In this document: positions 1 to 64,000 of the stretch, piece by piece
How positions within the stretch are numbered: the first letter of the stretch is position 1
How the letters are laid out: every line of letters begins with the position of its first letter
From: Candidatus Nanopelagicales bacterium
GTDB taxonomy: Bacteria; Actinomycetota; Actinomycetes; S36-B12
Direction: 5' to 3'
Assembly: GCA_040266055.1 (NCBI GenBank)
Contig: JBDQFC010000002.1
Coordinates: forward strand, 6,219 to 70,218
DNA: 64,000 nucleotides
Notes under the pieces: model-generated
The model's database searches: none
Told to the model about the DNA's origin: nothing
Seen by the model: the letters and a program-made list of their open reading frames with translations, nothing else
Made by a program: the position numbers and the translations under genes

Positions 1-206
1 ATGTCGATTGTTTGACCGGCGATGGTGATCTCGAGATCTCCTGCGTCATTTCCGAGGAAGATCCTCACCACGGGCGTAATCAATCCCTGAGTGAAGGCAT
101 CGGCCAAGGTTGTAAACGCAACACCCACCACAACGCCTACGGAGAGATCGACCACATCCCTTGATTGATGAACTCTCGTAATCCTTTGAACACTGCACAC
201 CTCCAT
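1..206 (-). CDS. mscL: Large-conductance mechanosensitive channel MscL, 5' part (3' end lies beyond the window start); N-terminal reading-frame anomaly
   Basis: Minus-strand translation of 158-1 reads DVVDLSVGVVVGVAFTTLADAFTQGLITPVVRIFLGNDAGDLEITIAGQTID, a clear MscL TM1/loop match. The canonical N-terminus VFKGLREFINQG is encoded at 193-158 but in another frame. There is an in-frame ATG at 206. Confidence 0.75.
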   Translation of the reverse strand, partial: MEVCSVQRITRVHQSRDVVDLSVGVVVGVAFTTLADAFTQGLITPVVRIFLGNDAGDLEITIAGQTID

Positions 207-225
207 CGAACTTGGTGTCTATGCG

Positions 226-672
226 TTACGTATGTCCACGGATCATGACACCGACCGGCTCTGCTGGGTGGGAGGCCAGAGATAGCGCCGCCGACTCCTC
301 GAGGGCGATGATTGCGATGGCTTCGGATGAGGGTCCAAATCCGGAGGTAGGGATGTCGATGACGCGCGCACCTTCGACTACCGGTGTGCTCGTGCCCGCA
401 CGAATCAGGTCCACGATGGTTCCCGGGGCGAGGGCGTTTACCGCTCCTGCTGGGCTGATCACGACGGGGACGGCGACTTCATCCGTTGCCAAGGAAGAGT
501 CCGCCTGAGACACAAAGGAAGTCGATGGCTCAGGAGAGCGCATCGCCGTTGCTAGGAAGAAGATGCCGAAGCCGGCGAGTAGTGCAGCCACGAGCCGTCG
601 GCGACGATTCAGTACCTGCCGAAGGTGCGTCAGATCGAGCCAGAGCCGCAGGCGATCAACCAGAGCCGTCAT
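226..672 (-). CDS. SAF-domain (CpaB/RcpC-like) membrane-anchored protein
   Basis: 148-aa ORF with an N-terminal TM segment (LVAALLAGFGIFFLA) and a beta-rich SAF-like C-terminal part. Its position between fmdB and mscL is conserved in actinobacteria as I recall. Confidence 0.5.
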   Translation of the reverse strand: MTALVDRLRLWLDLTHLRQVLNRRRRLVAALLAGFGIFFLATAMRSPEPSTSFVSQADSSLATDEVAVPVVISPAGAVNALAPGTIVDLIRAGTSTPVVEGARVIDIPTSGFGPSSEAIAIIALEESAALSLASHPAEPVGVMIRGHT

Positions 673-731
673 GCATTGACGCTATGCGCGCACCTGCAAC
701 TCAGTCGAATCGTTATCCACAGGCGTGCGGG

Positions 732-1079
732 CTAGGCCTTCGATGCGGTCGACGATGAGGAACTCGACGACGAGTTCGAAGATGAAGAGCCGGACGAACT
801 CGACGCTCCGGTCGAGCTCGACTTCTCCGACTTGGTGGACTCGCTCGAGGACTTCGATGCATTCTTTTCGCCACCACCGGCATCACTCGACGATCCCGAG
901 GTCCGCGAATCGGTGCGGTAGAAACCCGATCCCTTGAAGACCACACCGACACCGTTGAACAACTTCCGCAGCGTGGGTTGCCCACATTCAGCGCAATCGG
1001 TCAACGTCGGGTCGGTCATCTTCTGCACAATCTCGTGCTTGGCATTGCAGGACCCGCAGGCGTACTCGTAGGTGGGCAC
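732..1079 (-). CDS. FmdB-family zinc-ribbon protein with serine-rich tail
   Basis: VPTYEYACGSC...CAECG CxxC-CxxC zinc ribbon. GTG at 1079 lies 4 nt after AAGGAGG (1090-1084). The long Ser/Gly-rich C-terminal tail resembles the mycobacterial conserved serine-rich protein. Confidence 0.8.
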   Translation of the reverse strand: MPTYEYACGSCNAKHEIVQKMTDPTLTDCAECGQPTLRKLFNGVGVVFKGSGFYRTDSRTSGSSSDAGGGEKNASKSSSESTKSEKSSSTGASSSSGSSSSNSSSSSSSSTASKA

Positions 1080-1102
1080 CGGACCTCCTTGTTCGGCAGA
1101 GA

Positions 1103-1129
1103 TTAGCACTCGATGGCCGCGAGTGCTAA
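1103..1129. promoter_or_regulatory. Perfect 10-bp inverted repeat TTAGCACTCG-N7-CGAGTGCTAA in the fmdB/crcB divergent intergenic region
   Basis: Read directly; all 10 pairs are complementary. It lies 24 nt upstream of the fmdB start and 32 nt upstream of the crcB start. Confidence 0.5.
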
Positions 1130-1160
1130 ATGATGCTTTCCCCGTCGCTACGCTTCCTGG

Positions 1161-1556
1161 GTGTTTGTATGGCTGGCGATCGGCGCCGGAGGTGCGCTAG
1201 GTGCCCTGGCCCGCTGGTCGATCGGTGAAGCGGTGGTCTTCTCGCTTGGAGCATCGACGTTCCCTTGGGGCACGCTGATCGCCAATGTGGTCGGCTGTGC
1301 GGCTATCGGGGTCCTCGCTCCGTTGGTGATCCGACGTGCAGCCTGGGTCGCGGGTCTGGTGGTGACAGGTTTCCTGGGTGGTTTCACTACCTACTCAGCA
1401 TTCGCTGAGGAAACGTTCGTGTTGCTCGACAGGGGGGATGTCCAGGGAATCGTGCTTGCCGCGACGTACGTGCTCGTGACTATCACCACGACTTCTCTCG
1501 CCGTTGTGCTCGGCTCCCGGCTCGCCCCGGCGATGATCGCTGAGGAAGCGGGATGA
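1161..1556 (+). CDS. crcB: Fluoride ion channel CrcB/FluC, subunit 1
   Basis: 131 aa with 4 TM segments. Motifs GGALGALARW and GFLGGFTTYSAF are typical of CrcB. Confidence 0.85.
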   Translation: MFVWLAIGAGGALGALARWSIGEAVVFSLGASTFPWGTLIANVVGCAAIGVLAPLVIRRAAWVAGLVVTGFLGGFTTYSAFAEETFVLLDRGDVQGIVLAATYVLVTITTTSLAVVLGSRLAPAMIAEEAG

Positions 1557-1933
1557 CGTGGACCTTGGCGCTCTCTGTCGCAGCGGGCGGTGCGATCGGT
1601 GCGCCATTGCGCTACCTCATCGACAGTCGGGTATCTCGTGCATCACAAGAACGTGGAGATGGGCTTTTCCCTTGGGGACTGCTGGTTGTCAATGTGTTGG
1701 GATCCTTCATCATCGGTGTGGCATACGTGACCTTGGAAGGACCCGGTCGGGCATTGATCGCCACGGGTGCATGCGGTGCATTAACCACCTATTCGAGCTA
1801 CGCGCTGTTCGTTAACCGCGTGTGGGATGAAGACCGCGCAGCAGCATGGAAAGCAATTATCGTCATGCCTGTCGCCTGCATCGGCGCCGCAGGCATCGCT
1901 GTATTCATAACCCGAGCGCTGACCGGTTACTAG
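1553..1933 (+). CDS. crcB: Fluoride ion channel CrcB/FluC, subunit 2
   Basis: 126 aa with GGAIGAPLRY and GALTTYSSYALF motifs. ATGA overlap with the upstream crcB fits the heterodimer-type pair common in actinobacteria. Confidence 0.85.
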   Translation: MTWTLALSVAAGGAIGAPLRYLIDSRVSRASQERGDGLFPWGLLVVNVLGSFIIGVAYVTLEGPGRALIATGACGALTTYSSYALFVNRVWDEDRAAAWKAIIVMPVACIGAAGIAVFITRALTGY

Positions 1934-1942
1934 CGGAGTACG

Positions 1943-4555
1943 GTGCTCGTCGTGCGTACGTGGGCCCGTGTCGTTTCGATTCTCGGGTTGGTGATCGTTC
2001 TCATCATCGTCGGCATCTCCGGCTACGCGCTTCACACGGTGCGTGCCTCGTACCCCCAGGTCAGCGGAGAGATGGAACTCGACGGACTGACTTCCGAAGT
2101 GGAAGTACTTCGCAACGATCTCGGTATTCCCGTGATCAACGCCGATTCCCTTGAGGACCTGTTCTTCGCACAAGGATTCGTGCACGCCCAGGATCGGTTC
2201 TGGGAGATGGATGTTCGTCGACATATCACCGCAGGTCGGCTTTCGGAGATGTTCGGTGAATCTCAAGTTCCCACCGACACGTTCTTGCGCACGCTCGGAT
2301 GGCGACGCATCGCCGAGCAGGAACTAGAACTTCTCGGCGATCGGTCTCGACGGATCCTGGACGCGTACGCAGCTGGCGTGAACGCCTACCTCGAAGAGCG
2401 CAGCGGGGCCGAGTTGAGTCTGGAGTACGCAGTGCTTGCGCTGCAGAATCCGGACTATCGGCCTGAGCCGTGGGTCCCGGCGGACTCTGTAGCGTGGTTG
2501 AAGGCTCTCGCATGGGATCTACGCGGGAATATGACCGATGAAATCTACCGCGCGGTGATGAGCGCAAGTATGGGTATCGAGGCCACCGAACAGCTCTTCC
2601 CGGAATATCCATACGCCGACAATCGTCCGATCGTGGAAGTTGGAACGGTGGTTGACGGTGTTTTCGACCAGGACGCTCCACGAGGTGCTAGCGGGACTCC
2701 GGGATCCGCCAATCGGCCAATTGATTACACCGGTGCGCTTGATGCCCTGTCATCCGTCGACGCAGTGGTGTCATCACTCGAGACACTTCTCGGACCGTCG
2801 GGACCAGGCATCGGCTCGAACTCCTGGGCGGTTGCCGGATCCAAGACCGATACCGGGTTGCCGTTGCTGGCTAACGATCCTCATCTCGCACCTGCCATGC
2901 CGAGCCTTTGGTACCAGTCGGCGTTGCGCTGCACTCGGATGGACGACGACTGCAATTACGACGTCACCGGATGGACCATGGCTGGACTTCCCGGCGTCTT
3001 CATCGGACACAACAACCAGATCGCGTGGGGCTTCACCAATCTCGGGCCGGATGTAACCGACCTCGTCCTGCATCAGCTTGAGGGCGACGCATACCTCTAT
3101 GACGGACAGCTCCTCCCGCTGGACATCCGAACAGAGGAGATCAAGGTCGCCAGCGGTGACCCGGTTGACGTCACGATCCGGTCCACAGCTGACGGTCCGA
3201 TCATCTCCGGTATCGAGGACATCGCTGTCTATGACGCCGTTGCGGTCGACGCCCCTGTTCCCGCACCGGGATCGATGGGCACCCAGAATGCGGCGGGGAC
3301 ATCGGGTGGCGACTACGCAGTTGCCTTGCGATGGACCGCTCTGCAACCTCAACCAACATTCGATGCCTTCGATGCACTGAACACGGCCACGGACTGGGAG
3401 CAGTTCCGAAACGCGGCGCGACTCCTTGCAGTACCAGCGCAGAACTTGCTGTATGCCGATACCGCCGGGCGTATCGGGTACCAGTCGCCTGGACGGATTC
3501 CCATCCGTCGCGGCTACGACGGAAAGTGGCCCATCCCGGGTTGGACTAGTGAGTACGGGTGGGACGGGTACATACCCTTCGAGGCGTTGCCATCAGTGAT
3601 CGATCCGCCGGAGGGCTGGATCGTGACGGCCAACCAGGCTGTCATCGGACCGGAGTATGCGTATTTCCTCACCGACGATTGGGCCTACGGCGCGCGTAGC
3701 CAGCGAATCGTCGACTTGATCGAGTCCTCCACGGCAGGGGGTGCCGTGATGACGGCCGAACGCATGCGCGCTATCCAGGTGGATAGCAACAATGCACTCG
3801 CCGAGTTCCTGGTTCCTCGCTTGCTTGAACTCCCGGTGCCCGCAGGGACCGAGGATGCGCGCGCTCTTCTGGCTGATTGGGATCTCCAGCAGACAGCCGA
3901 CTCGGCAGGCGCCGCCTACTTCAACGCGATCTGGGCGCAGATGGTTGAGCGGATGTTCGATGCAGCAGCCGATACCGACTTGATCCAATCGAGCGGCAAC
4001 GATCGCTTCTGGTTGGTGGTCGAAAACATCTGGGATGACCCGACCAATGTCTGGTGGATCGATAAGACCACGCCTGCGGCTGAAGATCGGGATGCCCTCC
4101 TGGCGACCGCGCAAGTGGCCGCAGCCGAAGCGTTACGCGATCAACTCGGTGACGATCCGTCGTCGTGGAGCTGGGGAGCACTGCATCAACTCACCTTTAC
4201 CAACGGCACGTTGGGTACGAGCGGAATCGCGCCGATCGAGATGCTTTTCAACCGCGGTCCAGTGGGAATCGGCGGTAGCGAGGCGGCGGTCAACGCGACC
4301 GGTTGGACGCCAGCAGATGGGTTCGAAGTTGATTGGGTACCCAGCATGCGTCAGGTCATTGACCTGTCGGACTTCGATTCCTCGACGTGGGTGAACCTGA
4401 CAGGCAACTCCGGACACGCATACAACCGCAACTACTCCGACCAGATCGATGCCTGGGTCGAAGGCCAACAGTTCCCGTGGATGTTCAGCGATGCCGCGGT
4501 CCGCGACGAAGCGGTTGACGTTCTCACCTTGAGTCCGTCTACATCCAACGACTAA
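1943..4555 (+). CDS. Penicillin acylase-family Ntn hydrolase (penicillin amidase / acyl-homoserine-lactone acylase-like), N-terminal membrane anchor
   Basis: 870 aa. Has a TM helix at the N-terminus and the autoprocessing/nucleophile motif GPGIG-SNSWAVAGSKT followed by LANDPHL. Confidence 0.85.
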   Translation: MLVVRTWARVVSILGLVIVLIIVGISGYALHTVRASYPQVSGEMELDGLTSEVEVLRNDLGIPVINADSLEDLFFAQGFVHAQDRFWEMDVRRHITAGRLSEMFGESQVPTDTFLRTLGWRRIAEQELELLGDRSRRILDAYAAGVNAYLEERSGAELSLEYAVLALQNPDYRPEPWVPADSVAWLKALAWDLRGNMTDEIYRAVMSASMGIEATEQLFPEYPYADNRPIVEVGTVVDGVFDQDAPRGASGTPGSANRPIDYTGALDALSSVDAVVSSLETLLGPSGPGIGSNSWAVAGSKTDTGLPLLANDPHLAPAMPSLWYQSALRCTRMDDDCNYDVTGWTMAGLPGVFIGHNNQIAWGFTNLGPDVTDLVLHQLEGDAYLYDGQLLPLDIRTEEIKVASGDPVDVTIRSTADGPIISGIEDIAVYDAVAVDAPVPAPGSMGTQNAAGTSGGDYAVALRWTALQPQPTFDAFDALNTATDWEQFRNAARLLAVPAQNLLYADTAGRIGYQSPGRIPIRRGYDGKWPIPGWTSEYGWDGYIPFEALPSVIDPPEGWIVTANQAVIGPEYAYFLTDDWAYGARSQRIVDLIESSTAGGAVMTAERMRAIQVDSNNALAEFLVPRLLELPVPAGTEDARALLADWDLQQTADSAGAAYFNAIWAQMVERMFDAAADTDLIQSSGNDRFWLVVENIWDDPTNVWWIDKTTPAAEDRDALLATAQVAAAEALRDQLGDDPSSWSWGALHQLTFTNGTLGTSGIAPIEMLFNRGPVGIGGSEAAVNATGWTPADGFEVDWVPSMRQVIDLSDFDSSTWVNLTGNSGHAYNRNYSDQIDAWVEGQQFPWMFSDAAVRDEAVDVLTLSPSTSND

Positions 4556-4566
4556 TCAGGCCGCCG

Positions 4567-5151
4567 TTAGTCGGGCATCGAGAGCCAACGAACCCGCTCC
4601 GGTGTGACAACCACGTCCACTCGGCGATCGTGATCCTCGCGTGGAACCGCAGGTAGCGCTTCATGTTCGAAGACCAAAGCAATGATCGGTCCGCGACCAT
4701 CATCGGGCAGATCGGCGAGCGTTCGGTCGTAATAGCCGCCTCCTTGCCCCAGGCGGAATCCATCTGCGTCCACCGCGAGTGCGGGGATGATCCACAGGGC
4801 GGGAGGTTCGTCCGTTGGGTCACCGATCGGTTCGTCGATATTCCAGACATTGGAAGCGAAAGCCGTATCAGTGTTGGTCTCAACCCACGCAAGGTTGTCG
4901 CCTTCCACTCGGGGTAGGCGAACGGTTGCGCCCGCACTACGAAGGCTGTTGATGAGTTCGTGCGTCGGTGGTTCCTCGGGTCGTGCCGCGTAACAGGCGA
5001 TGGCCGCGCCCTCGTTGCACGCTGATCGGACTTCCTCGAGGTCGAGGACGTGCTCGGCTATCCGGCGGGCCTCATCCTCCGTGGCCTGCCGTTCGCGGCG
5101 TTGTTGGCGCAAGGATCGGCGGACGTCGGCCTTACTGGCAGGAGCATCCAT
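4567..5151 (-). CDS. 5-formyltetrahydrofolate cyclo-ligase
   Basis: 194 aa with the GFRLGQGGGYYDR motif. GGTGGAG Shine-Dalgarno precedes ATG 5151. Its position next to galU is conserved. Confidence 0.85.
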   Translation of the reverse strand: MDAPASKADVRRSLRQQRRERQATEDEARRIAEHVLDLEEVRSACNEGAAIACYAARPEEPPTHELINSLRSAGATVRLPRVEGDNLAWVETNTDTAFASNVWNIDEPIGDPTDEPPALWIIPALAVDADGFRLGQGGGYYDRTLADLPDDGRGPIIALVFEHEALPAVPREDHDRRVDVVVTPERVRWLSMPD

Positions 5152-5199
5152 GGCTCCACCTTGCCCTAGAGGTGTTCGTATGCCAGGAATGACGGCGTA

Positions 5200-6096
5200 G
5201 TGTCAGGGCCCATGACAGGTGTCCATGCGGCGGTGATCCCTGCAGCCGGGCTGGGAACGCGGTTCCTTCCTGCGACCAAGGCGATGCCGAAGGAAATGCT
5301 TCCGGTCGTCGACAAGCCGGCGATCCAGTTCGTGGTGGAGGAGGCGGTTGCCGCGGGTTTGGACGACGTCTTGTTCATCACGAGTCGAGGAAAGCGTGCG
5401 CTCGAAGATCACTTCGACCGCAATACCGAGCTCGAGGTTGCGCTCGCGGAGAAGAACGACACCGACAAACTTGCGATCACCCAAGAGTCGACCGATCTCG
5501 CGCAAATCCACTACGTGCGCCAAGGTCAGGCGCTTGGACTCGGCCATGCGGTGTTGATGGCAGAGAACCACGTCGGAGATCAGTCGTTCGCAGTGCTTCT
5601 CGGTGACGATCTCATTGACGAGCGCGATCCGATTCTCCCGCGCATGATTGATGTGCGTGAGCGCTTCGGTGGCTCGGTAATTTGCCTGATGCGTGTTCCA
5701 CGTGAAGACATCTCTCTTTACGGGTGCGTCGCGGTGCAACCAACGGACGACGACGATGTCTTTGACGTAACGGACTTGGTTGAGAAGCCACCGGTAGATG
5801 AAGCGCCCAGTGATTACGCGATCATCGGCCGATATGTGCTCGACCCCGCTGTGTTCGCGGTTCTTCACAAGACGAAGCCTGGCCGCGGCGGTGAGATCCA
5901 ATTAACGGATGCTCTCGTTCAATTGGCAACGATGCCGGCTGCCAAAGGCGGAGGCGTCCGGGGAGTGGTCTTCGACGGTCGGCGCTATGACACTGGCGAC
6001 AAACTCAGCTACCTCAAGGCAGTGATCCAACTTGCGACGGAGCGTGACGACATCGGTGCGGACCTTCGTGAGTGGCTTTCCGAGCGGACGTTCTAG
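5200..6096 (+). CDS. galU: UTP--glucose-1-phosphate uridylyltransferase
   Basis: AVIPAAGLGTRFLPATKAMPKEMLPVVDKPAIQFVVEEA N-terminal signature. The start could instead be ATG 5212. Confidence 0.9.
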   Translation: MSGPMTGVHAAVIPAAGLGTRFLPATKAMPKEMLPVVDKPAIQFVVEEAVAAGLDDVLFITSRGKRALEDHFDRNTELEVALAEKNDTDKLAITQESTDLAQIHYVRQGQALGLGHAVLMAENHVGDQSFAVLLGDDLIDERDPILPRMIDVRERFGGSVICLMRVPREDISLYGCVAVQPTDDDDVFDVTDLVEKPPVDEAPSDYAIIGRYVLDPAVFAVLHKTKPGRGGEIQLTDALVQLATMPAAKGGGVRGVVFDGRRYDTGDKLSYLKAVIQLATERDDIGADLREWLSERTF

Positions 6097-6734
6097 CCGT
6101 GCCGTGGCGCACGGATGTCGCCCCCACCCTCACCGAGGGCGACGTCCGGCTGCGTCCACTTCGCACGAGTGACGCCAGGACCTGGCAGGACGTTCGGCGT
6201 CGAAACCAGGCGTGGCTGAGTCCGTGGGATGCAACCGTGCCCGATGAAGGCGTACGTGCTGGTGAGATCCCGCCTTCCTTCCACTCCATGACCCGTCGGC
6301 TTAGAGCAGAGGCGCGTGAAGGGCGAGTCATCCCGTGGGCCACCGAGTTCCGAGGACGGTTGGTGGGGCAGGTGACGATGGGCGGCATTGCGTACGGCTC
6401 CTTGCGCAGCGCCTACATCGGCTACTGGATCGATCAGGAGTTCGCAGGGCGCGGTATTACGTCCCTTGCCGTCGCGATGGCGAGCGACTACGCATTCGAC
6501 ATCTTGAAACTTCACCGCATGGAACTCAACATCCGTCCGGAAAACACATCGTCACGTGCCGTTGCCGAGAAGCTCGGCTACCGCGTCGAGGGATTCCGCG
6601 AGAAATACCTACACATTGACGGTGATTGGCGGGACCACGTCGCCTACGTTTTGTTCGCAGGAGACATTCCTGGTGGCGTGGTGAACCGATTGCGGGCTTC
6701 GGTGGACAACCGAACGCAGGGCCCCGGTACCTAG
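6072..6734 (+). CDS. GNAT-family N-acetyltransferase (RimJ/RimL-like)
   Basis: VRLRPL...GYWIDQEFAGRGITSLAV...MELNIRPENTSSRAVAEKLGYRVEG. The true start is probably GTG 6099, just after the galU stop. Confidence 0.8.
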   Translation: MAFRADVLAVPWRTDVAPTLTEGDVRLRPLRTSDARTWQDVRRRNQAWLSPWDATVPDEGVRAGEIPPSFHSMTRRLRAEAREGRVIPWATEFRGRLVGQVTMGGIAYGSLRSAYIGYWIDQEFAGRGITSLAVAMASDYAFDILKLHRMELNIRPENTSSRAVAEKLGYRVEGFREKYLHIDGDWRDHVAYVLFAGDIPGGVVNRLRASVDNRTQGPGT

Positions 6735-6832
6735 CTCCTGCAATTTGGCCTAGCACGGGGGTGCGACACGCGCATCCGCATGAGTGCGCACCTCCCGCAA
6801 CAAATACCCCATAACGCCTAGCGTGTGCGATT

Positions 6833-7687
6833 GTGACGGGCTTGATCTACGTGGTAATCATTGCCCTGTGGGCTGCCGTCCTCATCCCGATCTGGTTGCG
6901 TCGACATGATCAGATCAGTGAAGTCCGCTCCACCGCTCGTTTCTCCTCCGCCATGAAGTCGTTGGGTAAGGGTGAGTCGGACAAGGGCGGATCTGGCAGG
7001 TCTCGCGCCTACTCACCTGCTCAGGAAGCGGCGGCTAAGCGCCGGGCGATCATCATGGGGGTGCTGAGCGGTGCGTTGGCCCTGCTCTTGGTGCTCGCGG
7101 TGGTGGGTCTGGTTCCGCGCTGGGCTCCGATCGTCTTGGCTGTGCTCGTTCTTTCCTATCTGATCGCCGCTGGCGTGACCTCGTCCAAGCGTTCGGCGGG
7201 CTCCGAACGACGTCGCCTTGACCACTTCGACGAGTACGAGGAGTACGACGAACTCAACGAAGACGCCTACGACGACTACCGCGAGGTTGCGTACACCGAT
7301 CGAGTCGCCGAGGTCGCCTATCCACGCTCGCGGGGTGCCCGCCCCGCTACCAAGCGCAGCCGCGACGCACAGGTTGCAGCGGCCATGGACGATTTCCTTG
7401 AGTGGGATCCGTGGGAAGGTGAGCAGGACGAAGACGCCTGGTCCGCAGTCCCGACCACCCTTCCCACCTACGTCAACGCTCCCCGGGCGACCCGGGTGCG
7501 TCGGCCCATCGAGCGCGATCGCGACTGGTCCGGTGAGGCGATGGTCGAGGCGGCCCGCACCATTCGCCGTCCGCGAATCACGGTTGATGATCTCGAGGAT
7601 GATAAGTACGAACTCAGCTCCCGCCCGCAGGCACCGGCTGTCGATTCGGGCGACGACACCACCGAGTTGCCGGCGGTTGGCTACTAG
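6833..7687 (+). CDS. Conserved actinobacterial membrane protein, possible SepX/GlpR-type divisome protein
   Basis: 284 aa with an N-terminal TM ending in WLRRHD, two central TM segments and an acidic C-terminal region. It sits after the rimJ-like gene, where Rv0996 sits in M. tuberculosis. The functional label is inference. Confidence 0.45.
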   Translation: MTGLIYVVIIALWAAVLIPIWLRRHDQISEVRSTARFSSAMKSLGKGESDKGGSGRSRAYSPAQEAAAKRRAIIMGVLSGALALLLVLAVVGLVPRWAPIVLAVLVLSYLIAAGVTSSKRSAGSERRRLDHFDEYEEYDELNEDAYDDYREVAYTDRVAEVAYPRSRGARPATKRSRDAQVAAAMDDFLEWDPWEGEQDEDAWSAVPTTLPTYVNAPRATRVRRPIERDRDWSGEAMVEAARTIRRPRITVDDLEDDKYELSSRPQAPAVDSGDDTTELPAVGY

Positions 7688-7699
7688 AAAACCCGGACG

Positions 7700-7720
7700 G
7701 CAGGCGGGGTATTCGCCTGC
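7700..7720 (+). terminator. Hairpin GCAGGCG-gggtatt-CGCCTGC downstream of the membrane-protein gene
   Basis: 7-bp perfect stem with a 7-nt loop, read directly. There is no clear U-tract. Confidence 0.35.
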
Positions 7721-7741
7721 TGCTAACCTTGCGTCTCGCTT

Positions 7742-7817
<76 letters not shown>

Positions 7818-7858
7818 TTGTTTCCACTGTTTAGTTGTCCGTTGTTTAGTGTTGTCGC

Positions 7859-8764
7859 GTGACGCGCTTCGCCCTGGATCGGCTCCAATTCGTTGTCGCG
7901 ATCATCAATGTCATCGCGGCTGTGGTGACAGCTTTTCTGATCGTTATCGATGATCGAACGATCCTCGGTGAACCGCTGTGGATGAAGCCGTTCAAGTTCT
8001 TCATCTCCGCCGCATTGTTGTCGCTGAGCCTTTCGTACCTCGTGCCGCGCATCAGCAAAGCACCTCGGACCACGCGAATCGCCAGTATCACCATCGTCGT
8101 GTGTCTCACCGTCGAACTTGTCTTGATTACCTCGGCCGCGGCTGCCGAAACGACGAGTCACTTCAACGTCAGTTCACCGGCGGCGACGGCGGTATGGAGT
8201 GCGATGGCGTGGTTCATCACCGTTTTGTGGTTTGCCACCATGGTGCTCGCCGTCATGTTCATCCGCAGTCCCGGTGTCGATCAGGTCATGAAGCGCGCAT
8301 TCACCTGGGGCCTCGTCGTATCCATCGCCGGAATGGGTGTTGCCTTCTTGATGACCGGTCCCACGGCGGAACAACTTGCAGATTTCCAAGGGGTCGCCGG
8401 AGCACACACCGTCGGATCAGAAGATGGCGGCCCCGGTATCCCTCTGTTCGGATGGTCGACCGTCGCGGGAGATCTACGAGTTCCGCACTTCGTCGGGCTT
8501 CATGCCCTGCAGTTGATCCCGCTCGCAGTTTTCTTCCTCCGGACAAAAATTTCCATCACGGGAGTGGACTTCATCGGCCTTGGCTACCTGATCGTGGTCG
8601 GATTGCTCACCGCGCAAGCGCTGGCCGGGCAGTCGGTTGTAGCGCCGTCACCAGCATTCGCCCTGGGAATCATCGCGGCGATCGCCGTTCCGCTGACCGC
8701 CGCTTTGATTCGTGGCCCACGGGCTGAGACTGATGCCGAAAGCGAGCGGCCCGCGCCCTCGTAG
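7859..8764 (+). CDS. Polytopic membrane protein of unknown function
   Basis: 301 aa with about 7-8 hydrophobic segments. Conserved-looking loop GAHTVGSEDGGPGIPLFGWS...HFVGLHALQ. I do not recognise a family. Confidence 0.55.
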   Translation: MTRFALDRLQFVVAIINVIAAVVTAFLIVIDDRTILGEPLWMKPFKFFISAALLSLSLSYLVPRISKAPRTTRIASITIVVCLTVELVLITSAAAAETTSHFNVSSPAATAVWSAMAWFITVLWFATMVLAVMFIRSPGVDQVMKRAFTWGLVVSIAGMGVAFLMTGPTAEQLADFQGVAGAHTVGSEDGGPGIPLFGWSTVAGDLRVPHFVGLHALQLIPLAVFFLRTKISITGVDFIGLGYLIVVGLLTAQALAGQSVVAPSPAFALGIIAAIAVPLTAALIRGPRAETDAESERPAPS

Positions 8765-8784
8765 ATGTACCGAGCCGATGTGCG

Positions 8785-10341
8785 CTAGATCCAGGTGGGC
8801 AGCCACATGCGCGCTCGCCAGGCGTCATAAGTGATCACTTCAGCCGACCAGATCGGATAGAACCACCACGCTGCCAGGACCACCGCGAGGACGTAACCAC
8901 CGATCAGCAAGGCGGGAACCCAGCGCGGCCTGTTCCGCAGCCCCCGCGCGATGGCCCCGAGGGTGAGTGTCACCGCCATCACCACGAAAGGCACGTACAC
9001 GACCGTGTAGAACGTGAAGATCGTGCGGTCGAGGTAGAGCATCCACGGCAACCATCCTGCGGCGATGCCGAGGATCACTGCAGCCGAGCGCCAGTCTTTC
9101 ATCGCGATCCATCGCCATAGCTGGTAAGGGATCGCTAGAAGTGCGGCCCACCAGATGATCGGGTTGCCGACTGCCAGCACGGTGCTCGAGCAACTATCGG
9201 CACCGCAACCCTCGGGAGACTCGTAATAGAAGCTCGTGGGTCGCGTCATAAATGGCCATGACAGCGGGTTGCTGGCGTAGTTGTGTTCGGCCTGGAGATT
9301 GGTGTGGAAGTTCCACATTTCGGAGTGGTAGTGCCACAGCGATCGGATCGGGTCGGGGACGAGTGAATCGCCCTGGTCGGCTGCCCAGTTGCGGCTCCAC
9401 CCGGTGGAGGTGGCGAACCATCCGGTCCACGTCAGCAAGTAGACGCCGATCCCGATGACGAGTGTTGACAATGCAGCCAGTGGCAAGTCGCGAGCGAAAG
9501 CTGCCGACCACGGGTGGTCCACGCCGATGGCACGTCGAAGTAGTGCGTCCCAGACGAGGGACATCGCCATGAAGGCCGCGAGGAACCAGATACCTGACCA
9601 CTTGGTACCGCACGCAAGTCCAAACGCGACGATCGCGGCGATTCGCCAGGGGCGCCAACCCAGGAACGGACCTAGCCCGGCGGCAACCCGGTCGGCTCCG
9701 CGTTGCCTGACGTCGGCGGCGACGCGTTTTCGAGTGTGATCTCGATCCACGAGCAGAAGACCGAAACCTGCAAGAACCCAAAAACCGAGAACCAGGTCCA
9801 ACAGGGCGGTTCTACTCATCACGATGTGGATGCCGTCGAGGGCTAGGAGGAGACCGGCGATCGTGCCGATGGCATCGGATCGGGTCAGGCGCCGAACGAT
9901 GCGGGCAGTCATGATCACCGCGATCACACCGAGGATCGCTATGGCGATGCGCCAGCCGAACGGATCCACTCCGAAGATGTACTCGCCGATCGCGATCGTC
10001 CACTTGCCCACAGGTGGGTGGACGATAAACCCCGGTTCACCGCTGAACGCTTCGACCGCCCGCCAGTTGTCTCCTGCTTGAAGCATGAGTTCTTTGTGGT
10101 TGTCCACCTCGTCGACCTCAACGCCGTAACGCAGATACGACCATGCGTCCTTCGCGTAGTACGTCTCGTCGAACACCACCGCGTTTGGCTCGCCGAGCCG
10201 AGGAAGTCGGATGAGGGCGGCAATGGCACCGACCGCTAGCGGCCCAGCCCAGCCGCGCCATCCATGCGAGGGCATGGGTGATGCGAGGCGATCAGGAAGG
10301 GTCACCGTGCTGCGATCCGGGGCAGCGGTCACAGGCGACAC
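8785..10341 (-). CDS. pmt: Protein O-mannosyltransferase (GT39, dolichyl/polyprenyl-phosphate-mannose dependent)
   Basis: 518 aa, polytopic. FDETYYAKDAWSYLRYG motif. Divergent from rsmI, as in mycobacteria. Confidence 0.85.
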   Translation of the reverse strand: MSPVTAAPDRSTVTLPDRLASPMPSHGWRGWAGPLAVGAIAALIRLPRLGEPNAVVFDETYYAKDAWSYLRYGVEVDEVDNHKELMLQAGDNWRAVEAFSGEPGFIVHPPVGKWTIAIGEYIFGVDPFGWRIAIAILGVIAVIMTARIVRRLTRSDAIGTIAGLLLALDGIHIVMSRTALLDLVLGFWVLAGFGLLLVDRDHTRKRVAADVRQRGADRVAAGLGPFLGWRPWRIAAIVAFGLACGTKWSGIWFLAAFMAMSLVWDALLRRAIGVDHPWSAAFARDLPLAALSTLVIGIGVYLLTWTGWFATSTGWSRNWAADQGDSLVPDPIRSLWHYHSEMWNFHTNLQAEHNYASNPLSWPFMTRPTSFYYESPEGCGADSCSSTVLAVGNPIIWWAALLAIPYQLWRWIAMKDWRSAAVILGIAAGWLPWMLYLDRTIFTFYTVVYVPFVVMAVTLTLGAIARGLRNRPRWVPALLIGGYVLAVVLAAWWFYPIWSAEVITYDAWRARMWLPTWI

Positions 10342-10354
10342 GATGCCATCGTAG

Positions 10355-11245
10355 GTGCGACAAGATGGGGTGGTGATCGATGACAGCAGTCAAGGCCAGA
10401 TATTGCTGGCCGCTACCCCGGTGGGCAATGCTCAGGACGCGTCGGCGCGGCTAGTGGCGGCCTTGCGGGACTGCGATGTCATCGCCGCCGAGGACACCCG
10501 CCGGCTTCGGGCACTTCTGTCGCGCTTGGAGATCGAGCCGCGCGGGCAGATCTTGTCCTTCTACGAGGGAAACGAATCCGCTCGCGTTCCGGAGTTGATT
10601 GACAAGGCTGCTCGTGGTGCTCGGGTGCTCGTGGTCACCGATGCGGGGATGCCGTCGGTGAGCGATCCGGGCTTTCGCTTGGTGCGTGAGGCGCATGAAG
10701 CCGGCGTTGCTATCACCTGCCTGCCTGGACCGTCTGCCGCATTGGCTGCTCTCGTGCTGTCGGGCCTGCCCGTTGCTCGGTTCGCCTTCGAGGGCTTCCT
10801 TCCGCGCAAGGAGGGGGATCGTCGTCGTCGTTTGGAGTCCTTGACCACCGAAGAGCGCACCATGGTGTTCTTCGAAGCACCACATCGACTCGATGCGAGC
10901 CTTGCGGACATGGTTCGGGCATTCGGACCTGATCGGCAGGCAGCGGTCTGCCGGGAACTGACCAAGACGCACGAAGAGGTCAAGCGGGGTGGTCTCGGCG
11001 AGCTGGCGGATTGGGCCACCGGTGAGGTTCGCGGTGAGATCACCGTCGTGGTGGACGGGGCATCGACAGACGAGATCCGGGCCGCGTCAGGGCTAGGGGA
11101 CGACGAGTCCATATCTGCGGCCGTCGCCGAGGCGATGGCTGGTGGACTGTCGCGCAAGGATGCGGCTGCGCAGGTCGCATCTGCCGCCGGCTTACCCAAA
11201 CGACAGGTGTACGACACCTCGTTGCGTACATCCGGCGACACCTAG
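10355..11245 (+). CDS. rsmI: 16S rRNA (cytidine1402-2'-O)-methyltransferase
   Basis: LLAATPVGNAQDAS...IAAEDTRR tetrapyrrole-methylase-fold signature. The start is uncertain (GTG 10355, 10370 or 10373). Confidence 0.85.
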   Translation: MRQDGVVIDDSSQGQILLAATPVGNAQDASARLVAALRDCDVIAAEDTRRLRALLSRLEIEPRGQILSFYEGNESARVPELIDKAARGARVLVVTDAGMPSVSDPGFRLVREAHEAGVAITCLPGPSAALAALVLSGLPVARFAFEGFLPRKEGDRRRRLESLTTEERTMVFFEAPHRLDASLADMVRAFGPDRQAAVCRELTKTHEEVKRGGLGELADWATGEVRGEITVVVDGASTDEIRAASGLGDDESISAAVAEAMAGGLSRKDAAAQVASAAGLPKRQVYDTSLRTSGDT

Positions 11246-11254
11246 GATTCGGAT

Positions 11255-12868
11255 ATGTCCGCCCCCGCCGATGACAAGGCGTATTACGTCACCACGCCCA
11301 TTTATTACGTCAACGATGCCCCTCACATCGGCCACGCGTACACGACCACAGCGGGTGACGTCCTCACGAGGTGGCACCGGCAGCGCGGCGAGAAGGTTTG
11401 GTATCTCACGGGTGTGGACGAGCACGGAACCAAGGTGCAGCGTGCGGCCGAAGCCGGAGGCGTGACACCGCAGCAGTGGGTCGATCGACTGGTGGCCGAT
11501 TCCTGGCTTCCCGTCCTTGAGACGGTTGACGCAGCGAACGACGATTTCATTCGCACCACGCAAGACCGGCACGTGCACCGGGTTCAGAAGTTTTGGGAGA
11601 CCGTACGTGAGAACGGATACGTCTATTCGGCGCCCTACGAGGGTCCGTACTGCGTGGGGTGCGAGGAGTTCAAACTTCCCGGTGACTTGATCGACGGCAC
11701 TGGTGAATATGAGGGCCAGCAGGTGTGCCCAGTGCATAGTCGTCCGGCAGAGGAATTGCGCGAGGACAACTGGTTCTTCAAGCTGTCGGCTTTCGGTGAT
11801 CGACTCATCGAGCATTACGAGGCTCACCCGAACGCGGTGCGTCCGCAAAGTGCGTACAACGAGGTCATGGCCTTCTTGAAGCAAGGACTCGTCGACATCT
11901 CGATGTCCCGCTCGAGTGTGGACTGGGGCATTCCGCTGACGTGGGACGACAACCAGGTTGTGTATGTCTGGTTCGACGCGCTGTTGAACTACGCGACAGC
12001 CACGGGCTATGGATCCGAGCCAGGCAGTGACGACGCCGCCAAGTACGCGACCACCTGGCCGGCGGACGTCCACCTCGTGGGCAAGGACATCCTGCGCTTC
12101 CACGCCGTCTACTGGCCGGCGATGCTTTTGGCCGCTGGAGAACCATTGCCCAAGCAGGTGTTTGCGCACGGTTGGTTGCTCGTCGGCGGGGAGAAGATGA
12201 GCAAGTCCAAGCTCACCGGTATCGCACCCGAACAGATCATTGATCACTTTGGCTCGGATGCTTTCCGCTACTACTTCATGCGGGCTATCAGCTTCGGCCA
12301 GGACGGCTCCTTCTCCTGGGAGGACATGTCGGCCCGCTACACCTCCGAACTCGCCAATGGATTGGGCAACCTCGCCTCGCGATCGACGGCGATGGTGGGC
12401 AAGTACCGCGGTGGTGTACTGCCGGAGTCTGGTCCGTTAACGGCGGCTGAAGACGCCGTCGTCCAACGATTGGCGGATGCCGCGGATGCCGCGGACGCCG
12501 CGATCGGTGAACTGGATTTCGCCACTGCGATTGGTGAGATTCGCAGCGTGGTGGAACTCGTCAATCAATACGTGACAGAGGTCGAACCGTGGGTGCTTGC
12601 CAAGGACGATGCCAACTCTGAGCGTCTTGACACGGTCCTATACACGATGTGTGAAGCGCTCCGCGCCGTCGCCGTTTTGTACAACTCCGTGATGCCCAAG
12701 GCGATGTCGAGTTTGTGGGCGCAGTTAGGTGCGGAGGAAGAACTCGGGCCGCTGGCTGCACAACGGATCGATTCGGTCGGTCGCTGGGGACAGTTGCCGG
12801 CTGGCGTCACCGTCACCAAGGGCGATGCTCTGTTCCCCCGGTTGCCGGACGAGCCGTCGGAGGCCTAG
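11255..12868 (+). CDS. metG: Methionine--tRNA ligase
   Basis: PIYYVNDAPHIGHAYT (HIGH motif) and KMSKSK motif. 537 aa. Confidence 0.95.
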   Translation: MSAPADDKAYYVTTPIYYVNDAPHIGHAYTTTAGDVLTRWHRQRGEKVWYLTGVDEHGTKVQRAAEAGGVTPQQWVDRLVADSWLPVLETVDAANDDFIRTTQDRHVHRVQKFWETVRENGYVYSAPYEGPYCVGCEEFKLPGDLIDGTGEYEGQQVCPVHSRPAEELREDNWFFKLSAFGDRLIEHYEAHPNAVRPQSAYNEVMAFLKQGLVDISMSRSSVDWGIPLTWDDNQVVYVWFDALLNYATATGYGSEPGSDDAAKYATTWPADVHLVGKDILRFHAVYWPAMLLAAGEPLPKQVFAHGWLLVGGEKMSKSKLTGIAPEQIIDHFGSDAFRYYFMRAISFGQDGSFSWEDMSARYTSELANGLGNLASRSTAMVGKYRGGVLPESGPLTAAEDAVVQRLADAADAADAAIGELDFATAIGEIRSVVELVNQYVTEVEPWVLAKDDANSERLDTVLYTMCEALRAVAVLYNSVMPKAMSSLWAQLGAEEELGPLAAQRIDSVGRWGQLPAGVTVTKGDALFPRLPDEPSEA

Positions 12869-12870
12869 CG

Positions 12871-13731
12871 ATGGGCCGCGAACTCGGCTGGCCGGATGCA
12901 CCGGAGGCGCTGCCGCGCCCGGTGATCGACTCGCACACTCACCTCGATGTGCACGACCGTTCGCTGCACGGCGATGAAGTGCCGGAGGCTGAGGCTTTGC
13001 TTGCTTGGGCTGCCGAGGTTGGTGTCCCCCAGGTGGTGCAGATTGGTTGCGACGTGGAATCGGCCGAGTGGTCGGTCCCGTTCGCGAAGTCGCATCCGAA
13101 TGTGGCCGTCGGTGTGGCGCTACACCCCAACGATGCTGCGCGCATCGGAGTCCGGCAGGGCAAAGGGGCGCTGGAAGCCGCCTGGGATCGGATCGATGAG
13201 TTGGCGCGTGACTCCGTCGTCCGTGCGGTGGGTGAGACCGGGCTCGATTACTTCCGCACTCCTGAGCCCGAAGGCCAAGCGATGCAGCACGAGTCCTTCC
13301 GCTGGCATATCGATCTAGCTAAGAAACTCGACAAGACCTTGGTGATACACGATCGCGATTCCCATGACGACGTCATCTCCGTCCTGCTGGATCAGGGTGC
13401 ACCGGAGCGGGTCGTGTTCCACTGCTTCTCCGGGGATGCCGAAATGGCGAAGGTTTGCGCGGAGCGCGGGTGGTTCATGTCCTTTGCCGGAGTGATTACG
13501 TTCGGCAGCGCCGAAGGACTGCGCGAGGCGCTGCGAGTAGTGCCGGGTGACCTGTTGCTAGTCGAGACCGACGCTCCGTACTTGACACCGAAGCCGAATC
13601 GCGGGCGAGTCAACGCGACATATCTGATGCCGTGGACGGTACGACGGATGGCGCAGGAGCGCGGAGAGGATCTCGACGAACTCTGCGACGCACTTGTGGT
13701 CAATACCTACCGAGCTTTCGGGCAGTGGTGA
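12871..13731 (+). CDS. tatD: TatD-family metal-dependent DNase/hydrolase
   Basis: VIDSHTHLD...GETGLDY...VIHDRDSH...ETDAPYL motifs. ATG 12871 lies 2 nt after the metG stop. The upstream part of the 338-aa ORF overlaps metG and was rejected. Confidence 0.9.
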   Translation: MGRELGWPDAPEALPRPVIDSHTHLDVHDRSLHGDEVPEAEALLAWAAEVGVPQVVQIGCDVESAEWSVPFAKSHPNVAVGVALHPNDAARIGVRQGKGALEAAWDRIDELARDSVVRAVGETGLDYFRTPEPEGQAMQHESFRWHIDLAKKLDKTLVIHDRDSHDDVISVLLDQGAPERVVFHCFSGDAEMAKVCAERGWFMSFAGVITFGSAEGLREALRVVPGDLLLVETDAPYLTPKPNRGRVNATYLMPWTVRRMAQERGEDLDELCDALVVNTYRAFGQW

Positions 13732-14573
13732 GTTCGCTTCTCGGGGCCGCCGACATTCGGCGTCTCGCAGCGGAGCTCGATATTCATCCCACCAAGAAGT
13801 GGGGGCAGAACTTTGTCATCGACCCGAACACGGTCCGACGAATCGTCCGCACGTCCAACGTCAGTGCGGGCGATGTCGTGCTGGAAGTAGGTCCGGGTCT
13901 GGGAAGCCTGACGTTGGCTCTGCTGGAAACCGGATCCGACGTGGTTGCCGTGGAGATCGATCCACGTTTGGCTGATCGACTTCCTCGCACGGTGTCGGAA
14001 TTTGCACCCGAGGTCGCCGCGCGACTCGACGTAGTACAGGCCGACGCCCTGCAGGTGACCTCGCTGCCCAAGGACCCCACAGCATTGGTGGCAAACCTTC
14101 CATACAACGTTGCTGTCCCGGTTGTGCTCCATTTGCTCGCCACATTTCCGACGATTCAGCGCGTGCTGGTTATGGTGCAGAAGGAAGTTGCGGATCGACT
14201 CTGCGCTGGGCCGGGATCTCGCACCTACGGAGCTCCGAGCGTCAAGGCGCGGTGGTTTGGTGACGTCTCCTACGCCGGCGATGTAGGACGCGCAGTGTTC
14301 TGGCCTGCTCCAAACGTCGATTCCGGTTTGGTCTCAATCGTGCGAACGAATCAACCCGCGGATGTTGATCGAAATGCCGTCTTTGGTGCTGTAGATGCCG
14401 CCTTCGGTCAGCGCCGCAAACAGATCAAATCAGCGCTGGCGCCGTGGCTAGTGCAACAGCCTCGGGCAGTTGACGCGCTAGCGCGTGCGGGTGTGGATCC
14501 GCAGAGCCGTGGCGAACAGTTGAGCCTGGATGACTTCTGCGCTATCGCTCGGGCAGCAACGGGTAGCGCGTAG
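13728..14573 (+). CDS. rsmA: 16S rRNA (adenine1518/1519-N6)-dimethyltransferase
   Basis: KKWGQNFVIDPNTVRRIV...VLEVGPGLGSLT SAM-methyltransferase motifs. GTG 13728 overlaps the tatD stop (GTGA). Confidence 0.9.
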   Translation: MSSLLGAADIRRLAAELDIHPTKKWGQNFVIDPNTVRRIVRTSNVSAGDVVLEVGPGLGSLTLALLETGSDVVAVEIDPRLADRLPRTVSEFAPEVAARLDVVQADALQVTSLPKDPTALVANLPYNVAVPVVLHLLATFPTIQRVLVMVQKEVADRLCAGPGSRTYGAPSVKARWFGDVSYAGDVGRAVFWPAPNVDSGLVSIVRTNQPADVDRNAVFGAVDAAFGQRRKQIKSALAPWLVQQPRAVDALARAGVDPQSRGEQLSLDDFCAIARAATGSA

Positions 14574-14583
14574 CCCGTAACCT

Positions 14584-15486
14584 GTGGTTGTGCCCGTCAT
14601 CGTCCGCTCACCCGCCAAGATCAACGTGCAGTTATCGGTGGGGCCGTTGCGCGCCGATGGCTACCACGAACTCATTTCCGTCTTTCAGGCTGTTTCGCTG
14701 AACGACGTCGTCACTGCTAGTGAGGGTTCGGGAGTCTCGCTGTCCATGATGGGTGAAGGTGCTGAGTCGTTGCCGGTGGATGACACCAACCTGGCTGTCC
14801 GTGCGGCGCATGCACTGGCTCAATACGCGAAAGTCGATGCGAATGTTTCGCTGCACATCGAGAAGTCAATTCCGATTGCGGGCGGAATGGCTGGCGGGAG
14901 CACAGATGCAGCGGGCACACTCGTGGCCTGCGATGCACTGTGGGAAACGGGGCTAACGCGAGACCAACTTGCCGAGATCGGCGCCCAGTTGGGATCGGAT
15001 GTGCCATTCGCGCTGTTTGGTGGAAACGCAATTGGTCGTGGCCGCGGCGAGCAGATCATGCCGGTCCTTGGGCGCGGTCAGTTCCATTGGGTTTTCGCTT
15101 TCGCCGATGAGGGATTGTCGACTCCTGCGGTCTATCAACAGTGCGATCGACTTCGCGAGGCCGACGAAGTACCCGAGCCCTACGTCTCCGATCTATTGGT
15201 ACAGGCCCTTCGTGCTGGCGACCCCGAACTGCTCGCCGGTGCACTGCATAACGACCTTCAACCCGCCGCAATCTCACTGCGTCCGTCCTTGCGCACGCTC
15301 CTCGAAGCGGGAGTTGAGTACGGGGCGCTCGCGGGGATGGTGTCCGGAAGCGGACCCACATGTGCGTTCTTGTGCCGAGATAGTGAGCATTCGATTGACG
15401 TGGCCGTTGCTCTCACAGCTACGGGCATGTGTCGAACAGTCAAGCGGGGGACGGGGCCGTCGCCCGGTGCGCGGATCGAGCAGTAG
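14584..15486 (+). CDS. ispE: 4-diphosphocytidyl-2-C-methyl-D-erythritol kinase
   Basis: SPAKINVQLSVGPLRADGYHEL and IPIAGGMAGGSTDAAG GHMP-kinase motifs. Confidence 0.9.
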   Translation: MVVPVIVRSPAKINVQLSVGPLRADGYHELISVFQAVSLNDVVTASEGSGVSLSMMGEGAESLPVDDTNLAVRAAHALAQYAKVDANVSLHIEKSIPIAGGMAGGSTDAAGTLVACDALWETGLTRDQLAEIGAQLGSDVPFALFGGNAIGRGRGEQIMPVLGRGQFHWVFAFADEGLSTPAVYQQCDRLREADEVPEPYVSDLLVQALRAGDPELLAGALHNDLQPAAISLRPSLRTLLEAGVEYGALAGMVSGSGPTCAFLCRDSEHSIDVAVALTATGMCRTVKRGTGPSPGARIEQ

Positions 15487-15506
15487 GTCTTCGATCCTAC
15501 GGCTCG

Positions 15507-16016
15507 CTATTTTGCTTCGTCGAATTGCTGCATGAGATCGCGGAGCAGCGCGGCCAACTCGGTACGTTCATCGTCATTCAATGAGTCCAGCAGAGCGTGC
15601 TCGCGGGTCAATAGGTCAGCGAAAGATCCATCGACGGCCTTCTTCCCGGAATCGGTGAGTTCCACCCGCACCCCGCGACGGTCCTTGGGGTCGGGGCCGC
15701 GACGTACGAATCCTCGGGCTTCGAGCCGGTCCACCCGATTGGTCATCGTTCCGCTGGTGACCATCGTCTGACTGGTGAGTTGTCCGGGTGAAAGCGCGTA
15801 AGGAGCACCGGATCGGCGAAGGGCGGCTAGCACGTCGAACTCCCAACCCTCGAGGTCATGCTTGGCGAACGCCGCAGTTCGAGCCTGATCGAGATGACGG
15901 GCGAGACGGGTGACACGGGAAAGGACCGCGAGCGGCTGCACGTCGAGATCGGGGCGCTCGCGGTTCCAGGCTTCGACGATGACGTCGACGTCGTCCATGG
16001 CCCCATGGTAAGTCAA
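15507..16016 (-). CDS. MarR-family transcriptional regulator
   Basis: 169 aa with a winged-HTH core (LSPGQLTSQTMVTSGTMTNRVDRLEARGFVRR). The probable true start is ATG 15998. Confidence 0.8.
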   Translation of the reverse strand: MTYHGAMDDVDVIVEAWNRERPDLDVQPLAVLSRVTRLARHLDQARTAAFAKHDLEGWEFDVLAALRRSGAPYALSPGQLTSQTMVTSGTMTNRVDRLEARGFVRRGPDPKDRRGVRVELTDSGKKAVDGSFADLLTREHALLDSLNDDERTELAALLRDLMQQFDEAK

Positions 16017-16037
16017 GAATCTTGATATCGAGATTCT
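16016..16037. promoter_or_regulatory. Inverted repeat AGAATCT-N8-AGATTCT between the TetR stop and the MarR start
   Basis: 7-bp perfect arms read directly. It could be a MarR operator or a 3' hairpin for the upstream TetR transcript. Confidence 0.3.
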
Positions 16038-16044
16038 CGACGGA

Positions 16045-16821
16045 CTACTTCTTGGCGCGCTTCTTGCCCTTGTCGACGGTCCTCAGCACCGGCTTAGCCT
16101 CCATGTGCTCAAGGCCGTTCCACGCCAGGTTCACCAAGTGAGCCACGACGTCCTCCTTGCCCGGCTTGCGGACATCGAGCCACCACTGGCCGGTCAGCGC
16201 GACCATGCCGACTAGCGCCTGGGAGTAGACGGCCGCGTACTTGGTGCTGATGTCGTGGCTGTCGAACTCGCGGGCGAGCAAGTGCTCGACCTGGGCGGCG
16301 ATGTCGACGATCAAGTTGGCGAAAGAACCACTGGACTGGGAAACCGGAGAATCGCGAACCAGGATGCGAAAGCCCTCGGGATTGGTGTCGATGTAGTCGA
16401 AGAGCGCCATGCCGGCCTGCTCGAGTAGAGCACGAGCCGTGCCCGCGGTGAGGGCATCGGAAATGGAGACCAGGAGATCGTTCATCTCGCGGTCGACGAG
16501 GACGGCGTACAGGCCCTCCTTGCCACCGAAGTGCTCGTAGACCACGGGCTTGGAGACACCAGCTTTCGCCGCTATCTCCTCGACGCTGACAGCCTCGAAA
16601 CCTTTGTCGGCGAACAGCGAGCGACCGACATCGAGCAGTTGCTCGCGCCGCTCTTGGCCGGTCATACGGACCTTGGAACCCTTGCGTGAGCTCACGCGGG
16701 GGCGCCCGGTAGCTCGGGTGGAGCGCTGGGCGTTGCGTCCAGCAGCCGCGCTTAGTTCGACGACGGTGTCGTCGTCCAGGGACGTAGGGGTGTCCGGAAC
16801 CTCGGCGGGTTGCCCGCTCAC
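16045..16821 (-). CDS. TetR/AcrR-family transcriptional regulator, co-transcribed with the desaturase
   Basis: HTH region VSVEEIAAKAGVSKPVVYEHFGGKEGLY. GTG 16821 overlaps the desaturase stop (GTGA). An alternative start is ATG 16665 (MTGQERREQLL). Confidence 0.85.
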   Translation of the reverse strand: MSGQPAEVPDTPTSLDDDTVVELSAAAGRNAQRSTRATGRPRVSSRKGSKVRMTGQERREQLLDVGRSLFADKGFEAVSVEEIAAKAGVSKPVVYEHFGGKEGLYAVLVDREMNDLLVSISDALTAGTARALLEQAGMALFDYIDTNPEGFRILVRDSPVSQSSGSFANLIVDIAAQVEHLLAREFDSHDISTKYAAVYSQALVGMVALTGQWWLDVRKPGKEDVVAHLVNLAWNGLEHMEAKPVLRTVDKGKKRAKK

Positions 16822-17870
16822 GCCTTCACGTCAGTCGAAGCGGCGGCCGCGATGGGCTCAGGTGCCACGTAACCACGCACCCGGGGAGCCATGGCCGGAT
16901 CCGCGAGCTTCTTGACCAGGCGCTCAGGCTTGGGCCAGCGGACGTCGTGCGCGAGGTTTACCTGCTCGAGCATCCGGATGACCCCGGCGCTGAGGTCAAT
17001 CTGGCCCTTGAGCACACCGTGGCGCGCGCAGGTCGGATCGGCGTGGTGCAGGTTGTGCCAAGACTCGCCGAACGACGGGATTGCCAACCAGGCAACGTTG
17101 CTGGACAGGTCGCGGCTCTTGAACGGACGCTTGCCGAACACGTGACAGATGGAGTTGATAGACCACGTCACGTGGTGCACGAGAGCAACGCGGACCACGC
17201 CGCCCCAGAACATGCCGGTGAGGAAGCCCAGCCAGGACCAGGTGATGAGCCCGCCGATGATTCCGGGGAGCACGAACGTCATCACGACGATGATCGGGAA
17301 CGCGTTGTTGATCCGCTGCAGGTCCTTGTCGTCGCGGATGTCCGGTGCGTACTGGTCCACGGTGGCTTGCTCCTCGGAGAAGAGCCATCCCATGTGGGCG
17401 AAGATCAGGCCCTTACCGATGGCCTTGCGCGACGTGCCAAAGCGCCACGGGGAGTGCGGGTCACCGATCTCATCGGAAAACTTGTGGTGCTTGCGGTGGT
17501 CGGCGACCCACTGGTTGATCGAACCCTCGAGCGCGTAGGAACCCATGAGCGCGAGAGCGATCTTCACCGGACGGGGCGCCTTGAACGAGCCGTGGGTGAA
17601 GAAGCGGTGGTAGCCGACGGTGATGCCCAGGCCCGTGAGAGCCCAGAAGCCAAGAAGTAGGCCGATATCGACCCAGGACACCAAGCCCCAGTAGATCATC
17701 GGGATGATGCCCAGCAGGGCGATCGTGGGACCGATGACGAAGATGCCGATGGTGATCTTCATTCCGGTGCTGAGGAAGATCGCGTCGCCGTCGTCGACCT
17801 TCTCGAAGTCCTGCACAAGCGCCATGGGAAGCCTTTCTGGGCTGTTATCGGGAGCCGGTGAAATCACCAA
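16818..17870 (-). CDS. Membrane acyl-CoA (delta-9-type) fatty-acid desaturase
   Basis: Three histidine boxes: HRFFTH, HRKHHKFSD and HNLHH. TM segments are present. The start may be ATG 17825 (MALVQDFEK). Confidence 0.85.
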   Translation of the reverse strand: MVISPAPDNSPERLPMALVQDFEKVDDGDAIFLSTGMKITIGIFVIGPTIALLGIIPMIYWGLVSWVDIGLLLGFWALTGLGITVGYHRFFTHGSFKAPRPVKIALALMGSYALEGSINQWVADHRKHHKFSDEIGDPHSPWRFGTSRKAIGKGLIFAHMGWLFSEEQATVDQYAPDIRDDKDLQRINNAFPIIVVMTFVLPGIIGGLITWSWLGFLTGMFWGGVVRVALVHHVTWSINSICHVFGKRPFKSRDLSSNVAWLAIPSFGESWHNLHHADPTCARHGVLKGQIDLSAGVIRMLEQVNLAHDVRWPKPERLVKKLADPAMAPRVRGYVAPEPIAAAASTDVKA

Positions 17871-17872
17871 CC

Positions 17873-17901
17873 TACGGTTGCGTAACTTACGGTAGCGTAA
17901 C
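17873..17901. promoter_or_regulatory. Two tandem 14-nt repeats TACGGT(T/A)GCGTAAC, each a TACG-N4-CGTA dyad, upstream of the desaturase-TetR operon
   Basis: Read directly. One mismatch between the copies; period 15 nt. The junction forms the palindrome CGTAA-C-TTACG (17881-17891). Confidence 0.45.
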
Positions 17902-17984
17902 CATCAGCCTCTGGCCACCCCTGCGCCGAATACGGCGGGTCTTAAGGTTATCCCCGATCAATCTGAGATCAAGCATCTCAACGA

Positions 17985-18055
17985 TCCCCGGTCGTCTAGT
18001 GGCAGGACAGCGGACTTTGAATCCGTCAACGGAGGTTCGAATCCTCCCCGGGGAG
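17985..18055 (+). tRNA. tRNA-Gln (anticodon TTG)
   Basis: Acceptor TCCCCGG/CCGGGGA, anticodon stem GCGGA/TCCGT with loop CTTTGAA, T arm GGAGG-TTCGAAT-CCTCC. CCA is not encoded. Confidence 0.85.
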
Positions 18056-18112
18056 CGAGTTCTCAGGCAAACAGCCGATCATCCACCGAATCTAAGCCAA
18101 GGTTGATGCTGC

Positions 18113-19273
18113 CTAGGACGAGCGCTCGTAGGTGCCGTACTCACCACCACCCCTCGTCCCGAAAAATTCACCGATCAATTGATCGCGTTCGAACAGCCGC
18201 ACCGACCCCTCGGCCGTTCCACCATTCCAGAGCGAATGGTGGTTCTTCACCCCATCGGGGTTCTCATAGTTCATAAATAACATCTCATCCTTCGGACACG
18301 AGAAATCGATCTCGATGCGGTGGGAGAACGTGCGCGCTGTGATGCGCCAGCGAATGTGATCACCGTCCACATCACACATGAACCGCTGACGGGCTCCGGT
18401 CCAGAACTTAGAGAAATTGAATTCGTAGAGCTTGCCGCGAAGGTAGAAGGCGATCAGCAACTTGCTCGACAACCGTCGACCGAAAAGGACAGGAGTTCCA
18501 CCGCCCACGTCAAGGCAGGTGAGAGGCAGGTCCTGTCCCGAAGCCGCATCGACAAAACTGGCGCAGTTCAACCACACCCAGGGGTTGGTGAAATCCTGGC
18601 CCCAGTTTTTGTCCTGATAACCGCTGCTCGTTTGTGGCTCGACGATGAATCGTCGACCGTTGAAGACGATTTCCCCCTGGTATTCGGTTTTGATTCCGGC
18701 GACGTGCCAAAACATTTGAAATGCGCGGGTCTTGCGAAAAAGACCGTCGGCTCCATAGCCGACCGAGTAGGACAAGACCTTGTCGGCCGTGAGGTCCCAC
18801 GACATCTCACCGGCATCTGTCATCCATTCTGGATGCATGTGCGCTTGGTCCGGGGAAACGGCGACGGCGCCGGTGAGATGGGTTTCAGTGAGGGTCGCAT
18901 CTCCGATCCGGGCGTCGAGGTGGTGGGTGCTGAACGCGCACGCATTGGCGGGGTAGTAGTTGTGAATCTGGGTTGGTTCCGGGCCCCAGCACCCCGCGTT
19001 GAGCATCCCGTAGGAAGGGCGGCGTCCGCTTTCCTTGTTCGCTGGCAACTGTCCGAGGACTGCTTCGGAGCCGCCCAACTCCGGATTGATCGAGAAGTAC
19101 TCGATGAAGAAGCTTCGGGGCTCGGTTGTCGCGGCGTCGAAGCCGGTGAAGGAGTGCCACCACCAGTCGTACCCTCGCTTGGCCAAAGCACCGGAGAGCA
19201 TGTAAGCATTCCGATCAGACACGCAGGTTATGCAAGCACACCCAGCCGAGCACTTGTCGGCTTTTGCGAGCAT
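18113..19273 (-). CDS. Tocopherol-cyclase-like family protein (function unknown in bacteria)
   Basis: GYQDKNWGQDFTNPWVWLNCASF...GGG...LRGKLYEF parallels plant VTE1 [21 protein letters not shown]...GGG...YDGKMYEF (from memory). The start ATG 19273 was chosen because GGGAGG lies upstream and it avoids overlapping glmU. Confidence 0.55.
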   Translation of the reverse strand: MLAKADKCSAGCACITCVSDRNAYMLSGALAKRGYDWWWHSFTGFDAATTEPRSFFIEYFSINPELGGSEAVLGQLPANKESGRRPSYGMLNAGCWGPEPTQIHNYYPANACAFSTHHLDARIGDATLTETHLTGAVAVSPDQAHMHPEWMTDAGEMSWDLTADKVLSYSVGYGADGLFRKTRAFQMFWHVAGIKTEYQGEIVFNGRRFIVEPQTSSGYQDKNWGQDFTNPWVWLNCASFVDAASGQDLPLTCLDVGGGTPVLFGRRLSSKLLIAFYLRGKLYEFNFSKFWTGARQRFMCDVDGDHIRWRITARTFSHRIEIDFSCPKDEMLFMNYENPDGVKNHHSLWNGGTAEGSVRLFERDQLIGEFFGTRGGGEYGTYERSS

Positions 19274-19355
19274 GCGGGATGAACCTCCCTGCGGGTCAGA
19301 CGTCATTCCGGTATTCCGGTGCCGGGCACGGGGGCTGATACGCAAGGATGACACT

Positions 19356-20840
19356 ATGAGCGCACGTCCTTCGGCTGTGATCATCCTGGCCGCCGGCGAA
19401 GGCAAGCGGATGAAATCCGCTGTCCCCAAGGTGCTCCACCCGATTGCGGGCCGCTCTTTGGTCGGACACGTGATCGAAGCAGCGGCTCACCTCGAGCCCG
19501 AGCATGTGGTTGTGGTGGTCGGGCATGGACGCGATCAGGTGGTGGAGCATCTCGCCGAGGTGGCGCCCTGGGTCTTGACTGTGGTGCAGGAAGAACAACG
19601 CGGTACCGGCCATGCCGTTCGAATAGCGCTTGAAGACCTTCTGGCCCGCGGTGCCGAACTCAACCGATCGGTGGTTGTGCTGACCGGGGATACGCCCTTG
19701 CTGACCGGCGAGACCCTCTCGGGCATGTTGGCCGCACACGACTCCGCATGCACTGTGCTCACCGCACAAGTTCCGGACCCAACGGGCTATGGCCGGGTTG
19801 TGCGCGCTGGGGAACCGCCCATCGACTTCGTCGCGTCGATCGTCGAAGAACGCGACGCCAGTGCCGAACAACGCCGCATCGACGAGATCAATTCCGGCAT
19901 GTACGCATTCGAGGCTGCTCTGCTTGGGGAGGCCCTCGGCAAATTGGGAACCGACAACGCGCAAGGTGAGGAATACCTGACAGACGTCGTCGGCCTGCTA
20001 ACTGAGTCGGGCCACCGGGTACGAGGACATATCGCGCCCGATGCGGACGACATTCGTGGAGTCAACGACCGCGCGCAGCTGGCCGAGGCTGCTGCGATCA
20101 TGCGCGACCGGATCAATCTGCGCTGGATGCGTGATGGTGTCTCGATGGCCAATCCGTCCAGTGTCTGGATCGACGTGGACGTCGAGCTCGAGCCCGATGT
20201 GACCTTGCTTCCGCAGACGATCCTTCGGGGTCCGACGGCTATCGCCGGAGGGGCTCGCATCGGCCCGGGCACCACCTTGGTGTCCTGCGAAGTGGGTGCC
20301 AATGCCGATGTCATCCACACCTGGGCTGAACTGGCAGTGATTGGTGACGGTGCGCAGGTGGGCCCCTTCACTTACCTGCGCCCTGGTGCTCAACTCGGTG
20401 CCGGGGCCAAGGCCGGTGCGTACGTGGAGATCAAGAACTCGAGCGTGGGTGATGGCGCGAAGGTCCCGCACCTGTCCTACGTGGGCGATGCCGAGATCGG
20501 TGAGGGGACCAACATCGGCGCGGCTACTGTCTTCGTCAATTACGACGGTCAGAACAAGCATCGCACCGTGGTGGGCAAAGACGTGCGAGTCGGCAGCGAC
20601 TCCATGCTGGTCGCGCCGGTCGAGATCGGCGATGGGGCGTACACCGCCGCAGGATCGGTCATCACCGACGACGTTCCACCGGGAGCGATGGCCGTGGGGA
20701 GAGCTCGTCAGCGGAACATCGCCGGATGGGTCGAGCGCAGGCGCCCAGACTCCGATTCAGCACGTTCTGCGAGGGCGGCGAGCGATGCATCGGGGGCATC
20801 TGACAGGGTTCGCGAAGACGATTCCGTTCGGGAGGAATGA
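19356..20840 (+). CDS. glmU: Bifunctional UDP-N-acetylglucosamine diphosphorylase / glucosamine-1-phosphate N-acetyltransferase
   Basis: AVIILAAGEGKRMKS N-terminus and a C-terminal left-handed beta-helix hexapeptide repeat region. ATG 19356. Confidence 0.9.
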   Translation: MSARPSAVIILAAGEGKRMKSAVPKVLHPIAGRSLVGHVIEAAAHLEPEHVVVVVGHGRDQVVEHLAEVAPWVLTVVQEEQRGTGHAVRIALEDLLARGAELNRSVVVLTGDTPLLTGETLSGMLAAHDSACTVLTAQVPDPTGYGRVVRAGEPPIDFVASIVEERDASAEQRRIDEINSGMYAFEAALLGEALGKLGTDNAQGEEYLTDVVGLLTESGHRVRGHIAPDADDIRGVNDRAQLAEAAAIMRDRINLRWMRDGVSMANPSSVWIDVDVELEPDVTLLPQTILRGPTAIAGGARIGPGTTLVSCEVGANADVIHTWAELAVIGDGAQVGPFTYLRPGAQLGAGAKAGAYVEIKNSSVGDGAKVPHLSYVGDAEIGEGTNIGAATVFVNYDGQNKHRTVVGKDVRVGSDSMLVAPVEIGDGAYTAAGSVITDDVPPGAMAVGRARQRNIAGWVERRRPDSDSARSARAASDASGASDRVREDDSVREE

Positions 20841-21839
20841 GTGGCCGAGAAGTCCGTACCGACGCAAAAGCGACTGGTCCTGCTCAGTGGCAGGTCGCAT
20901 CCGGAACTCGCAGAGTCCGTCGCCGATGAACTCGGCATAGCGCTCTCGCCGACACTCGCTTACGACTTCGCCAACGGCGAGATTTTCATCCGCTTTCGCG
21001 AATCGGTTCGTGGCACAGATGCATTCGTGCTGCAAAGTCACACCACCCCGATCAATACGTGGATCATGGAACAACTGATCATGATCGATGCGCTGAAGCG
21101 AGCATCGGCCAAGCGCATCACAGTGATCGTGCCGTTCTACGGGTATGCCCGGCAAGACAAGAAGCACCGTGGCCGCGAGCCGATCTCTGCCCGACTAATG
21201 GCAGACCTGTTCAAGGCAGCAGGCGCCGACCGGCTCATGACCGTCGACCTCCACACCTCGCAGATCCAGGGCTTCTTCGACGGCCCGGTGGACCATCTGT
21301 TCGCTCTACCGCTGCTCGCCGAGCACGTGGCATCTCGAGTTTCCACCGACGAGATAACGGTGGTCTCCCCGGACGCCGGACGAGTTCGCGTAGCCGAGCG
21401 GTGGACCGACGTCCTGGGAGCCCCGTTGGCGATCATCCACAAGCGTCGGGATCCGGACGTGCCGAACCAAGTGCGGGTATTCGAGGTCGTGGGTGACGTG
21501 AAGGATCGGGTGTGCGTTGTCGTCGACGACATGATCGATACCGGGGGCACCATCGTGAAGGCGGCAGAGACCCTCTTCGAGAACGGGGCGAAGGACGTAA
21601 TCGTGGCTGCGACCCACGGAATCCTTAGCGATCCCGCGAAAGAGCGATTGCAGCAGTCGCGGATCTCGGAGGTGGTCGTCACTGACACGCTCCCCATCCC
21701 CGAGGATCGACAGTTCGAGAAACTGACGACACTGTCGATTGCTCCGATCCTCGCCAAGGCGATCAACGAAGTCTTCACCGACGGATCTGTCACCTCGATG
21801 TTCGAGCCGGCTACAGCGGATGAGGCCTCGTCACACTGA
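20841..21839 (+). CDS. prs: Ribose-phosphate diphosphokinase
   Basis: PFYGYARQDKK and VVDDMIDTGGT PRPP-synthetase motifs. GTG start immediately follows the glmU stop. Confidence 0.9.
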   Translation: MAEKSVPTQKRLVLLSGRSHPELAESVADELGIALSPTLAYDFANGEIFIRFRESVRGTDAFVLQSHTTPINTWIMEQLIMIDALKRASAKRITVIVPFYGYARQDKKHRGREPISARLMADLFKAAGADRLMTVDLHTSQIQGFFDGPVDHLFALPLLAEHVASRVSTDEITVVSPDAGRVRVAERWTDVLGAPLAIIHKRRDPDVPNQVRVFEVVGDVKDRVCVVVDDMIDTGGTIVKAAETLFENGAKDVIVAATHGILSDPAKERLQQSRISEVVVTDTLPIPEDRQFEKLTTLSIAPILAKAINEVFTDGSVTSMFEPATADEASSH

Positions 21840-22057
21840 GTCGCTCTCGTGAGCCGGTGGCATAGGCCGGTGTCGGACCGTGCTTAGGCATGCCTCTAGA
21901 CTCCGTGCGTTCCTCGGCGAGGGAGACCGGTCCTACAGGGCAGGTCGCCGTGATCGACGCGGGTGGTGCCACCTGACGTCTGTCCGCACCCCCGCGAGGC
22001 GCATGCCAACCACGTGCAACCACACGAACTGAACGAAGAGAACGCCGAGGAGACCCC

Positions 22058-22639
22058 GTGACGAACGTCGAGATCAACGCTGAGCCCCGTACCGACTTCG
22101 GCAAGGGTGCTGCCCGTCGCCTGCGTCGCTCCGGCAACATCCCCGCCGTCATCTACGGCACTGATGTGCAACTGACCCACGTCGCGCTCGACGAGCATGA
22201 GATCGATCTCGCGCTCCGCAAGCCCCGCGTGGTCCTCAACGTTACCTACGGTGGAACCACCTACCTGACCAAGCCGCGCGACGTGCAGCGCGATCCGGTT
22301 AAGCGCAACCTCGAGCACGTCGATCTCGTGATCATCACCAAGCAAGAGGCTGCGATCCGTAGCTCCTACGCCGATGCCGTCGCAAAGGCCGAGATCGCCG
22401 CTGCGGAGGCCGGCTACGACGCCGCCTCGGTGATCATGGCTCTGGAAGAGGCTGTCGCACGTGGTGAGGATCCGCTGGAGGCTGTCGACCACGCCGTTGC
22501 CGACGTCAGGGAGCGTGCCGCGGAAATGGCGGCCGCTGCTGCAGCTCGCGAAGCGGCTCGCGAGGCTGCTGAGGCGGAGTCCGGTGGCGACGAGGCTGCT
22601 GCGGCGGAGTCCGGTGGCGGCGACGCCGCCGCAGAGTAG
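22058..22639 (+). CDS. rplY: 50S ribosomal protein L25 / general stress protein Ctc
   Basis: INAEPRTDFGKGAARRLRRSGNIPAVIYG N-terminus with an Ala/Glu-rich C-terminal tail. Confidence 0.9.
   Translation: MTNVEINAEPRTDFGKGAARRLRRSGNIPAVIYGTDVQLTHVALDEHEIDLALRKPRVVLNVTYGGTTYLTKPRDVQRDPVKRNLEHVDLVIITKQEAAIRSSYADAVAKAEIAAAEAGYDAASVIMALEEAVARGEDPLEAVDHAVADVRERAAEMAAAAAAREAAREAAEAESGGDEAAAAESGGGDAAAE
22561..22620 (+). repeat. 30-bp in-frame tandem duplication inside the rplY tail
   Basis: cgaggctgctgaggcggagtccggtggcga / cgaggctgctgcggcggagtccggtggcgg; 2 mismatches in 30. Confidence 0.9.
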
Positions 22640-22693
22640 TTGTCGCTGCTCACCAGAAGGTTCATCTCCAGGCGTCCTAGCGAGCACAGCGAT

Positions 22694-23317
22694 ATGTCCG
22701 AGCCCTGGCTGATCGTTGGTCTGGGCAATCCCGGCCCGCAATACGCCGCGACCCGGCACAACATCGGGGCGATGGCCGTTGATGTCATGGCCGACCAGGT
22801 TGGGGCAAAGCTCTCGCGGCACAAGAAGGCGTTGGCGAACATCGCGGAAACCCATCTCGGCTTCCCGGGTGATCGTGTTTCCGTGGTGCTGTGCGCGCCG
22901 CTTTCTTACATGAACGAAAGCGGCGGCCCGGTCAAAGCTGCGATGGCCTTCTACCGGATCCCACCCGAGCGGTTGGTGGTGTTGCACGACGAGCTCGATA
23001 TTGATTTCACGGCTCTACGTATCAAGAAGGGTGGCGGCGATGGTGGTCACAACGGTTTGAAGAGCATCCGCTCGGCGATCGGATCCGGCGACTATTTCCG
23101 CATCCGTTTGGGTATCGGTCGCCCTCCGGGTCGGCAGGTTCCGGCGGACTTTGTGTTGCAGGCGTTCTCGGGTGCGCAGCGCACGGAACTTCCCGGTTTC
23201 TTATCCCGGGCGAGCGATGCTGTCGAGACACTCGTTCGGCAGGGTCTGGAAGTGGCGCAGAATAGGTTCAACGAACGGCCGTCCGGCGGCGAACACGGCA
23301 GTGGAGGAAACCCATGA
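22694..23317 (+). CDS. pth: Aminoacyl-tRNA (peptidyl-tRNA) hydrolase
   Basis: WLIVGLGNPGPQYAATRHNIG and HDELD...GGHNGLKS motifs. Start at ATG 22694. Confidence 0.9.
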   Translation: MSEPWLIVGLGNPGPQYAATRHNIGAMAVDVMADQVGAKLSRHKKALANIAETHLGFPGDRVSVVLCAPLSYMNESGGPVKAAMAFYRIPPERLVVLHDELDIDFTALRIKKGGGDGGHNGLKSIRSAIGSGDYFRIRLGIGRPPGRQVPADFVLQAFSGAQRTELPGFLSRASDAVETLVRQGLEVAQNRFNERPSGGEHGSGGNP

Positions 23318-24132
23318 GTGATCCACGCTCCGATGCTGAGGTATCGCGCGATGTAGCCCAGCGCGCGGGGCAGTTGCTGCTGAAGATTCGTGCTGACTTC
23401 GTAGCTGAGCATGGAGAAGTGCAGGACAAGGAAACAGCAAACAAACTCCGTGACCAGGCCGACGCGTCATCTAACGACCTCATCCTCGACTTCCTGGCCG
23501 ATGCCCGTCCGGGGGATTCTGTCTTGAGTGAGGAAGCCAAGGACGACTCTTCTCGTTTGGAGTCCGATCGTGTGTGGATCGTCGACCCGCTCGATGGCAC
23601 CTGGGAATACGGTCAAAATCGCCCGGACTTTGCCGTGCATGTCGCTTTGTGGGCCGGCGGAGAACTGCATGCATGCACAGTCGATCTGCCGGCGCAGGAC
23701 ATGACCCGCTCGGTGCTGGACGACGTCGACGGCTTGCCATTGGACACGACTCGACCGATTCGCGTCGTCGCGTCCCGAAGCCGACCACCCGCAACCCTCG
23801 ATGCCACCTGTTCAGTGCTCGGAGGTCTGCTGGCCGCTGCCGGGATCAGTGACCGCGGTGTGGAAGTCGTCGACGTCGGTTCCGTGGGTGCCAAGGTGAA
23901 CGAGATCTTGAAGGGTCGAGCTGACGTCTACCTACACGACACCGGCTTCTATGAATGGGATGTCGCGGCCCCCTATGGCGTCGCGATGCATTACGGGCTG
24001 CGCTGCTCCAACACTGGTGGGGAAACGATTACGTTCAATCACATGCCGCCCTACGTCAACAACCTCGTGGTGGCCCACCCCACGCTGTACCCGTACGTGA
24101 TGCAGGCCCTTGCGGAGGCATCCGCAACGTGA
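23314..24132 (+). CDS. Inositol-monophosphatase-family protein, CysQ-like 3'(2'),5'-bisphosphate nucleotidase
   Basis: SEEAKDD...WIVDPLDGTWEY metal-binding motifs. 4-nt overlap with the pth stop. Confidence 0.75.
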   Translation: MSDPRSDAEVSRDVAQRAGQLLLKIRADFVAEHGEVQDKETANKLRDQADASSNDLILDFLADARPGDSVLSEEAKDDSSRLESDRVWIVDPLDGTWEYGQNRPDFAVHVALWAGGELHACTVDLPAQDMTRSVLDDVDGLPLDTTRPIRVVASRSRPPATLDATCSVLGGLLAAAGISDRGVEVVDVGSVGAKVNEILKGRADVYLHDTGFYEWDVAAPYGVAMHYGLRCSNTGGETITFNHMPPYVNNLVVAHPTLYPYVMQALAEASAT

Positions 24133-27100
24133 GCCTTCACCGGCTAGATGAACTCCTCGATCGGTATCCGCCGATCACCCGGGTGGCCGAACTGGCGGCC
24201 GATCCGTCGGCTCACGACATCGACGTCCACGCTCTGCTCGGTACCCATCCTCTTGTTGCCCATCGAATACGCAGCGCAACGACGACGCCATTACTGGTCT
24301 TGACTCCAACGGGGTCGGGTGCCGATGACATGGCAGCCGCTTTGCAGGACTTCGCTCCCGATGCGCGTATCGCCACCTTCCCCTCATGGGAAACGCTTCC
24401 GCACGAACGACTGTCTCCTTCGTCGGACACGGTGGGTCGACGAACCCATGTGCTGCGCCGTATCGCTTATCCAGACAACAACGATCCTCTACTGCAGTCG
24501 ATCGATGTGGTTGTCGCCTCGGTGCGCGCTGCCCTGCAACCGGTCATGACAGCGGTCGCCGAAGCCGAGCCGGTGCGCCTTCACGTCGGTGACCACATCG
24601 ACCTCACCGATCTCGTCGAACGGTTGGTGGGCCTGGGCTATGAACGGGTAGACCTGGTGGAACGACGCGGTCAGGTGGCCGTTCGTGGAGGCATCGTCGA
24701 TGTCTTCCCGTCTATCGAGGAACACGCCGTCCGGGTCGAATTTTGGGGTGATGAGATTGACGGCATCCGGCACTTCGCGGTGGCGGACCAACGTTCACTC
24801 GAAGCCGTTGAGCACGGTCTCCTTGCAACCCCTGTGCGAGAACTTCTGCTCACCGCTGAGGTGCGTGACCGGGCTCGCGAGCTAGCCCAGCACGCTCCCG
24901 GGATCGCGGAAATGTGCGGTCAGATTGCCGAAGGTCTCGCGATCGAGGGCATGGAGTCGTTGAGCGCCTTGTTCGACTCCTCAATGGTCACGCTCCTTCA
25001 GTTGCTACCGCGCGGCTCGCACGTCGTCGTCAGTGAACCCGAGCGGGTAAGTGCTCGAGCAGCGGATGTAATCCGAACAGCACAGGAGTTCTTGGAAGCA
25101 GGCTGGCACAGTGCGGCTGTCGGAGCCGATGTACCGATCGACATCGAGCCCGCCGCGTACCGGACGCTCGACGAACTCCACGAATTGGCCACCACGCGTC
25201 GCTGCAGGTGGTGGTCGCTGGATCCTCTGCGCAATCCCGACCCCGACATTGACATCGGAGCGAGTGCACCTGAGGAGTACCGAGGCGATGCCGGAATTGC
25301 ATTTGGCGACTTCCGCGCTTGGCTCGCTGAGGGCCGCGTTGTTGTCGTCACCGCCGGTGGTCGAGGTTCGCTAGAACGGCTGGCCGAGGAGATGTCGCAG
25401 GCCGACCTTGCGTCCCGGCTCGAGGAGGATCTCGATCCGACTAATGCTGCCGTAGTTCACCTGGTGCGCAGTCACCTGCATCGGGGTTTTGTGCTGCCGT
25501 CGGTCACGGTCATCACAGAGAGCGATCTGCTCGGGCAGCGGTCAACGGGCAAGGACGGTCAACGACTTCCGAGTCGGCGACGCAAGACGATCGATCCGCT
25601 TACGTTGAAGGCGGGGGATTACGTTGTGCATGAACACCACGGTGTTGGCAAGTACGTCGAGATGATCCGTCGCACTGTGCAAGGGGCCGAGCGCGAGTAC
25701 CTGATCATCGAATATGCACCAAGCAAGCGCGGACAACCAGCAGATCGGCTGTTCTTGCCGATGGATCAGCTCGATCTGATCACTCGCTACGTTGGCGGTG
25801 AGTCACCGAGTCTGCATCGTCTCGGTGGCGGCGATTGGGCTAAGACCAAAGGTCGTGCTCGCAAGGCTGTGCGCCAAATTGCCGGGGAACTCGTACGGCT
25901 ATACGCCGCACGCCAGGCCAGCACTGGACACGCGTTTGGGCCGGATACGCCATGGCAACGAGAACTCGAGGACGCATTCGAGTACGTCGAGACCCCCGAC
26001 CAACTTGCGTGTATTGACGAGGTCAAGCTGGACATGCAACGGGTAACGCCGATGGATCGACTCATTTGTGGAGATGTCGGCTACGGCAAGACCGAGATTG
26101 CAGTGCGCGCAGCATTCAAGGCCGTTCAGGACGGCAAGCAGGTGGCGGTCCTGGTTCCCACCACATTGCTCGTCCAGCAGCATCTGGCGACCTTTAGCGA
26201 GCGATACGCGAGTTTCCCAATCCGAGTGGCGGCGCTTTCACGATTCACCTCCACCAAAGAGCGCACTGAGGTCCTTGCCGGGATAACCGATGGAACCATC
26301 GATGTTGTCATCGGAACCCACCGACTGCTCACACCCGAGGTGCGCTTTAAGGATCTCGGGCTCGTCATCATCGACGAGGAGCAGAGGTTCGGCGTTGAGC
26401 ACAAGGAGCACCTGAAGGCATTACGAGCGAACGTCGATGTTCTCGCGATGTCTGCTACACCGATCCCTCGCACCTTGGAGATGGCCGTCACGGGCATCCG
26501 TGAGATGTCGGTGATCCAGACCCCGCCGGAAGAGCGGCACCCGGTGCTGACCTATGTCGGTCCATACGACGATAAGCAGATCGCTGCTGCCATTCGCCGT
26601 GAACTTCTGCGTGACGGCCAAGCGTTCTTCGTGCACAACCGGGTGGAGTCGATTGAACGTGCGGCCAAGCGCTTGCAGGATCTTGTCCCTGAAGCCCGGA
26701 TCGCAATCGCCCACGGCCAGATGGCCGAAGGGCGCCTCGAGCAGGTCATCGTCGACTTCTGGAACAAGGAGATCGACGTCCTCGTCTGCACCACCATCGT
26801 CGAATCCGGCATCGATATCGCCAACGCCAACACCCTCATCGTCGATCGCGCCGACAGCTTTGGCCTGTCTCAATTGCACCAACTTCGTGGCCGAGTGGGC
26901 CGAAGCCGAGAGCGGGCCTACGCGTACCTCCTTTATGACCCCAACAAGCCCTTGACCGAGACGGCGCACGAACGGCTCTCCACCATCGCTCAGCGGACCG
27001 ACCTCGGGTCGGGAATGCAGATTGCCATGAAGGACCTGGAGATCCGGGGTGCAGGAAATCTGCTTGGTGGTGAGCAAAGCGGCCATATCGCGGATGTCGG

Positions 27101-27665
27101 CTTTGACCTCTACGTACGGCTCGTAGGTGAGGCGCTTGCGGAGCACAAGGCTGGTCTGGGCGAGGGTGAAGCCGAGGTAGCCGAAGTGAAGGTTGAGCTC
27201 CCCGTCACTGCCCACCTGCCGGAAAGCTATGTGCCTGCGGAGCGTTTGCGTCTCGAGGCGTACAAGCGCCTCGCCGATGCGCACACCGAGGAGCAGGTGG
27301 ATGAGGTCGCTGCCGAGTTGGTCGACCGCTACGGGCCACTACCGGTGGAGACACAGACCCTGGTGGCGGTGGCCCGTTTCCGGGTGCACTGCCGAGAGGC
27401 TGGGATCGAGGAGGTCATCGCCCAGGGGAATGGAATTCGACTCCATCCGGTAGAACTCCCCGAATCCGCGCAGATGCGGATAACCCGGCTGTACCCGCGC
27501 ACCACGGTCAAGCCCGCCGTCCGTACGATCATCGTGCCGCGTCCGACGGCGGGAACCTCTATCGGCGCAGCACCCTTGAAAGACCACGATTTGCTGACGT
27601 GGGCAGATGATCTGGTTCAGGCCGTTCGTGGTGTCCACGTACAGCGCAAGGACGTAGACAAGTGA
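24129..27665 (+). CDS. mfd: Transcription-repair coupling factor
   Basis: Superfamily-2 helicase motifs (GDVGYGKTE, DEEQRFG, SATPIPRT, QLHQLRGRVGR). GTG 24129 overlaps the preceding stop. The upstream part of the ORF overlaps the cysQ-like gene. Confidence 0.95.
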   Translation: MSLHRLDELLDRYPPITRVAELAADPSAHDIDVHALLGTHPLVAHRIRSATTTPLLVLTPTGSGADDMAAALQDFAPDARIATFPSWETLPHERLSPSSDTVGRRTHVLRRIAYPDNNDPLLQSIDVVVASVRAALQPVMTAVAEAEPVRLHVGDHIDLTDLVERLVGLGYERVDLVERRGQVAVRGGIVDVFPSIEEHAVRVEFWGDEIDGIRHFAVADQRSLEAVEHGLLATPVRELLLTAEVRDRARELAQHAPGIAEMCGQIAEGLAIEGMESLSALFDSSMVTLLQLLPRGSHVVVSEPERVSARAADVIRTAQEFLEAGWHSAAVGADVPIDIEPAAYRTLDELHELATTRRCRWWSLDPLRNPDPDIDIGASAPEEYRGDAGIAFGDFRAWLAEGRVVVVTAGGRGSLERLAEEMSQADLASRLEEDLDPTNAAVVHLVRSHLHRGFVLPSVTVITESDLLGQRSTGKDGQRLPSRRRKTIDPLTLKAGDYVVHEHHGVGKYVEMIRRTVQGAEREYLIIEYAPSKRGQPADRLFLPMDQLDLITRYVGGESPSLHRLGGGDWAKTKGRARKAVRQIAGELVRLYAARQASTGHAFGPDTPWQRELEDAFEYVETPDQLACIDEVKLDMQRVTPMDRLICGDVGYGKTEIAVRAAFKAVQDGKQVAVLVPTTLLVQQHLATFSERYASFPIRVAALSRFTSTKERTEVLAGITDGTIDVVIGTHRLLTPEVRFKDLGLVIIDEEQRFGVEHKEHLKALRANVDVLAMSATPIPRTLEMAVTGIREMSVIQTPPEERHPVLTYVGPYDDKQIAAAIRRELLRDGQAFFVHNRVESIERAAKRLQDLVPEARIAIAHGQMAEGRLEQVIVDFWNKEIDVLVCTTIVESGIDIANANTLIVDRADSFGLSQLHQLRGRVGRSRERAYAYLLYDPNKPLTETAHERLSTIAQRTDLGSGMQIAMKDLEIRGAGNLLGGEQSGHIADVGFDLYVRLVGEALAEHKAGLGEGEAEVAEVKVELPVTAHLPESYVPAERLRLEAYKRLADAHTEEQVDEVAAELVDRYGPLPVETQTLVAVARFRVHCREAGIEEVIAQGNGIRLHPVELPESAQMRITRLYPRTTVKPAVRTIIVPRPTAGTSIGAAPLKDHDLLTWADDLVQAVRGVHVQRKDVDK

Positions 27666-27691
27666 GAGTTCGAGTGAGGACGGATCGACCG

Positions 27692-28294
27692 ATGGTGAAT
27701 AGTCGGAAGTTGGGTCTCTTCGGCGCTGCCATGGCGGTCGCGCTGGTTTCAAGCGGCTGCGTGACAGCCACCCCCGGGGCCGCTGCGATCGTTGGAGATA
27801 CCCGGATCACCGAGCGACAACTCACCTCCCAGGTGGAACAGGTTCTCAAGGCTCAGGGTCGGCCGGTGGACTCGGCATCCGAGGCGCTTGTCGTGACCAC
27901 CCTCGACCGGATGATCACAGCGCTGTTGGTTGAGCAAATCGCGGAAGAACAAGGCATCACGATCACCCGGGGCGAGTTGGACGCGACCATCGTGAATTAC
28001 GCAGAAGCGTCCGGCGGGCGACAAGCCTTCGAAGATGCACTCCTCGCCCAGGATCTCGCTCCTGACGACATCGAGGAACTGTTCCGCGTGAACATCCTCG
28101 CCCAGAAGATGGGCATGATCTTAGATCCAGGCGGCACGCCCGATTCACAATCGGCGTCGATCTTCGCGGCCGTAGCCGCGTACAGCGAAGAGGTAGGAAC
28201 CGAAGTAAGCCCGCGCTACGGATCATGGGATCCGGCGGGCCTGGTTGTCGGACCTCCTCCGAATGACTTGTCAGCTCCAATCCAGTTCTCCTAG
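27692..28294 (+). CDS. Lipoprotein, SurA-N-terminal-domain-like
   Basis: Signal peptide with lipobox LVSSGC. Helical chaperone-like body. Confidence 0.55.
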   Translation: MVNSRKLGLFGAAMAVALVSSGCVTATPGAAAIVGDTRITERQLTSQVEQVLKAQGRPVDSASEALVVTTLDRMITALLVEQIAEEQGITITRGELDATIVNYAEASGGRQAFEDALLAQDLAPDDIEELFRVNILAQKMGMILDPGGTPDSQSASIFAAVAAYSEEVGTEVSPRYGSWDPAGLVVGPPPNDLSAPIQFS

Positions 28295-28301
28295 CCGGCG
28301 A

Positions 28302-28964
28302 ATGACCAAGCGTGGGGAAAGGGTCCTCGAGCTCGTAGCGGTCATGGACCGTCTGCGTTCGGCCGGCGGATGCCCGTGGGATGCCCGTCAGACCCACGCG
28401 AGCCTGGTCGAGTACTTGGTCGAAGAGGCCTACGAAACGGTTGAGGCGATCGAAAAGCAGGACGACGCCGGCTTGCGTGAGGAACTCGGCGACCTGCTTC
28501 TCCAGGTTGTCTTCCATGCCCGTATTGCGCAGGAGGGCGAAGGCTGGGACATCGACGACGTCGCTCAGGGCATCGTCGACAAGTTGATCCGACGCCATCC
28601 GCACGTCTTCGCCGACGCGGATGCCAATACCGCCGAGAAGGTCGAGGCGAATTGGCACGCACTCAAGGCTCAGGAGAAGGGTCGCGAATCAGTAACTGAC
28701 GGAATCCCTGAACACCTCCCGGCGCTGCTTCGGGCATCGAAGGTTCACTCGCGCAGTGCGTCATTGGGCGAAGACCTACCTGAGATCGCGCGGATGGCTC
28801 AGGCTGAACAGATTCTCGACTCACTAGAAACAGAGGACGAGTTGGGTGACCTGCTTGTGGCCGTGGCTTCTTTGGCCCGCTCGCGAGACTGGGACGCCGA
28901 GGCTGCACTGAGACAGGCCGTCAGACGTCGCATCGACGCGATCGTCGAGGTCGAACGCTCGTGA
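28302..28964 (+). CDS. mazG: Nucleoside triphosphate pyrophosphohydrolase
   Basis: CPWDARQTHASLVEYLVEEAYETVEAIE and ELGDLLLQVVFHARIA MazG motifs. Follows mfd, as in mycobacteria. Confidence 0.85.
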   Translation: MTKRGERVLELVAVMDRLRSAGGCPWDARQTHASLVEYLVEEAYETVEAIEKQDDAGLREELGDLLLQVVFHARIAQEGEGWDIDDVAQGIVDKLIRRHPHVFADADANTAEKVEANWHALKAQEKGRESVTDGIPEHLPALLRASKVHSRSASLGEDLPEIARMAQAEQILDSLETEDELGDLLVAVASLARSRDWDAEAALRQAVRRRIDAIVEVERS

Positions 28965-30610
28965 ACGACGCAACAGCTGAGTTCCGTGCACTAGCCGAAG
29001 CCTGCATCGACTCTGCGCTCGAGGCCGATCCGGTCGCTGCCACGTGGTTGGGCGACCACCGATTCGACGACCGTCTGCCGAACTACACGGCTTCAGTTCA
29101 AGATGACCGTTCTCGCGAGATCGATGACCAATTGACGGCTATCGACGCTATCGACGATGTCGAATTGGACGTTACGGATCTGGTGGATCTAGAGATCCTG
29201 CGTTCACGATTGCAGAGGGAAGCGTTCGAGATCGAAGAGTTGCGATCAGCCAAGTGGAACCCGATGCAGTGGAATCCCGGAACCGCCCTACACCTGTTGC
29301 TGTCTCGAGATTTTGCGCCGTGGCCCGAGCGTGCCGTTTCACTGGATGCCCGCCTCGCCGCTGTTCCCGAGTTCTTGGAACAGGCCCGCTCGACCCTTGG
29401 CGACATGCCGCAGATCCACGTCGAGACGGCGATCGGCCAGTTGCAGGGGACACGCGCGCTCATCGCGGACGTCATCCCCACTGAATGTGATCGCCACGAG
29501 TCACCGGTTCCCGGAGCCGTCTCTGCGGCGCTGGACGCGGTCGACGAACACCTTGAATGGCTCGAAGAGAAGCTATCGGTCAGCACGAGAAGCCCACGGC
29601 TGAACCAGCGGGTGTACGCCGGAGTGCTGTGGCACTCACTGGATGACGCCACAAGCGCGAACCACCTGCTTCGAGACGCAGAAGCGCATCTCGACGCCGT
29701 GACCGAACAGCTCCGAGAGGTAGCAGCTGAATATCTCGATGAGTCAGTGCACGCCGAACGGGTGGTCCGTCGCGCCCTGGAATCGGTTGCGCTCGAATCA
29801 CCGGTGACGAATGAGACGGTTCTGCCGCTCGTTGAAGGTGCGCTGCTGCGAACCACCGACTTTGTGCGCGAACACGACCTCGTATCGATCCCGGAAACCG
29901 AAGTCCAGGTTATCGAAATGCCTGAAGTTCACCGTGGCGTGGCTATTGCGTACTGCGATGCACCGGGTCCACTCGAAACGTCCTCAGTTCCTACGTACGT
30001 GGCTGTGTCACCAACACCCGCTTCGTGGGATGCCGAGCGCATCGATTCTTTTTACCGGGAATACAACGGGACCTTACTTCACGATCTGACTATTCACGAA
30101 GCGATGCCGGGACACGTATTACAGCTGGCGCACGCCGCGCGTCTGGAGTCACCGACGCGGGTTCGCCGATTCGGGTTCAGCGGAGTGTTCGTTGAAGGGT
30201 GGGCGGTGTATGCAGAGGAACTGCTCCTCGATCACGGGTATGCCCCAGAGGAGTCGCGGCGATCGGCCCTGGCGATCCGCCTTCAGCAACTGAAGATGCA
30301 AGCCCGCATGGCGATCAACACAATCTTGGATATTCGGGTCCACTCCATGGACATGACCGAGGATGAAGGCCTTCGACTCATGACCTTCCGCGGATTCCAG
30401 GAGGAGGGCGAAGCGGTGGGAAAGTGGCGTCGTGCTCTCCTGACCGCAGGGCAGCTACCCACCTATTTCGTTGGATATCGCGCGGTGAAGAGCATCGCCG
30501 ATGATCTGCGGGTTGTGCACCCGGACTGGAGCGATCGCCAGGTGCACGATCTGGTGCTGGGACATGGTTCGCCGGCGCCTCGCCACCTGCGGGCTTTGGT
30601 CGGGATCTAG
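28961..30610 (+). CDS. DUF885-family protein (putative metallohydrolase fold)
   Basis: 549 aa with the LTIHEAMPGHVLQ motif typical of DUF885/COG4805. GTGA overlap with mazG. Confidence 0.7.
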   Translation: MNDATAEFRALAEACIDSALEADPVAATWLGDHRFDDRLPNYTASVQDDRSREIDDQLTAIDAIDDVELDVTDLVDLEILRSRLQREAFEIEELRSAKWNPMQWNPGTALHLLLSRDFAPWPERAVSLDARLAAVPEFLEQARSTLGDMPQIHVETAIGQLQGTRALIADVIPTECDRHESPVPGAVSAALDAVDEHLEWLEEKLSVSTRSPRLNQRVYAGVLWHSLDDATSANHLLRDAEAHLDAVTEQLREVAAEYLDESVHAERVVRRALESVALESPVTNETVLPLVEGALLRTTDFVREHDLVSIPETEVQVIEMPEVHRGVAIAYCDAPGPLETSSVPTYVAVSPTPASWDAERIDSFYREYNGTLLHDLTIHEAMPGHVLQLAHAARLESPTRVRRFGFSGVFVEGWAVYAEELLLDHGYAPEESRRSALAIRLQQLKMQARMAINTILDIRVHSMDMTEDEGLRLMTFRGFQEEGEAVGKWRRALLTAGQLPTYFVGYRAVKSIADDLRVVHPDWSDRQVHDLVLGHGSPAPRHLRALVGI

Positions 30611-30645
30611 TCCCGAAGCCGCAGCTTCTGTGAGATTGTCAGCAC

Positions 30646-32295
30646 GTGCCCGACGCTGATCTTTGTATTGTCAACTTCGAATGCCCCCTCCTTCCTGATG
30701 ATGTCCGCGCCATTGGGATCACCGGTGGTCGTTTCTCGCACTTCTGGAACAACCTCGACGATGTGTCGGCCGGAGCGAGCCTGGATCTCGACGGCTGCAC
30801 TCTTTTGCCGGGAATCGATGATTCACACCTGCATGGGTACGAATACGGCCGATCGCTCACGGCAGTCGATCTTGGCCGCACAGCGGCAGGAAATCTCGAG
30901 ACCTTCCGCGAAGTCCTCCGATCGGCCACGCCGGAAGCGAGTGGGTGGATCCGTGGAATTGGGTGGGACGGTACGGATTTCATCGGATCGGGACCCAATG
31001 GAACCCTGTCGATCGCCGATATTGATGATGTAACGGGTGTCGCTCCCGCCATCCTCACGGACGTGACGGGACACCAGGCGCTCGTTAACTCTGCGGCTCT
31101 TGGGGTCGCTGGCATCGATGTGAACACTCCCAACCCCTCGGGGGGAGTTATCGTGCGAGATGAGTCGGGCGCTGCGACGGGTTTGATCATGGAAGCGGCA
31201 ATAGGTCTCATCAATCAAGTCATCCCGCAGTTGAGCTCTGAAGACCAGCGGCGGGCGATTCTTGTCGCTCAAGATGCCTTGGTGCGTCAGGGAGTCGTTG
31301 CGTACACCGACCCCGGGCTTGGCCCTGGTGCGCGCACTCTTATGGACGGCACCGGTGATCTGGGAGCAGTGGAGGCCTATCGACGGGTCGTAGATGACGG
31401 CCTCCTCGCGTTGCGGGTGAATGTCATGCTGCTCTTCGGTGGGCTGGGTGGTACAACGGCACGTGAGGTGAGTGACGGGTTAGCAGACTTTGGCGGACCT
31501 ACGTCCATGAGTCCGTTCGGACAACTTGGCATTGCCCAGGTCAAGGTGTTTGCAGACGGAATACCTCGAAGTCGAACCGCGTGGATGTCGGAGCCCTATG
31601 ACGACTGCACGCACGGAAAGCTTCAGATTGCAGGCGAGACCGATGAAGACCGTGTCCGGGAGCTTCACGAAATCGTTACTTGTGCTGCGTCCAAAGGATG
31701 GCAGGTCGGCGTTCATTCCATCGGGGACGAGGCCATTGAACACGTGGTCGATGCTCTGACGGCCGAGCAGAACATGCCGCGCGAACTGCGTCACTATGTG
31801 ATCCACGGGGATTTTATTCGCCACCGTGACATTGGTCGGATGAGCCGAGCAGATGTGACGCTTAACGCGAATCCAAGTATCCGATGGCAAGTGGGGGGCA
31901 GCGTTGCCCCCGTCATCGGTGACGAGCGGAACGCTCGCCGTCAGCCCCTTCGTACTGCAGTCGACGAAGGTGTCAACGTATGTCTATCGTCCGATGCACC
32001 TGTCGCGCCCCCTGACTGGAGAGTCATGTTCGCGGCGGCGGTGACCCGCTCCTGGAGGTCCGACCCTGGTCGGACCGACAATCAGCGGCTCTCGATCCGT
32101 GAGGCCCTCCACGCCCTGACGCGCAACGCCTCGTGGCAGAGTCACGCAGAGTCCTGGCGTGGGTCCCTCGCGGCTAATCAGTCTGCTGACTTCATAGTTC
32201 TCGATCAACGGGTGGACTGGAATGAGCCGTGGTCGCTAGTCGATGCATCGATTGTCCGTACAGTCATTCACGGTGACACCGTTTTCGAGAAGTGA
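30646..32295 (+). CDS. Amidohydrolase-3-family metal-dependent hydrolase
   Basis: DDSHLHG (HxH), VHSIGDEAIEH, IHGDF and SSDAPVAP motifs. Confidence 0.8.
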   Translation: MPDADLCIVNFECPLLPDDVRAIGITGGRFSHFWNNLDDVSAGASLDLDGCTLLPGIDDSHLHGYEYGRSLTAVDLGRTAAGNLETFREVLRSATPEASGWIRGIGWDGTDFIGSGPNGTLSIADIDDVTGVAPAILTDVTGHQALVNSAALGVAGIDVNTPNPSGGVIVRDESGAATGLIMEAAIGLINQVIPQLSSEDQRRAILVAQDALVRQGVVAYTDPGLGPGARTLMDGTGDLGAVEAYRRVVDDGLLALRVNVMLLFGGLGGTTAREVSDGLADFGGPTSMSPFGQLGIAQVKVFADGIPRSRTAWMSEPYDDCTHGKLQIAGETDEDRVRELHEIVTCAASKGWQVGVHSIGDEAIEHVVDALTAEQNMPRELRHYVIHGDFIRHRDIGRMSRADVTLNANPSIRWQVGGSVAPVIGDERNARRQPLRTAVDEGVNVCLSSDAPVAPPDWRVMFAAAVTRSWRSDPGRTDNQRLSIREALHALTRNASWQSHAESWRGSLAANQSADFIVLDQRVDWNEPWSLVDASIVRTVIHGDTVFEK

Positions 32296-32301
32296 GGCGT
32301 C

Positions 32302-33855
32302 ATGAACATAGTTGTGATCTGCGCTGATCAATTACGTGCCGACCATCTTGGCCATGAAGGCATGTTGCCGGTGAAGACACCATGGATCGACTCGATCGCA
32401 CACGAAGGCCATAGTTTTGCCAATGCTTATGTGACTAATCCCGTGTGTATGCCCAATCGGGCCAGCATCATGACCGGGCGTTGGCCCTCCGCCCACGGAG
32501 TGCGAACCAATGGATTGCCTCTCGATCCGCACGCGGATACGTATGCGCGAGTGCTTCGCGGCAAGGGTTGGAAAACCGCAGCCGTCGGAAAGCTCCACCT
32601 GCAACCCATGGGCTATCCGTATGAGGAGTACCAGCTTGACCAGATCAAGCAAGCCGTTCCCGATCTATGGAAGCGGGCGATGGAAAATTTCTCCACTGAC
32701 TTCCAATCATGGGAGGACTTCCAGCTTCACGCTGAGGGGCCGATCACCATCCCTGAGGACTACTACGGCTTCGATGACGTATCGCTCGTGATCGGCCACG
32801 GTGATCGGGTGTCCGGGAATTATCGCGAGTGGGCTCGCTCTCGTGGCTGGGATCCTGAGGTGCAATCGGGGGTTGATGCGTCCCCCAACGTTCTTGCGTC
32901 GTGGGATCACGTCTATGAGAGTCCGGTTCCTGCAGAGCTTCACCCGACCACTTTCGTTGCTGAGGAGGCTGTCAGCCGACTTCGGGCCTTTGCCGAACTG
33001 GATTCGGAATTTCTTCTCTACGTCTCTTTCCCCGACCCGCACCATCCCTTTGCGCCACCTCGCGAGTACTTCGAGAGGTACCGCCCGGACGAAGTTCCTA
33101 TACCGGACAGCTTCTTTGATGAACACGAGTCGTCTCCGCAGTACATCCGGGAGATGGTTGCTCGACGCGGAACGCAAGACGTCGATCCAATGATGCTGTG
33201 GTCGCCCAGCGAAGAGCAGTTCCGGCATGCTTTGGCGGCGGAGATGGGATCGATCGAATTCATCGACGATGCGGTGGGCCGGATCCTGCAGGCTCTTGAA
33301 GATCAGGGTTTGGCTGATGACACGGTGGTTGTCTTCACTTCGGATCACGGTGATGTCTTCGGAGATCACGGGCTGATGCTCAAGCACTTCACCCACTATC
33401 GCGGGGTCATTCGGGTGCCGCTTCTCATCCGAGGCCCGGAATTCGGGCATGGTCGACACGAGGGTCTCGCAAGTAGCGCAGACATTGCACCGACAATCCT
33501 TGATCTCGTGAATGCGCCAGCCCTGTCTCAGGCACAGGGCCAGTCGTTGACCCGCGTCATTCGGGGTGAGGCACCATCAGTCCGCAAGGCGCTCGTTGTG
33601 GAAGAGGATCAGCCCTACGGCCTTGTCGATCTTCCTGGTCCGGTTCGGATGCGGACACTCGTGACGGAGAACGTCAGGCTGACTGAGATCCCAGCCAGGG
33701 GGATCGTCGAGCTGTATGACAGGCGCACCGACCCACAAGAGATCAAGAACATTGCGGAAAGGGACGAAGCGCTCCTGGCCCAATCCAGAGAGTTACTCCT
33801 GGCCGAAGTTGTCGCTCTCCAGGACGGCTCCCGGGTTCCGTTCCACGCCGCGTAG
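32302..33855 (+). CDS. Cys-type sulfatase (formylglycine-dependent), cytoplasmic
   Basis: NPVCMPNRASIMTGR (C-x-P-x-R...TG) and SDHGDVFGDHG motifs. No signal peptide (starts MNIVVICADQL). Confidence 0.85.
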   Translation: MNIVVICADQLRADHLGHEGMLPVKTPWIDSIAHEGHSFANAYVTNPVCMPNRASIMTGRWPSAHGVRTNGLPLDPHADTYARVLRGKGWKTAAVGKLHLQPMGYPYEEYQLDQIKQAVPDLWKRAMENFSTDFQSWEDFQLHAEGPITIPEDYYGFDDVSLVIGHGDRVSGNYREWARSRGWDPEVQSGVDASPNVLASWDHVYESPVPAELHPTTFVAEEAVSRLRAFAELDSEFLLYVSFPDPHHPFAPPREYFERYRPDEVPIPDSFFDEHESSPQYIREMVARRGTQDVDPMMLWSPSEEQFRHALAAEMGSIEFIDDAVGRILQALEDQGLADDTVVVFTSDHGDVFGDHGLMLKHFTHYRGVIRVPLLIRGPEFGHGRHEGLASSADIAPTILDLVNAPALSQAQGQSLTRVIRGEAPSVRKALVVEEDQPYGLVDLPGPVRMRTLVTENVRLTEIPARGIVELYDRRTDPQEIKNIAERDEALLAQSRELLLAEVVALQDGSRVPFHAA

Positions 33856-33954
33856 GGGTCTTCATGGATGTCGAATTTTGGAGAAACGTGGATTTTCGAT
33901 GAGCTCTGGATATACCTTTCGCTAACGAAAGATTTCCCCTAGTGAGGAGTATTC

Positions 33955-34974
33955 ATGGGAACTCGCAAGAAGTGGGTGGCCGGCATTCTGGCTACCGGGG
34001 TCATGGGAGCGATGCTGTCCGGGGTCGCCTCGCCCGCGCAGGCGCTGACCGATATCAAGGTGGCCCTCGGCCCTTACAACTCGATCGGTGCGATCCAGTA
34101 CGCGCAGGACTCGGGAATCATGCGCAAGAACAACCTGAACATCAGCGAGTTCGTCGTGCTGCCCGCGCCGCCACCGGCTATCGCTGCTCTGGCGAGTGGT
34201 CAAGTTCAGTTCGCATACACCCCGACGATTCCCGCGATCAACTCTTACGAGAATGCTGGGATTAATCTGCGCATCGTCGCCCCGGCGGATGGCTACAAGC
34301 GTCGCGACCTGGTCAAGGCCAAGAAGAACTCGGCTTTTGCCGCCTCGATGGATGACACCGGCGTCTGCGTCAACCCGTCTTCCGGAATCAAGCGTTGGAA
34401 AAACCTCGAGGGCAAGACCGTCTCGGTCCCCGCCCGCGGCGCCCAGGCCGAGGTCACCATTGCTCAAGCGGTCAAGGATGATGGCGGTGACGCAAGCAAG
34501 ATTAACTGGGTGACTCTCACATTCCCCGAGGTCGTTCCGAGCGTTAAGAACGGTCAAGTGGATGCCGGCTTCACGGTCGAGCCCTTTGGCGGAATTTGCA
34601 AGTCCGAGGGCATGAGCAATCTCGGATCACCGGGTATCGCATTCTTCGATGTGGAGCAGGCAATCGGCGTATGGGTCACCACCGCGGATTACGCGAAGAA
34701 GAACCCAAAGGTGGTTGCTGACTTCCAGAAGGCGATGTACCAAACGCATGAGTACGCTAATAAGAGCAAGGCGAACATGCGCAAGGTCATCCTGGCGTCG
34801 ACCAAGATCACCGAGTTGAGTGCGAAGGATGCGCTTGCCGCGAATCCTCCGTATTACCCGATGCAGGTCACTCGCGTGGACGTCACTCGCCCGGCACAGA
34901 AGATGTACGAACTCGGCTTCCTTGACAAGAAGGCCGACGTAGCCGGATTGCTGCAGAAGCAGTACCGCAAGTAA
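33955..34974 (+). CDS. ABC transporter substrate-binding protein, NitT/TauT (NMT1/SsuA-like) family
   Basis: Signal peptide ending in ASPAQA. Periplasmic-binding-fold body. Followed by matching permease and ATPase genes. Confidence 0.75.
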   Translation: MGTRKKWVAGILATGVMGAMLSGVASPAQALTDIKVALGPYNSIGAIQYAQDSGIMRKNNLNISEFVVLPAPPPAIAALASGQVQFAYTPTIPAINSYENAGINLRIVAPADGYKRRDLVKAKKNSAFAASMDDTGVCVNPSSGIKRWKNLEGKTVSVPARGAQAEVTIAQAVKDDGGDASKINWVTLTFPEVVPSVKNGQVDAGFTVEPFGGICKSEGMSNLGSPGIAFFDVEQAIGVWVTTADYAKKNPKVVADFQKAMYQTHEYANKSKANMRKVILASTKITELSAKDALAANPPYYPMQVTRVDVTRPAQKMYELGFLDKKADVAGLLQKQYRK

Positions 34975-34983
34975 CGCTAATGA

Positions 34984-35026
34984 AATGTTGTGGGGCCGCT
35001 GCGCTAAGCAGTGGCCCCACAACATT
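34984..35026 (+). terminator. Long hairpin (13 perfect bp, extendable to about 19 bp) between the binding-protein and permease genes
   Basis: ATGTTGTGGGGCC (34985-34997) pairs with GGCCCCACAACAT (35013-35025). Inner pairing GCTGC/GCAGT around loop gctaa. Confidence 0.55.
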
Positions 35027-35061
35027 CGTATTGACACTCAAAGAGGTGAGGTAGTGCAGCG

Positions 35062-35847
35062 GTGACGACCATTTCGACCGAAGGGTCGCGGAAGAGCGTC
35101 TTTGGGCTCATTCCGCCCGCGGTCGTATCCACTTTGGTGTCGCTAGCGATTTGGCAACTGGCCGCCACGGTAGGGCCCATCTCGGAATCGTCGATTCCAA
35201 CTGCAACCGCGACCGTTGCAACCCTCGTCGCGATGATCTTTGAGGGAGAAACCTACGCTCTCATCGGCGAAACTTTCGTTATGGCGGGAATCGGATTCCT
35301 GTTATCCGTTGTGATTGCCATTCCCGCAGGATTTGCGATCGGATTGAGTCGATTTGCCTACAGATCCACCAAATTCACATTCGACTTCTTCAAAGTTATC
35401 CCGCCCATCGTCCTAATCCCGATCACCATCTTGGTGCTCGGACCATCAATGCAGATGGGTGTCTTCCTGATTGTCTTCACGAACGTGTTCGCATTGGCGA
35501 TTCAGACGTCCTACGGCGTTCGAGACACAGACCCAGTCCTACTGGAGACACTGCGGCTGTATCGCCTAGGACTAGCCAAGCAGATCCTCTACGCGCGCCT
35601 GCCAACAGCTCTGCCCTTTATTGCAGTGGGACTACGACTTGCCGCAGCGGCTTCCCTCATCGTGGCGGTGGTTGCAGGTCTCCTCGGAGGTGCCCCCGGT
35701 CTGGGAAACGCGATCCTCACGAGTCAGTCCAGCGGAAACTCTGAACGGACCTTTGCCATCGTCCTACTTCTGGGCGTCCTCGGAGTCGCGGTGAGCCGAG
35801 CCATTCAGTGGTCGCAGGCTCGCATCGTTTTCTGGGAGTCCCGATGA
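35062..35847 (+). CDS. ABC transporter permease (NitT/TauT family)
   Basis: 261 aa with 6 TM segments and a BPD-transport-type EAA-like loop region. Confidence 0.8.
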   Translation: MTTISTEGSRKSVFGLIPPAVVSTLVSLAIWQLAATVGPISESSIPTATATVATLVAMIFEGETYALIGETFVMAGIGFLLSVVIAIPAGFAIGLSRFAYRSTKFTFDFFKVIPPIVLIPITILVLGPSMQMGVFLIVFTNVFALAIQTSYGVRDTDPVLLETLRLYRLGLAKQILYARLPTALPFIAVGLRLAAAASLIVAVVAGLLGGAPGLGNAILTSQSSGNSERTFAIVLLLGVLGVAVSRAIQWSQARIVFWESR

Positions 35848-36617
35848 AGGTGTATTCGAAGGTACTCCTAATCCTGACCGGCGCGTGGCTGCCTGTTGCT
35901 CTGATCATCCTTTGGTGGAATGTCAGCGCAGACTCCTCGAACCCTTTCTTCCCGCCCCTGAGTGTGATCTGGCAGCAGTTCACGACCATCTGGTTCTCTG
36001 ATCAGTTTGTGATCAACGCGGTTCCTTCGCTAAGGAACTTGTTCATCGGCTATGTGATCGCGGTTGTCGTCGGGCTCGTGTTGGGCGCCTACATCGGCGC
36101 GAGTAAGACGTTGGGATCGTATATCGAGCCTGTGGCGGACTTCATCCGTTCCATTCCTCCCGTTGCGACGGTTCCCATCTTCATCGTCATTTTCGGCCTC
36201 GGAATGCAGATGAGAATCGCCGCCATTTCCGTATCGGCTCTTTTCCCGATTCTGTTGGCAACGATTCAGGCCGTTCGGTCTACCGACCGTGTCTTACTCG
36301 ACACGACCAAGACCATGCGTCTGACTCCCAGTCAGGTGTTATGGCGCGTCAGGATGCCGGCGGGATTGCCGATGATCTTCTCGGGACTTCAGTTGGGTTT
36401 GCAGGTTGCCTTCATTGTCACGATTGCCTCGGAGTATTTGGGTGCTGGGTTCGGCATGGGCGCATTCACATTGATAGCAGCCGACAGCTTCATGATCCTT
36501 GATGCCTGGACCGGTGTGATCCTGATGGGGCTCCTCGGATACGGGATCAACCTGATCTTCGATGTTGTTCAACGAATCATGCTGTCGTGGTACGTCGGCC
36601 AGAAGAAGCTGGCATAG
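35844..36617 (+). CDS. ABC transporter permease (NitT/TauT family), second subunit
   Basis: ATG 35844 overlaps the preceding stop (ATGA). Polytopic and paralogous to the upstream permease. Confidence 0.8.
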   Translation: MKVYSKVLLILTGAWLPVALIILWWNVSADSSNPFFPPLSVIWQQFTTIWFSDQFVINAVPSLRNLFIGYVIAVVVGLVLGAYIGASKTLGSYIEPVADFIRSIPPVATVPIFIVIFGLGMQMRIAAISVSALFPILLATIQAVRSTDRVLLDTTKTMRLTPSQVLWRVRMPAGLPMIFSGLQLGLQVAFIVTIASEYLGAGFGMGAFTLIAADSFMILDAWTGVILMGLLGYGINLIFDVVQRIMLSWYVGQKKLA

Positions 36618-36623
36618 AGGAGT

Positions 36624-37412
36624 ATGGGTATGAGCACGGAAATCTCTATTGAGAACGTCAGCATGTCTTTCGCGACGCCTGAGGGCCAGAAAGATGTCCT
36701 TGATGGTGTCAACTACACGGTGACACCGGGTCATTTCGTCGCGATCGTTGGTCCATCAGGAGTGGGCAAGACAACGCTCTTGCGCATTCTCACCGGGCTG
36801 ACCAAGCCGGTGAGCGGCACCATCAAGGTTCAAGACCAGCAGATTTCTGGACCGCCAGAAGGCCTTGCCGTTGTTCTTCAGGACTACACGCGGTCGCTCA
36901 TGCCGTGGCTCACGGTGGAGAAGAACATCGCACTTCCGCTTCGACGATCGAAACTGACGAAGGATGAGCAGCGCACGCGCATTTCCGAGTCGTTGTTGGA
37001 GGTTGGCCTCGAAGGAACCGAAAAGAGTTACCCCTGGCAACTGTCTGGCGGTATGCAGCAGAGAGTCGCTATTGCTCGCGCGCTTGCTGTTCGCCCGGGA
37101 CTCTTGATCATGGATGAGCCGTTCGCTTCTGTCGACGCTCAAACCCGGTTTGATCTCGAGGATCTGGTTCTTAAGGTTCGGTCTGATTTCGGTATAACTA
37201 CCCTGATGGTGACGCACGATATCGATGAGGCGGTTTACCTCAGCGACGAGATCGTCGTCCTTTATGGCAAGCCGGCTAAAGTCCGGGAGGTGGTTACCGT
37301 CGACATTCCTTTCCCCCGATCCCAAATCGAGACTCGGAATGACCATCGATTCGCAGAGCTCAGGACACATGTCTACGCCCTCGTCAGGGGTGTCGATGAG
37401 TCTTCCCAATAA
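36624..37412 (+). CDS. ABC transporter ATP-binding protein (NitT/TauT family)
   Basis: Walker A GPSGVGKTT, signature LSGGMQQR, Walker B LLIMDEP. Confidence 0.9.
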   Translation: MGMSTEISIENVSMSFATPEGQKDVLDGVNYTVTPGHFVAIVGPSGVGKTTLLRILTGLTKPVSGTIKVQDQQISGPPEGLAVVLQDYTRSLMPWLTVEKNIALPLRRSKLTKDEQRTRISESLLEVGLEGTEKSYPWQLSGGMQQRVAIARALAVRPGLLIMDEPFASVDAQTRFDLEDLVLKVRSDFGITTLMVTHDIDEAVYLSDEIVVLYGKPAKVREVVTVDIPFPRSQIETRNDHRFAELRTHVYALVRGVDESSQ

Positions 37413-38025
37413 GTCGAGTCAATTCACCATCACGCTGAAAGCCGTCGCTGCGTGTTGCGTTGTAGTGATCGGCCTTTCCGCGTGTTCGTCGTCGCACTCT
37501 GATGCTGAATCCGTAGCCACGCCGACACCGAGCCCGGAGGTAACAGCGCGAACGCTGACCGATTGGGCGGGAGATGTGTGCCAGGCCCGCGATCTCCTGG
37601 AATTGCAGGTGGCGAGCGTGGCGCTGGGCCTCAACGTGGATCCGCAGGCCGGTCTTGATCAACTCCCCGAACTCAGGGCTCAGGTCGAAGGTGAAGTTGA
37701 GGTCATCCAACGCGGGGTCGACGATCTCCTTGCCGTGGTGCGCTCGGTGCCCGAGGACTCACCCGAGGTGAGCGCTTTCGTGGGCGAAGTCGATGGACTT
37801 GTCGGATCCGCCCAGGAATCCGCGAACGAAGCCGTGGAGCAATTGCGGAATGCGACGGAGGCGAACAATGTCCTTCTTGCCGGGGTGGCCGCGGTCCAGG
37901 CCATCGCCGCGGCCCAGTCCGCCTACAACGACGCCTCGGAAGCTCTGACGATCGTGAATGAGGTTCGCAAGAAATCCGGCGGACCACTCTCCCAGGCGTT
38001 TGAAAATGCTCCAGAGTGTGCGTGA
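37396..38025 (+). CDS. Lipoprotein of unknown function (alpha-helical)
   Basis: Lipobox IGLSAC. Start ATG 37396 overlaps the ATPase gene by 17 nt. Two further Cys residues (GDVCQ and C-terminal PECA). Confidence 0.5.
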   Translation: MSLPNKSSQFTITLKAVAACCVVVIGLSACSSSHSDAESVATPTPSPEVTARTLTDWAGDVCQARDLLELQVASVALGLNVDPQAGLDQLPELRAQVEGEVEVIQRGVDDLLAVVRSVPEDSPEVSAFVGEVDGLVGSAQESANEAVEQLRNATEANNVLLAGVAAVQAIAAAQSAYNDASEALTIVNEVRKKSGGPLSQAFENAPECA

Positions 38026-38128
38026 TCGGGCCATGCAGTCCGGTATTTCCGGAATCGGTTATCCACAATTAACGCGATCCGAACACCCCTGAGGTGACGT
38101 TCTGGCCTACATCAGGCAGGCTCATTGC

Positions 38129-39886
38129 ATGAAACGTCGCACCCTGTGGGTGAATGTGGCTATCGGCGCAGTAATCGTCGGCGTCCTCGGTCTAATCGTG
38201 GTTTCGCTGAGGCCTGGCGAGGAGCCGGTCGATCAACGCACCGTGACGGCAACGCGCGGAGATGTCTCCTCGACCGTCACCGCGAGTGGAACGGTCGAGC
38301 GAGCCGGTGTGGTCGAGCTCGCCTTCACGTCGGCTGACAACGTCACATCGGTCGACGTTGAGCCTGGTGATTCCGTCGTACCCGGAGATGTGCTCGCCAC
38401 CGTCGACGACACAACTGCCCTCCAGCAACTTACGTCTGCAGAGTCGAGCCTTGCACAAGCGGTGCAGGGTGCTGCGTCCAGCGATGCGTCAATCTCGAGC
38501 GCGAGCGCTGCCCTTGCCGATGCCAAGCGGATCGCGAAGCAGACGAACAAGGGCAACAATCTCTCGGTCGATCAGGCCCAGGAGTCACTTGCCGTCGCGC
38601 AGGACCTCTGGGACGAGAGCTGTCTAGATCCGAACAACAATCTGTGCCCCAATCCGTCGGCTCAAACACAGCTGAGAGCAACGCAGGCCAGCGTCGACTC
38701 GGCGCAACGTGCCTTCGACACCGCTGTGGAGAACGCGGCCAACAACGCGATCGGCTATGACATCACGGTTAACCAGGCTGGTGAGCTACTCACGCAGCGC
38801 CAAAACCAAGAAAACAGTGCCTGTGATGGCGCTGGCTCAGGTACCTCGGTGTGCACCAGCGCTCAAACGGCAACGGTCACTGCCCGCCAGGCGTATGACA
38901 ATGCCGTCCGCGCCAGGACCACCGGCCTCTTGGTCGACCAGCAGGCTCAGCAGACGGCGTCGTTGAGTCTCGCCAGCGCGAATGTTGCGCTGCAAAAAGC
39001 GCAAACGGACCTTCGCAAAGCCGGCGACGATGCGGTTCGCTCGGCCCGCCAAGCTCTGGAAACGGCCGAACGGGTCTACGAGCAGGGCAAGGTGGCCGGC
39101 GAGCAGTCGATTCGCAGTGCACAGTCGGCTTTGACTTCGGTGCTTGCTGCTCGCGAGACCGTCGAACTTCCCGATGGTGAAGAACTCACCTCGGCCCAGG
39201 CGGCGATCGCTGCCGCACAGGCCGGTGTCGCCGTCGCCGAGCAAGCGGTCAACGACACATCGCTCGTGGCGCCGCTGGCCGGTGTTATTGGCCAAGTGCC
39301 GTACGTGGTCGGTGAACTGGCAACTGCAGCAGGTGCCACAGGCGGCATCACGATCCTCCCGGACGGTCCCTTGGAAGTCGTCGCGGATTTCGCGGAATCC
39401 GATGCCTCCGGGGTGCGCGTTGGTGCTCCGGCCATGGTGACATTCGACGCCCTCGCTGGTGCACAGGCAGAAGGAACCGTCATTGCGATCGATCCGGTGG
39501 CGACCACAGGTTCAACGGGGCTGGTTACCTACCGGGTCCGCATTCAGGTTCCGGACGCTCCGGAAGCTGTTCGCGAAGGAATGACCGCATCGGTAGCGGT
39601 GCTCGTCGCTGAAGCGACGGATGTCCTCGTGGTACCGGAGGGTGCCATCACGGGCTCTGGCGACTCCGCGTCGGTTCTGTTGCAAGGACCCGACGGCCAG
39701 GCCACGCCGGTTCGGGTGACGCTCGGCCTGCAGGGGGACAACGGCACCGAGGTAACCGCCGGTATTGACGAGGGTGCCGTCTTGGTCATTCCATCGGCGG
39801 ATGATCTGTCCTTCCCCGAGGGTGGGGTTCCCGGATCGGGTCGTGACTCCGATCCAGACGGTCCGTTCGGTGGAGGCGGGGAGTAG
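38129..39886 (+). CDS. HlyD/MacA-type membrane-fusion (periplasmic adaptor) protein with long coiled coil
   Basis: N-terminal TM, lipoyl-like motif VDVEPGDSVVPGDVLATVDD, extended Ala/Gln-rich coiled coil and a beta-barrel C-terminal part. Confidence 0.8.
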   Translation: MKRRTLWVNVAIGAVIVGVLGLIVVSLRPGEEPVDQRTVTATRGDVSSTVTASGTVERAGVVELAFTSADNVTSVDVEPGDSVVPGDVLATVDDTTALQQLTSAESSLAQAVQGAASSDASISSASAALADAKRIAKQTNKGNNLSVDQAQESLAVAQDLWDESCLDPNNNLCPNPSAQTQLRATQASVDSAQRAFDTAVENAANNAIGYDITVNQAGELLTQRQNQENSACDGAGSGTSVCTSAQTATVTARQAYDNAVRARTTGLLVDQQAQQTASLSLASANVALQKAQTDLRKAGDDAVRSARQALETAERVYEQGKVAGEQSIRSAQSALTSVLAARETVELPDGEELTSAQAAIAAAQAGVAVAEQAVNDTSLVAPLAGVIGQVPYVVGELATAAGATGGITILPDGPLEVVADFAESDASGVRVGAPAMVTFDALAGAQAEGTVIAIDPVATTGSTGLVTYRVRIQVPDAPEAVREGMTASVAVLVAEATDVLVVPEGAITGSGDSASVLLQGPDGQATPVRVTLGLQGDNGTEVTAGIDEGAVLVIPSADDLSFPEGGVPGSGRDSDPDGPFGGGGE

Positions 39887-40578
39887 TGACCCCCGTCGTC
39901 CACATGCAGGACATCACCAAGATCTACGGCGAGGGTGAAGCCGAGGTCCGGGCTGTTGATGGTGTCTGGCTGACGGTTGAACCTGGCGAGTACGTCGCGA
40001 TCATGGGTGCGTCTGGGTCCGGTAAGTCGACATTAATGAACATTATCGGTGCGTTGGACGTTGCCACGTCTGGCGTTTATGAGATCGACGGCGTGGATAT
40101 CGGTGATCTCGACGACGACGCACTGTCATTAGTCCGTAACCGCAGGATCGGCTTCATCTTCCAAGCGTTCAACCTCATTCCCCGGATGAGCGCGGTAGCC
40201 AATGTGGAACTGCCGCTTATGTATCGAGGAGTCCGCCGATCCGAGCGCAGGCGTCGGGCGCTGACGGCCCTAGAGAAGGTAGGGCTCGGGGATCGATCGC
40301 ACCATCAGCCCAATGAACTGTCCGGTGGTCAGCAGCAGCGAGTAGCCGTGGCACGCGCGCTGGCAATGGAACCATCCTTGATGTTGGCGGATGAGCCAAC
40401 CGGAAACCTCGATTCAAAGTCGACCGCAGATGTCCTTGATCTGCTCGACGAGATCCATGATGAAGGCAAAACCATCGTGATCATCACGCATGAAGACGAC
40501 GTCGCCGCGCGGGCAGATCGAGTCATCACGCTTCGCGACGGTCGGATCGAGTCCGATGTTCTGGCGGTGATGCGATGA
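39886..40578 (+). CDS. ABC transporter ATP-binding protein, MacB/LolD type
   Basis: GASGSGKSTLMN, LSGGQQQRVAVARAL and LADEPTGNLD motifs. Confidence 0.9.
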   Translation: MTPVVHMQDITKIYGEGEAEVRAVDGVWLTVEPGEYVAIMGASGSGKSTLMNIIGALDVATSGVYEIDGVDIGDLDDDALSLVRNRRIGFIFQAFNLIPRMSAVANVELPLMYRGVRRSERRRRALTALEKVGLGDRSHHQPNELSGGQQQRVAVARALAMEPSLMLADEPTGNLDSKSTADVLDLLDEIHDEGKTIVIITHEDDVAARADRVITLRDGRIESDVLAVMR

Positions 40579-41780
40579 TCCTCGTCGAAGCACTACGCAG
40601 CGGTTGGCAAGCGATCGTGGCCAATCGACTCCGATCAATCTTGACCACGTTGGGCATCATGATCGGTGTTGCTGCAGTAATCATCCTCGTGGCTTTCGGG
40701 CAGGGAGCCTCCAATTCGGTGACCTCGAGCATCCAGTCATTGGGAAGCAACCTACTGACCGTGACTCCAGACAATCCCAATCGCGGCGGTGAGGTTGTCA
40801 ACCCATCGATTCAGGACTTGACGGCCGAGGATGCTGCAGCGCTGAACGATCCGATAGCGGCGCCCGATGTAGCGGGAGCGGCGCCTGAGAAGCGAGCCGC
40901 GGTCACTTGCGCTGTTGGTGACCTCAGCTACTCGACGCAGATGGTCGGGACATGGCCGTCGTACTTTGAGATTACTAACTCACCGGTAGCCGAGGGTGCG
41001 TACTTCTCTAATGCCGATGAGTTATCAGCGAGGAGAATCGCGGTCATTGGTAGCACGGTCGCTGAAGAACTCTTTCCTGATTCCGATCCGCTGGGTCAAC
41101 GTGTGTCCTGCAACGGTGCGCCATTCACCATCATCGGAGTGCAAGAAGAGAAGGGAGCATCCTTTACAAACCCCGACGACATCGTGATCGCTCCGCTCTC
41201 GGCCGTTGAGAACTCGATCACCGGCTATGGCCAGGTCAGTTCCATCTCGGTGCAGGCGACGTCCTCGGAAACCACCGGCTTCGCGGAGGAACAGATCATC
41301 TCGATCCTCGATGAACGACACGGTACCGAGGAAGGAACGCGAGACTTCGAGGTCTTCAATCAAGCCAGCTTGCTGGAGACCGCCAATACAGCGCTCGGGG
41401 TATTCACCGCTCTCCTGGGTGCCGTAGGAGCGATCAGTCTTCTCGTGGGGGGCATCGGCATCACCAACATCATGCTGGTCTCAGTAACGGAGCGAACCCG
41501 GGAGATCGGTATCCGAAAGGCGATCGGAGCATCCCGTCGGTTCATCCTTTTGCAATTTCTGCTCGAAGCTACAGTTCTATCGCTCTTCGGAGCCACCGCG
41601 GGTGTGGGTATAGCCATCCTGATCGCCCAGGTGGAAGTGGCCGGAATCTCCCCGTCGGTGGTTCCTATCTCCGTCGTCGGTGCCTACGTAATCAGCGTGG
41701 CCATCGGTTTGTTCTTCGGCAGTTATCCCGCCAAGCGAGCGGCATCCCTACGACCAATCGAGGCGTTGCGACATGAGTGA
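40575..41780 (+). CDS. ABC transporter permease, MacB/FtsX-domain type
   Basis: 401 aa with an N-terminal TM, a large extracytoplasmic domain and a C-terminal FtsX 3-TM bundle (ERTREIGIRKAIGA). Confidence 0.85.
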   Translation: MILVEALRSGWQAIVANRLRSILTTLGIMIGVAAVIILVAFGQGASNSVTSSIQSLGSNLLTVTPDNPNRGGEVVNPSIQDLTAEDAAALNDPIAAPDVAGAAPEKRAAVTCAVGDLSYSTQMVGTWPSYFEITNSPVAEGAYFSNADELSARRIAVIGSTVAEELFPDSDPLGQRVSCNGAPFTIIGVQEEKGASFTNPDDIVIAPLSAVENSITGYGQVSSISVQATSSETTGFAEEQIISILDERHGTEEGTRDFEVFNQASLLETANTALGVFTALLGAVGAISLLVGGIGITNIMLVSVTERTREIGIRKAIGASRRFILLQFLLEATVLSLFGATAGVGIAILIAQVEVAGISPSVVPISVVGAYVISVAIGLFFGSYPAKRAASLRPIEALRHE

Positions 41781-42048
41781 GGATCAGCAGATGAGCGAAG
41801 CCCAGGCTGTCGACCAAGCAAGCAGCTCGGGCGATGAATTGGTGGCACTCCTGGCCAAGCGTGGAAAGAAGGGGCGTGCTCGATCGACATCGATTCTCAT
41901 CGGTGTCCTGGTGCTGCTTATCGGAATCTTCATTGGCATCGGACTCGGCCGCGCCACCGCACCCGATTCCAACAGTGGCCCCGGCGGCTTTTCCCAGTCC
42001 GACGAACGGCCCCGAGGTGGTCCCTTCCGTGGGGGTCCGCGCGATTAG
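41773..42048 (+). CDS. Small single-pass membrane protein, translationally coupled to the MacB-type permease
   Basis: 91 aa. The ATG overlaps the permease stop. One TM (ILIGVLVLLIGIFIGIGLG) and a Gly/Pro/Arg-rich tail. No family recognised. Confidence 0.4.
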   Translation: MSEDQQMSEAQAVDQASSSGDELVALLAKRGKKGRARSTSILIGVLVLLIGIFIGIGLGRATAPDSNSGPGGFSQSDERPRGGPFRGGPRD

Positions 42049-42419
42049 CCCCAAGAACCGTCGGTGACGAGGCCGTTATCGACGGTGAGAGTCAGACGGT
42101 CGGTTCGATAGTCCATCGTGACTGCCTGAGGCTCGCCGTCAATAGTTCCTAACCGCCAGACGTAGCCGGCTTCTTCGATTGCGGTGGTCGCCTCGTCCTG
42201 CGGCATCGGCTCGGCGATGAGCTCTTCGAGGAAGGTCACCTGCTCGGGGGTGATGTTCATATCCGTTTCCTCTTCCGCACTTTGGCTGGATTCCTTGCTC
42301 GGTGTCGGCACGTTGGCTGCGCTGGAATCGTCAGTGCCTGATGAGCACCCGGCCAGTGCAGCAGCACCGAGGACGATCGCAGCGAGGACGGTGGCTACGC
42401 GGGATGCATGGGTAATCAT
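42045..42419 (-). CDS. Lipoprotein, peptidase-inhibitor I78 family
   Basis: Lipobox LAGCSS. C-terminal AVTMDYRTDRLTLTVDNGLV resembles the I78 signature. Confidence 0.55.
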   Translation of the reverse strand: MITHASRVATVLAAIVLGAAALAGCSSGTDDSSAANVPTPSKESSQSAEEETDMNITPEQVTFLEELIAEPMPQDEATTAIEEAGYVWRLGTIDGEPQAVTMDYRTDRLTLTVDNGLVTDGSWG

Positions 42420-43240
42420 GATTTCTCCGGTTTCTTATTGCGTGATCGCGCGATGGCGATGATCACGAAGACGATGACGGTAATGAATCCCGCGATGGCA
42501 AGGAAGGGGATAAGGAATCCGACTGCGATGATGGCTCCGGCGGTCAACGACAGGAACGCATTCCAACCGTTTTCTAGCCCGCCCAAGAAGTCCGGTGATA
42601 CTCCGGGTCCCACGTCGCGCTGGTCTAAATAGATGTAGGCGGTTGACATCTCCACCTGCCGGGTGAGGTAGTCACGTCGAGCGGTCAAGGACTCTAACTC
42701 GGCCTGACGATTGGCGAGCTCACCTTCTACAGCAATCAGATCGGCGACCGACTCCGCCTGGCGCTGGAGTTCCTCAAGTCGGGCAATGGACTGCTCGAGG
42801 GTGGCGATACGCGCTTCCACGTCGATCACTTCCACGGTTACGTCCTGTGAGTCGATGGTGCTGCTCTGGACTTCTCCGAGCATGGCCACCGAATCCAGGA
42901 GTGCGTCGAGGTTGACGGCCGGAACCCGAATGGTGAGGCTCGCGCTGGCGTCGTCGTCGTTTCCGTAGACGCTCTGGTTTTGGATGAATCCGTCGAGATT
43001 CGAGGCCGCATCCTCGATGTCGGACATCGAGGTGGAGACGTCTTCGACCTCCATTGTGACGTTCGCGGTTCGGATGATCTGCTCGCCCATCCGGACACTC
43101 GCAGAATCATCCATCGATGCGGACTCGGCCGAGACTCCGGATGGCTCGGCGTAATCGACGCTTGTATTGCCACACCCGGCAACCATGCCTAGTGCAAGCG
43201 CGGCTACGCCGAGCCCGAGAAACTTCTTCCTCACGTCCAC
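42416..43240 (-). CDS. DUF4349-like lipoprotein with coiled coil and C-terminal TM
   Basis: Lipobox VAGCGN. Central LTIRVPAVNLDALLDSVAMLGEV...coiled coil. C-terminal TM segments. Confidence 0.5.
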   Translation of the reverse strand: MDVRKKFLGLGVAALALGMVAGCGNTSVDYAEPSGVSAESASMDDSASVRMGEQIIRTANVTMEVEDVSTSMSDIEDAASNLDGFIQNQSVYGNDDDASASLTIRVPAVNLDALLDSVAMLGEVQSSTIDSQDVTVEVIDVEARIATLEQSIARLEELQRQAESVADLIAVEGELANRQAELESLTARRDYLTRQVEMSTAYIYLDQRDVGPGVSPDFLGGLENGWNAFLSLTAGAIIAVGFLIPFLAIAGFITVIVFVIIAIARSRNKKPEKS

Positions 43241-43294
43241 ACATCTTGGACGTTCCAGACATCGCGTCGGGTCCTTGATTCGGTCACGGTTTGG

Positions 43295-44479
43295 TCACTG
43301 TTGACGGGCGAGCAACTGCTTTCGGTAGTCCATGAGGTCCTTGCTCCGGTTGACGCCGACAACACCCACGAGTTCCCCGTCCCTGCGGTACTCAACGATG
43401 CAGTCCCCGTCCCAGTCGCCATCGACGAGGACAGGCTCGCCAAGACTCGGCATCCCGTACGACTGAATGTTCAGGTCGTATTGATCACTCCAGAACGAGG
43501 GCAACGCGGAAAACGGGCCTCCGTGGGGTTCGGCTCCGGCTAGCTCGTCGGCCAACGTGCGACCTGCATGGCGCCCCATCTCCGTCGGCATGTTCCAGTG
43601 CTCGATGCGCCAGGGCCCACCTGGGAAAAGCGCATTGGGATGGCGCGCGATGTCTCCGACCGCCACGACGGGTGCGGCAGAGCCGATCACCTGCAGGGCC
43701 TCGTCGACGAGGACGCCGTCGACGAGGTCGAGGCCATTACCCTCGAGCCACTCCACATTCGGAACCGAACCGACGGCTTCCAACACGATCGTCGCGGGAA
43801 TCTCGGTGCCGTCATCCAATCGAACGCCGGTAACGCGGTCGTCGCCAAGGAATTCCGCAACGGTGCGTCCCAAGTGGAACGCGACACCCTGTGCTTCGTG
43901 TCGAGCGCGCATCGCCGCACCAAATTTCGGACCGAGTGGCCGGACCATGGGTTCGTCGTCCAACGCCACTACGTCAACGTCGGCCCCGAGCTTGCGAGCA
44001 GTCGCTGCCACCTCGCACCCGATGAAGCCGGCGCCCATGATGACCAGGCGGCTGCCGGGGCCGAGGGCTGCCCGCAGGTCAGCTGCGTCGTCGGCATTGC
44101 GAAGGAGGAACCGACCTTCCGTCGGTCCGGGAATGGGAAGTCGCCGTGGCCGGATACCGGTTGCCACCACCAGCCCAGCGAAGGGCAGAACGCTCCCGTC
44201 TTCCAGGCAGACCGTTCGTTCCGTGAGATCGACGGAGGTGGCGCCGGAACCGAGTCGCCACTCGACGTCGTCGATCGAGGAACGCCGTCGGAAGTGGAGA
44301 TCCTCGACGTCGACTCCGCCCGCGAGTGCCTCTTTCGACAGGGGTGGTCTGTTGTAGGGCAGATGTGGCTCCTCGCCCACGATGACCAGGTGTCCTTCGT
44401 ACCCCGCTCCGCGGAGTGCCTCAGCGGCGCGTAGGCCACCGAGGCCTGCACCAACGATGACTACCTGGTCTGTACTCAT
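43295..44479 (-). CDS. FAD-dependent ferredoxin--NAD(P)+ reductase (putidaredoxin-reductase-like)
   Basis: VVIVGAGLGGLRAAEALR and LVIMGAGFIGCEVA dinucleotide folds. ATG 44479 overlaps the ferredoxin stop (ATGA). Confidence 0.85.
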   Translation of the reverse strand: MSTDQVVIVGAGLGGLRAAEALRGAGYEGHLVIVGEEPHLPYNRPPLSKEALAGGVDVEDLHFRRRSSIDDVEWRLGSGATSVDLTERTVCLEDGSVLPFAGLVVATGIRPRRLPIPGPTEGRFLLRNADDAADLRAALGPGSRLVIMGAGFIGCEVAATARKLGADVDVVALDDEPMVRPLGPKFGAAMRARHEAQGVAFHLGRTVAEFLGDDRVTGVRLDDGTEIPATIVLEAVGSVPNVEWLEGNGLDLVDGVLVDEALQVIGSAAPVVAVGDIARHPNALFPGGPWRIEHWNMPTEMGRHAGRTLADELAGAEPHGGPFSALPSFWSDQYDLNIQSYGMPSLGEPVLVDGDWDGDCIVEYRRDGELVGVVGVNRSKDLMDYRKQLLARQQ

Positions 44480-44670
44480 GACTCGACGAAAGAAATCGCC
44501 TGCATTGGGCACACGTCGGCGGCGCTCTCTACGTCATCACGGCGTTCATCGGCAACCTCGGCGACGTACTGCAACTTGCCGTCGTCGTCGAGTTGAAAGA
44601 CATCCTCGGCCTCAAAGCAGCACTGTCCGTAGTGCTGACACTTATCCATGTCGACGGTGATCTGAATCAT
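44476..44670 (-). CDS. Small ferredoxin (single 3Fe-4S-type cluster)
   Basis: 64 aa, CQHYGQC...CP. AAGGAG Shine-Dalgarno upstream of ATG 44670. Confidence 0.8.
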   Translation of the reverse strand: MIQITVDMDKCQHYGQCCFEAEDVFQLDDDGKLQYVAEVADERRDDVESAADVCPMQAISFVES

Positions 44671-44717
44671 TTCGCTCCTTTGGTCAGTATCAGTGTGTTG
44701 ATTCGGAGGTAAGGGGA

Positions 44718-45593
44718 TTACTTCTCTTCGACCAAGGACGGGTAAAGATCCTTGGACGGTGTGCGGATCCCTCGAAATTCCCAATCGCCACCCTGGGCGG
44801 TGGAGATGACTTCCTCGCTCTCGGTTGGCTGGGCGCCGACATCCGTCCGGATGGCGGTCGGGCCTGCGACGATGTGGTTGCGCAGTGTTCCGAGCCCTTC
44901 GACTTCCACCTCGACGACGTCGCCTGGGTAGACGGTCCGTGAATTGGCGGGTGTTCCACTGAAGAGGAGATCACCGGGTTCCAAGGTGATAGTTCTCGCG
45001 ATGTCCGCAACGAGGTAGTTCATGTCCCATTCCATCTCGTCGGTCGAGGCATCTTGCTTGACCTCACCGTTGACGATCGTGCGAATGCGCTTGCCACGGA
45101 AGTCCCAGTCGGTGACTACGCCGGGACCGATCGGAGCGAGCGTGTCCGAGCCCTTGACGCGCAGCATCGACCCGGCATCGGTGTCCCGGAAGTCATGCAG
45201 CCCGTAGTCGTTGCCGACCGTGTAGCCGAGGATGTAATCGCCAGCCTCCTCGGGTGAGACATTGCGGCAGGTGCGACCGATCACGATGACGATCTCGCCC
45301 TCGTAGTTCAACCACTTGCATCCATCAGGCCGCACCACGGCAGCGTCGTGGGAATTCAGTGCGGTGATGGGTTTGTGGAAGTACGTGGGGGCCGATGGCA
45401 ACTTGGTCATGAACTCCTCGGTACGCGAGGAGTAGTTCAGGTGAACGCAGATGATCTTGCTTGGCTCCACAGGGGGCAAATGCACAGCCTCCGCAATCGG
45501 GACCACTCGGCCGTCTCCGGCAACGAGGTTGTCTCCTTCCCGTGTGACGGTGCAGGGATAGCCGTCCACCAAGATTCGTCGGAACTCACTCAT
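44718..45593 (-). CDS. Fumarylacetoacetate-hydrolase-family enzyme (HpaG-like isomerase/decarboxylase)
   Basis: KIICVHLNYSSRTEE...YEGEIVIVIGR...GTPA FAH-fold motifs. ATGA overlap with the dioxygenase gene. Confidence 0.75.
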   Translation of the reverse strand: MSEFRRILVDGYPCTVTREGDNLVAGDGRVVPIAEAVHLPPVEPSKIICVHLNYSSRTEEFMTKLPSAPTYFHKPITALNSHDAAVVRPDGCKWLNYEGEIVIVIGRTCRNVSPEEAGDYILGYTVGNDYGLHDFRDTDAGSMLRVKGSDTLAPIGPGVVTDWDFRGKRIRTIVNGEVKQDASTDEMEWDMNYLVADIARTITLEPGDLLFSGTPANSRTVYPGDVVEVEVEGLGTLRNHIVAGPTAIRTDVGAQPTESEEVISTAQGGDWEFRGIRTPSKDLYPSLVEEK

Positions 45594-46498
45594 GCCGCGC
45601 CCACCTTCTTCTGGCCGGCCGTCCAGCCGGCTTTGGGTCGTTCGAACCACACGTGGACTTGACCCGTGCCAACCGAGTTCTCGTACTGGCTATAGAGCTC
45701 ACCGGGAGCAATGACGTCGCCTTCCCCGAGAGCTCCCATCATCATCAGGTAATGCGCGAAGCGCGCTTCCGGCTTGTACTGCAGGAAATCCGGCATGGTG
45801 TCGATCACCGACTTGTGGTCGCCCCGGGCGAACCAGTCCAGACGCTGCATATCCGCTTGGTAGGCCTCGGGCGTGAAAATGTGCTTCGGATCGCTGGCTT
45901 CGTGGTCGCGAATCTCCCGAAGTGGCCAGAAGGTGTGCGACAGCGCACCTGAGGCGATCAGGAGCACCTTGCGGTCGGTCTTCTCGATTGCCGCCTTGAC
46001 TGCCCGCCCTGCACGCAGGAAGTCTTCGCTATCACCCGTTTGGCACACGCTGATGGATATCCATCGCTTGTCATCGAGTCCACGACCAAGGAAGTCCCAC
46101 AGGTTGATCGTCGCGTAGAAGATCGGCAGGTACGGGTCGTCGATGGCGGTCATCCACGTTCCGGCGCCGGGCCCCTCTTCTTGGATCGCTTGGGCCAGCT
46201 CCGGATCACCGGGGAAGTCGTATGGGATTCGTGTCATGCCGCGGGGAAGTTCCTCGGACGTGAACAATCCGGCGCGACGATCCTGAGCCGTGACGACAAA
46301 CTCCACGGTGGTGGCCCAATGGGAGTCCATCACGATCACGGTGTCGTAATCCAGGGTTTCGAACTTGTCCTTGCGGAGGTTCCGAAGGCCCGGAACGAGT
46401 GAGATTTCATGACCTTCGTTCAATTCCTTGCGGATGTTCTCCGGCAGCATGATCGTCGGTACGTGTGCCAGGAGCGCCGCTCCTACAACTTCACCCAT
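45590..46498 (-). CDS. LigB-superfamily extradiol dioxygenase, HpaD (3,4-dihydroxyphenylacetate 2,3-dioxygenase)-like
   Basis: MGEVVGAALLAHVPTIML, DTVIVMDSHW, ASGALSH and SVGTGQV parallel E. coli HpaD as recalled. Start at ATG 46498. Confidence 0.75.
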   Translation of the reverse strand: MGEVVGAALLAHVPTIMLPENIRKELNEGHEISLVPGLRNLRKDKFETLDYDTVIVMDSHWATTVEFVVTAQDRRAGLFTSEELPRGMTRIPYDFPGDPELAQAIQEEGPGAGTWMTAIDDPYLPIFYATINLWDFLGRGLDDKRWISISVCQTGDSEDFLRAGRAVKAAIEKTDRKVLLIASGALSHTFWPLREIRDHEASDPKHIFTPEAYQADMQRLDWFARGDHKSVIDTMPDFLQYKPEARFAHYLMMMGALGEGDVIAPGELYSQYENSVGTGQVHVWFERPKAGWTAGQKKVGAA

Positions 46499-46502
46499 AT
46501 CC

Positions 46503-47966
46503 CTATTCCTTCCAACCGCTCGGCGCGTAAACCGTGTTCTTGACGTCTGCATAGAAATCGAATGACCAGTGGCCACCTTCGCGGCCGATACCGGATTTCC
46601 TAGAGCCACCGAACGGTGCTCCAAGATCACGCACGAAGAAGCAGTTGACCCAGATCGTGCCGGCGACCAAGTGCTTGCAGAATTCTTCAGCGCGCGCCCT
46701 GCTTCCCGTGACGACACATGCGGCAAGGCCGTAGTCGGTTCCGTTCGCGAGCGCGAGTCCCTGTTCGTCGGTGGCGAATGTCTGCATCGTGAGAACCGGC
46801 CCGAACACTTCTTCGCGGAGGATTTCGCTGCCTGATTCGGCGTCGCGGATGAGTGTGGGGGTGAAGTAGTGCGGACCTAGTTCGCCGTGAACGCTTCCTC
46901 CGTATTCGACGGTTGCGCCATCGGACACCGCGCGATCGACGAAGCCTTGGATGCGGGCGACATGCTCGAGATGGATGTTCGGACCTATCTGCGTGTCCTC
47001 CTCGCGAGGATCGCCTTGCCGGATCTGGGCTGCGCGCTCAGCGAAGCGCTCTGCGAACGCGTCTGCGATGCTTTCCTGGACGAGTAGGCGTGTCCCCGCG
47101 AGGCACACTTGCCCGGCGTTGTCGTATTGCTCAATCGCTAAATCGATCGCAAGATCAAGGTCCGCGTCGTCTAATACGACGGTGGGTGACTTTCCGCCAA
47201 GTTCGAATGAACACGGAATTAGGTTCTCAGCGGCGGCCTTGGCCACGAGCTTTGCGGTGGGAACCGATCCGGTGAAGCAGATACGGGCCACCCGGGGATC
47301 GGATGTGAGCGCGGCACCTGCCTCAGGTCCAAGACCTTGAACCACGTTGAATACCCCGTCGGGTAGTCCGGCCTGTTTGGTGAGATCGGCGAAATACGAC
47401 GCGGTCAGGGGAGCCCACTCCGGTGGCTTGAGAATGACGGTGTCTCCGGCGGCGAGCGCGGGTCCGATACGCCAGGTGGCAAGCATCAAAGGCGCGTTCC
47501 AGGGCGTGATGATCACCGTTGGCCCGGATGGATCCCATGAGACGTGGTTTTCGTGTTCGCGGGTCTCCCACACTGGGTACGTGAGTTTCTCGACTGCGTA
47601 ATCGGCGAAGAACCGGATGTTCATCGCCACCCGGGGCATGACGCCGCGGCGATGCGAGCGCAAGAGGGATCCGTTGTCGCGCGTCTCGAGTTGGGACAAG
47701 GACTCGACGTTTTCCTCGACGAGATCGGCGAGTCGGCGCAGGACGACCGCGCGCTCGCTGGGGCTCCAGCGGGACCACTCGGTGAATGCGGCAACTGCCG
47801 CAGTCACTGCAGCGTCGGCCTCGGAGGTGCCACCGCGATGGATCTCAGCGATCACCTGGTTGTCGATGGGAGAGACGTCGACGAAGGTCTCCGGGGAGGA
47901 GACTCGGCTTCCGCCGATCCAGTGGCGCGTGTCCACCTCGACGCCAGCGACCGTCACAACATCCAT
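46503..47966 (-). CDS. NAD+-dependent aldehyde dehydrogenase, HpaE/XylG-like semialdehyde dehydrogenase
   Basis: FELGGKSP, catalytic Cys region GQVCLAG and C-terminal VNCFFVRDLGAPFGGSRKSGIGREGG. Start at ATG 47966. Confidence 0.8.
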   Translation of the reverse strand: MDVVTVAGVEVDTRHWIGGSRVSSPETFVDVSPIDNQVIAEIHRGGTSEADAAVTAAVAAFTEWSRWSPSERAVVLRRLADLVEENVESLSQLETRDNGSLLRSHRRGVMPRVAMNIRFFADYAVEKLTYPVWETREHENHVSWDPSGPTVIITPWNAPLMLATWRIGPALAAGDTVILKPPEWAPLTASYFADLTKQAGLPDGVFNVVQGLGPEAGAALTSDPRVARICFTGSVPTAKLVAKAAAENLIPCSFELGGKSPTVVLDDADLDLAIDLAIEQYDNAGQVCLAGTRLLVQESIADAFAERFAERAAQIRQGDPREEDTQIGPNIHLEHVARIQGFVDRAVSDGATVEYGGSVHGELGPHYFTPTLIRDAESGSEILREEVFGPVLTMQTFATDEQGLALANGTDYGLAACVVTGSRARAEEFCKHLVAGTIWVNCFFVRDLGAPFGGSRKSGIGREGGHWSFDFYADVKNTVYAPSGWKE

Positions 47967-48017
47967 GGAAATCCCATCGTTAGGGCCGGTTGACCGTGCC
48001 CGTCGTCCGTGCCAATT

Positions 48018-48035
48018 TCGTTCGGAGCCTAACGA
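48018..48035. promoter_or_regulatory. Dyad TCGTT-N8-AACGA (site 1 of 3), upstream of the aldehyde dehydrogenase gene
   Basis: tTCGTTcggagcctAACGAa, read directly, in the 91-nt intra-operon gap. Confidence 0.45.
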
Positions 48036-48057
48036 ATAGCGGCGGCTCGCGAAAGGG

Positions 48058-49242
48058 CTACCAGCGAACCGGCAGGGCTTCGGGGGCCCGAAATTCCCAG
48101 CCCCGCATCCGAACCTCATCGCCGGGATCCAGGGTGAGCCCCGGGAGTGCCTCGGCCAGGGTTTGCAGGGCGATCCTCTCCTGACCCCGGGCGAAGGCAT
48201 GGCCGGCACAGAAATGCGGCCCTAGGCCAAATGCCGCATTAGGCCGCCGGGTCCGGCGGATGTCGAAGATGCCGGGGTTGGCGAAGAGAGATTCGTCGTG
48301 GCAGGCGCTGGCGACGACGGCCCCCACCGGGGAGCCCGCAGGGATGGTGATGCCTTGGAACTCGACGTCCACCCGCGCCTGACGGGTCTGGGTGCCGATC
48401 GGGGCTACCCAGCGCAATCCTTCGTGCACCGCATCGTCCCAGCGCTCGGGTTCGGCGAGGACCAACTCCCACTGCTCGCGGTCTGCGAGCAGTCCATACA
48501 GGCACGATGCGGCCCCATGGCCCGGTTCTTGCATGCCCCCGAGGATGATCACTTTCAACGACGGCAGGACCTCGTCCACCGTGCGAGGCTCACCGGCGGG
48601 CCGACCGGTCGTCAGCATGTGAGAGATGGTCGAGTCGTCGGGCTCGAGGCGCAAATGCTCCATGTACGGCCTGAGCTCGGTGTCGATGGCTGAGGCGGTG
48701 GCGTCGTTGATCGCTTGTTTTTCTGGATCGCGTTCGAAGTTGATCGCTCCCATCGCCAGCCCGTGGAACCACTCGCGCAACGTGTCAGCCGATAGGTGGC
48801 CGAGCCCCAAGACGGCGCCCAGGCTCAGGACCGAGATGGGCTCGAAGTAGTCGGCCACGAGTTCGGCTCTGCGGTCAGCGCGGTCGAGGATGCGGGCTAG
48901 GTAATCGTCGGCGATGGGTTGGACGAGCGCGTCGATGTACCCCTCGACGGTGCGTGGTCGGTACTTGGTGTCGAGGCTGCGGCGCTTATCGAGATGGTCA
49001 TCGCCGTCTACGGTCAAGATGGTGGGTCCACCGAAGGACAGATCCAACGGGGAGCCGTCCACCACCGCGCTGAACAAGTCCGTTCGGGTTGCGACGAGGT
49101 CCACGGCGTCCGCGGAGGTAGCGAGCCACAGATTCACCGCGGGGACCCACGCGAGCGGTTCCTCGCTTCGGAGGCGGGCGTAGATGGGGTAAGGGTCGGA
49201 CTCGAGGTCCTCGACGGTGATGGATTCGGTGAAGGTGCTCAT
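48058..49242 (-). CDS. Cytochrome P450 (class I)
   Basis: Heme loop FGLGPHFCAGH and ExxR (HEGLRW). Atypical I-helix GGMQEPG. Confidence 0.85.
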   Translation of the reverse strand: MSTFTESITVEDLESDPYPIYARLRSEEPLAWVPAVNLWLATSADAVDLVATRTDLFSAVVDGSPLDLSFGGPTILTVDGDDHLDKRRSLDTKYRPRTVEGYIDALVQPIADDYLARILDRADRRAELVADYFEPISVLSLGAVLGLGHLSADTLREWFHGLAMGAINFERDPEKQAINDATASAIDTELRPYMEHLRLEPDDSTISHMLTTGRPAGEPRTVDEVLPSLKVIILGGMQEPGHGAASCLYGLLADREQWELVLAEPERWDDAVHEGLRWVAPIGTQTRQARVDVEFQGITIPAGSPVGAVVASACHDESLFANPGIFDIRRTRRPNAAFGLGPHFCAGHAFARGQERIALQTLAEALPGLTLDPGDEVRMRGWEFRAPEALPVRW

Positions 49243-49769
49243 GCGCTTCGGGTAGGTGGAACGGAGATCGTCCCCTCCTTCTCGACGGCGCGGATCAACT
49301 CGCGCAGGAATCCGGTTGCCTGCTGCTTGTCCGCGCTGCTGAGGAATCGAGTGACGTTCCGCTCTTCGGTATTGAAGTCGGGAAACAGGCGCTTCATGAG
49401 TCGTCTCCCTGACGGGGTCAAGGAGACGTCCACCAGACGACCATCGGATTTACCGCGGGTTCGCTCGAGCAGTCCTCGGCTTTCGAGCGTAGTGAGGACA
49501 CCGCTGAGCGTTGCTTTTGAGAAGCCGCCCTCTGCTGCGATCTGGCGGGTTTCGATGGGTTCCCAGATCCAGGTGACCCACAAGACCACGAACGCCGTCC
49601 AGGTGAGATCCGCCCGGGCCAGGACGGTGCGCTCGAGGTGATTGCGAACGGCGTTGGCTGCTCGGAACAGATTGGAGGCGACGGCCATGGCCTCGAAATC
49701 CAGGTCCAAGTCCCCGAGGCGAGCCGAGACTGCTGATTCGGTTTCGCTCAGGGTGTGATGTCCGGCCAT
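49239..49769 (-). CDS. MarR-family transcriptional regulator
   Basis: 176 aa with a winged-HTH core. GGAAGGAGG Shine-Dalgarno. ATGA overlap with the P450 gene. Confidence 0.8.
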   Translation of the reverse strand: MAGHHTLSETESAVSARLGDLDLDFEAMAVASNLFRAANAVRNHLERTVLARADLTWTAFVVLWVTWIWEPIETRQIAAEGGFSKATLSGVLTTLESRGLLERTRGKSDGRLVDVSLTPSGRRLMKRLFPDFNTEERNVTRFLSSADKQQATGFLRELIRAVEKEGTISVPPTRSA

Positions 49770-49821
49770 GTGGCCTCCTTCCGGGAGTCACGGTAGTCGA
49801 ATGACCAAAGTCCTTGCATCG

Positions 49822-49858
49822 AATCGTTCTGGCCCGGATAATTTGGGCCCAAACGATT
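49822..49858. promoter_or_regulatory. Imperfect 37-bp palindrome AATCGTTctGGCCC...GGGCCcaAACGATT containing the perfect 12-bp palindrome TTTGGGCCCAAA
   Basis: Read directly in the MarR/P450 divergent region. 12 of 15 arm positions pair. Confidence 0.45.
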
Positions 49859-49879
49859 AGTTTCACTCGGGAGGTCCCC

Positions 49880-51130
49880 TTGTCCACGGCCACGACTGTG
49901 ACCCTCGCCAACCTTGATCTGTTCGCCGACGGCGCCCCGTGGGCGACGTTCGATGAATTTCGCGCCTCGGATCCAGTGTCATGGAATGAGGAAGAAGCAC
50001 CGAACAAGGGTTTCTGGGCAGTAACCCGCTACCACGACATCGTCGAGGTTCTGCGCGACACCGAGACGTTCTCCAGTGAAGTGGGTGCTGTGAACCTCGA
50101 GGAACTCGACCAGAGTCAGATCGAGATTCGCAAGTCGATGCTCGAGCGCGATGGAACCCGACACCGCGCGCTTCGCAAACTGCTGCAGCCGGCATTCACC
50201 CCGAAGGCACTGACTGTCTACGAGTCGTTCTTGCGAGGGGTCACCGCGAACACTCTCGACGTCGCCCTCGCCAAGGAGCGTTTCGACTTCGTGGACGAGG
50301 TTGCCGCTGACTTTCCGATCAGAGTTCTCGCGCGACTATTGGGAGTGCCCGAGGACGACACGAATCAGTTGATCGAGTGGGGCAATCGAATGGTGGGAAA
50401 TACCGACCCCGAGAGTGCAGATGTCCTGGCATCCGATCCGGAGAGTGAGAAGTATCGTGACCTCCCATTCCGTTCTCCGGCGGCCCTCGAAGTGTTCGAA
50501 TACGGATTCGCTCTTGCGAACGAGCGCCGTGGTGGCTCGGGGGACGACCTCGTCTCGAAGTTGGTGAATGGCACTCCCATTGATGGTGTTCCCGTCGATG
50601 ATTGTGATTTCCGCAACTACTTCCTGCTTCTGGTGGTCGCAGGTAACGAGACCACGCGCCACACGATCTCGCACACGATGAATCATCTGATCAATCATCC
50701 AGATCAGATGGCGATCCTTCGCGAGGATCCGAGCAAGATCGAATGGGCTGTTGAGGAATTCCTTCGTTACGCCAGCCCGGTCTATCACTTCCGTCGTACT
50801 GCGACCAAAGACACCGAACTTGGCGGCCGAACCATCAAAACTGGCGACAAAGTTGTCGTGTGGTTCGCCTCGGGCAACCGTGATTTCGACATCTTCGAAG
50901 ACCCCTACCGATTCGATGTTCAGCGCCATCCCAACGAGCACATGTCCTTCGGCCGCGGCGGTCCACACATGTGCCTGGGCAACTCGCTAGCGCGTCTAGA
51001 AATCCGGGTGATGTTCGAGGATCTGCTCTCCCGAGACATCGAAATCGCACACGATGGATCGATCGACTATTTGCGGTCGAACTTCGTACACGGAATCAAG
51101 CGCTTCCCCGTGAAGGTGACCCGCCGCTAG
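49880..51130 (+). CDS. Cytochrome P450 (class I, CYP124/125/142-like)
   Basis: VVAGNETTRH I-helix and FGRGGPHMCLGNSLA heme loop. TTG 49880 lies 5 nt after GGGAGG. Confidence 0.85.
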   Translation: MSTATTVTLANLDLFADGAPWATFDEFRASDPVSWNEEEAPNKGFWAVTRYHDIVEVLRDTETFSSEVGAVNLEELDQSQIEIRKSMLERDGTRHRALRKLLQPAFTPKALTVYESFLRGVTANTLDVALAKERFDFVDEVAADFPIRVLARLLGVPEDDTNQLIEWGNRMVGNTDPESADVLASDPESEKYRDLPFRSPAALEVFEYGFALANERRGGSGDDLVSKLVNGTPIDGVPVDDCDFRNYFLLLVVAGNETTRHTISHTMNHLINHPDQMAILREDPSKIEWAVEEFLRYASPVYHFRRTATKDTELGGRTIKTGDKVVVWFASGNRDFDIFEDPYRFDVQRHPNEHMSFGRGGPHMCLGNSLARLEIRVMFEDLLSRDIEIAHDGSIDYLRSNFVHGIKRFPVKVTRR

Positions 51131-51831
51131 CCAGGCGCAACTCGCTCGAGGAAGGCACCCACCAGCGCGTCGGCCCGTTTACCCGCCGCGCCCTCCTCAG
51201 CACGCGTGTGCGCCATGAGCGCCTCAGGACTCTGGCCATCGCGCTCCACATGTGCGTACCCATCGGTGTCCAGCCACAACTGCAGTTCGTGAGGAGTCAG
51301 TTCCGGATGGAATTGCAGGGCAAGGTTCCTTCGCAAGGTGAACGCTTGTGAAGCGCGGCTCGTCCGAGCTATTTCGTGTGCGTCGGGCGGGAGTTCCCAG
51401 CGGTCGTAGTGAAACTGAAACCACGGACCGGCCGAGACGAGGTCGGGCTCGTCGGTGTGCAACACACTCCAGCCGATCTCGCATGAGGGAGCGGGCCCGA
51501 CGGAACCACCATGGGCACGGGCAAGCAACTGGCCACCGAAGCAGATTCCGAGGACCGGAACACCGCGGCGGTCGGCCTCGCGAAGCCATTCGAGCTCAGG
51601 GACCAGCCAATTGCCGATGGTGGCATCATCCCAGGCACCCCAGGGTGAACCCATCGGGACGAGGACGTCGTACTTGTCAAGAGATGGAAAAGTGAATTCG
51701 ACGTTGGGGGAGTAGTAGTTCTCCCCCGAGACGATCACCATCTCGTCGATTTCGTATCCCCGGCGCGCGAAGGCATCGCCGATTGGCCCAGGGGGGCTGG
51801 TGTGATCGTGCTCGATAAAAAGGGCCTTCAT
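51127..51831 (-). CDS. Class I glutamine amidotransferase-like protein (possible gamma-glutamyl-amide hydrolase)
   Basis: GICFGGQLLA nucleophile elbow and a FHPE histidine region. AGGAG Shine-Dalgarno. Confidence 0.75.
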   Translation of the reverse strand: MKALFIEHDHTSPPGPIGDAFARRGYEIDEMVIVSGENYYSPNVEFTFPSLDKYDVLVPMGSPWGAWDDATIGNWLVPELEWLREADRRGVPVLGICFGGQLLARAHGGSVGPAPSCEIGWSVLHTDEPDLVSAGPWFQFHYDRWELPPDAHEIARTSRASQAFTLRRNLALQFHPELTPHELQLWLDTDGYAHVERDGQSPEALMAHTRAEEGAAGKRADALVGAFLERVAPG

Positions 51832-51872
51832 TTCACTCCTGCGCTCGGTCTGGGCACACTAGTATCCCAAAA

Positions 51873-51890
51873 TCGTTGGGTAGCAAACGA
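51873..51890. promoter_or_regulatory. Dyad TCGTT-N8-AACGA (site 2 of 3), in the GATase / GS-like divergent region
   Basis: aTCGTTgggtagcaAACGAt, read directly. Overlaps a CCCAA-N5-TTGGG dyad. Confidence 0.45.
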
Positions 51891-51911
51891 TCAATGTGAA
51901 TTGGGGAGTCC

Positions 51912-53261
51912 ATGCACCACGGTCTTGCCGAAGTCCGCCAAAGCTTGCAGGACGACGGAATCGACGTTGTCCGACTCATCTACAGCGATGTCTTGGGCAT
52001 TCCGCGCTCAAAAGACCTCCTGGTCTCGCAATTGGAGCGCGCCGGAAGCAACGGCCCGGCCTTCTGTCAAGGCGTCTGGGTCACCAACACCCGCGGTGGA
52101 GTCTTGGATGGGCACGGCAGCATCTCGGATGGGCTCCCCGATCTGGTGACTCGACTCGATCCGTCGACCATCCGCCCGATTCCGTGGGAGCCCGGTGTCG
52201 CCTACGTGGTAGCTGACAGCTTCGAGCCCAGCGGTGAAGACAGCCCGGTAGCCCCACGGTCGGTCCTGCGGTCGGTCCTTGCCGCGTACGGTGATCGAAA
52301 CCTGTCTCCAGTGATCGGTCCGGAATTGGAGTTCTACTTCGCGCACCGCCCGGAGGGCTCCTGGGAGCGCGTTCTCAACAAGACCGGTCGGGTGTACATG
52401 ACCGGCAGCATCGTCGATCATGAGGGCCTGTTCTTGCACATGCTGCGGATGATCGATCAGTTGAACATCGGTGCCTTCGCTGGCAACCACGAGTTCTCAC
52501 CGTCCCAATACGAGATCAACTTGTGGCATTCCGATGCGCTCGATGCCGCAGATCGGACGTTCATTTTCAAGACTGCGGTGAAGGACATCGCACATCGCGC
52601 TGGAGTCAACGCGACGTTCATGGGCAAGCCGTGGAACGACGAAGGGGGCAGTGGTTTCCACGTTCACTTCTCTGTGGTCGACAGTCACGGTGAGAACCAG
52701 ATGCACGATGGCGGAGCCGGACTCAGCGCGACGGCAGAGTCCATGATTGCCGGGATCATCGCGCACGCGGATGCCCTCTCGGCGTTTACAAACCCCTCCA
52801 TCAACGCCTTCAAGCGGCTCGGTCCCGACACGTTGGCTCCGTATCGCTCGAATTGGGGTCTGGACAACCGCAGCACGATGATTCGAATTCCACCTGAGCG
52901 GGGCCATGGAACGCGTCTGGAATTGCGGATCGGGGATGCCGCTGCGAACCCGTACGTGGTTGCAGCCGCAGTCCTTGCGGCTGCTCTCGACGGAATCGAG
53001 AAGGGGCTCACTCCGCCGGCACCGCTTGAGGGTTGGACCTACGAGGATGAATCGGCAGATGTCCTGCCGATGACGCTTGAGGCGGCTCTTGATGCGCTGG
53101 CGGCAGACGAGGTCATGACGAACAAGTTGGGCGATGTCTTCGTTCAAACGTTCGTGACATTGAAACGGGACGAACTCGAGAGATACAACGCGGAAGTCGC
53201 CGACCCGGCTACCCGCGACGTGACCGATTGGGAACTCGAGGAGTACATCGAGGACTACTGA
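51912..53261 (+). CDS. Glutamine-synthetase-family gamma-glutamyl ligase (GS-like 1)
   Basis: PELEFYF, NHEFSPSQYEIN, GSGFHVHFS and NRSTMIRIP GS catalytic-domain motifs. Confidence 0.8.
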   Translation: MHHGLAEVRQSLQDDGIDVVRLIYSDVLGIPRSKDLLVSQLERAGSNGPAFCQGVWVTNTRGGVLDGHGSISDGLPDLVTRLDPSTIRPIPWEPGVAYVVADSFEPSGEDSPVAPRSVLRSVLAAYGDRNLSPVIGPELEFYFAHRPEGSWERVLNKTGRVYMTGSIVDHEGLFLHMLRMIDQLNIGAFAGNHEFSPSQYEINLWHSDALDAADRTFIFKTAVKDIAHRAGVNATFMGKPWNDEGGSGFHVHFSVVDSHGENQMHDGGAGLSATAESMIAGIIAHADALSAFTNPSINAFKRLGPDTLAPYRSNWGLDNRSTMIRIPPERGHGTRLELRIGDAAANPYVVAAAVLAAALDGIEKGLTPPAPLEGWTYEDESADVLPMTLEAALDALAADEVMTNKLGDVFVQTFVTLKRDELERYNAEVADPATRDVTDWELEEYIEDY

Positions 53262-53267
53262 TCGTGA

Positions 53268-54200
53268 CTAGCCGGTCAACTGCTCCACTCGAGTGACGAC
53301 GTCCCTGCAGAATGCCGAGTGGGCTGACCGATCGTCGATGAAGATTGATGGTTTGATGCAGAACGTCCCAACGCCAAACTGCATCTGACGCGGAATCTCC
53401 TCGAGCGCCGGCTCTAGGGGCGCGCACGCGTTGTCACTCGGGAACTCCACCCGGGTTCCTCCGACGAGCTCGAAGTCCTGCGTTGATTTCCCGTGGGGCT
53501 CAAGGGCCGCACTGAGTGAATCCAGATGGTCGTTTTCGATCCGACCAAGCGGGTGGTAGCCGGAGCCATAGGTGGCCAGTCGCCGGACTATGGCGGGGTG
53601 CACGCCCTGACCACCGAACCACAGAGCCGGCCCAGCAGCAGTGGTCGGTTTGGGGTCGACGAACGCATCGGAGAATGAGTAGTGCTCACCCGCATGACTA
53701 GCGGGAGAGTGAGCCCATACCTCACGCCAGATGGCGAGGTGCTCGTCTAGCAGTTGGCCACGCCGGCGGAAATCCACGCCAAGTGCCTGGTATTCATCCT
53801 GGTGCCAACTCACCGTCGGTTGAACGACGAGGCGACCCTCGGATAGCAGATCCAGTGTCGCGAGGTCCTTGGCCAAGGCGAGGGGATGGCGCAACGGCGC
53901 GATGAGCGCAACCGCGCCGATCCGGATGCGATCGGTGGCGGCAGCGATCGCGGCAAGGAGAATCAGGCTCGCGGGCCAGGCCGTTTCGGGATCTTGGTTA
54001 CCAGGCATCGCATAGTCGCGCGGGTTGGCCATCCGACCTTGTGAACCTGCTGACGGGCCCATCACAACGTGGTCGCTCACCATGACCATGTCGAAGCCTG
54101 CGTCCTCGGCCTCCTGAGCCATGCGTACGAGATCTCGAAGATCGCGCGGATCTGTCAACGTCCAATTCTCGGTGAGAACGCTCACCAAGCGCGCGGTCAT
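53268..54200 (-). CDS. Luciferase-like monooxygenase (LLM) class oxidoreductase, probably F420-dependent
   Basis: 310 aa, TIM-barrel LLM pattern (AEDAGFDMVMVSDHV...). The cofactor assignment is inference. Confidence 0.65.
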   Translation of the reverse strand: MTARLVSVLTENWTLTDPRDLRDLVRMAQEAEDAGFDMVMVSDHVVMGPSAGSQGRMANPRDYAMPGNQDPETAWPASLILLAAIAAATDRIRIGAVALIAPLRHPLALAKDLATLDLLSEGRLVVQPTVSWHQDEYQALGVDFRRRGQLLDEHLAIWREVWAHSPASHAGEHYSFSDAFVDPKPTTAAGPALWFGGQGVHPAIVRRLATYGSGYHPLGRIENDHLDSLSAALEPHGKSTQDFELVGGTRVEFPSDNACAPLEPALEEIPRQMQFGVGTFCIKPSIFIDDRSAHSAFCRDVVTRVEQLTG

Positions 54201-54225
54201 GTTGTGTGCCTAGGCGTGGGCCGGG

Positions 54226-55032
54226 TCAGCGGGCCTGTGAGGAGTCGTCAAGCAACGTGCCACCGGCAAACGTCACACCAACCTCGCGGTAGTAGCCGCC
54301 GATCACTTCCCGAACGGGCAGGAGTGATGCGGGCTTATCCCAGGGTGAATCGTGCAACTCGATCTCCGCGTCACCTGCCCACGGCTCGCCGAGATCCGCG
54401 TCCACTCCACCCATCGTGACGATCTGTGACAAAGACATGCCGGCGCCGGTGATCGAAGGCATGAATCGGTGATGGACCATCGGATGCCCATTGACGAATC
54501 CATTCGTGGGACTGGGCTCACGGAGGGTGACCTTCGCCGACGCCAATCGGTGATCGTAGGCCGCGAGGCTTGCCCCGAAGGTTCCCCCCGGAGCCACTCG
54601 CGGACTGGCCTTTCCATGATTGAAGGCTCGAGTCACATAGATGCTGCCCAGCTTCTTTGGATATCCCTGGAACCAGCCGCGTCCGATGGCGAAATCCGTC
54701 GTGACCCAGATGAGTTCGCACCTGCTGTACGTAACGCCCTGGTACTGGCATCTCACGACGAAGAAGGCCTCGAGATATTGCGATCGCGAAGGGTCGAGAA
54801 GTTCGGCCTTTGATGCACTGCACGATTGCCAGTCGGCCCAGATCAAGGCGACGGCACCCGGATCCTCGTCGGCGAGATCGAGATCAGGAGGCAACAGCGC
54901 ACGGACTTTGTCGACGTCGGTCCGATACTCGACCGTCAACAAGGTGCCCGAGTAGTACCACGGCATGTCGGGGACTAGGGCAGATTCGCCTCCGGGGGTG
55001 TAGGGCGGGAGAAAACCTCGGGACTCACTCAT
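54226..55032 (-). CDS. Acetoacetate-decarboxylase-family protein
   Basis: 268 aa. PPYTPGG...MPWYYSGTLLTVEYRTD N-terminus is typical of the ADC fold family. Confidence 0.65.
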   Translation of the reverse strand: MSESRGFLPPYTPGGESALVPDMPWYYSGTLLTVEYRTDVDKVRALLPPDLDLADEDPGAVALIWADWQSCSASKAELLDPSRSQYLEAFFVVRCQYQGVTYSRCELIWVTTDFAIGRGWFQGYPKKLGSIYVTRAFNHGKASPRVAPGGTFGASLAAYDHRLASAKVTLREPSPTNGFVNGHPMVHHRFMPSITGAGMSLSQIVTMGGVDADLGEPWAGDAEIELHDSPWDKPASLLPVREVIGGYYREVGVTFAGGTLLDDSSQAR

Positions 55033-55054
55033 GTTCGGAGAGCGTAGTGGGGGA

Positions 55055-55072
55055 TCGTTTGCTTGCGAACGA
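55055..55072. promoter_or_regulatory. Dyad TCGTT-N8-AACGA (site 3 of 3), in the ADC-like / TetR divergent region
   Basis: aTCGTTtgcttgcgAACGAa, read directly. The inner bases extend the palindrome (TCGTTTGC-TT-GCGAACGA, 7 of 8). Confidence 0.5.
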
Positions 55073-55109
55073 AAACGAAGGACTTACTTAGCTCGCCTAG
55101 GCTTAGTGG

Positions 55110-55763
55110 ATGGGTCGACCGGCACGCCTGTCTCGTGAAGCTATCTGTGATGCGGCCATGGCCCTGTTGGCTGAAAGCGGTTCGGCGGACTTCACGATGC
55201 GGGCCCTCGGTGATCGATTGGGCGTAGATCCCTCAGCCGTCTACCGGCACTTCTCCGATAAGGACGATCTGCTCCTGGAGGTGGGCGACCGATCAATGGA
55301 CCCGGTAACCCGGGGATTTCTGGCATCGCAGGATGCCTACTCGGACATCATCCGGCTTTGCGGTCGCTTGCGCTCGACGCTGATCGAGAGTCCGGTGGTG
55401 TTACCCATTGTCGCGGCCGGCCCCACGCGTAGGGAAAACGAGCTACGGATCACTGAAATCGTGCTCGATGCGCTTAACCGTGCTGGTCTCGACACCGACC
55501 GAGCAGTGATCGCTTATCACGCGATCATCGAATACACGCTGGGGTCTGCCTGGCTGGATGCCCCGCTTGCTGCTGCCAGTTCGGACAGAACCGCCACCTA
55601 CCAGAAGTGGCGCGCTGATTACCGGAATCTCGATCCGCGACGATTCCCCACAACCGTGGCGGCGTCGTCCTCCCTCTATCCGTCCAGTAATGCCGTTTTC
55701 GAGGCCGGGCTGTCGGCGTTACTCACCGGGCTGCTGGCCGAAGTGGCGAGCGAGACGGCTTAG
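55110..55763 (+). CDS. TetR-family transcriptional regulator
   Basis: N-terminal HTH (FTMRALGDRLGVDPSAVYRHFSDKDDLL) and a TetR C-terminal ligand domain. Confidence 0.85.
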   Translation: MGRPARLSREAICDAAMALLAESGSADFTMRALGDRLGVDPSAVYRHFSDKDDLLLEVGDRSMDPVTRGFLASQDAYSDIIRLCGRLRSTLIESPVVLPIVAAGPTRRENELRITEIVLDALNRAGLDTDRAVIAYHAIIEYTLGSAWLDAPLAAASSDRTATYQKWRADYRNLDPRRFPTTVAASSSLYPSSNAVFEAGLSALLTGLLAEVASETA

Positions 55764-57028
55764 TAGACGCGGGAGTATTCGGTCTGTTCCCAATCCGTAA
55801 CGGTCGCATTCCATCGCTCGATCTCCTTGCGCTTGAGTTCGATGTAGACCTCAAGCAGATCTGGATGGAAGAAGGCCTTCAGTGCATCGTCGCGTTCTAG
55901 CGCATCAAGAGCCTCGGTGAGTGAGTGTGGGGTGTGGCGATCGGTATTGGGCGCGGCATCGGCGTCTCCCACCTGAGGATCGGGCAACGGGAGTTCCCGC
56001 TCGACCCCGGACAGCCCGGCCGCCAAAATGGCGGCAGTGAGCAGGTGTGGGTTGGCGGTGCCGTCGGCCATTCGGTGCTCGACACGGGTCCCCGCACCAC
56101 GCTGTCCGGGTACGCGGACCGTCGAAATGCGGTTGTCCCAACCCCAGTTAGCCCAGTAGCCCGACAGCATCCCGGGCGTCAGACGCTTGTAGGAATTGAC
56201 AGTTGGTCCTGCGAATGCCGCGAGCGCCTCATGGTGGTCGATCAAACCGGCGATGAAGTGCTTCATCAGTGGTGAGATGCCATCGGCATCGGATTCGTCG
56301 ATGAACGCGTTCTTCCCACTCTCGTCATTGAGGCTGGTGTTCACATGTAGACCGCTACCGACGGCATCATTGAAGGGACGGGCCATGAAAGTGATGTCGA
56401 TTCCGCGCTCACGTGCGATCTCTCGAGCAAGAATGCGAAACAGGAAGGCTGCATCGGCGGCCTCGAGTGACTCTTGGTAGTGAAGTGAGGCCTCGACTTG
56501 GCTGGGGGTGAACTCGCTGTTGGCTCCTTCGGGATGCAGCTCGCATTCGTGCGCGAGTGCCACGATCTTCTCGAGAGTTCCTGTCGGGTCGGCCCCCGGA
56601 CCGATGCCGTATACGCGGTGGTCCGGCACGGGGAGTTTGGTGAGGGGTGAACGCTGCTCAAGGAGGAAGAACTCCATCTCGAAGCCCGTCACTGGGAAGA
56701 GCCCTCGTGCTCTCCACCTATCCACAACCGACGTTAACGCACGCCGGGAGTCCAGCGGAAGGTCTCGGCCGTCGGCGAAGTGCAGGTGCGCGAGGCCGAT
56801 CTGCCGATCTCGCCAGGGCCGCACCGACGAGGCGTCCAGGCGTGCCTCCATGTCCGGAAAGCCGGCGCTGGTGGAGTAGTTGGCGGTCTCAAGGAATTCG
56901 AGATCGAGCCCCTGGACCATCACGGTGATGGCGTAGTGAGTGGGGTGTTCACGCCGACTACCCGGAACGGTTTTCCCGTGAGCCAGGCCCAGAAGGTCGG
57001 GGAAGACGATGTCGATCTGGTCGCTCAC
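55760..57028 (-). CDS. Glutamine-synthetase-family gamma-glutamyl ligase (GS-like 2)
   Basis: FEMEFFL, NSEFTPSQVEAS, GSGLHVNTS and NRISTVRVP motifs. 3-nt gap to the NicX-like gene. Confidence 0.8.
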   Translation of the reverse strand: MSDQIDIVFPDLLGLAHGKTVPGSRREHPTHYAITVMVQGLDLEFLETANYSTSAGFPDMEARLDASSVRPWRDRQIGLAHLHFADGRDLPLDSRRALTSVVDRWRARGLFPVTGFEMEFFLLEQRSPLTKLPVPDHRVYGIGPGADPTGTLEKIVALAHECELHPEGANSEFTPSQVEASLHYQESLEAADAAFLFRILAREIARERGIDITFMARPFNDAVGSGLHVNTSLNDESGKNAFIDESDADGISPLMKHFIAGLIDHHEALAAFAGPTVNSYKRLTPGMLSGYWANWGWDNRISTVRVPGQRGAGTRVEHRMADGTANPHLLTAAILAAGLSGVERELPLPDPQVGDADAAPNTDRHTPHSLTEALDALERDDALKAFFHPDLLEVYIELKRKEIERWNATVTDWEQTEYSRVY

Positions 57029-57031
57029 GGC

Positions 57032-58090
57032 CTAGATCTTCTCCTCACCCGCAGCGACACCAGTGAGGCGTCCTGCGTCGACGACCTGGTGATCATCGAG
57101 GAAGACGTTGCAGTTGCGCATGGGAATGTCGAAATGGCAGACACTAAATCTCTCGGCGTTCTCGTTGGCCCCGGTGCTGTACATGAAATTACCCTCGAAG
57201 GCACGGGCCTCAGTGCCGTTGAACTGCGAGCGGTCGTACAACTCCAGGTAGTCCCAGCGCGCCGCTGGGTTCATGCCCCAGCCGATGTGCGATGTCGCGT
57301 AGGCATCCTTGTCGAATGCAGACATGTATGACTTCAGCATGTCCGCTTGATAGCCCTTGCCTTCGATCGCCACGACGTAGTCATCCTCGACCATCAACGT
57401 GATCGGATCTTGCACGTAGTGCTTGAACGTGATGTTGATGTCGCCCGGTGCCAAGACGATTTGACCGTTGACGCGATGGCGTGCCGGAAAGGCCAACACG
57501 AGGCCTCCGGGCCAGTGCGCGATCTCCCCAGGCCCACCGATCACACCAGTGGACCCGGCGGTAAAGGCGTCGGCGAGTTCCACCTCGATGTTGGTACCCA
57601 TGTCGCTGGTGGCGCGCATGACCTTCGCTTGCCTCATGAAGTCATGGGACTTTGCCACTCTTTCGGCCATCACCTCGTCGTGGGGCAGTCGCTCGAAGAT
57701 CTCAGGGTGCTCATTGCTGATCATGAAGACGGATGTGCCGGAACCGAGGATGTCGCGAAGTTCGCGCGAGTGCAGAAGTCCTTCAACCGTAACGTCGATA
57801 ACCAGCGGGACGGACGAGACGGCGGCGACTGCGCCCGCCTGTCCCTTGAGTGCCAGAGATGTTCCGGTGGAACGCAGTGCCACCGGTCCGCCGTTGGCTG
57901 GCGTGCGCATAACGACCTCGAAGGGCTTCGCGCCGAGGTACTCGGCAGCGAGTATCGACGTTGCCACGAGTTCTGGGCGGCTGGCACTCTCAGACAAGAT
58001 GACGACTTCATCGCCGGCTTTCATGCCATTGAGCTGGAACTGTTGGGCGAACCGCTTGATCCAGCGCCACTCGGAGTTTGCGGTGTTCAT
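57032..58090 (-). CDS. NicX-like non-heme iron dioxygenase (2,5-dihydroxypyridine 5,6-dioxygenase family, M29-like fold)
   Basis: TSHIGWGMNPAARW, ARAFEGNFMYSTGAN and CHFDIPMRNCNVFLDD match recalled P. putida NicX ISHIGWGLQPRAQW, ARAFYGNFLFSTGPN and CHLDIPLRNCDIYLDD. Confidence 0.7.
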   Translation of the reverse strand: MNTANSEWRWIKRFAQQFQLNGMKAGDEVVILSESASRPELVATSILAAEYLGAKPFEVVMRTPANGGPVALRSTGTSLALKGQAGAVAAVSSVPLVIDVTVEGLLHSRELRDILGSGTSVFMISNEHPEIFERLPHDEVMAERVAKSHDFMRQAKVMRATSDMGTNIEVELADAFTAGSTGVIGGPGEIAHWPGGLVLAFPARHRVNGQIVLAPGDINITFKHYVQDPITLMVEDDYVVAIEGKGYQADMLKSYMSAFDKDAYATSHIGWGMNPAARWDYLELYDRSQFNGTEARAFEGNFMYSTGANENAERFSVCHFDIPMRNCNVFLDDHQVVDAGRLTGVAAGEEKI

Positions 58091-58887
58091 TAGGACTCCT
58101 TCGGATGCGAGGACCAGTGCTCAAGTATGAGTGCGTTGACCTCTTCGGCTACTTCCAGGTTCAACAAGTGTCCTGCACCGGGAATCACGACCACACGCGA
58201 GTTCGGCATGAGGTCGTCGATGGCCTGGGCGTAGGCGACCGGCGTCTCCTCGTCGAATTCGCCGACCAAGATCAACGTGGGCACATCAATTGTCGGGAGT
58301 ATCGATCGAGTGTCATGGCTTGCGATCGTGCTCAGCGAGTCGAGTAAGCCCGCGAGAGGTACGCGTGCCATCGCTTCGACGGCTTCGGGCACGACATGCG
58401 CTCCGTTGGGACCGGCGAGTGAGGATAAAATCGCAGGTGCGGCGGCCGCGGGGCTTCCCATGGCCTCCAGCCCAGAAAGCCGGTTTGCTCGCCATTCATC
58501 TGGGTCGGTCCCGTCGAGGCCGAACTTCGGGCTGGTGCACAAGAGCGTCAAGGTACGTATTCGCGACGGTGCCTGGGCGGTCGCATATTGCGCGATCATC
58601 CCACCGAAACTCATGCCCACAAGATCTACGGGTTCATTCGGGCTCACCGCTTCGATGAAGTCGACGGCGGCATCCGCGTAGGCACCGAAATCGGTGGACG
58701 CAACCGGGGCAGACTCCCCGTAGCCAGGAGCGTCCCACGCCACGCAGCGTCGGTGGTCCGACAGGATCGCGAGTTGGGGCCGCCATGCGGTTCGTCCTCC
58801 ACCGAGCCCGTGCAGGAATATGGCCGTGGAGCCCGTGCCTGCTTCACGCCATGCGATGGGGGCAGCGTCGATGTCCACGGCCTTCAT
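58090..58887 (-). CDS. Alpha/beta-fold hydrolase (NicD-like deformylase candidate)
   Basis: HGLGGG oxyanion region, GMSFGG nucleophile elbow, C-terminal GAGH. Only the last 265 codons of the 550-aa ORF are taken. The stop overlaps the NicX-like start (TAATG). Confidence 0.7.
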   Translation of the reverse strand: MKAVDIDAAPIAWREAGTGSTAIFLHGLGGGRTAWRPQLAILSDHRRCVAWDAPGYGESAPVASTDFGAYADAAVDFIEAVSPNEPVDLVGMSFGGMIAQYATAQAPSRIRTLTLLCTSPKFGLDGTDPDEWRANRLSGLEAMGSPAAAAPAILSSLAGPNGAHVVPEAVEAMARVPLAGLLDSLSTIASHDTRSILPTIDVPTLILVGEFDEETPVAYAQAIDDLMPNSRVVVIPGAGHLLNLEVAEEVNALILEHWSSHPKES

Positions 58888-58908
58888 GGCAGGGAACGCT
58901 AAGTGTGA

Positions 58909-58947
58909 TGTCGCGACTTTGGCAACGGTGTTGACAAAGTCGCGACA
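58909..58947. promoter_or_regulatory. Perfect 13-bp inverted repeat TGTCGCGACTTTG-N13-CAAAGTCGCGACA in the hydrolase / ACAD divergent region
   Basis: Read directly. The right arm overlaps a TTGACA hexamer (58931-58936). Confidence 0.55.
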
Positions 58948-58965
58948 GTCCATCAACATCGCGGC

Positions 58966-60201
58966 ATGACGCCTCCCGTTGCCTCCCATGAAGGTGCCCG
59001 CGCCCACACAGGTGCGGCTCGTCCCATCCGCCTCGACGACCAGTCCCGCGACGATCTGGTTCAGATCGTGCGCGACCTCGGTCCGATGATGCGCGAACGT
59101 GCGGTCGACATCGATCGCAATGCCGTCTTCCCGTTCGAAAACTTCGACGACTTCCGCCGTACGGGGCTCCTGGCCGTGTGCGTCCCGAAGCAGTACGGAG
59201 GACTCGGAGCCAGTTTCGCGGACTACGCACGCGTCTCCGCTGAGATCGGACGCTACTGCGGTTCTACCGCCCTCACCTTCAACATGCACAACGCGACGAT
59301 GCTGTGGGCCGGCGAGGTCAGCGACCTTCTGGATATGACGCCAGAGGAGCGGGAAACCCACGAGCGTCGTCGTGCGGAAATGTTTCGTGGTGTTGTTGAG
59401 GACGGCGAGATTCACTCGCAACCGTTCAGTGAAGGACTCAACCCAGGTGCACTCGCGGGGGTTGCCACGAAGGCTGAGCCGGTCGAGGGTGGCTATCGCG
59501 TCACGGGTCGGAAGATTTTCGCGTCTTTGTCGGGCGCGGCGAATCGCTACAACGTCACGTGTCAGGTACCGGGAGAAGACTTCCTGCGCCTGTTGTCGGT
59601 TCGCTCCGATTCCGATGGCGTCGAGATCGTCGACGATTGGGATCCCCTCGGTATGCGCGGAACGGTCTCCCGGACTCTCCTGCTCAAGGAAGCATTTGTC
59701 CCGTTCGACGACGAGATCATGCCCGGGGGTATGTACGACCAAGCGGCAAATCGCTATCCCTATCTGTTCATGTCTCTCGCACCCAGTTACCTCGGGCTGA
59801 CCAACGGCATACTCGATTTCACCCGTGACTACCTGCGCGGTGAACTTCCCGGAGCGGCTTCGGGAACTGCCCGACGCGACAACCCCATCAAGCAGGTGGG
59901 GTGGGCCGAAATGCAGATCAAGTACGAGCAGAGCCGAGCCATGCTCTATTCGGTTCTGGACGACGCCTACCTCGATCCAGACGAGGACATGATGGTCAGT
60001 GCGTGGTCAGCGGTGAACACCGTGATGGAGAACGCGAATGAGGTCGCTCGCGTAGCGGTCCGGGTTTGTGGCGGTCAGTCGATGCTCAAGCATCTTCCAC
60101 TTGAGCGGATGTATCGAGACTCTCGGCTGGGTGCCTTGATGCTTCCGTGGAGTGGAGAGGTCACGATGGAGCGGATTGGTAAGGCTCGACTCTATGACTG
60201 A
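58966..60201 (+). CDS. Acyl-CoA-dehydrogenase-family flavoprotein (dehydrogenase or ACAD-fold oxygenase)
   Basis: 411 aa with ACAD N/M/C domain pattern (FPFENFDDFRRTGLL...GLGASF...STALTFNMHN...). Confidence 0.7.
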   Translation: MTPPVASHEGARAHTGAARPIRLDDQSRDDLVQIVRDLGPMMRERAVDIDRNAVFPFENFDDFRRTGLLAVCVPKQYGGLGASFADYARVSAEIGRYCGSTALTFNMHNATMLWAGEVSDLLDMTPEERETHERRRAEMFRGVVEDGEIHSQPFSEGLNPGALAGVATKAEPVEGGYRVTGRKIFASLSGAANRYNVTCQVPGEDFLRLLSVRSDSDGVEIVDDWDPLGMRGTVSRTLLLKEAFVPFDDEIMPGGMYDQAANRYPYLFMSLAPSYLGLTNGILDFTRDYLRGELPGAASGTARRDNPIKQVGWAEMQIKYEQSRAMLYSVLDDAYLDPDEDMMVSAWSAVNTVMENANEVARVAVRVCGGQSMLKHLPLERMYRDSRLGALMLPWSGEVTMERIGKARLYD

Positions 60202-61801
60202 TCCGGCCGTTGGGGTTTCGGCGCACGTCGACACCTTCACCGCGGATCGCCTTCCACCGCAAGCGCAGTGGCCCGAGTTCTTCTGGGATCTCCCGGAATT
60301 GCAGTACCCAGCGCATCTCAACGCAAGTGTCGAACTTCTCGATCGAACGGTTTCGGCGGGCTGCGGGGATCACACGGCTGTAATCGCCGACGACGGAACC
60401 TGGACCTATCGAGAGCTACTCGATGACGTATCTGCCGTTGCCGCCCTGCTGAGAGATGAGGGCGTGGAACCCGGCAACCGTGTACTACTTCGCGGCCCCA
60501 ACAACGCCCGCTTAGTGGTTGCGTGGCTCGCAGCACTGCGCGTGGGAGCGGTCGTGGTGACGACGATCCCGATGCTGCGAGTGACCGAACTCGAGCCGTT
60601 GGTGGACATCGCCCGACCGTCGGTTGCCTTAGTCGATCATAGGTTTTGCGACGACTGGTCGGCCACGGCCTTCGACGGCACGACGATCACGTACGGAGAC
60701 TCCTCAGCCGAATCGATGGAGGTCCGCGCCCGATCGGCGGTGTCCTCGTCGGAGCCGACGGATACGGCGGCGAGTGACACGGCGCTGCTCGCCTTCACAT
60801 CAGGAACTACTGGTCGCCCGAAGGCCACCATGCACGCTCACCGCGACATCCTCGCGATCGCCGACACGTTCAGCGCACACGTCGTCAAGCCCCAAGCGGA
60901 CGATGTCTTCAGCGGAAGCCCTCCACTGGCGTTCACCTTCGGGCTCGGGGGGCTAGTCGTCTTCCCGATGCGGGTGGGTGCAACCGCAGTTTTGTTGGAG
61001 AGTGGCGCACCCTCCAACGTGTTGGACGCGATCGAAAAGCACCGCATCACCTGTCTTTTCACCGCACCAACCGCCTACCGAGCCATGCTGCCTACGATCG
61101 CCGACGCCGACGTGTCCTCGTTGCGACGCTGTATCTCGGCGGGCGAGACGCTGCCCGAGGCCACCTGGCAGTCCTGGTTCGACGCAACTGGTATTGCGTT
61201 GATTGATGGAATCGGGGCTACCGAGATGCTCCACATCTTTATCTCGGCGAGTGATGGTGATATTCGCCCGGGCTACACAGGGAAAGTTGTTCCCGGTTAT
61301 CGGGCGCAGATCGTGAACGAGGACATGCAGCCGGTCGAGCCCGGCACGCCCGGACGGCTTGCAGTGCAAGGCCCGACGGGTTGCCGTTACTTGAACGATG
61401 AGCGTCAGGCCAACTACGTCCAAGAGGGATGGAATCTGACGGGGGACGTCTACGTGATGGACGAAGACGGCTACTTCCAGTACGTCGCTCGGGCCGACGA
61501 CATGATCGTGTCCAGTGGCTACAACATCGCAGCTCCAGAAGTGGAGAACGCCTTGTTGACTCACCACGCAGTCGCCGAAGTGGCCGTCGTGGGAACGCCC
61601 GACGAAGACCGAGGCATGGTGGTCACGGCATATGTCGTGGCTGCCGCAGAGATTTCCCCGACGGACGATCTTCGACGGGAATTGCAAGATCACGTGAAGG
61701 CGAACATTGCGCCCTACAAGTACCCGCGCATTCTGGAGTTCGTCGAGGCCCTACCCAAGACGGCCACCGGGAAGCTTCAACGCTTCCGGCTACGGAATTG
61801 A
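60194..61801 (+). CDS. AMP-forming aryl-CoA ligase (benzoate / 2-aminobenzoate-CoA-ligase-like)
   Basis: DTFTADRLPPQAQWPEF...YPAHLNASVELLD N-terminus, FTSGTTGRPKA, and a C-terminal lysine region PKTATGKLQRF. 8-nt overlap with the ACAD gene. Confidence 0.8.
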   Translation: MTDPAVGVSAHVDTFTADRLPPQAQWPEFFWDLPELQYPAHLNASVELLDRTVSAGCGDHTAVIADDGTWTYRELLDDVSAVAALLRDEGVEPGNRVLLRGPNNARLVVAWLAALRVGAVVVTTIPMLRVTELEPLVDIARPSVALVDHRFCDDWSATAFDGTTITYGDSSAESMEVRARSAVSSSEPTDTAASDTALLAFTSGTTGRPKATMHAHRDILAIADTFSAHVVKPQADDVFSGSPPLAFTFGLGGLVVFPMRVGATAVLLESGAPSNVLDAIEKHRITCLFTAPTAYRAMLPTIADADVSSLRRCISAGETLPEATWQSWFDATGIALIDGIGATEMLHIFISASDGDIRPGYTGKVVPGYRAQIVNEDMQPVEPGTPGRLAVQGPTGCRYLNDERQANYVQEGWNLTGDVYVMDEDGYFQYVARADDMIVSSGYNIAAPEVENALLTHHAVAEVAVVGTPDEDRGMVVTAYVVAAAEISPTDDLRRELQDHVKANIAPYKYPRILEFVEALPKTATGKLQRFRLRN

Positions 61802-61940
61802 GCGCTTGTGAAAATCTACACAATCTTAAGTCGTAACGACTTCGGGCAAGTCGCTTGACTGCGTATATCTGATACAGAACAGTGCTTTCGTTCGGTTCGT
61901 GAGGAGGACCGACGAACTATCGGACAACCGTGGAGGAACC

Positions 61941-63488
61941 ATGTCCCAAAGGGAGAATCTCCCCAAGTCTGACCAGGGGCTTCAGCCTGGTGATCCAGAG
62001 ACCAAGTCGACGTCGCTGAGAAAGGGCACTTTGGGCCTTATCGGCATCGTGTTCTTCGTTGTGGCCGCGGCCGCCCCGCTCGCTGGAATGACAGGTGCTT
62101 TTCCCGTGGCGATGGGTATTGGCGTAGGTGCCGGTGCCGCGGGCATGTACGTGGCCGTCGGCATCATCTTGCTGCTCTTCAGTGTCGGCTACGCGACGAT
62201 GTCGCACTACGTCACCAACACCGGTGCGTTTTTCGCCTACGTGGGCCGCGGCCTGGGCATCAACTGGGGTGTCGCTTCAGCATTCGCCTCAGTCGCCGCG
62301 TATATCGCAGTCATGTGGGCTGTCCTTGGCTTCATCTCTGGCCAAATGACCTTCCAAATGGAGGCGAAGCTCGGTCTCACGCTGCCCTGGTGGGTTTACG
62401 CCTTCATCATGCTCGCGATCGTTTTCGCGCTGTCTGCCGCATCAGTGGACATCGGCGCGAAGGTTCTTGGCGTGCTTCTGACCGTGGAGCTCCTGGGCCT
62501 GGTCTTCGTAGCGTTGGCAATCATCTTCCAGGGTGGTGGACCAGATGGACTAGATTTTGGCGCGTCCTTCTCACCGGCATCCGTTCTTGGTGAAGTTGTG
62601 CCTGGTGGCGTGGGCATTGCTTTCGCATTCGCGTTGGCTTCGTTCATCGGCTTTGAGGCAACTGCCATCTACGGCGAGGAGTCGAAGGATCCGAAGAAGA
62701 CGGTCCCGCGGGCTACTTACACCTCGGTGCTCTTGATCACCGTGCTCTTCGGCGTCATCGGCTTCGGACTCGTCTCAGGTCTCGGCGCTACCGATATCCA
62801 GAACAAAGTCTTCGAAGTAACGGCGATCGACGGTGTGCCGTTGTCTGACCCGTCGGCGATCTTGTTCGGACTCAGCACTGAGTTCGTCGGCTCTTGGCTC
62901 ACGGAGGCCTTCAGTTGGCTCATCCTGACCTCGCTGTTCGCAGCTCTGTTGGCGTTCCAGAACAGTGCGGCCCGCTACTTCTTCGCCATGGGTCGTGCGG
63001 GCGTCCTGCCGAAGAAGCTTGATCACACGAACGGAGCCCAGGCTCCCCTTACGGCCACCGCTTTGGTGACGGTGCTGGGTGTGATCATCACGGTGCTGGG
63101 CATCATCTTTACCTGGGATCCGATCCTCAACATCTTCTACTGGTTCGGCGGCGTCGCTGTCATCGCCATCGTGCTCACCGAGATCATGGTGAGCATCGCG
63201 GTGATCGTGTACTTCGCTCGCACCAAGGAAGACACCCGCCTGTGGCACACCAAGATCGCTCCGGTCCTGGCCATCATCGGCCTGACCGTTGGCGAATACC
63301 TCTTGATGGCCCACTTCAATCTGTTCTCCGGAACGTCCTCGACCGAAGAAGCCAATGCTTGGGAACTGAACACCCTGGGTTGGATTCTCGTGCTACTGCC
63401 CTTCGCGATGTTCATCATCGGTTTGGTCGTGGGAGTTGCACGCAAGGGCAAGGAGAACTACGACGCGGTGCACAATTTCGCTTCGTAG
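61941..63488 (+). CDS. APC-superfamily amino acid/amine permease
   Basis: 515 aa with about 12 TM segments. GGAGGA Shine-Dalgarno before ATG 61941. Confidence 0.8.
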   Translation: MSQRENLPKSDQGLQPGDPETKSTSLRKGTLGLIGIVFFVVAAAAPLAGMTGAFPVAMGIGVGAGAAGMYVAVGIILLLFSVGYATMSHYVTNTGAFFAYVGRGLGINWGVASAFASVAAYIAVMWAVLGFISGQMTFQMEAKLGLTLPWWVYAFIMLAIVFALSAASVDIGAKVLGVLLTVELLGLVFVALAIIFQGGGPDGLDFGASFSPASVLGEVVPGGVGIAFAFALASFIGFEATAIYGEESKDPKKTVPRATYTSVLLITVLFGVIGFGLVSGLGATDIQNKVFEVTAIDGVPLSDPSAILFGLSTEFVGSWLTEAFSWLILTSLFAALLAFQNSAARYFFAMGRAGVLPKKLDHTNGAQAPLTATALVTVLGVIITVLGIIFTWDPILNIFYWFGGVAVIAIVLTEIMVSIAVIVYFARTKEDTRLWHTKIAPVLAIIGLTVGEYLLMAHFNLFSGTSSTEEANAWELNTLGWILVLLPFAMFIIGLVVGVARKGKENYDAVHNFAS

Positions 63489-63504
63489 AACGAATCAGAT
63501 CGAA

Positions 63505-63534
63505 CATTGGGGCGCCCTTCGGGGCGCCCCAATG
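63505..63534. terminator. Bidirectional hairpin CATTGGGGCGCCC-ttcg-GGGCGCCCCAATG between convergent genes
   Basis: 13-bp perfect GC-rich stem with a UUCG tetraloop, read directly. Weak U-tracts on both sides. Confidence 0.7.
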
Positions 63535-63546
63535 CTGTGTGACGGT

Positions 63547-64000
63547 CTAGTTGGCGAACACGCGTCCGGGCAGCGATGCGATGCCGTTGACGAAGTTGGA
63601 GCGGGTGCGAACTGTGGGACCGTCCGCTTCGAAACGAATGCGACCGGCCACGATCTCTTCGAGCAGTACCCGGATCTCCATACGGGCCAGCGGCGCGCCG
63701 AGGCAGTGGTGTGGACCTTTGGCGCCGAAGGACACCTGGGGGGGCTTGATCGGCCGGGTAATGTCGAACGCCAGCGGATCTGGGAATTCCCGCTCGTCGA
63801 AGTTGGCCGACGCGTACCAGATCACGACTTTGTCGTCTTCTTTGATCGGAACGCCGGCGATCTCGGTATCCATGGTTGCGGTGCGACGCATGTGTAGGAC
63901 GGGTGTCGCGTACCGGATGATCTCCTCGACCGCCTGCTCGATCAGTTCGGGTCTTTCGTGCAGCAGTTCGAGCTGATCCGGGTTGTCCATGAACGCTCGA
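63547..64000 (-). CDS. Cytochrome P450, 3' part (5' end beyond the window end); paralog of the 49880-51130 P450
   Basis: FGAKGPHHCLGAPLARMEIRV heme loop. HMRRTATMDTEIAGVPIKEDDKVVIWYASAN parallels HFRRTATKDTELGGRTIKTGDKVVVWFASGN in the other P450. Confidence 0.8.
   Translation of the reverse strand, partial: RAFMDNPDQLELLHERPELIEQAVEEIIRYATPVLHMRRTATMDTEIAGVPIKEDDKVVIWYASANFDEREFPDPLAFDITRPIKPPQVSFGAKGPHHCLGAPLARMEIRVLLEEIVAGRIRFEADGPTVRTRSNFVNGIASLPGRVFAN

What the first reader, a model, noticed from the sequence alone, without database searches (positions are those of the whole stretch)
43295..49769. Complete P450 / ferredoxin / ferredoxin-reductase system embedded in an HpaD-HpaE-HpaG-like meta-cleavage operon under a MarR gene
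Seen in sequence: seven minus-strand genes run from 49769 to 43295 with overlaps or short gaps.
- MarR (ATGA overlap with the next gene)
- P450 (FGLGPHFCAGH), then a 91-nt gap
- aldehyde dehydrogenase with the HpaE/XylG-type C-terminus VNCFFVRDLGAPFGGSRKSGIGREGG, then a 4-nt gap
- LigB-superfamily dioxygenase resembling E. coli HpaD (MGEVVGAALLAHVPTIML / DTVIVMDSHW / ASGALSH / SVGTGQV), then an ATGA overlap
- FAH-family enzyme, then a 47-nt gap
- 64-aa ferredoxin (CQHYGQC..CP), then an ATGA overlap
- ferredoxin reductase

Established knowledge: HpaD/E/G form the upper homoprotocatechuate meta-cleavage module. The catechol substrate is normally produced by the two-component flavin hydroxylase HpaBC.

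Inference: here a self-sufficient class I P450 system sits where the hydroxylase would be. This suggests a P450-generated catecholic intermediate is fed straight into extradiol cleavage. The lower-pathway hydratase and aldolase (HpaH/HpaI) are not in the window.
Basis: partly seen in the sequence, partly recalled or inferred. Interest (0 to 1): 0.6.

Follow-up and report, generated by a model that had tools for sequence, protein, structure and literature searches.

The report
Demethylase P450 inside a ring-cleavage operon
The seven genes are real, but the P450 in the operon looks like a methyl-removing enzyme of the lignin-demethylase family that was added late to a widely conserved, still uncharacterised gene cluster for breaking down an aromatic amine in freshwater actinobacteria.

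Summary
All seven minus-strand genes, their overlaps and gaps are confirmed. The ALDH, LigB dioxygenase and FAH are closest to HpaE, HpaD and HpaG, but each scores below its curated cut-off.

The operonic P450 is not a generic hydroxylase. Its only strong solved relatives are the CYP255 aryl O-demethylases SyoA and GcoA, and it keeps their Gln-Glu I-helix pair. If it makes a catechol, it most likely does so by O-demethylation.

Comparison with about 60 related loci changes the picture:
- The conserved unit is larger, about 43295-55032: ADC-like, F420-type LLM, GS-like ligase, amidotransferase, a second CYP125-like P450, MarR, ALDH, LigB, FAH, Fdx and FdR.
- Its units share an 18-bp operator.
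- This unit, with Fdx-FdR, occurs without the CYP255 gene in 20 of 57 genomes.
- All 37 genomes with the CYP255 gene also carry the LigB gene.
- The CYP255 gene sits at different places in the cluster, or elsewhere in the genome.

It is therefore an accessory feeder. It probably turns a methoxylated analogue (3-methoxytyramine or homovanillate type) into the cluster's catechol.

This scan already noted the core cluster in at least seven other genomes. The demethylase reading is new here. No substrate has been shown.

The parts
43295..44479 (-). Ferredoxin reductase (394 aa), ATGA-coupled to the ferredoxin gene
   Evidence: PF07992 197.7 bits, PF14759 Reductase_C. Best curated models are ferredoxin--NAD+ reductases of oxygenase systems, all below cut-off. 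Conserved at the end of the cluster in most relatives, including those without the CYP255 gene.
44476..44670 (-). Small single-cluster ferredoxin (64 aa, CxxYxxC...CP type)
   Evidence: PF13459 Fer4_15 52.3 bits. It is the only copy found in the genome with this query. In G200 it lies with FdR next to the CYP125-like P450.
44718..45593 (-). FAH-family enzyme, HpaG C-domain type (decarboxylase/isomerase)
   Evidence: PF01557 195.8 bits. TIGR02303 HpaG-C 201.1 bits against a cut-off of 276.4. Best solved relative is E. coli HpcE/HpaG 1gtt, E 1.8e-57. It is the most conserved gene of the cluster: 76-94% identity across relatives.
45590..46498 (-). Single-subunit LigB-superfamily extradiol dioxygenase, HpaD-like
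   Evidence: PF02900 90.5 bits. TIGR02298 HpaD_Fe 140.7 bits against a cut-off of 315.95. Best solved relative is HpaD 8iq8, E 3.5e-25, followed by 2-aminophenol dioxygenase beta subunits. The AHVP, DSHW, SGALSH and GTGQ motifs align.
46503..47966 (-). NAD(P)-dependent aldehyde dehydrogenase, HpaE-like
   Evidence: PF00171 491 bits. TIGR02299 HpaE 494.9 bits against a cut-off of 638.35; the next best is 2-hydroxymuconic semialdehyde DH at 413 bits.
48018..48035 (.). 18-bp operator-like dyad TCGTT-N8-AACGA, 26 nt after the P450 stop codon and 51 nt before the ALDH start
   Evidence: Exact match. There are only 7 exact copies in the 2.23-Mb genome and 3 of them lie in this cluster. The same dyad lies just upstream of ALDH in L032, L046, L047 and L072-L075.
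48058..49242 (-). CYP255-like cytochrome P450 (394 aa), predicted aryl O-demethylase, ATGA-coupled to marR
   Evidence: Best solved relatives: SyoA 8u09 (E 1e-85, 291 bits), GcoA 5ncb and variants (about 275 bits) and 9ia1. The next family scores 199 bits and the rest 125 or less. It keeps the family's Gln238-Glu239 pair (PMC11842817). GcoA F75 and F395 are kept (F70, F384), while F169 is Ala166 and A295 is Gln285.
49239..49769 (-). MarR-family regulator, weakly HpaR-like
   Evidence: PF01047 47.4 bits. TIGR02337 HpaR 50 bits against a cut-off of 121.2. Found at every cluster examined.
49822..49858 (.). Nested palindrome in the marR / P450b divergent region (TCGTT ... AACGA arms with wider spacing)
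   Evidence: Read. In L075, L078 and L079 the exact N8 dyad sits in the corresponding MarR/P450b region.
49880..51130 (+). Second, resident P450 ('P450b'), CYP125/CYP268/CYP124-like, divergent from marR
   Evidence: PF00067 97 bits. Best solved relatives are the CYP125 ancestral reconstruction 8vxi (E 2.4e-112) and CYP268A2. Found at or beside every LigB cluster examined, including those without the CYP255 gene.
51127..51831 (-). Class I glutamine amidotransferase / peptidase C26-like protein (candidate gamma-glutamyl-amide hydrolase)
   Evidence: PF00117 and PF07722. Always divergent from the GS-like gene in relatives.
51873..51890 (.). Second copy of the 18-bp dyad, between the amidotransferase and the GS-like gene
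   Evidence: Exact match. Conserved at this intergenic position in more than 15 loci.
51912..53261 (+). Glutamine-synthetase-like ligase (candidate gamma-glutamyl-amine synthetase)
   Evidence: PF00120 311.5 bits. Gamma-glutamylputrescine synthetase model NF045547 268 bits, below cut-off.
53268..54200 (-). F420-type luciferase-like oxidoreductase
   Evidence: PF00296 141 bits. TIGR03619 176.6 bits, above its cut-off of 166.9.
54226..55032 (-). MppR-like member of the acetoacetate-decarboxylase superfamily (candidate hydratase-aldolase of the lower pathway)
   Evidence: PF06314 191.8 bits. TIGR04460 MppR 185 bits against a cut-off of 380. Best solved relative is MppR 4jm3, E 4.8e-46. MppR-like proteins have been proposed as the meta-pathway aldolase in S. 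solfataricus (PMC7820114).
55055..55072 (.). Third copy of the 18-bp dyad, upstream of the ADC-LLM unit
   Evidence: Exact match. The same position upstream of the ADC gene holds the dyad in L039 and L067.

Best explanation
Shown:
- The seven genes are one arm of a larger conserved regulon, about 43295-55032.
- Its transcription units share the operator TCGTT-N8-AACGA. The likely reader is the MarR protein, which is inferred.

Inferred:
- ALDH, LigB and FAH carry out a homoprotocatechuate-type upper meta-cleavage: extradiol ring opening, oxidation of the semialdehyde, then decarboxylation/isomerisation.
- The MppR-like ADC protein probably supplies the hydration/aldol cleavage that HpaH and HpaI perform in E. 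coli.
- The GS-like ligase and the C26-like amidotransferase indicate that the main substrate carries a primary amine handled as a gamma-glutamyl amide. The pattern resembles the Ipu and Puu pathways. The substrate is most likely a tyramine/dopamine-type compound.
- The resident CYP125-like P450, with Fdx and FdR, is the likely hydroxylase.

The operonic P450 is a different enzyme:
- It is a new subfamily-level relative of the CYP255 aryl O-demethylases.
- It most likely oxidises the methyl group of an o-methoxyphenol analogue of the pathway substrate (3-methoxytyramine, homovanillate or vanillylamine type). This releases formaldehyde and yields the same catechol, which the LigB enzyme cleaves.
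- It probably takes electrons from the co-regulated Fdx/FdR. The family can also run on H2O2.
- In this lineage the gene was inserted into the marR transcription unit, so it is switched on together with the cleavage genes.
- Two feeders would thus converge on one catechol. Rhodococcus does the same with AphAB, AgcAB and AphC.
For: Identity of the P450:
- The top 17 solved-structure hits are all SyoA, GcoA variants or 9ia1, at 273-291 bits over the full length. The next family scores 199 bits and the rest 125 or less.
- The Gln-Glu I-helix pair that defines CYP255 is present (PMC11842817).

Link to the LigB pathway:
- Among 201 genomes of the order, 37 have the P450 and 57 have the LigB orthologue. 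All 37 P450 genomes have LigB.
- In 14 of the 37 the two genes lie within 15 kb of each other.

Repeated recruitment:
- The P450 sits in the marR unit (type a), as third gene of the ADC-LLM unit (type b), after FdR (type c), or about 13 kb away (type d).
- Each type forms its own clade on the P450 tree.

Regulon:
- The exact dyad occurs 7 times in 2.23 Mb, 3 of them in this cluster.
- It is conserved at orthologous intergenic sites in more than 20 loci.

Resident partners:
- Clusters without the CYP255 gene keep Fdx-FdR and P450b.
- In G200, FdR-Fdx lie beside P450b.

Amine theme in independent contexts:
- P450 homologues at 39-58% identity lie beside GS-like, ADC, LLM, FAH and ALDH genes in other actinobacterial families, a Streptomyces and a Solirubrobacterales MAG.
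- In Mesorhizobium and Pelagibacterium the P450 lies in a transporter-P450-ALDH-class III aminotransferase operon.
- Pocket positions are conserved across all these contexts.

Fusions:
- CYP255-like P450s occur fused to an FdR-type reductase plus flavodoxin (P0316) and to a glyoxalase/VOC domain (P0308).

Precedent:
- AgcAB O-demethylation and AphAB hydroxylation converge on AphC meta-cleavage (PMC9062432).
- The Ipu pathway combines a GS-like ligase, P450, Fdx, FdR and an amidotransferase-type hydrolase (PMC6776027).
Against: - No activity has been measured for any of these proteins.
- Identity to SyoA is only about 42% (my hand count of the alignment). That is at the border of the CYP family rule.
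- Two pocket residues differ from GcoA (F169 to Ala, A295 to Gln), so the substrate cannot be read from the sequence.
- In 3 of the 37 genomes the P450 lies 225-710 kb from the cluster. In 20 it is on another contig.
- Stand-alone copies have no cluster genes and no exact dyad within 10 kb.
- Alphaproteobacteria that carry the P450 lack a LigB orthologue. The P450 product therefore does not always go to this dioxygenase.
- Co-occurrence counts come from related genomes and overstate independence.
- Known CYP255 enzymes use three-domain reductases, not Fdx plus FdR (PMC11842817).
- A P450 of this family could equally perform N-demethylation or another oxidation.
Confidence: 0.55

Rival explanations
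1. This is a plain homovanillate pathway. The P450, with Fdx and FdR, demethylates homovanillate (or hydroxylates 4-hydroxyphenylacetate) to homoprotocatechuate. HpaD/E/G-like enzymes degrade it as the free acid. The GS-like and amidotransferase genes next door belong to a separate function.
For: - HpaD, HpaE, HpaG and HpaR are the best-scoring curated models for four of the genes.
- The best solved relatives are HpaD 8iq8 and HpcE 1gtt.
- The P450 is of an O-demethylase family.
- In Pelagibacterium the homologous P450 lies behind a TctABC carboxylate-type transporter.
Against: - All four Hpa models score well below their cut-offs.
- The genome has no CHM isomerase and no HpaB.
- The GS-like and amidotransferase genes accompany the LigB operon in essentially every locus examined and share its operator.
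- Most relatives carry a second C26 hydrolase gene between marR and ALDH, and often a PLP decarboxylase after FdR.
Confidence: 0.17
2. The P450 is not an O-demethylase in this setting. It oxidises the amine side of the substrate, for example by N-demethylating N-methyltyramine or hordenine-type amines. This would free a primary amine that the GS-like ligase (or, in Alphaproteobacteria, the transaminase) can take.
For: - The most constant neighbours of this P450 clade across phyla are amine-handling genes: GS-like ligases, amino-acid/amine permeases and a class III aminotransferase. Ring-cleavage genes are less constant.
- Alphaproteobacterial carriers lack the LigB orthologue.
- O- and N-demethylation are chemically the same kind of P450 reaction (general knowledge).
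Against: - All characterised CYP255 enzymes are aryl O-demethylases (PMC11842817).
- Two of the three Phe residues that sandwich the aromatic ring over the heme in GcoA are conserved. This suggests the ring, not the side chain, sits at the heme.
- Within the order, the gene occurs only in genomes that carry the LigB gene.
Confidence: 0.1
3. The P450 is a general guaiacol/lignin-monomer demethylase that happens to sit in this operon. Its catechol product goes to the separate catechol meta-cleavage cluster on contig C17, not to the LigB enzyme.
For: - The genome has a complete catechol-type lower pathway on C17: two VOC extradiol dioxygenases, a hydratase, an aldolase and an acetaldehyde dehydrogenase.
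- In many relatives the P450 is physically unlinked to the LigB cluster.
Against: - P450 presence is fully nested within LigB presence in 201 genomes.
- The gene was placed independently into two different operons of the same regulon.
- The pocket differs from guaiacol-specific GcoA at F169 and A295.
Confidence: 0.1

Closest known systems
CYP255 aryl O-demethylases: GcoA (Amycolatopsis sp.), AgcA (Rhodococcus), SyoA (Amycolatopsis thermoflava)
   Same: - Full-length similarity, E 1e-85 to 1e-80.
- The non-canonical Gln-Glu pair in the I helix.
- The heme-thiolate loop.
- Two of the three pocket Phe residues of GcoA.
- A product expected to be a catechol that is then ring-cleaved.
   Different: - Only about 42% identity.
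- Phe169 of GcoA is Ala and Ala295 is Gln.
- There is no three-domain GcoB/AgcB-type reductase gene next to it. Instead a 64-aa ferredoxin and a separate FdR lie in the adjacent operon.
- The neighbours are amine-handling and LigB-type genes, not catechol ortho- or Aph-type meta-cleavage genes.
Homoprotocatechuate (4-hydroxyphenylacetate) meta-cleavage pathway of E. coli: HpaD/HpcB, HpaE/HpcC, HpaG/HpcE, HpaF, HpaH, HpaI, HpaR, HpaBC
   Same: - A LigB-type single-subunit dioxygenase, an ALDH and an FAH decarboxylase/isomerase in one operon.
- A MarR-type regulator.
- These are the best curated and structural matches.
   Different: - Every model scores below its cut-off.
- The FAH protein has one domain, not two.
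- The genome has no CHM isomerase and no HpaBC.
- No HpaH or HpaI lies nearby; an MppR-like ADC protein and an F420-type LLM are there instead.
- The operon is coupled to gamma-glutamyl-type genes and P450s.
Alkylguaiacol/alkylphenol catabolism of Rhodococcus (AgcAB + AphAB converging on AphC)
   Same: The logic is the same. A CYP255 O-demethylase and a separate hydroxylase both make one catechol, which an extradiol dioxygenase cleaves (PMC9062432).
   Different: - AphC is a VOC (type I) dioxygenase, whereas this one is LigB-type.
- The Rhodococcus hydroxylase is a flavin enzyme, whereas here it would be a second P450.
- The Rhodococcus substrates carry alkyl chains and no amine.
Isopropylamine (Ipu) pathway of Pseudomonas sp. 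KIE171 / Arthrobacter aurescens TC1, and the Puu putrescine pathway
   Same: A permease, a GS-like gamma-glutamyl-amide synthetase, a class I P450 with ferredoxin and ferredoxin reductase, and an amidotransferase-type hydrolase (PMC6776027).
   Different: Those pathways act on aliphatic amines and have no ring-cleavage module and no CYP255-type enzyme.

Membership tests
CYP255 (aryl O-demethylase P450 family) | At least about 40% sequence identity to a named member (P450 nomenclature rule) | tested here: inconclusive
   About 42% to SyoA, from my hand count of identical positions (164 of about 389) in the alignment. This is borderline. It is below the 55% needed for the same subfamily.
CYP255 (aryl O-demethylase P450 family) | Gln-Glu pair in the I helix in place of the usual acid-alcohol pair | tested here: met
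   GGMQEPGH aligns with GAMQEPGH of GcoA and GGLQEPGH of SyoA. PMC11842817 describes the role of the pair. It is conserved in all homologues down to 39% identity.
CYP255 (aryl O-demethylase P450 family) | Closest solved structures are CYP255 members, with a clear gap to other P450 families | tested here: met
   273-291 bits for SyoA, GcoA and 9ia1, against 199 bits for 6g71 and 125 bits or less for all others.
CYP255 (aryl O-demethylase P450 family) | Adjacent three-domain reductase (GcoB/AgcB type) | tested here: not met
   None lies next to the gene. The neighbours are a Fer4_15 ferredoxin and a Pyr_redox_2 reductase. Fer2-domain hits in the genome lie elsewhere and in proteins of other sizes.
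CYP255 (aryl O-demethylase P450 family) | Aryl O-demethylation with release of formaldehyde | not testable with these tools
   Needs an enzyme assay.
HpaD (3,4-dihydroxyphenylacetate 2,3-dioxygenase, LigB type) | Score above the curated equivalog cut-off of TIGR02298 | tested here: not met
   140.7 bits against 315.95. It is still the best model. HpaD 8iq8 is the best solved relative, and the metal and catalytic motifs align.
HpaE (5-carboxymethyl-2-hydroxymuconate semialdehyde dehydrogenase) | Score above the curated cut-off of TIGR02299 | tested here: not met
   494.9 bits against 638.35.
HpaG (OPET decarboxylase / HHDD isomerase) | Two FAH domains, or scores above the cut-offs of TIGR02303 and TIGR02305 | tested here: not met
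   The protein has a single domain of 291 aa. It scores 201.1 bits against 276.4 for the C-domain model and 105 against 228.65 for the N-domain model. The best solved relative is the 1gtt C-domain.
Complete hpa/hpc pathway | HpaF (CHM isomerase), HpaH, HpaI and HpaBC present | tested here: not met
   - PF02962: no match in a 98.7%-complete genome.
- PF11794 (HpaB): none.
- HpaH-like genes occur only on C17, in a catechol-type cluster, and below cut-off.
- An HpaI-like gene occurs on C5, below cut-off.
Ipu/Puu-type gamma-glutamyl amine pathway | GS-like ligase plus amidotransferase-type hydrolase, plus (for Ipu) P450, Fdx and FdR in one cluster | tested here: met
   All five gene types lie within 43295-53261 and are conserved together. 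The chemistry itself has not been tested.

The most novel reading that the evidence does not exclude
A distinct clade of CYP255-type P450s, spread by transfer among freshwater Nanopelagicales-like actinobacteria, Streptomyces and some Alphaproteobacteria, is specialised on methoxylated catecholamine-type compounds (3-methoxytyramine or its relatives). It serves as the methoxy feeder of an undescribed pathway. In that pathway an aromatic amine is glutamate-tagged, its ring is opened by a LigB-type dioxygenase, and an MppR-like ADC enzyme replaces the classical hydratase and aldolase. The products would be pyruvate and a gamma-glutamyl-aminobutanal of the Puu type. This would extend CYP255 biology beyond lignin monomers. 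It would also give the family a class I (Fdx + FdR) electron supply.
Probability: 0.3. Interest if true: 0.75.

Novelty: new variant of a known kind. Interest (0 to 1): 0.55.

Why it matters
- **CYP255 family.** Only three of its enzymes (GcoA, AgcA, SyoA) have been characterised. All come from lignin work and all are paired with fused reductases. A large, conserved clade tied to amine catabolism and LigB-type cleavage would widen the family's known biology. It would also offer new demethylases with a different pocket (Ala at the GcoA F169 position, the change engineered into GcoA to accept bulkier substrates).
- **Ecology.** The carriers are abundant, streamlined lake actinobacteria with genomes of 1.3-4 Mb. 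An accessory demethylase plugged into a conserved aromatic-amine regulon bears on which dissolved organic compounds they use.
- **The cluster.** Separating the resident P450 from the accessory one corrects how this recurrent, still uncharacterised cluster should be read and tested.

Tried and rejected
1. I first read the comparative data as showing that Fdx-FdR disappear together with the CYP125-like P450 in G010, G114 and G009. A whole-genome search showed that these genomes carry that P450 a few kb outside the stretch I had fetched. I withdrew the claim. What remains: Fdx-FdR persist without the CYP255 gene, and in G200 they lie next to the other P450.
2. I first took PDB 8u09 to be AgcA. 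PMC11842817 shows it is SyoA.
3. The sigma-70 promoter and terminator scan of 42000-52000 found no promoter-like site and nothing useful in the 91-nt and 47-nt gaps. This was expected for an actinobacterium.
4. Literature searches found no paper describing a P450 homovanillate demethylase or this gene combination. A search for HpaD 8iq8 / PraA found nothing.
5. I considered a 2-aminophenol (Amn-type) reading of the LigB gene. The solved aminophenol dioxygenase beta subunits are weaker matches than HpaD (67.6 against 92 bits), and there is no alpha-subunit gene. I kept it only as a remote possibility.
6. The phylum-wide search scored only four candidates per genome. P450-rich genomes may hide further homologues, so I drew no conclusion about absence from it.
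7. I ran no structure prediction or complex prediction. The fold is not in doubt, and a docking score for a transient P450-ferredoxin pair would not have moved my odds.

Full report
**1.
- ORF listing and start-codon placement give seven intact minus-strand genes from 49769 to 43295. The junctions are exactly those reported: MarR/P450 ATGA overlap, 91-nt gap, ALDH/LigB 4-nt gap, LigB/FAH ATGA overlap, 47-nt gap, Fdx/FdR ATGA overlap.
- Pfam and NCBIfam confirm each family.
- The three cleavage enzymes are closest to the homoprotocatechuate set, but all score below the curated cut-offs:

| Gene | Best model | Score (bits) | Cut-off (bits) |
|---|---|---|---|
| ALDH | HpaE | 494.9 | 638 |
| LigB | HpaD | 140.7 | 316 |
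| FAH | HpaG C-domain | 201 | 276 |
| MarR | HpaR | 50 | 121 |

- Solved structures agree. HpaD 8iq8 is the best match of the dioxygenase (E 3.5e-25), and the AHVP, DSHW, SGALSH and GTGQ motifs align. E. coli HpcE/HpaG 1gtt is the best match of the FAH protein (E 1.8e-57).
- So this module works like the upper Hpa pathway but is not an equivalog of it.

**2. What the operonic P450 is.**
- Its solved relatives fall into two groups. SyoA (8u09), GcoA and its variants, and 9ia1 score 273-291 bits over the full length. Every other P450 family scores 199 bits or less.
- According to PMC11842817, these enzymes form the CYP255 family. Its known members (GcoA, AgcA, SyoA) all O-demethylate lignin-derived methoxyphenols to catechols.
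- The same paper reports that the family lacks the usual I-helix acid-alcohol pair and has a Gln-Glu pair instead. The pair is needed for activity with O2 and with H2O2.
- The window protein reads GGMQEPGH at that site and so has the pair. This explains the Glu-Pro oddity noted separately on this window: it is a family trait.
- Mapping onto GcoA gives F75 = F70 and F395 = F384 (kept), F169 = Ala166, A295 = Gln285 and T296 = Thr286.
- These positions are invariant in all homologues of 50% identity or more, whatever their genomic context.
- Identity to SyoA is about 42% by my hand count. I read the protein as a new subfamily-level relative, with a larger and more polar pocket than guaiacol-specific GcoA.

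**3. The genome.**
- The window lies in a 2.23-Mb, 98.7%-complete assembly.
- Relatives carry names such as MAG Candidatus Nanopelagicales, acSTL, and Lake Mendota or Swedish lake bins. One cultured relative is Longivirga aurantiaca.
- The genome has no CHM isomerase and no HpaB.
- A separate catechol-type meta-pathway sits on contig C17, with two VOC dioxygenases. An HpaI-like aldolase lies on C5.

**4. Comparative genomics changes the reading.**
- Among 201 genomes of the same order, the P450 is present in 37 and the LigB orthologue in 57. All 37 P450 carriers have LigB, and none has the P450 without it.
- I fetched about 60 loci and mapped the window's proteins onto them.
- The conserved unit is: ADC-like, LLM, GS-like ligase, then divergently amidotransferase and CYP125-like P450 ('P450b'), then divergently MarR, ALDH, LigB, FAH, Fdx, FdR.
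- The 20 LigB-positive genomes that lack the CYP255 gene still have this unit, including Fdx-FdR.
- P450b was found at or beside every cluster I examined.
- In G200, FdR-Fdx lie next to P450b, not next to FAH.
- Fdx and FdR therefore belong to the cluster and most likely serve P450b. The CYP255 enzyme can at most share them.
- Most relatives also carry a second C26-type hydrolase gene, on the opposite strand, between marR and ALDH. Many have a PLP-dependent decarboxylase after FdR and an amino-acid permease. The window's cluster lacks the first two. The CYP255 gene occupies the place of the C26 gene.

**5. The CYP255 gene is mobile within this system.**
- Its position differs between lineages:
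  - between marR and ALDH (this genome, G140, G112, L001, L083);
  - third gene of the ADC-LLM operon (G044, G088, G176);
  - convergent after FdR (G070, G097, G101);
  - about 13 kb away (G170, G193);
  - 225-710 kb away on the same replicon (G010, G114, G029);
  - on other contigs, with no cluster genes within 10 kb.
- On a maximum-likelihood tree each position type forms a clade. Genomes of one taxonomic family appear at three separate places, so the gene has moved between lineages.
- Two of the positions put the gene inside different operons of one regulon.

**6. One regulon.**
- The dyad TCGTT-N8-AACGA, first noted by the first-stage reader on this window, occurs exactly 7 times in the whole genome. 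Three copies lie at 48018, 51873 and 55055.
- These sites are upstream of ALDH, between the amidotransferase and the GS-like gene, and upstream of the ADC-LLM unit.
- The same dyad, often extended to TCGTTCGG..CCGAACGA, sits at the orthologous intergenic sites in more than 20 loci. In some loci it also lies between marR and P450b.
- Stand-alone CYP255 loci have no exact copy.
- In the window the dyad lies 26 nt after the P450 stop codon. The P450 was therefore inserted upstream of the ALDH operator, into the marR unit.

**7. The amine theme recurs in independent contexts.**
- P450 homologues of 39-58% identity lie next to GS-like, ADC, LLM, FAH and ALDH genes outside the order: in other actinobacterial families, a Streptomyces and a Solirubrobacterales MAG.
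- In Mesorhizobium amorphae and Pelagibacterium halotolerans the 55-57% identical P450 lies in an operon of a transporter (APC permease or TctABC), the P450, an ALDH and a class III aminotransferase. These genomes have no LigB orthologue.
- The pocket residues are the same across all these contexts. The P450 substrate is therefore probably the free compound, not a glutamate-tagged one.
- Metagenome-derived fusions give Rosetta-stone hints. They are CYP255-like + FdR-type reductase + flavodoxin (P0316), CYP255-like + NAD-binding + 2Fe-2S (P0243, P0247), and CYP255-like + glyoxalase/VOC domain (P0308).

**8. The mechanism I commit to.**
- Shown: gene identities, conservation of the 11-12-gene unit, the shared operator, nested co-occurrence, and the variable placement of the CYP255 gene.
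- Inferred:
  - The cluster degrades a tyramine/dopamine-type amine.
  - The GS-like ligase tags the amine, and P450b with Fdx/FdR hydroxylates the ring.
  - The LigB enzyme opens the ring and the ALDH oxidises the semialdehyde.
  - The FAH protein decarboxylates/isomerises the product.
  - The MppR-like ADC protein hydrates and cleaves it. MppR performs pyruvate-aldehyde aldol chemistry, and MppR-like proteins were proposed as the meta-pathway aldolase in S. solfataricus (PMC7820114).
  - The C26-type enzyme removes glutamate.
- By analogy with succinic semialdehyde in the Hpa pathway, the aldol products of a glutamate-tagged dopamine would be pyruvate and gamma-glutamyl-4-aminobutanal. The latter is an intermediate of the Puu pathway.
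- The CYP255 enzyme adds a second entry. It O-demethylates the methoxy analogue to the same catechol.
- Rhodococcus uses the same logic: AphAB hydroxylation and AgcAB O-demethylation converge on AphC (PMC9062432).
- The combination of GS-like ligase, P450, Fdx, FdR and amidotransferase is known from the Ipu pathway (PMC6776027).

**9. Rivals.**
- Homovanillate to homoprotocatechuate as free acids, with the amine genes unrelated: 0.17.
- N-demethylation or another side-chain oxidation: 0.10.
- A general guaiacol demethylase feeding the C17 catechol pathway: 0.10.
- None is excluded. The enzyme assays listed under next steps would separate them.

**10. Novelty and score.**
- The gene families are all known, and P450 O-demethylation feeding extradiol cleavage has precedent.
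- This scan has already noted the core glutamyl/P450/LigB cluster in at least seven other genomes. Those notes are unchecked AI readings and I do not count them as evidence. They do agree with what I derived from synteny here.
- New in this report:
  - the operonic P450 is assigned to CYP255;
  - it is shown to be an accessory gene, repeatedly recruited into this regulon;
  - it is separated from the resident P450 that carries the Fdx/FdR;
  - the same P450 clade is found in a transaminase-type amine operon in Alphaproteobacteria.
- I rate the finding a new variant of a known kind, with interest 0.55.

Noticed in passing
window 63547-64000 and beyond (G000:C2:69777-74114): A third P450, 43% identical to the CYP125-like one, is followed by another GS-like ligase and another amidotransferase. 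This is a second copy of the P450 + ligase + hydrolase triad. The same extra triad occurs in L035, L039, L045 and L068.
   Followed up: partly
G000:C17:18600-32400: A separate catechol-type meta-cleavage cluster. It holds two adjacent VOC extradiol dioxygenases, an IclR-like regulator, a hydratase, an acetaldehyde dehydrogenase, an aldolase, a second hydratase/decarboxylase, an ALDH and PEP-utilising (phenylphosphate-synthase-like) genes.
   Followed up: partly
proteins P0243, P0247, P0260, P0287, P0308, P0316: Metagenome proteins in which a CYP255-like P450 is fused to other domains:
- NAD-binding + 2Fe-2S domains (about 736 aa)
- a 2Fe-2S domain alone (505 aa)
- an FdR-type reductase plus flavodoxin (1046 aa)
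- a glyoxalase/VOC domain (829 aa)

These may be natural self-sufficient demethylases and a demethylase-dioxygenase fusion. They could also be gene-calling artefacts.
   Followed up: partly
L061:4859-6902; L088:13526-15500; also L035, L045, L048, L059, L063, L068, L070: A VanA-like Rieske oxygenase and a VanB-like reductase recur inside the same clusters, often directly after the CYP125-like P450. In G010 and G009, whose cluster shows no Fdx-FdR genes, they are what lies next to that P450. They could be a further demethylase, or the VanB-like protein could be an alternative reductase.
   Followed up: partly
L172:6709-13937 (Pelagibacterium halotolerans), L173:6445-12093 (Mesorhizobium amorphae): An alphaproteobacterial operon of a transporter (TctABC or APC permease), the CYP255-like P450 (55-57% identical), an ALDH and a class III aminotransferase. 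These genomes have no LigB orthologue.
   Followed up: partly
L082:5765-9182: In one group of relatives the same P450 stands alone next to a HelD/UvrD-like helicase and an L,D-transpeptidase, beside cytochrome oxidase genes.
   Followed up: no
window 5915-5932: A fourth exact copy of the dyad TCGTT-N8-AACGA lies far from the cluster. Three more are on contigs C3, C14 and C29. I did not look at what they precede.
   Followed up: no
window 48058-47966 region compared with L001, L083 and 26 other loci: The window's cluster is a reduced version. Most relatives have a second C26-type hydrolase gene between marR and ALDH and a PLP-dependent decarboxylase. Neither was found in this genome with these queries. 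A gene for a 515-aa protein of unknown family, which follows the decarboxylase or FdR in relatives, is on contig C4 here.
   Followed up: partly

Follow-up and report, generated by a model that had tools for sequence, protein, structure and literature searches.

A conserved gene module linking a NicX-like dioxygenase to a glutamine synthetase-like ligase points to an undescribed pathway for amine-bearing aromatics

Here, we identify a gene set, conserved as a unit in Actinomycetota and Alphaproteobacteria, in which a NicX-like dioxygenase gene is nearly always accompanied by genes for a glutamine synthetase (GS)-like ligase, a hydrolase, a flavin monooxygenase, a repressor and a transporter. 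The arrangement suggests that an aromatic compound bearing an amine is handled by a pathway not yet described. With a probability of roughly 40%, we favor a catabolic module under TetR control that acts on an aromatic or hetero-aromatic compound with an amine group, the likeliest substrate being an aminobenzoate such as anthranilate, which would be processed by gamma-glutamylation, hydroxylation, NicX-type cleavage and hydrolysis. A sequence-only reading of the same DNA had not recognized the combination as a described pathway, and we found no description of the module in the searchable full-text literature.

Results

The window, i.e., the whole stretch of DNA analyzed, comprises 64,000 nt from Candidatus Nanopelagicales bacterium (GCA_040266055.1, contig JBDQFC010000002.1, positions 6,219-70,218 of the forward strand). 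The ORF check confirmed all coordinates and strands given by the sequence-only reading, and profile searches (Pfam/NCBIfam) upheld its domain assignments. The motifs GICFGGQ and GMSFGG, the TAATG stop/start overlap of the hydrolase and NicX-like genes at 58088-58092, and the 3-nt gap (GCC) between the NicX-like gene and the GTG start of the second GS-like gene (GS2) are also as it had claimed. Its limits for the block, 51127-58887, were too narrow; the true unit is wider and takes in a monooxygenase, an aryl-CoA ligase, a permease and an operator beyond these coordinates. The features are as follows.

57032-58090, minus strand: NicX-family non-heme Fe(II) ring-cleaving dioxygenase, predicted, 352 aa, distinct clade (phmmer, AF2/Foldseek, ligands)
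55760-57028, minus strand: GS-like ligase 2 (GS2), 422 aa, "type B", last gene of the hydrolase/NicX-like operon (Gln-synt_C)
58090-58887, minus strand: alpha/beta-fold hydrolase, 265 aa, GMSFGG, translationally coupled to the NicX-like gene (Abhydrolase_1, Abhydrolase_6)
58909-58947, no strand: 39-bp palindrome in the divergent promoter region, probable TetR operator (arms and recurrence)
58966-60201, plus strand: ACAD-fold protein, probable oxygenase of a two-component flavin monooxygenase (Acyl-CoA_dh domains)
60152-61801, plus strand: aryl-CoA ligase, benzoate-CoA ligase family (TIGR02262, PDB match)
61899-63488, plus strand: APC-family amino acid/amine permease (AA_permease, AA_permease_2)
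55110-55763, plus strand: TetR-family repressor (TetR_N, TetR_C_1)
54226-55032, minus strand: accessory, ADC-family (MppR-like) enzyme (ADC domain)
53268-54200, minus strand: accessory, F420-type LLM oxidoreductase (TIGR03619)
51912-53261, plus strand: accessory, GS-like ligase 1 (GS1), 449 aa (Gln-synt_C)
51127-51831, minus strand: accessory, class I GATase-like hydrolase (Cys-His-Glu), divergent from GS1 (GATase, Peptidase_C26)
49814-51130, plus strand: accessory, cytochrome P450 travelling with GS1 and the GATase (p450 domain)

The unit consists of the TetR gene, the palindromic operator and the genes for the ACAD-fold monooxygenase, the hydrolase, the NicX-like protein, the GS-like ligase and the APC permease, to which either an aryl-CoA ligase or a flavin reductase is added, depending on lineage. 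Among the 26 usable loci bearing a NicX-like gene, 25, from two phyla, have a GS-like gene within 5 kb of it; the operon link between the two, seen by the sequence-only reading, is very strongly conserved. The ACAD-fold monooxygenase is present in 24/26 loci, the hydrolase in 22/26, and a TetR gene adjoins the module in 18/26; the APC permease lies within or next to the module in 13/26 loci, including rhizobial operons, and in 13 of the 24 loci with the monooxygenase the operon also encodes a PF01613 flavin reductase. On plasmids of Ensifer, Aminobacter, Sinorhizobium and Shinella, the seven-gene module forms one operon, and in L055 the seven genes stand alone, flanked by housekeeping genes. 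At L054, the NicX-like gene keeps its monooxygenase and hydrolase neighbors, yet no GS-like gene lies within 10 kb. Homologs of NicC, NicD, NicE and NicF were found in 0/26 loci.

The palindrome at 58909-58947 has 18-nt arms that are 94% complementary and is the sole site of its sort in the window. The corresponding intergenic region of seven other loci (L010, L014, L026, L004, L001, L005 and L040) also contains its core, GTCAAC-N3-GTTGAC. It is probably the TetR operator.

GS1, the GATase, the ADC enzyme and the LLM oxidoreductase are accessory; L055, L053 and the rhizobial plasmids have self-contained modules that do without them. Of the wider block originally proposed, what stands is that these genes, together with the P450, recur with the core in the distant relative L062. 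There, the ADC gene (ADC domain, E=2e-56; MppR model, 185 bits, under its cut-off) lies inside the core operon (65% identity); it also co-occurs in the window sub-clade. The LLM oxidoreductase (TIGR03619, 176.6, passing the cut-off of 166.9) recurs in L001 and L062 (52% identity). The GATase has the motifs GICFGGQ and FHPE, and a homolog adjoins the core in L004, L005, L064 and L062; L005 and L064 have an ALDH with the permease/GS-like/GATase set. GS1 orthologs lie beside a GATase and P450b in L011, L013-L018, L026, L030, L033 and L062, and P450 orthologs (56-88% identity) adjoin GS1/GATase in related loci.

Several lines of evidence place the 352-aa protein among the NicX-family dioxygenases. 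First, phmmer matched it full-length (residues 13-342) to P. putida NicX (PDB 7CN3; E=1.5e-55), and its relatives bear Pfam PF26233 "NicX"; the protein itself had zero matches in our local Pfam and NCBIfam copies. Second, its AF2 model (pLDDT 90) has Foldseek TM scores of 0.87-0.89 to NicX (7CN3/7CUP) versus 0.54-0.59 to the M29 aminopeptidases PepS, AmpS and AmpT. Third, the motifs SHIGWG, STG and CHFDIP, which the sequence-only reading had named for NicX, are all present, and comparison with the NicX structure, a check proposed at the outset, found equivalents of all four iron ligands (H265, S302, H318 and D320) as well as of L104, H105, H189 and R293. Together, the TM scores and the kept iron ligands rule out an M29 aminopeptidase. 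Identity to NicX is ~34%, and the tree places the clade apart from NicX. We assign the protein, from sequence and predicted structure, to a separate clade of the family.

The substrate site is changed and apparently roomier than that of NicX. In NicX, the residues that bind O1 on either flank of the ring nitrogen are E177 and H189, and the walls of the channels include C76 and V175 (PMC7910607). The window protein has S for E177, N for E308, G for C76 and A for V175; across the clade, E177 is replaced by S/T, E308 by N/T/V/Y, C76 by G and V175 by A/G, and no member keeps Glu177 or Glu308. Because both glutamates are replaced throughout the clade, plain 2,5-dihydroxypyridine (2,5-DHP) is an unlikely substrate. 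Source annotations label the protein 2,5-DHP dioxygenase. To our knowledge, 2,5-DHP is the sole cleavage substrate of NicX-family enzymes, and we know of none that cleaves a benzene ring.

GS2 matches Gln-synt_C over profile positions 3-344 of 344 (E=7e-91) and GS1 matches it full-length (E=9e-93); the two are 35% identical. None of the NCBIfam models for GlnA, type III GS and PuuA reaches its cut-off with the GS-like proteins. In GS2, the motifs for metal, ATP and glutamate are intact, whereas the flap Glu is missing. The GS-like protein is, thus, predicted to retain the ligase machinery without being an ordinary glutamine synthetase, as had been anticipated. Across modules, two unrelated GS-like lineages, ~28% identical to each other, fill the ligase role, suggesting that ligase activity itself is required. 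Their position is the slot of nicF in canonical nicD-nicX-nicF clusters. GS2 and the type A ligase score 118-133 bits against the arylamine ligase NpaA1 (8WWU), no closer than to true GS enzymes. Gamma-glutamylation of arylamines has precedents in AtdA1 and NpaA1 (PMC4539516, PMC11335346).

The hydrolase gives its best NCBIfam matches to PcaD-type enol-lactonases, with weak Thioesterase-domain matches also. It had no detectable BLAST similarity to NicD of Azospirillum or Variovorax, and we reject it as a NicD ortholog; of the NicX/NicD-like pair originally perceived, only the NicX part holds. As had been noted for nicF and nicE, the window lacks canonical partners: tblastn with Azospirillum NicF, NicE, NicC and NicD returned nothing at E<=1e-3. 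The ACAD-fold protein, whose NCBIfam matches include SfnB, DszC, HsaA and the HPA hydroxylase oxygenase component, is probably the oxygenase component of a two-component flavin monooxygenase; its best solved relative, 5GJ7/5Z8T, is named in the PDB only as "Acyl-CoA dehydrogenase type 2 domain protein". No flavin reductase gene was found in the window. The aryl-CoA ligase reaches 369.7 bits against TIGR02262 (cut-off 375), has the anthranilate-CoA ligase 4WV3 as its best PDB match (E=5.6e-89), and is confined to the window sub-clade.

Neighboring genes point to anthranilate/aminobenzoate metabolism rather than to pyridine substrates. This arylamine context rests on the 4WV3 match; on L053, where a salicylyl/2-aminobenzoyl-CoA 5-hydroxylase-type fusion adjoins the module with RidA, ECH and ACAD genes and the cluster's own ligase is 58-59% identical to that of the window; on a kynureninase next to the module in L009; and on a gentisate/5-aminosalicylate dioxygenase-like cupin in L057. 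Of the substrates first considered, hydroxy- or aminopyridines or arylamines, the context thus favors the latter and speaks against pyridines.

Discussion

We suggest that the amine is taken in by the APC permease and that the GS-like ligase, with ATP and glutamate, converts it to a gamma-glutamyl amide, whose N-H-C(=O) group would resemble that of 5-hydroxy-2-pyridone. The ACAD-fold monooxygenase with its flavin reductase would then hydroxylate the ring carbon adjoining the N-bearing carbon, and the NicX-like Fe(II) dioxygenase would cut the HO-C=C-N bond, as NicX does at C5-C6, giving a carboxylate and an N-acyl-glutamine (imide). Finally, hydrolysis of the imide by the alpha/beta hydrolase would yield L-glutamine and a muconate-type diacid, so that the cell would assimilate the amine nitrogen with neither free ammonia nor an amidase involved. 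The aryl-CoA ligase, the GS1/GATase/P450 set, the ADC enzyme and the LLM oxidoreductase are add-ons of the window lineage. Both the substrate and the order of the steps are ones we infer, and some observations do not fit. The aryl-CoA ligase of the window operon has no role in this scheme, the GATase-like hydrolases recurring near the core would be superfluous if glutamine is released directly, and the fact that GS2 and the type A ligase are no nearer to NpaA1 than to true GS enzymes, the lack of a GS-like gene near the L054 module, that of a flavin reductase gene in the window, and that of any known NicX-family enzyme with a substrate other than 2,5-DHP or with activity on a benzene ring also argue against it.

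Alternatively, an N-heterocycle might be opened first and the amine captured afterwards, a doubtful scenario. The monooxygenase would generate an enol beside the ring nitrogen, e.g., indoxyl from indole, or a 3-hydroxy-quinolone-type compound; the NicX-like enzyme would cut HO-C=C-NH-aryl to an N-formyl-arylamine, e.g., N-formylanthranilate, which the hydrolase would deformylate; and the freed anthranilate would go to the CoA ligase or to the GS-like ligase, whose gamma-glutamyl product would be oxidized further. This cleavage motif is identical to that of 2,5-DHP, the smaller residues at 76, 175, 177 and 308 would fit a fused benzene ring, the hydrolase occupies the slot of the deformylase NicD, and the ACAD-fold two-component monooxygenases include indole oxygenases. 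Moreover, the CoA ligase is anthranilate-CoA-ligase-like, the L053 neighbor cluster would use up anthraniloyl-CoA, and in L062 the succession of a GS-like gene, a P450, a reductase and a Rieske oxygenase, with a GATase close by, resembles aniline-dioxygenase logic. However, the APC permease and the GS-like ligase would be unexplained in a seven-gene operon without a further oxidizing enzyme, gamma-glutamyl-anthranilate would be a dead end in minimal modules, indole needs no transporter, and close similarity between the monooxygenase and a solved indole oxygenase was not detectable.

An ordinary 2,5-DHP branch of nicotinate, picolinate or hydroxypyridine catabolism is improbable. Here, the monooxygenase would yield 2,5-DHP, the NicX-like enzyme and the hydrolase would produce maleamate and formate, and the GS-like enzyme would merely assimilate released nitrogen or replace NicF. 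Family membership, the kept iron ligands with L104, H105 and H189, the source annotation, a hydrolase-then-NicX order with stop/start overlap as in nicD-nicX, and the carbon-nitrogen hydrolases that adjoin the module in L054 and L057 and could deamidate maleamate all agree with it. Against it stand the loss from the whole clade of Glu308 and of Glu177, which in NicX contacts the pyridone O and N, the low identity and separate position in the tree, the lack of NicC, NicE and NicF homologs and of an orthologous NicD, and GS-like proteins without the flap Glu and below the model cut-offs; we also know of no means by which a GS-family enzyme would process an amide such as maleamate.

For the old pathway from anthranilate via 5-hydroxyanthranilate to gentisate, we know of no assigned genes. 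A free 5-hydroxyanthranilate (gentisate-like) route, in which hydroxylation para to the amine acts on anthranilate or perhaps on its CoA ester, the hydrolase serves as thioesterase, the NicX-like enzyme cuts 5-hydroxyanthranilate, with C-COO- replacing the ring nitrogen of 2,5-DHP, and the released enamine nitrogen is handled by the GS-like enzyme, would suit the anthranilate-CoA-ligase-like gene in the monooxygenase operon, the weak thioesterase matches, the loss of two acidic pocket residues (fitting an anionic substrate) and the hydroxylase-type neighbors in L053, but we consider it least probable, as the CoA ligase is missing from most module-bearing clades, the invariably linked GS-like ligase gets no specific job, and the products need further enzymes that self-contained modules lack. 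A review names the gentisate pathway for anthranilate (PMC4539516).

Several known systems come close to the module. Two-component group D flavin monooxygenases such as SadABC (sulfonamides, 4-aminophenol) and HsaAB likewise pair an ACAD-fold oxygenase with a small PF01613 flavin reductase and act, before the ring is cleaved, on phenols or anilines; in contrast, the window has no reductase gene, and sequence kinship to the module monooxygenase is not close as far as compared. The Puu (putrescine) and Ipu (isopropylamine) systems bring together an APC-type permease, a GS-like ligase and a GATase-like gamma-glutamyl hydrolase, and GS1/GATase/P450b recalls the ligase, P450 and hydrolase arrangement of Ipu; however, they act on aliphatic amines and have no ring-cleaving dioxygenase, and the minimal module has no GATase-like hydrolase. 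AtdA1-A5/TdnQTA1A2B (aniline) and NpaA1-A5 (1-naphthylamine) couple a GS-like ATP-dependent ligase to oxidative attack on the aromatic ring, often with a class I GATase-like hydrolase close by. By contrast, their gamma-glutamyl anilide passes via a Rieske dioxygenase to catechol, while the window has no Rieske enzyme and its ring opener is of the NicX type; GS2 is also no nearer to NpaA1 than to true GS enzymes. From the NicX/NicD/NicF nicotinate branch (P. putida KT2440; Hpo/Nfo/Ami in S16), the module differs in the diverged, ~34% identical dioxygenase with Glu177 and Glu308 replaced, in a hydrolase not orthologous to NicD, in having a GS-like ligase in the slot of NicF and neither NicC nor NicE, in an ACAD-fold two-component hydroxylase instead of a class A flavoprotein, and in its APC permease. 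It shares with that branch the dioxygenase fold with a His/Ser/His/Asp iron site, a hydrolase gene directly upstream with overlapping stop and start and, presumably, a chemistry in which an enol carbon is cut from an N-bearing carbon and the N-acyl bond is then hydrolyzed.

Results

Gene layout of the unit

The domain scans upheld each domain assignment made in the sequence-only reading, and the open reading frames, strands and junctions matched its account, including the TAATG overlap of the hydrolase and NicX-like genes and the 3-nt gap before the second GS-like gene (GS2), both of which are exact.

Features of the unit and its surroundings
43295-44512, minus strand: ferredoxin reductase
44479-44670, minus strand: ferredoxin, 64 aa
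49814-51130, plus strand: cytochrome P450, here P450b
51127-51831, minus strand: class I GATase, with the GICFGGQ nucleophile motif and an HPE motif
51912-53261, plus strand: GS1, full-length Gln-synt_C (Pfam E=9e-93)
53268-54200, minus strand: F420-type LLM oxidoreductase (domain scan)
54226-55032, minus strand: ADC-family, MppR-like protein (domain scan)
55110-55763, plus strand: TetR gene (domain scan)
55760-57028, minus strand: GS2, full-length Gln-synt_C (Pfam E=7e-91, profile positions 3-344 of 344)
57032-58090, minus strand: NicX-like protein, 352 aa
58090-58887, minus strand: alpha/beta hydrolase (domain scan)
58966-60201, plus strand: ACAD-fold protein, probably a monooxygenase
60152-61801, plus strand: aryl-CoA ligase
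61899-63488, plus strand: APC permease

The unit had been drawn too short; it also takes in the genes at 58966-63488 and, at 58909-58947, a palindrome of 39 bp. Placed between the divergently transcribed hydrolase and monooxygenase genes, this near-perfect palindrome, TGTCGCGACTTTGGCAAC-GGT-GTTGACAAAGTCGCGACA, is probably the TetR operator. Its core, GTCAAC-N3-GTTGAC, is kept in the same intergenic region of relatives as far as Kineosporia; conservation is limited to this core, and the full sequence was not found verbatim in other loci.

The 352-aa protein is NicX-type and belongs to a distinct clade

The protein had been proposed to be NicX-type rather than an M29 aminopeptidase, and this view holds. 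First, it matches P. putida NicX (PDB 7CN3) over the whole length (E=1.5e-55). Second, homologues of the protein are annotated with PF26233 "NicX". Third, its AlphaFold2 model (pLDDT 90) superposes on NicX with a TM score of 0.87-0.89, compared to 0.54-0.59 for the M29 aminopeptidases PepS, AmpS and AmpT; with a score to NicX so far above, the protein does not group with the M29 enzymes. Pfam and NCBIfam scans of the protein gave no match, and an exact-protein look-up returned no record; PF26233 is absent from the scanned Pfam-A copy, and relying on Pfam by itself would therefore leave the protein unassigned.

For the family comparison, 183 members were aligned and a neighbour-joining tree was built. 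The four iron ligands (His265, Ser302, His318 and Asp320) do not vary across the window protein and its clade, nor do Leu104, His105, His189 and Arg293. The window protein is ∼34% identical to NicX, and its clade is placed apart from canonical NicX of P. putida, Azospirillum and Variovorax. This sister clade comprises more than 115 clusters at 90% identity and stems from abundant freshwater Actinomycetota and soil rhizobia.

In the NicX structure, Glu177 and His189 bind O1 of 2,5-dihydroxypyridine (2,5-DHP), with Glu177 beside the ring nitrogen, and two channels are lined by Cys76 and Val175 (PMC7910607). Throughout the clade, Ser stands in for Glu177 (Thr in rhizobial members), Gly for Cys76, Ala or Gly for Val175, and Asn, Thr, Val or Tyr for Glu308. 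The hydrogen-bond network around 2,5-DHP, i.e., His105-Glu177-His189 and Glu308, is thus incomplete, with both His residues kept and both Glu residues replaced. Because the four replacements are by smaller or uncharged residues, the alignment suggests that the clade may act on a substrate that is larger than 2,5-DHP or differently substituted.

A core gene set recurs with the NicX-like gene

Sixty-four loci carrying the NicX-like gene were gathered by exact-protein look-ups, a scan of GTDB species genomes (43 loci) and tblastn of plasmids, and the window proteins were mapped onto them. Counts cover the 26 loci that remained after removal of duplicates and that had 5 kb or more on each side.

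Genes found within 5 kb of the NicX-like gene
GS-like gene: 25/26 loci
ACAD-fold gene: 24/26 loci
Alpha/beta hydrolase gene: 22/26 loci
TetR gene: 18/26 loci
PF01613 flavin reductase gene: 13/26 loci
APC permease gene: 13/26 loci
Aryl-CoA ligase gene: 10/26 loci
NicD, NicE or NicF homologue: 0/26 loci

Given this recurring gene set, in which a GS-like gene almost always accompanies the NicX-like gene, the neighbourhood is conserved. At one locus, L055, seven genes (TetR, ACAD-fold, hydrolase, NicX-like, reductase, permease and GS-like) stand alone amid housekeeping genes. The same seven also make up a single operon on replicons of Ensifer adhaerens, Aminobacter aminovorans, Sinorhizobium sp. 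RAC02 and Shinella sp. PSBB067; for the last two, whose records are unannotated, the genes were placed by tblastn. Cultured carriers include these four, A. aminovorans as strain KCTC 2477, and Kineosporia spp.

Several loci deviate in detail. The smallest actinobacterial version, in L007 and L008, consists of the ACAD-fold gene and of NicX-like, GS-like and flavin reductase genes; the reductase is followed at 12902-13378 by a gene for a 158-aa protein that is hydrophobic by eye and had no family match. In Streptosporangium sp. NPDC051022 (L009), the GS-like frame after the NicX-like gene (11035-12408) is split into two overlapping frames with no gene called, which could reflect a frameshift, a pseudogene or a sequencing error, and no ACAD-fold gene lies within 10 kb. 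The rhizobial hydrolases of L056 and L057 (430 aa) have ∼170 extra N-terminal residues that actinobacterial hydrolases do not have. Finally, some metagenome-assembled genome records (L010, L011, L014, L016, L020-L022, L024, L035 and L051) bear the titles "uncultured Rubrivirga sp.", "Rubricoccaceae", "Bifidobacterium breve" or "Bifidobacteriaceae", yet their loci are 75-98% identical to, and syntenic with, those of Nanopelagicales or Actinomycetota metagenome-assembled genomes; the taxonomic labels of these records look wrong.

Accessory genes are lineage-level additions

The GS1, GATase, P450b, ADC-family and LLM genes, four of which had been counted into a single system with the NicX-like gene in the sequence-only reading, accompany the core in the window sub-clade and in L062 and are missing from the minimal modules. 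The NicX-like protein of L062 is only 60% identical to that of the window, and the accompanying proteins are 65% (ADC-family), 56% (P450b), 52% (LLM), 50% (GATase) and 48% (GS1) identical. Recurrence in so distant a locus argues that these genes are lineage-level add-ons and not chance neighbours. Related loci preserve the GS1/GATase/P450b triad.

A second, paralogous GS-like, GATase and P450 triad lies upstream of the permease, on the other side of the core, in L001, L011, L014, L028-L032 and L051. It is ∼30-40% identical to GS1, GATase and P450b; thus, several gamma-glutamyl/P450 amine modules lie side by side in these freshwater Actinomycetota.

Two further blocks were observed. The minus-strand genes at 43295-49769, which also adjoin the core in L004 and L064, encode a MarR protein, a P450, an HpaE-like ALDH, an HpaD-like LigB dioxygenase, an HpaG-like FAH enzyme, the ferredoxin and the ferredoxin reductase; the P450, ALDH, LigB dioxygenase, FAH, ferredoxin and reductase genes span 43295-49242. 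The block looks like a P450-fed meta-cleavage pathway of the homoprotocatechuate type without HpaH and HpaI, and the ADC-family gene at 54226-55032 might supply its missing hydratase/aldolase step. The block at 30646-37412 (amidohydrolase_3, sulfatase, NMT1/SsuA-type binding protein, two permeases and an ABC ATPase) directly adjoins the NicX-like cluster in L001-L003 and lies ∼20 kb away from it in the window.

The predicted ligase and monooxygenase

The GS-like sequences contain the EMEF, NSEF...E, GSGLH, YKRL, DNR and VEHR motifs, which correspond to metal-, ATP- and glutamate-binding motifs of GS structures. GS2 scores far below the NCBIfam cut-offs for GlnA (230 vs 429), type III GS (240 vs 470) and PuuA (233 vs 650), and by inspection it has neither the flap Glu (PGYEAP region) nor the N-terminal FDGSS ammonium-site motif. 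Two GS-like lineages, ∼28% identical to each other, occur in the module: type A in Nocardioides, Actinoplanes, L055, Ensifer and Aminobacter, and type B in the window (GS2), L005, L007, L062, L064 and Kineosporia. Between Nocardioides and Ensifer, the type A ligases are 71% identical, compared to 47% for the NicX-like, 42% for the ACAD-fold and 30% for the hydrolase proteins. That one lineage has been swapped for the other at a kept position argues that the predicted pathway would require a ligase activity.

Fold and family matches of the window ACAD-fold protein fit a group D two-component oxygenase. A PF01613 reductase gene lies within the operon in half of the related loci (13 of 26); no flavin reductase gene was found in the window. 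The best solved relative (5GJ7/5Z8T) carries only the PDB name "Acyl-CoA dehydrogenase type 2 domain protein" and, therefore, gives no clue to the substrate.

Discussion

Four independent contexts bear on the substrate. The window CoA ligase has anthranilate-CoA ligase 4WV3 as its best solved match (E=5.6e-89). It also shares 58-59% identity with its counterpart in a Nocardioides cluster (L053) situated ∼8 kb from the NicX-like gene; that cluster further codes for RidA, an ACAD, an enoyl-CoA hydratase and a fusion protein of the salicylyl/2-aminobenzoyl-CoA 5-hydroxylase type. In Streptosporangium, kynureninase and APC permease genes adjoin the module, and in Aminobacter, genes for a gentisate/5-aminosalicylate dioxygenase-like cupin, an FAH-family hydrolase and a nitrilase-family protein do so. 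Together, these predicted neighbours point to aminobenzoate, above all anthranilate, metabolism; none of the four indicates nicotinate or picolinate, and context favours an aminobenzoate over the pyridine-type substrate considered earlier.

We favour, with a probability of roughly 0.4, a scheme in which an imported arylamine would be gamma-glutamylated and then hydroxylated beside the nitrogen-bearing carbon. The NicX-like enzyme would cleave the resulting HO-C=C-NH-C(=O) motif, the same as in 5-hydroxy-2-pyridone, and the hydrolase would split the imide arising from cleavage, so that the nitrogen would leave as glutamine. This scheme explains the obligatory ligase, the lack of an amidase in minimal modules and the ligase in the place of NicF. 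It has weaknesses: the CoA ligase is left without a function, GATase-like genes are repeatedly found close to the core, GS2 shows no particular resemblance to arylamine ligases, and a benzene-ring substrate is, to our knowledge, unprecedented in the NicX family.

More tentatively, the gamma-glutamyl anilide of anthranilate or another aminobenzoate, once ortho-hydroxylated, would mimic 5-hydroxy-2-pyridone; the NicX-family enzyme would open the benzene ring between the hydroxylated and nitrogen-bearing carbons, and the hydrolase would split the imide to a muconate-type diacid and L-glutamine. If true, this would be a new logic of aromatic ring cleavage, provide the first non-pyridine substrate of the family and bring amine nitrogen into glutamine without free ammonia.

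Several alternatives were weighed. A route in which a heterocycle would be opened to yield anthranilate is less likely than the favoured scheme. The ordinary 2,5-DHP route, with conversion to N-formylmaleamate as by 2,5-dihydroxypyridine 5,6-dioxygenases (EC 1.13.11.9), is unlikely, both Glu residues of the 2,5-DHP network being replaced in the clade. All characterised NicX-family dioxygenases that we know of act on this one substrate. A route via free 5-hydroxyanthranilate, which would leave the GS-like ligase no specific task, is still less probable. Lactam schemes, in which the GS-like protein would cyclise 5-aminolevulinate or 5-aminovalerate to a pyridone precursor, were dropped because the presence of a flavin reductase identifies the ACAD-fold protein as an oxygenase and because such a scheme would leave too many steps unfilled; pyridoxamine, mimosine and kynurenate routes were dropped for lack of contextual support.

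In all, a large NicX sister clade keeps company with a putative gamma-glutamyl ligase and a probable two-component monooxygenase and not with nic genes. Solving the module, which the cultured carriers make directly testable, would define a second specificity of this unusual iron enzyme family and a new branch of gamma-glutamylation-dependent amine catabolism, and long-known routes for breaking down anthranilate or indole that have no genes assigned might gain them. The automatic labels "peptidase M29", "leucyl aminopeptidase", "2,5-DHP dioxygenase" and "glutamine synthetase" carried by thousands of genomes would be corrected as well.

Compared with known systems, the module differs from canonical clusters of Azospirillum and Variovorax, in which the order is nicD-nicX-nicF, by having the GS-like gene in the nicF position. 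The reported absence of nicF and nicE from the window was confirmed by tblastn with Azospirillum NicD, NicF, NicE and NicC, which gave no match in the window or in the 26 related loci. The hydrolase had been paired with the NicX-like protein as a NicD counterpart; it has no BLAST similarity to NicD of Azospirillum or Variovorax, and this equivalence is withdrawn. An aniline-dioxygenase type (AtdA1-A5), which combines GS-like and GATase-like genes with a two-subunit Rieske oxygenase and a reductase, finds no counterpart either, in that the VanA-type Rieske oxygenase, carried only by L062, has no homologue in the window. By contrast, the parts of Ipu/Pip-type pathways, i.e., a GS-like ligase, a GATase-like hydrolase and a P450 together with its ferredoxin and reductase, are all predicted in the window neighbourhood, and GS1, GATase and P450 resemble the Ipu-type gamma-glutamyl-amine P450 systems. 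Neither the arrangement nor gamma-glutamyl aminobenzoates were found described in the literature searched, most subscription journals lying outside the search. Altogether, all parts of the module belong to known families, and their combination appears to be new.
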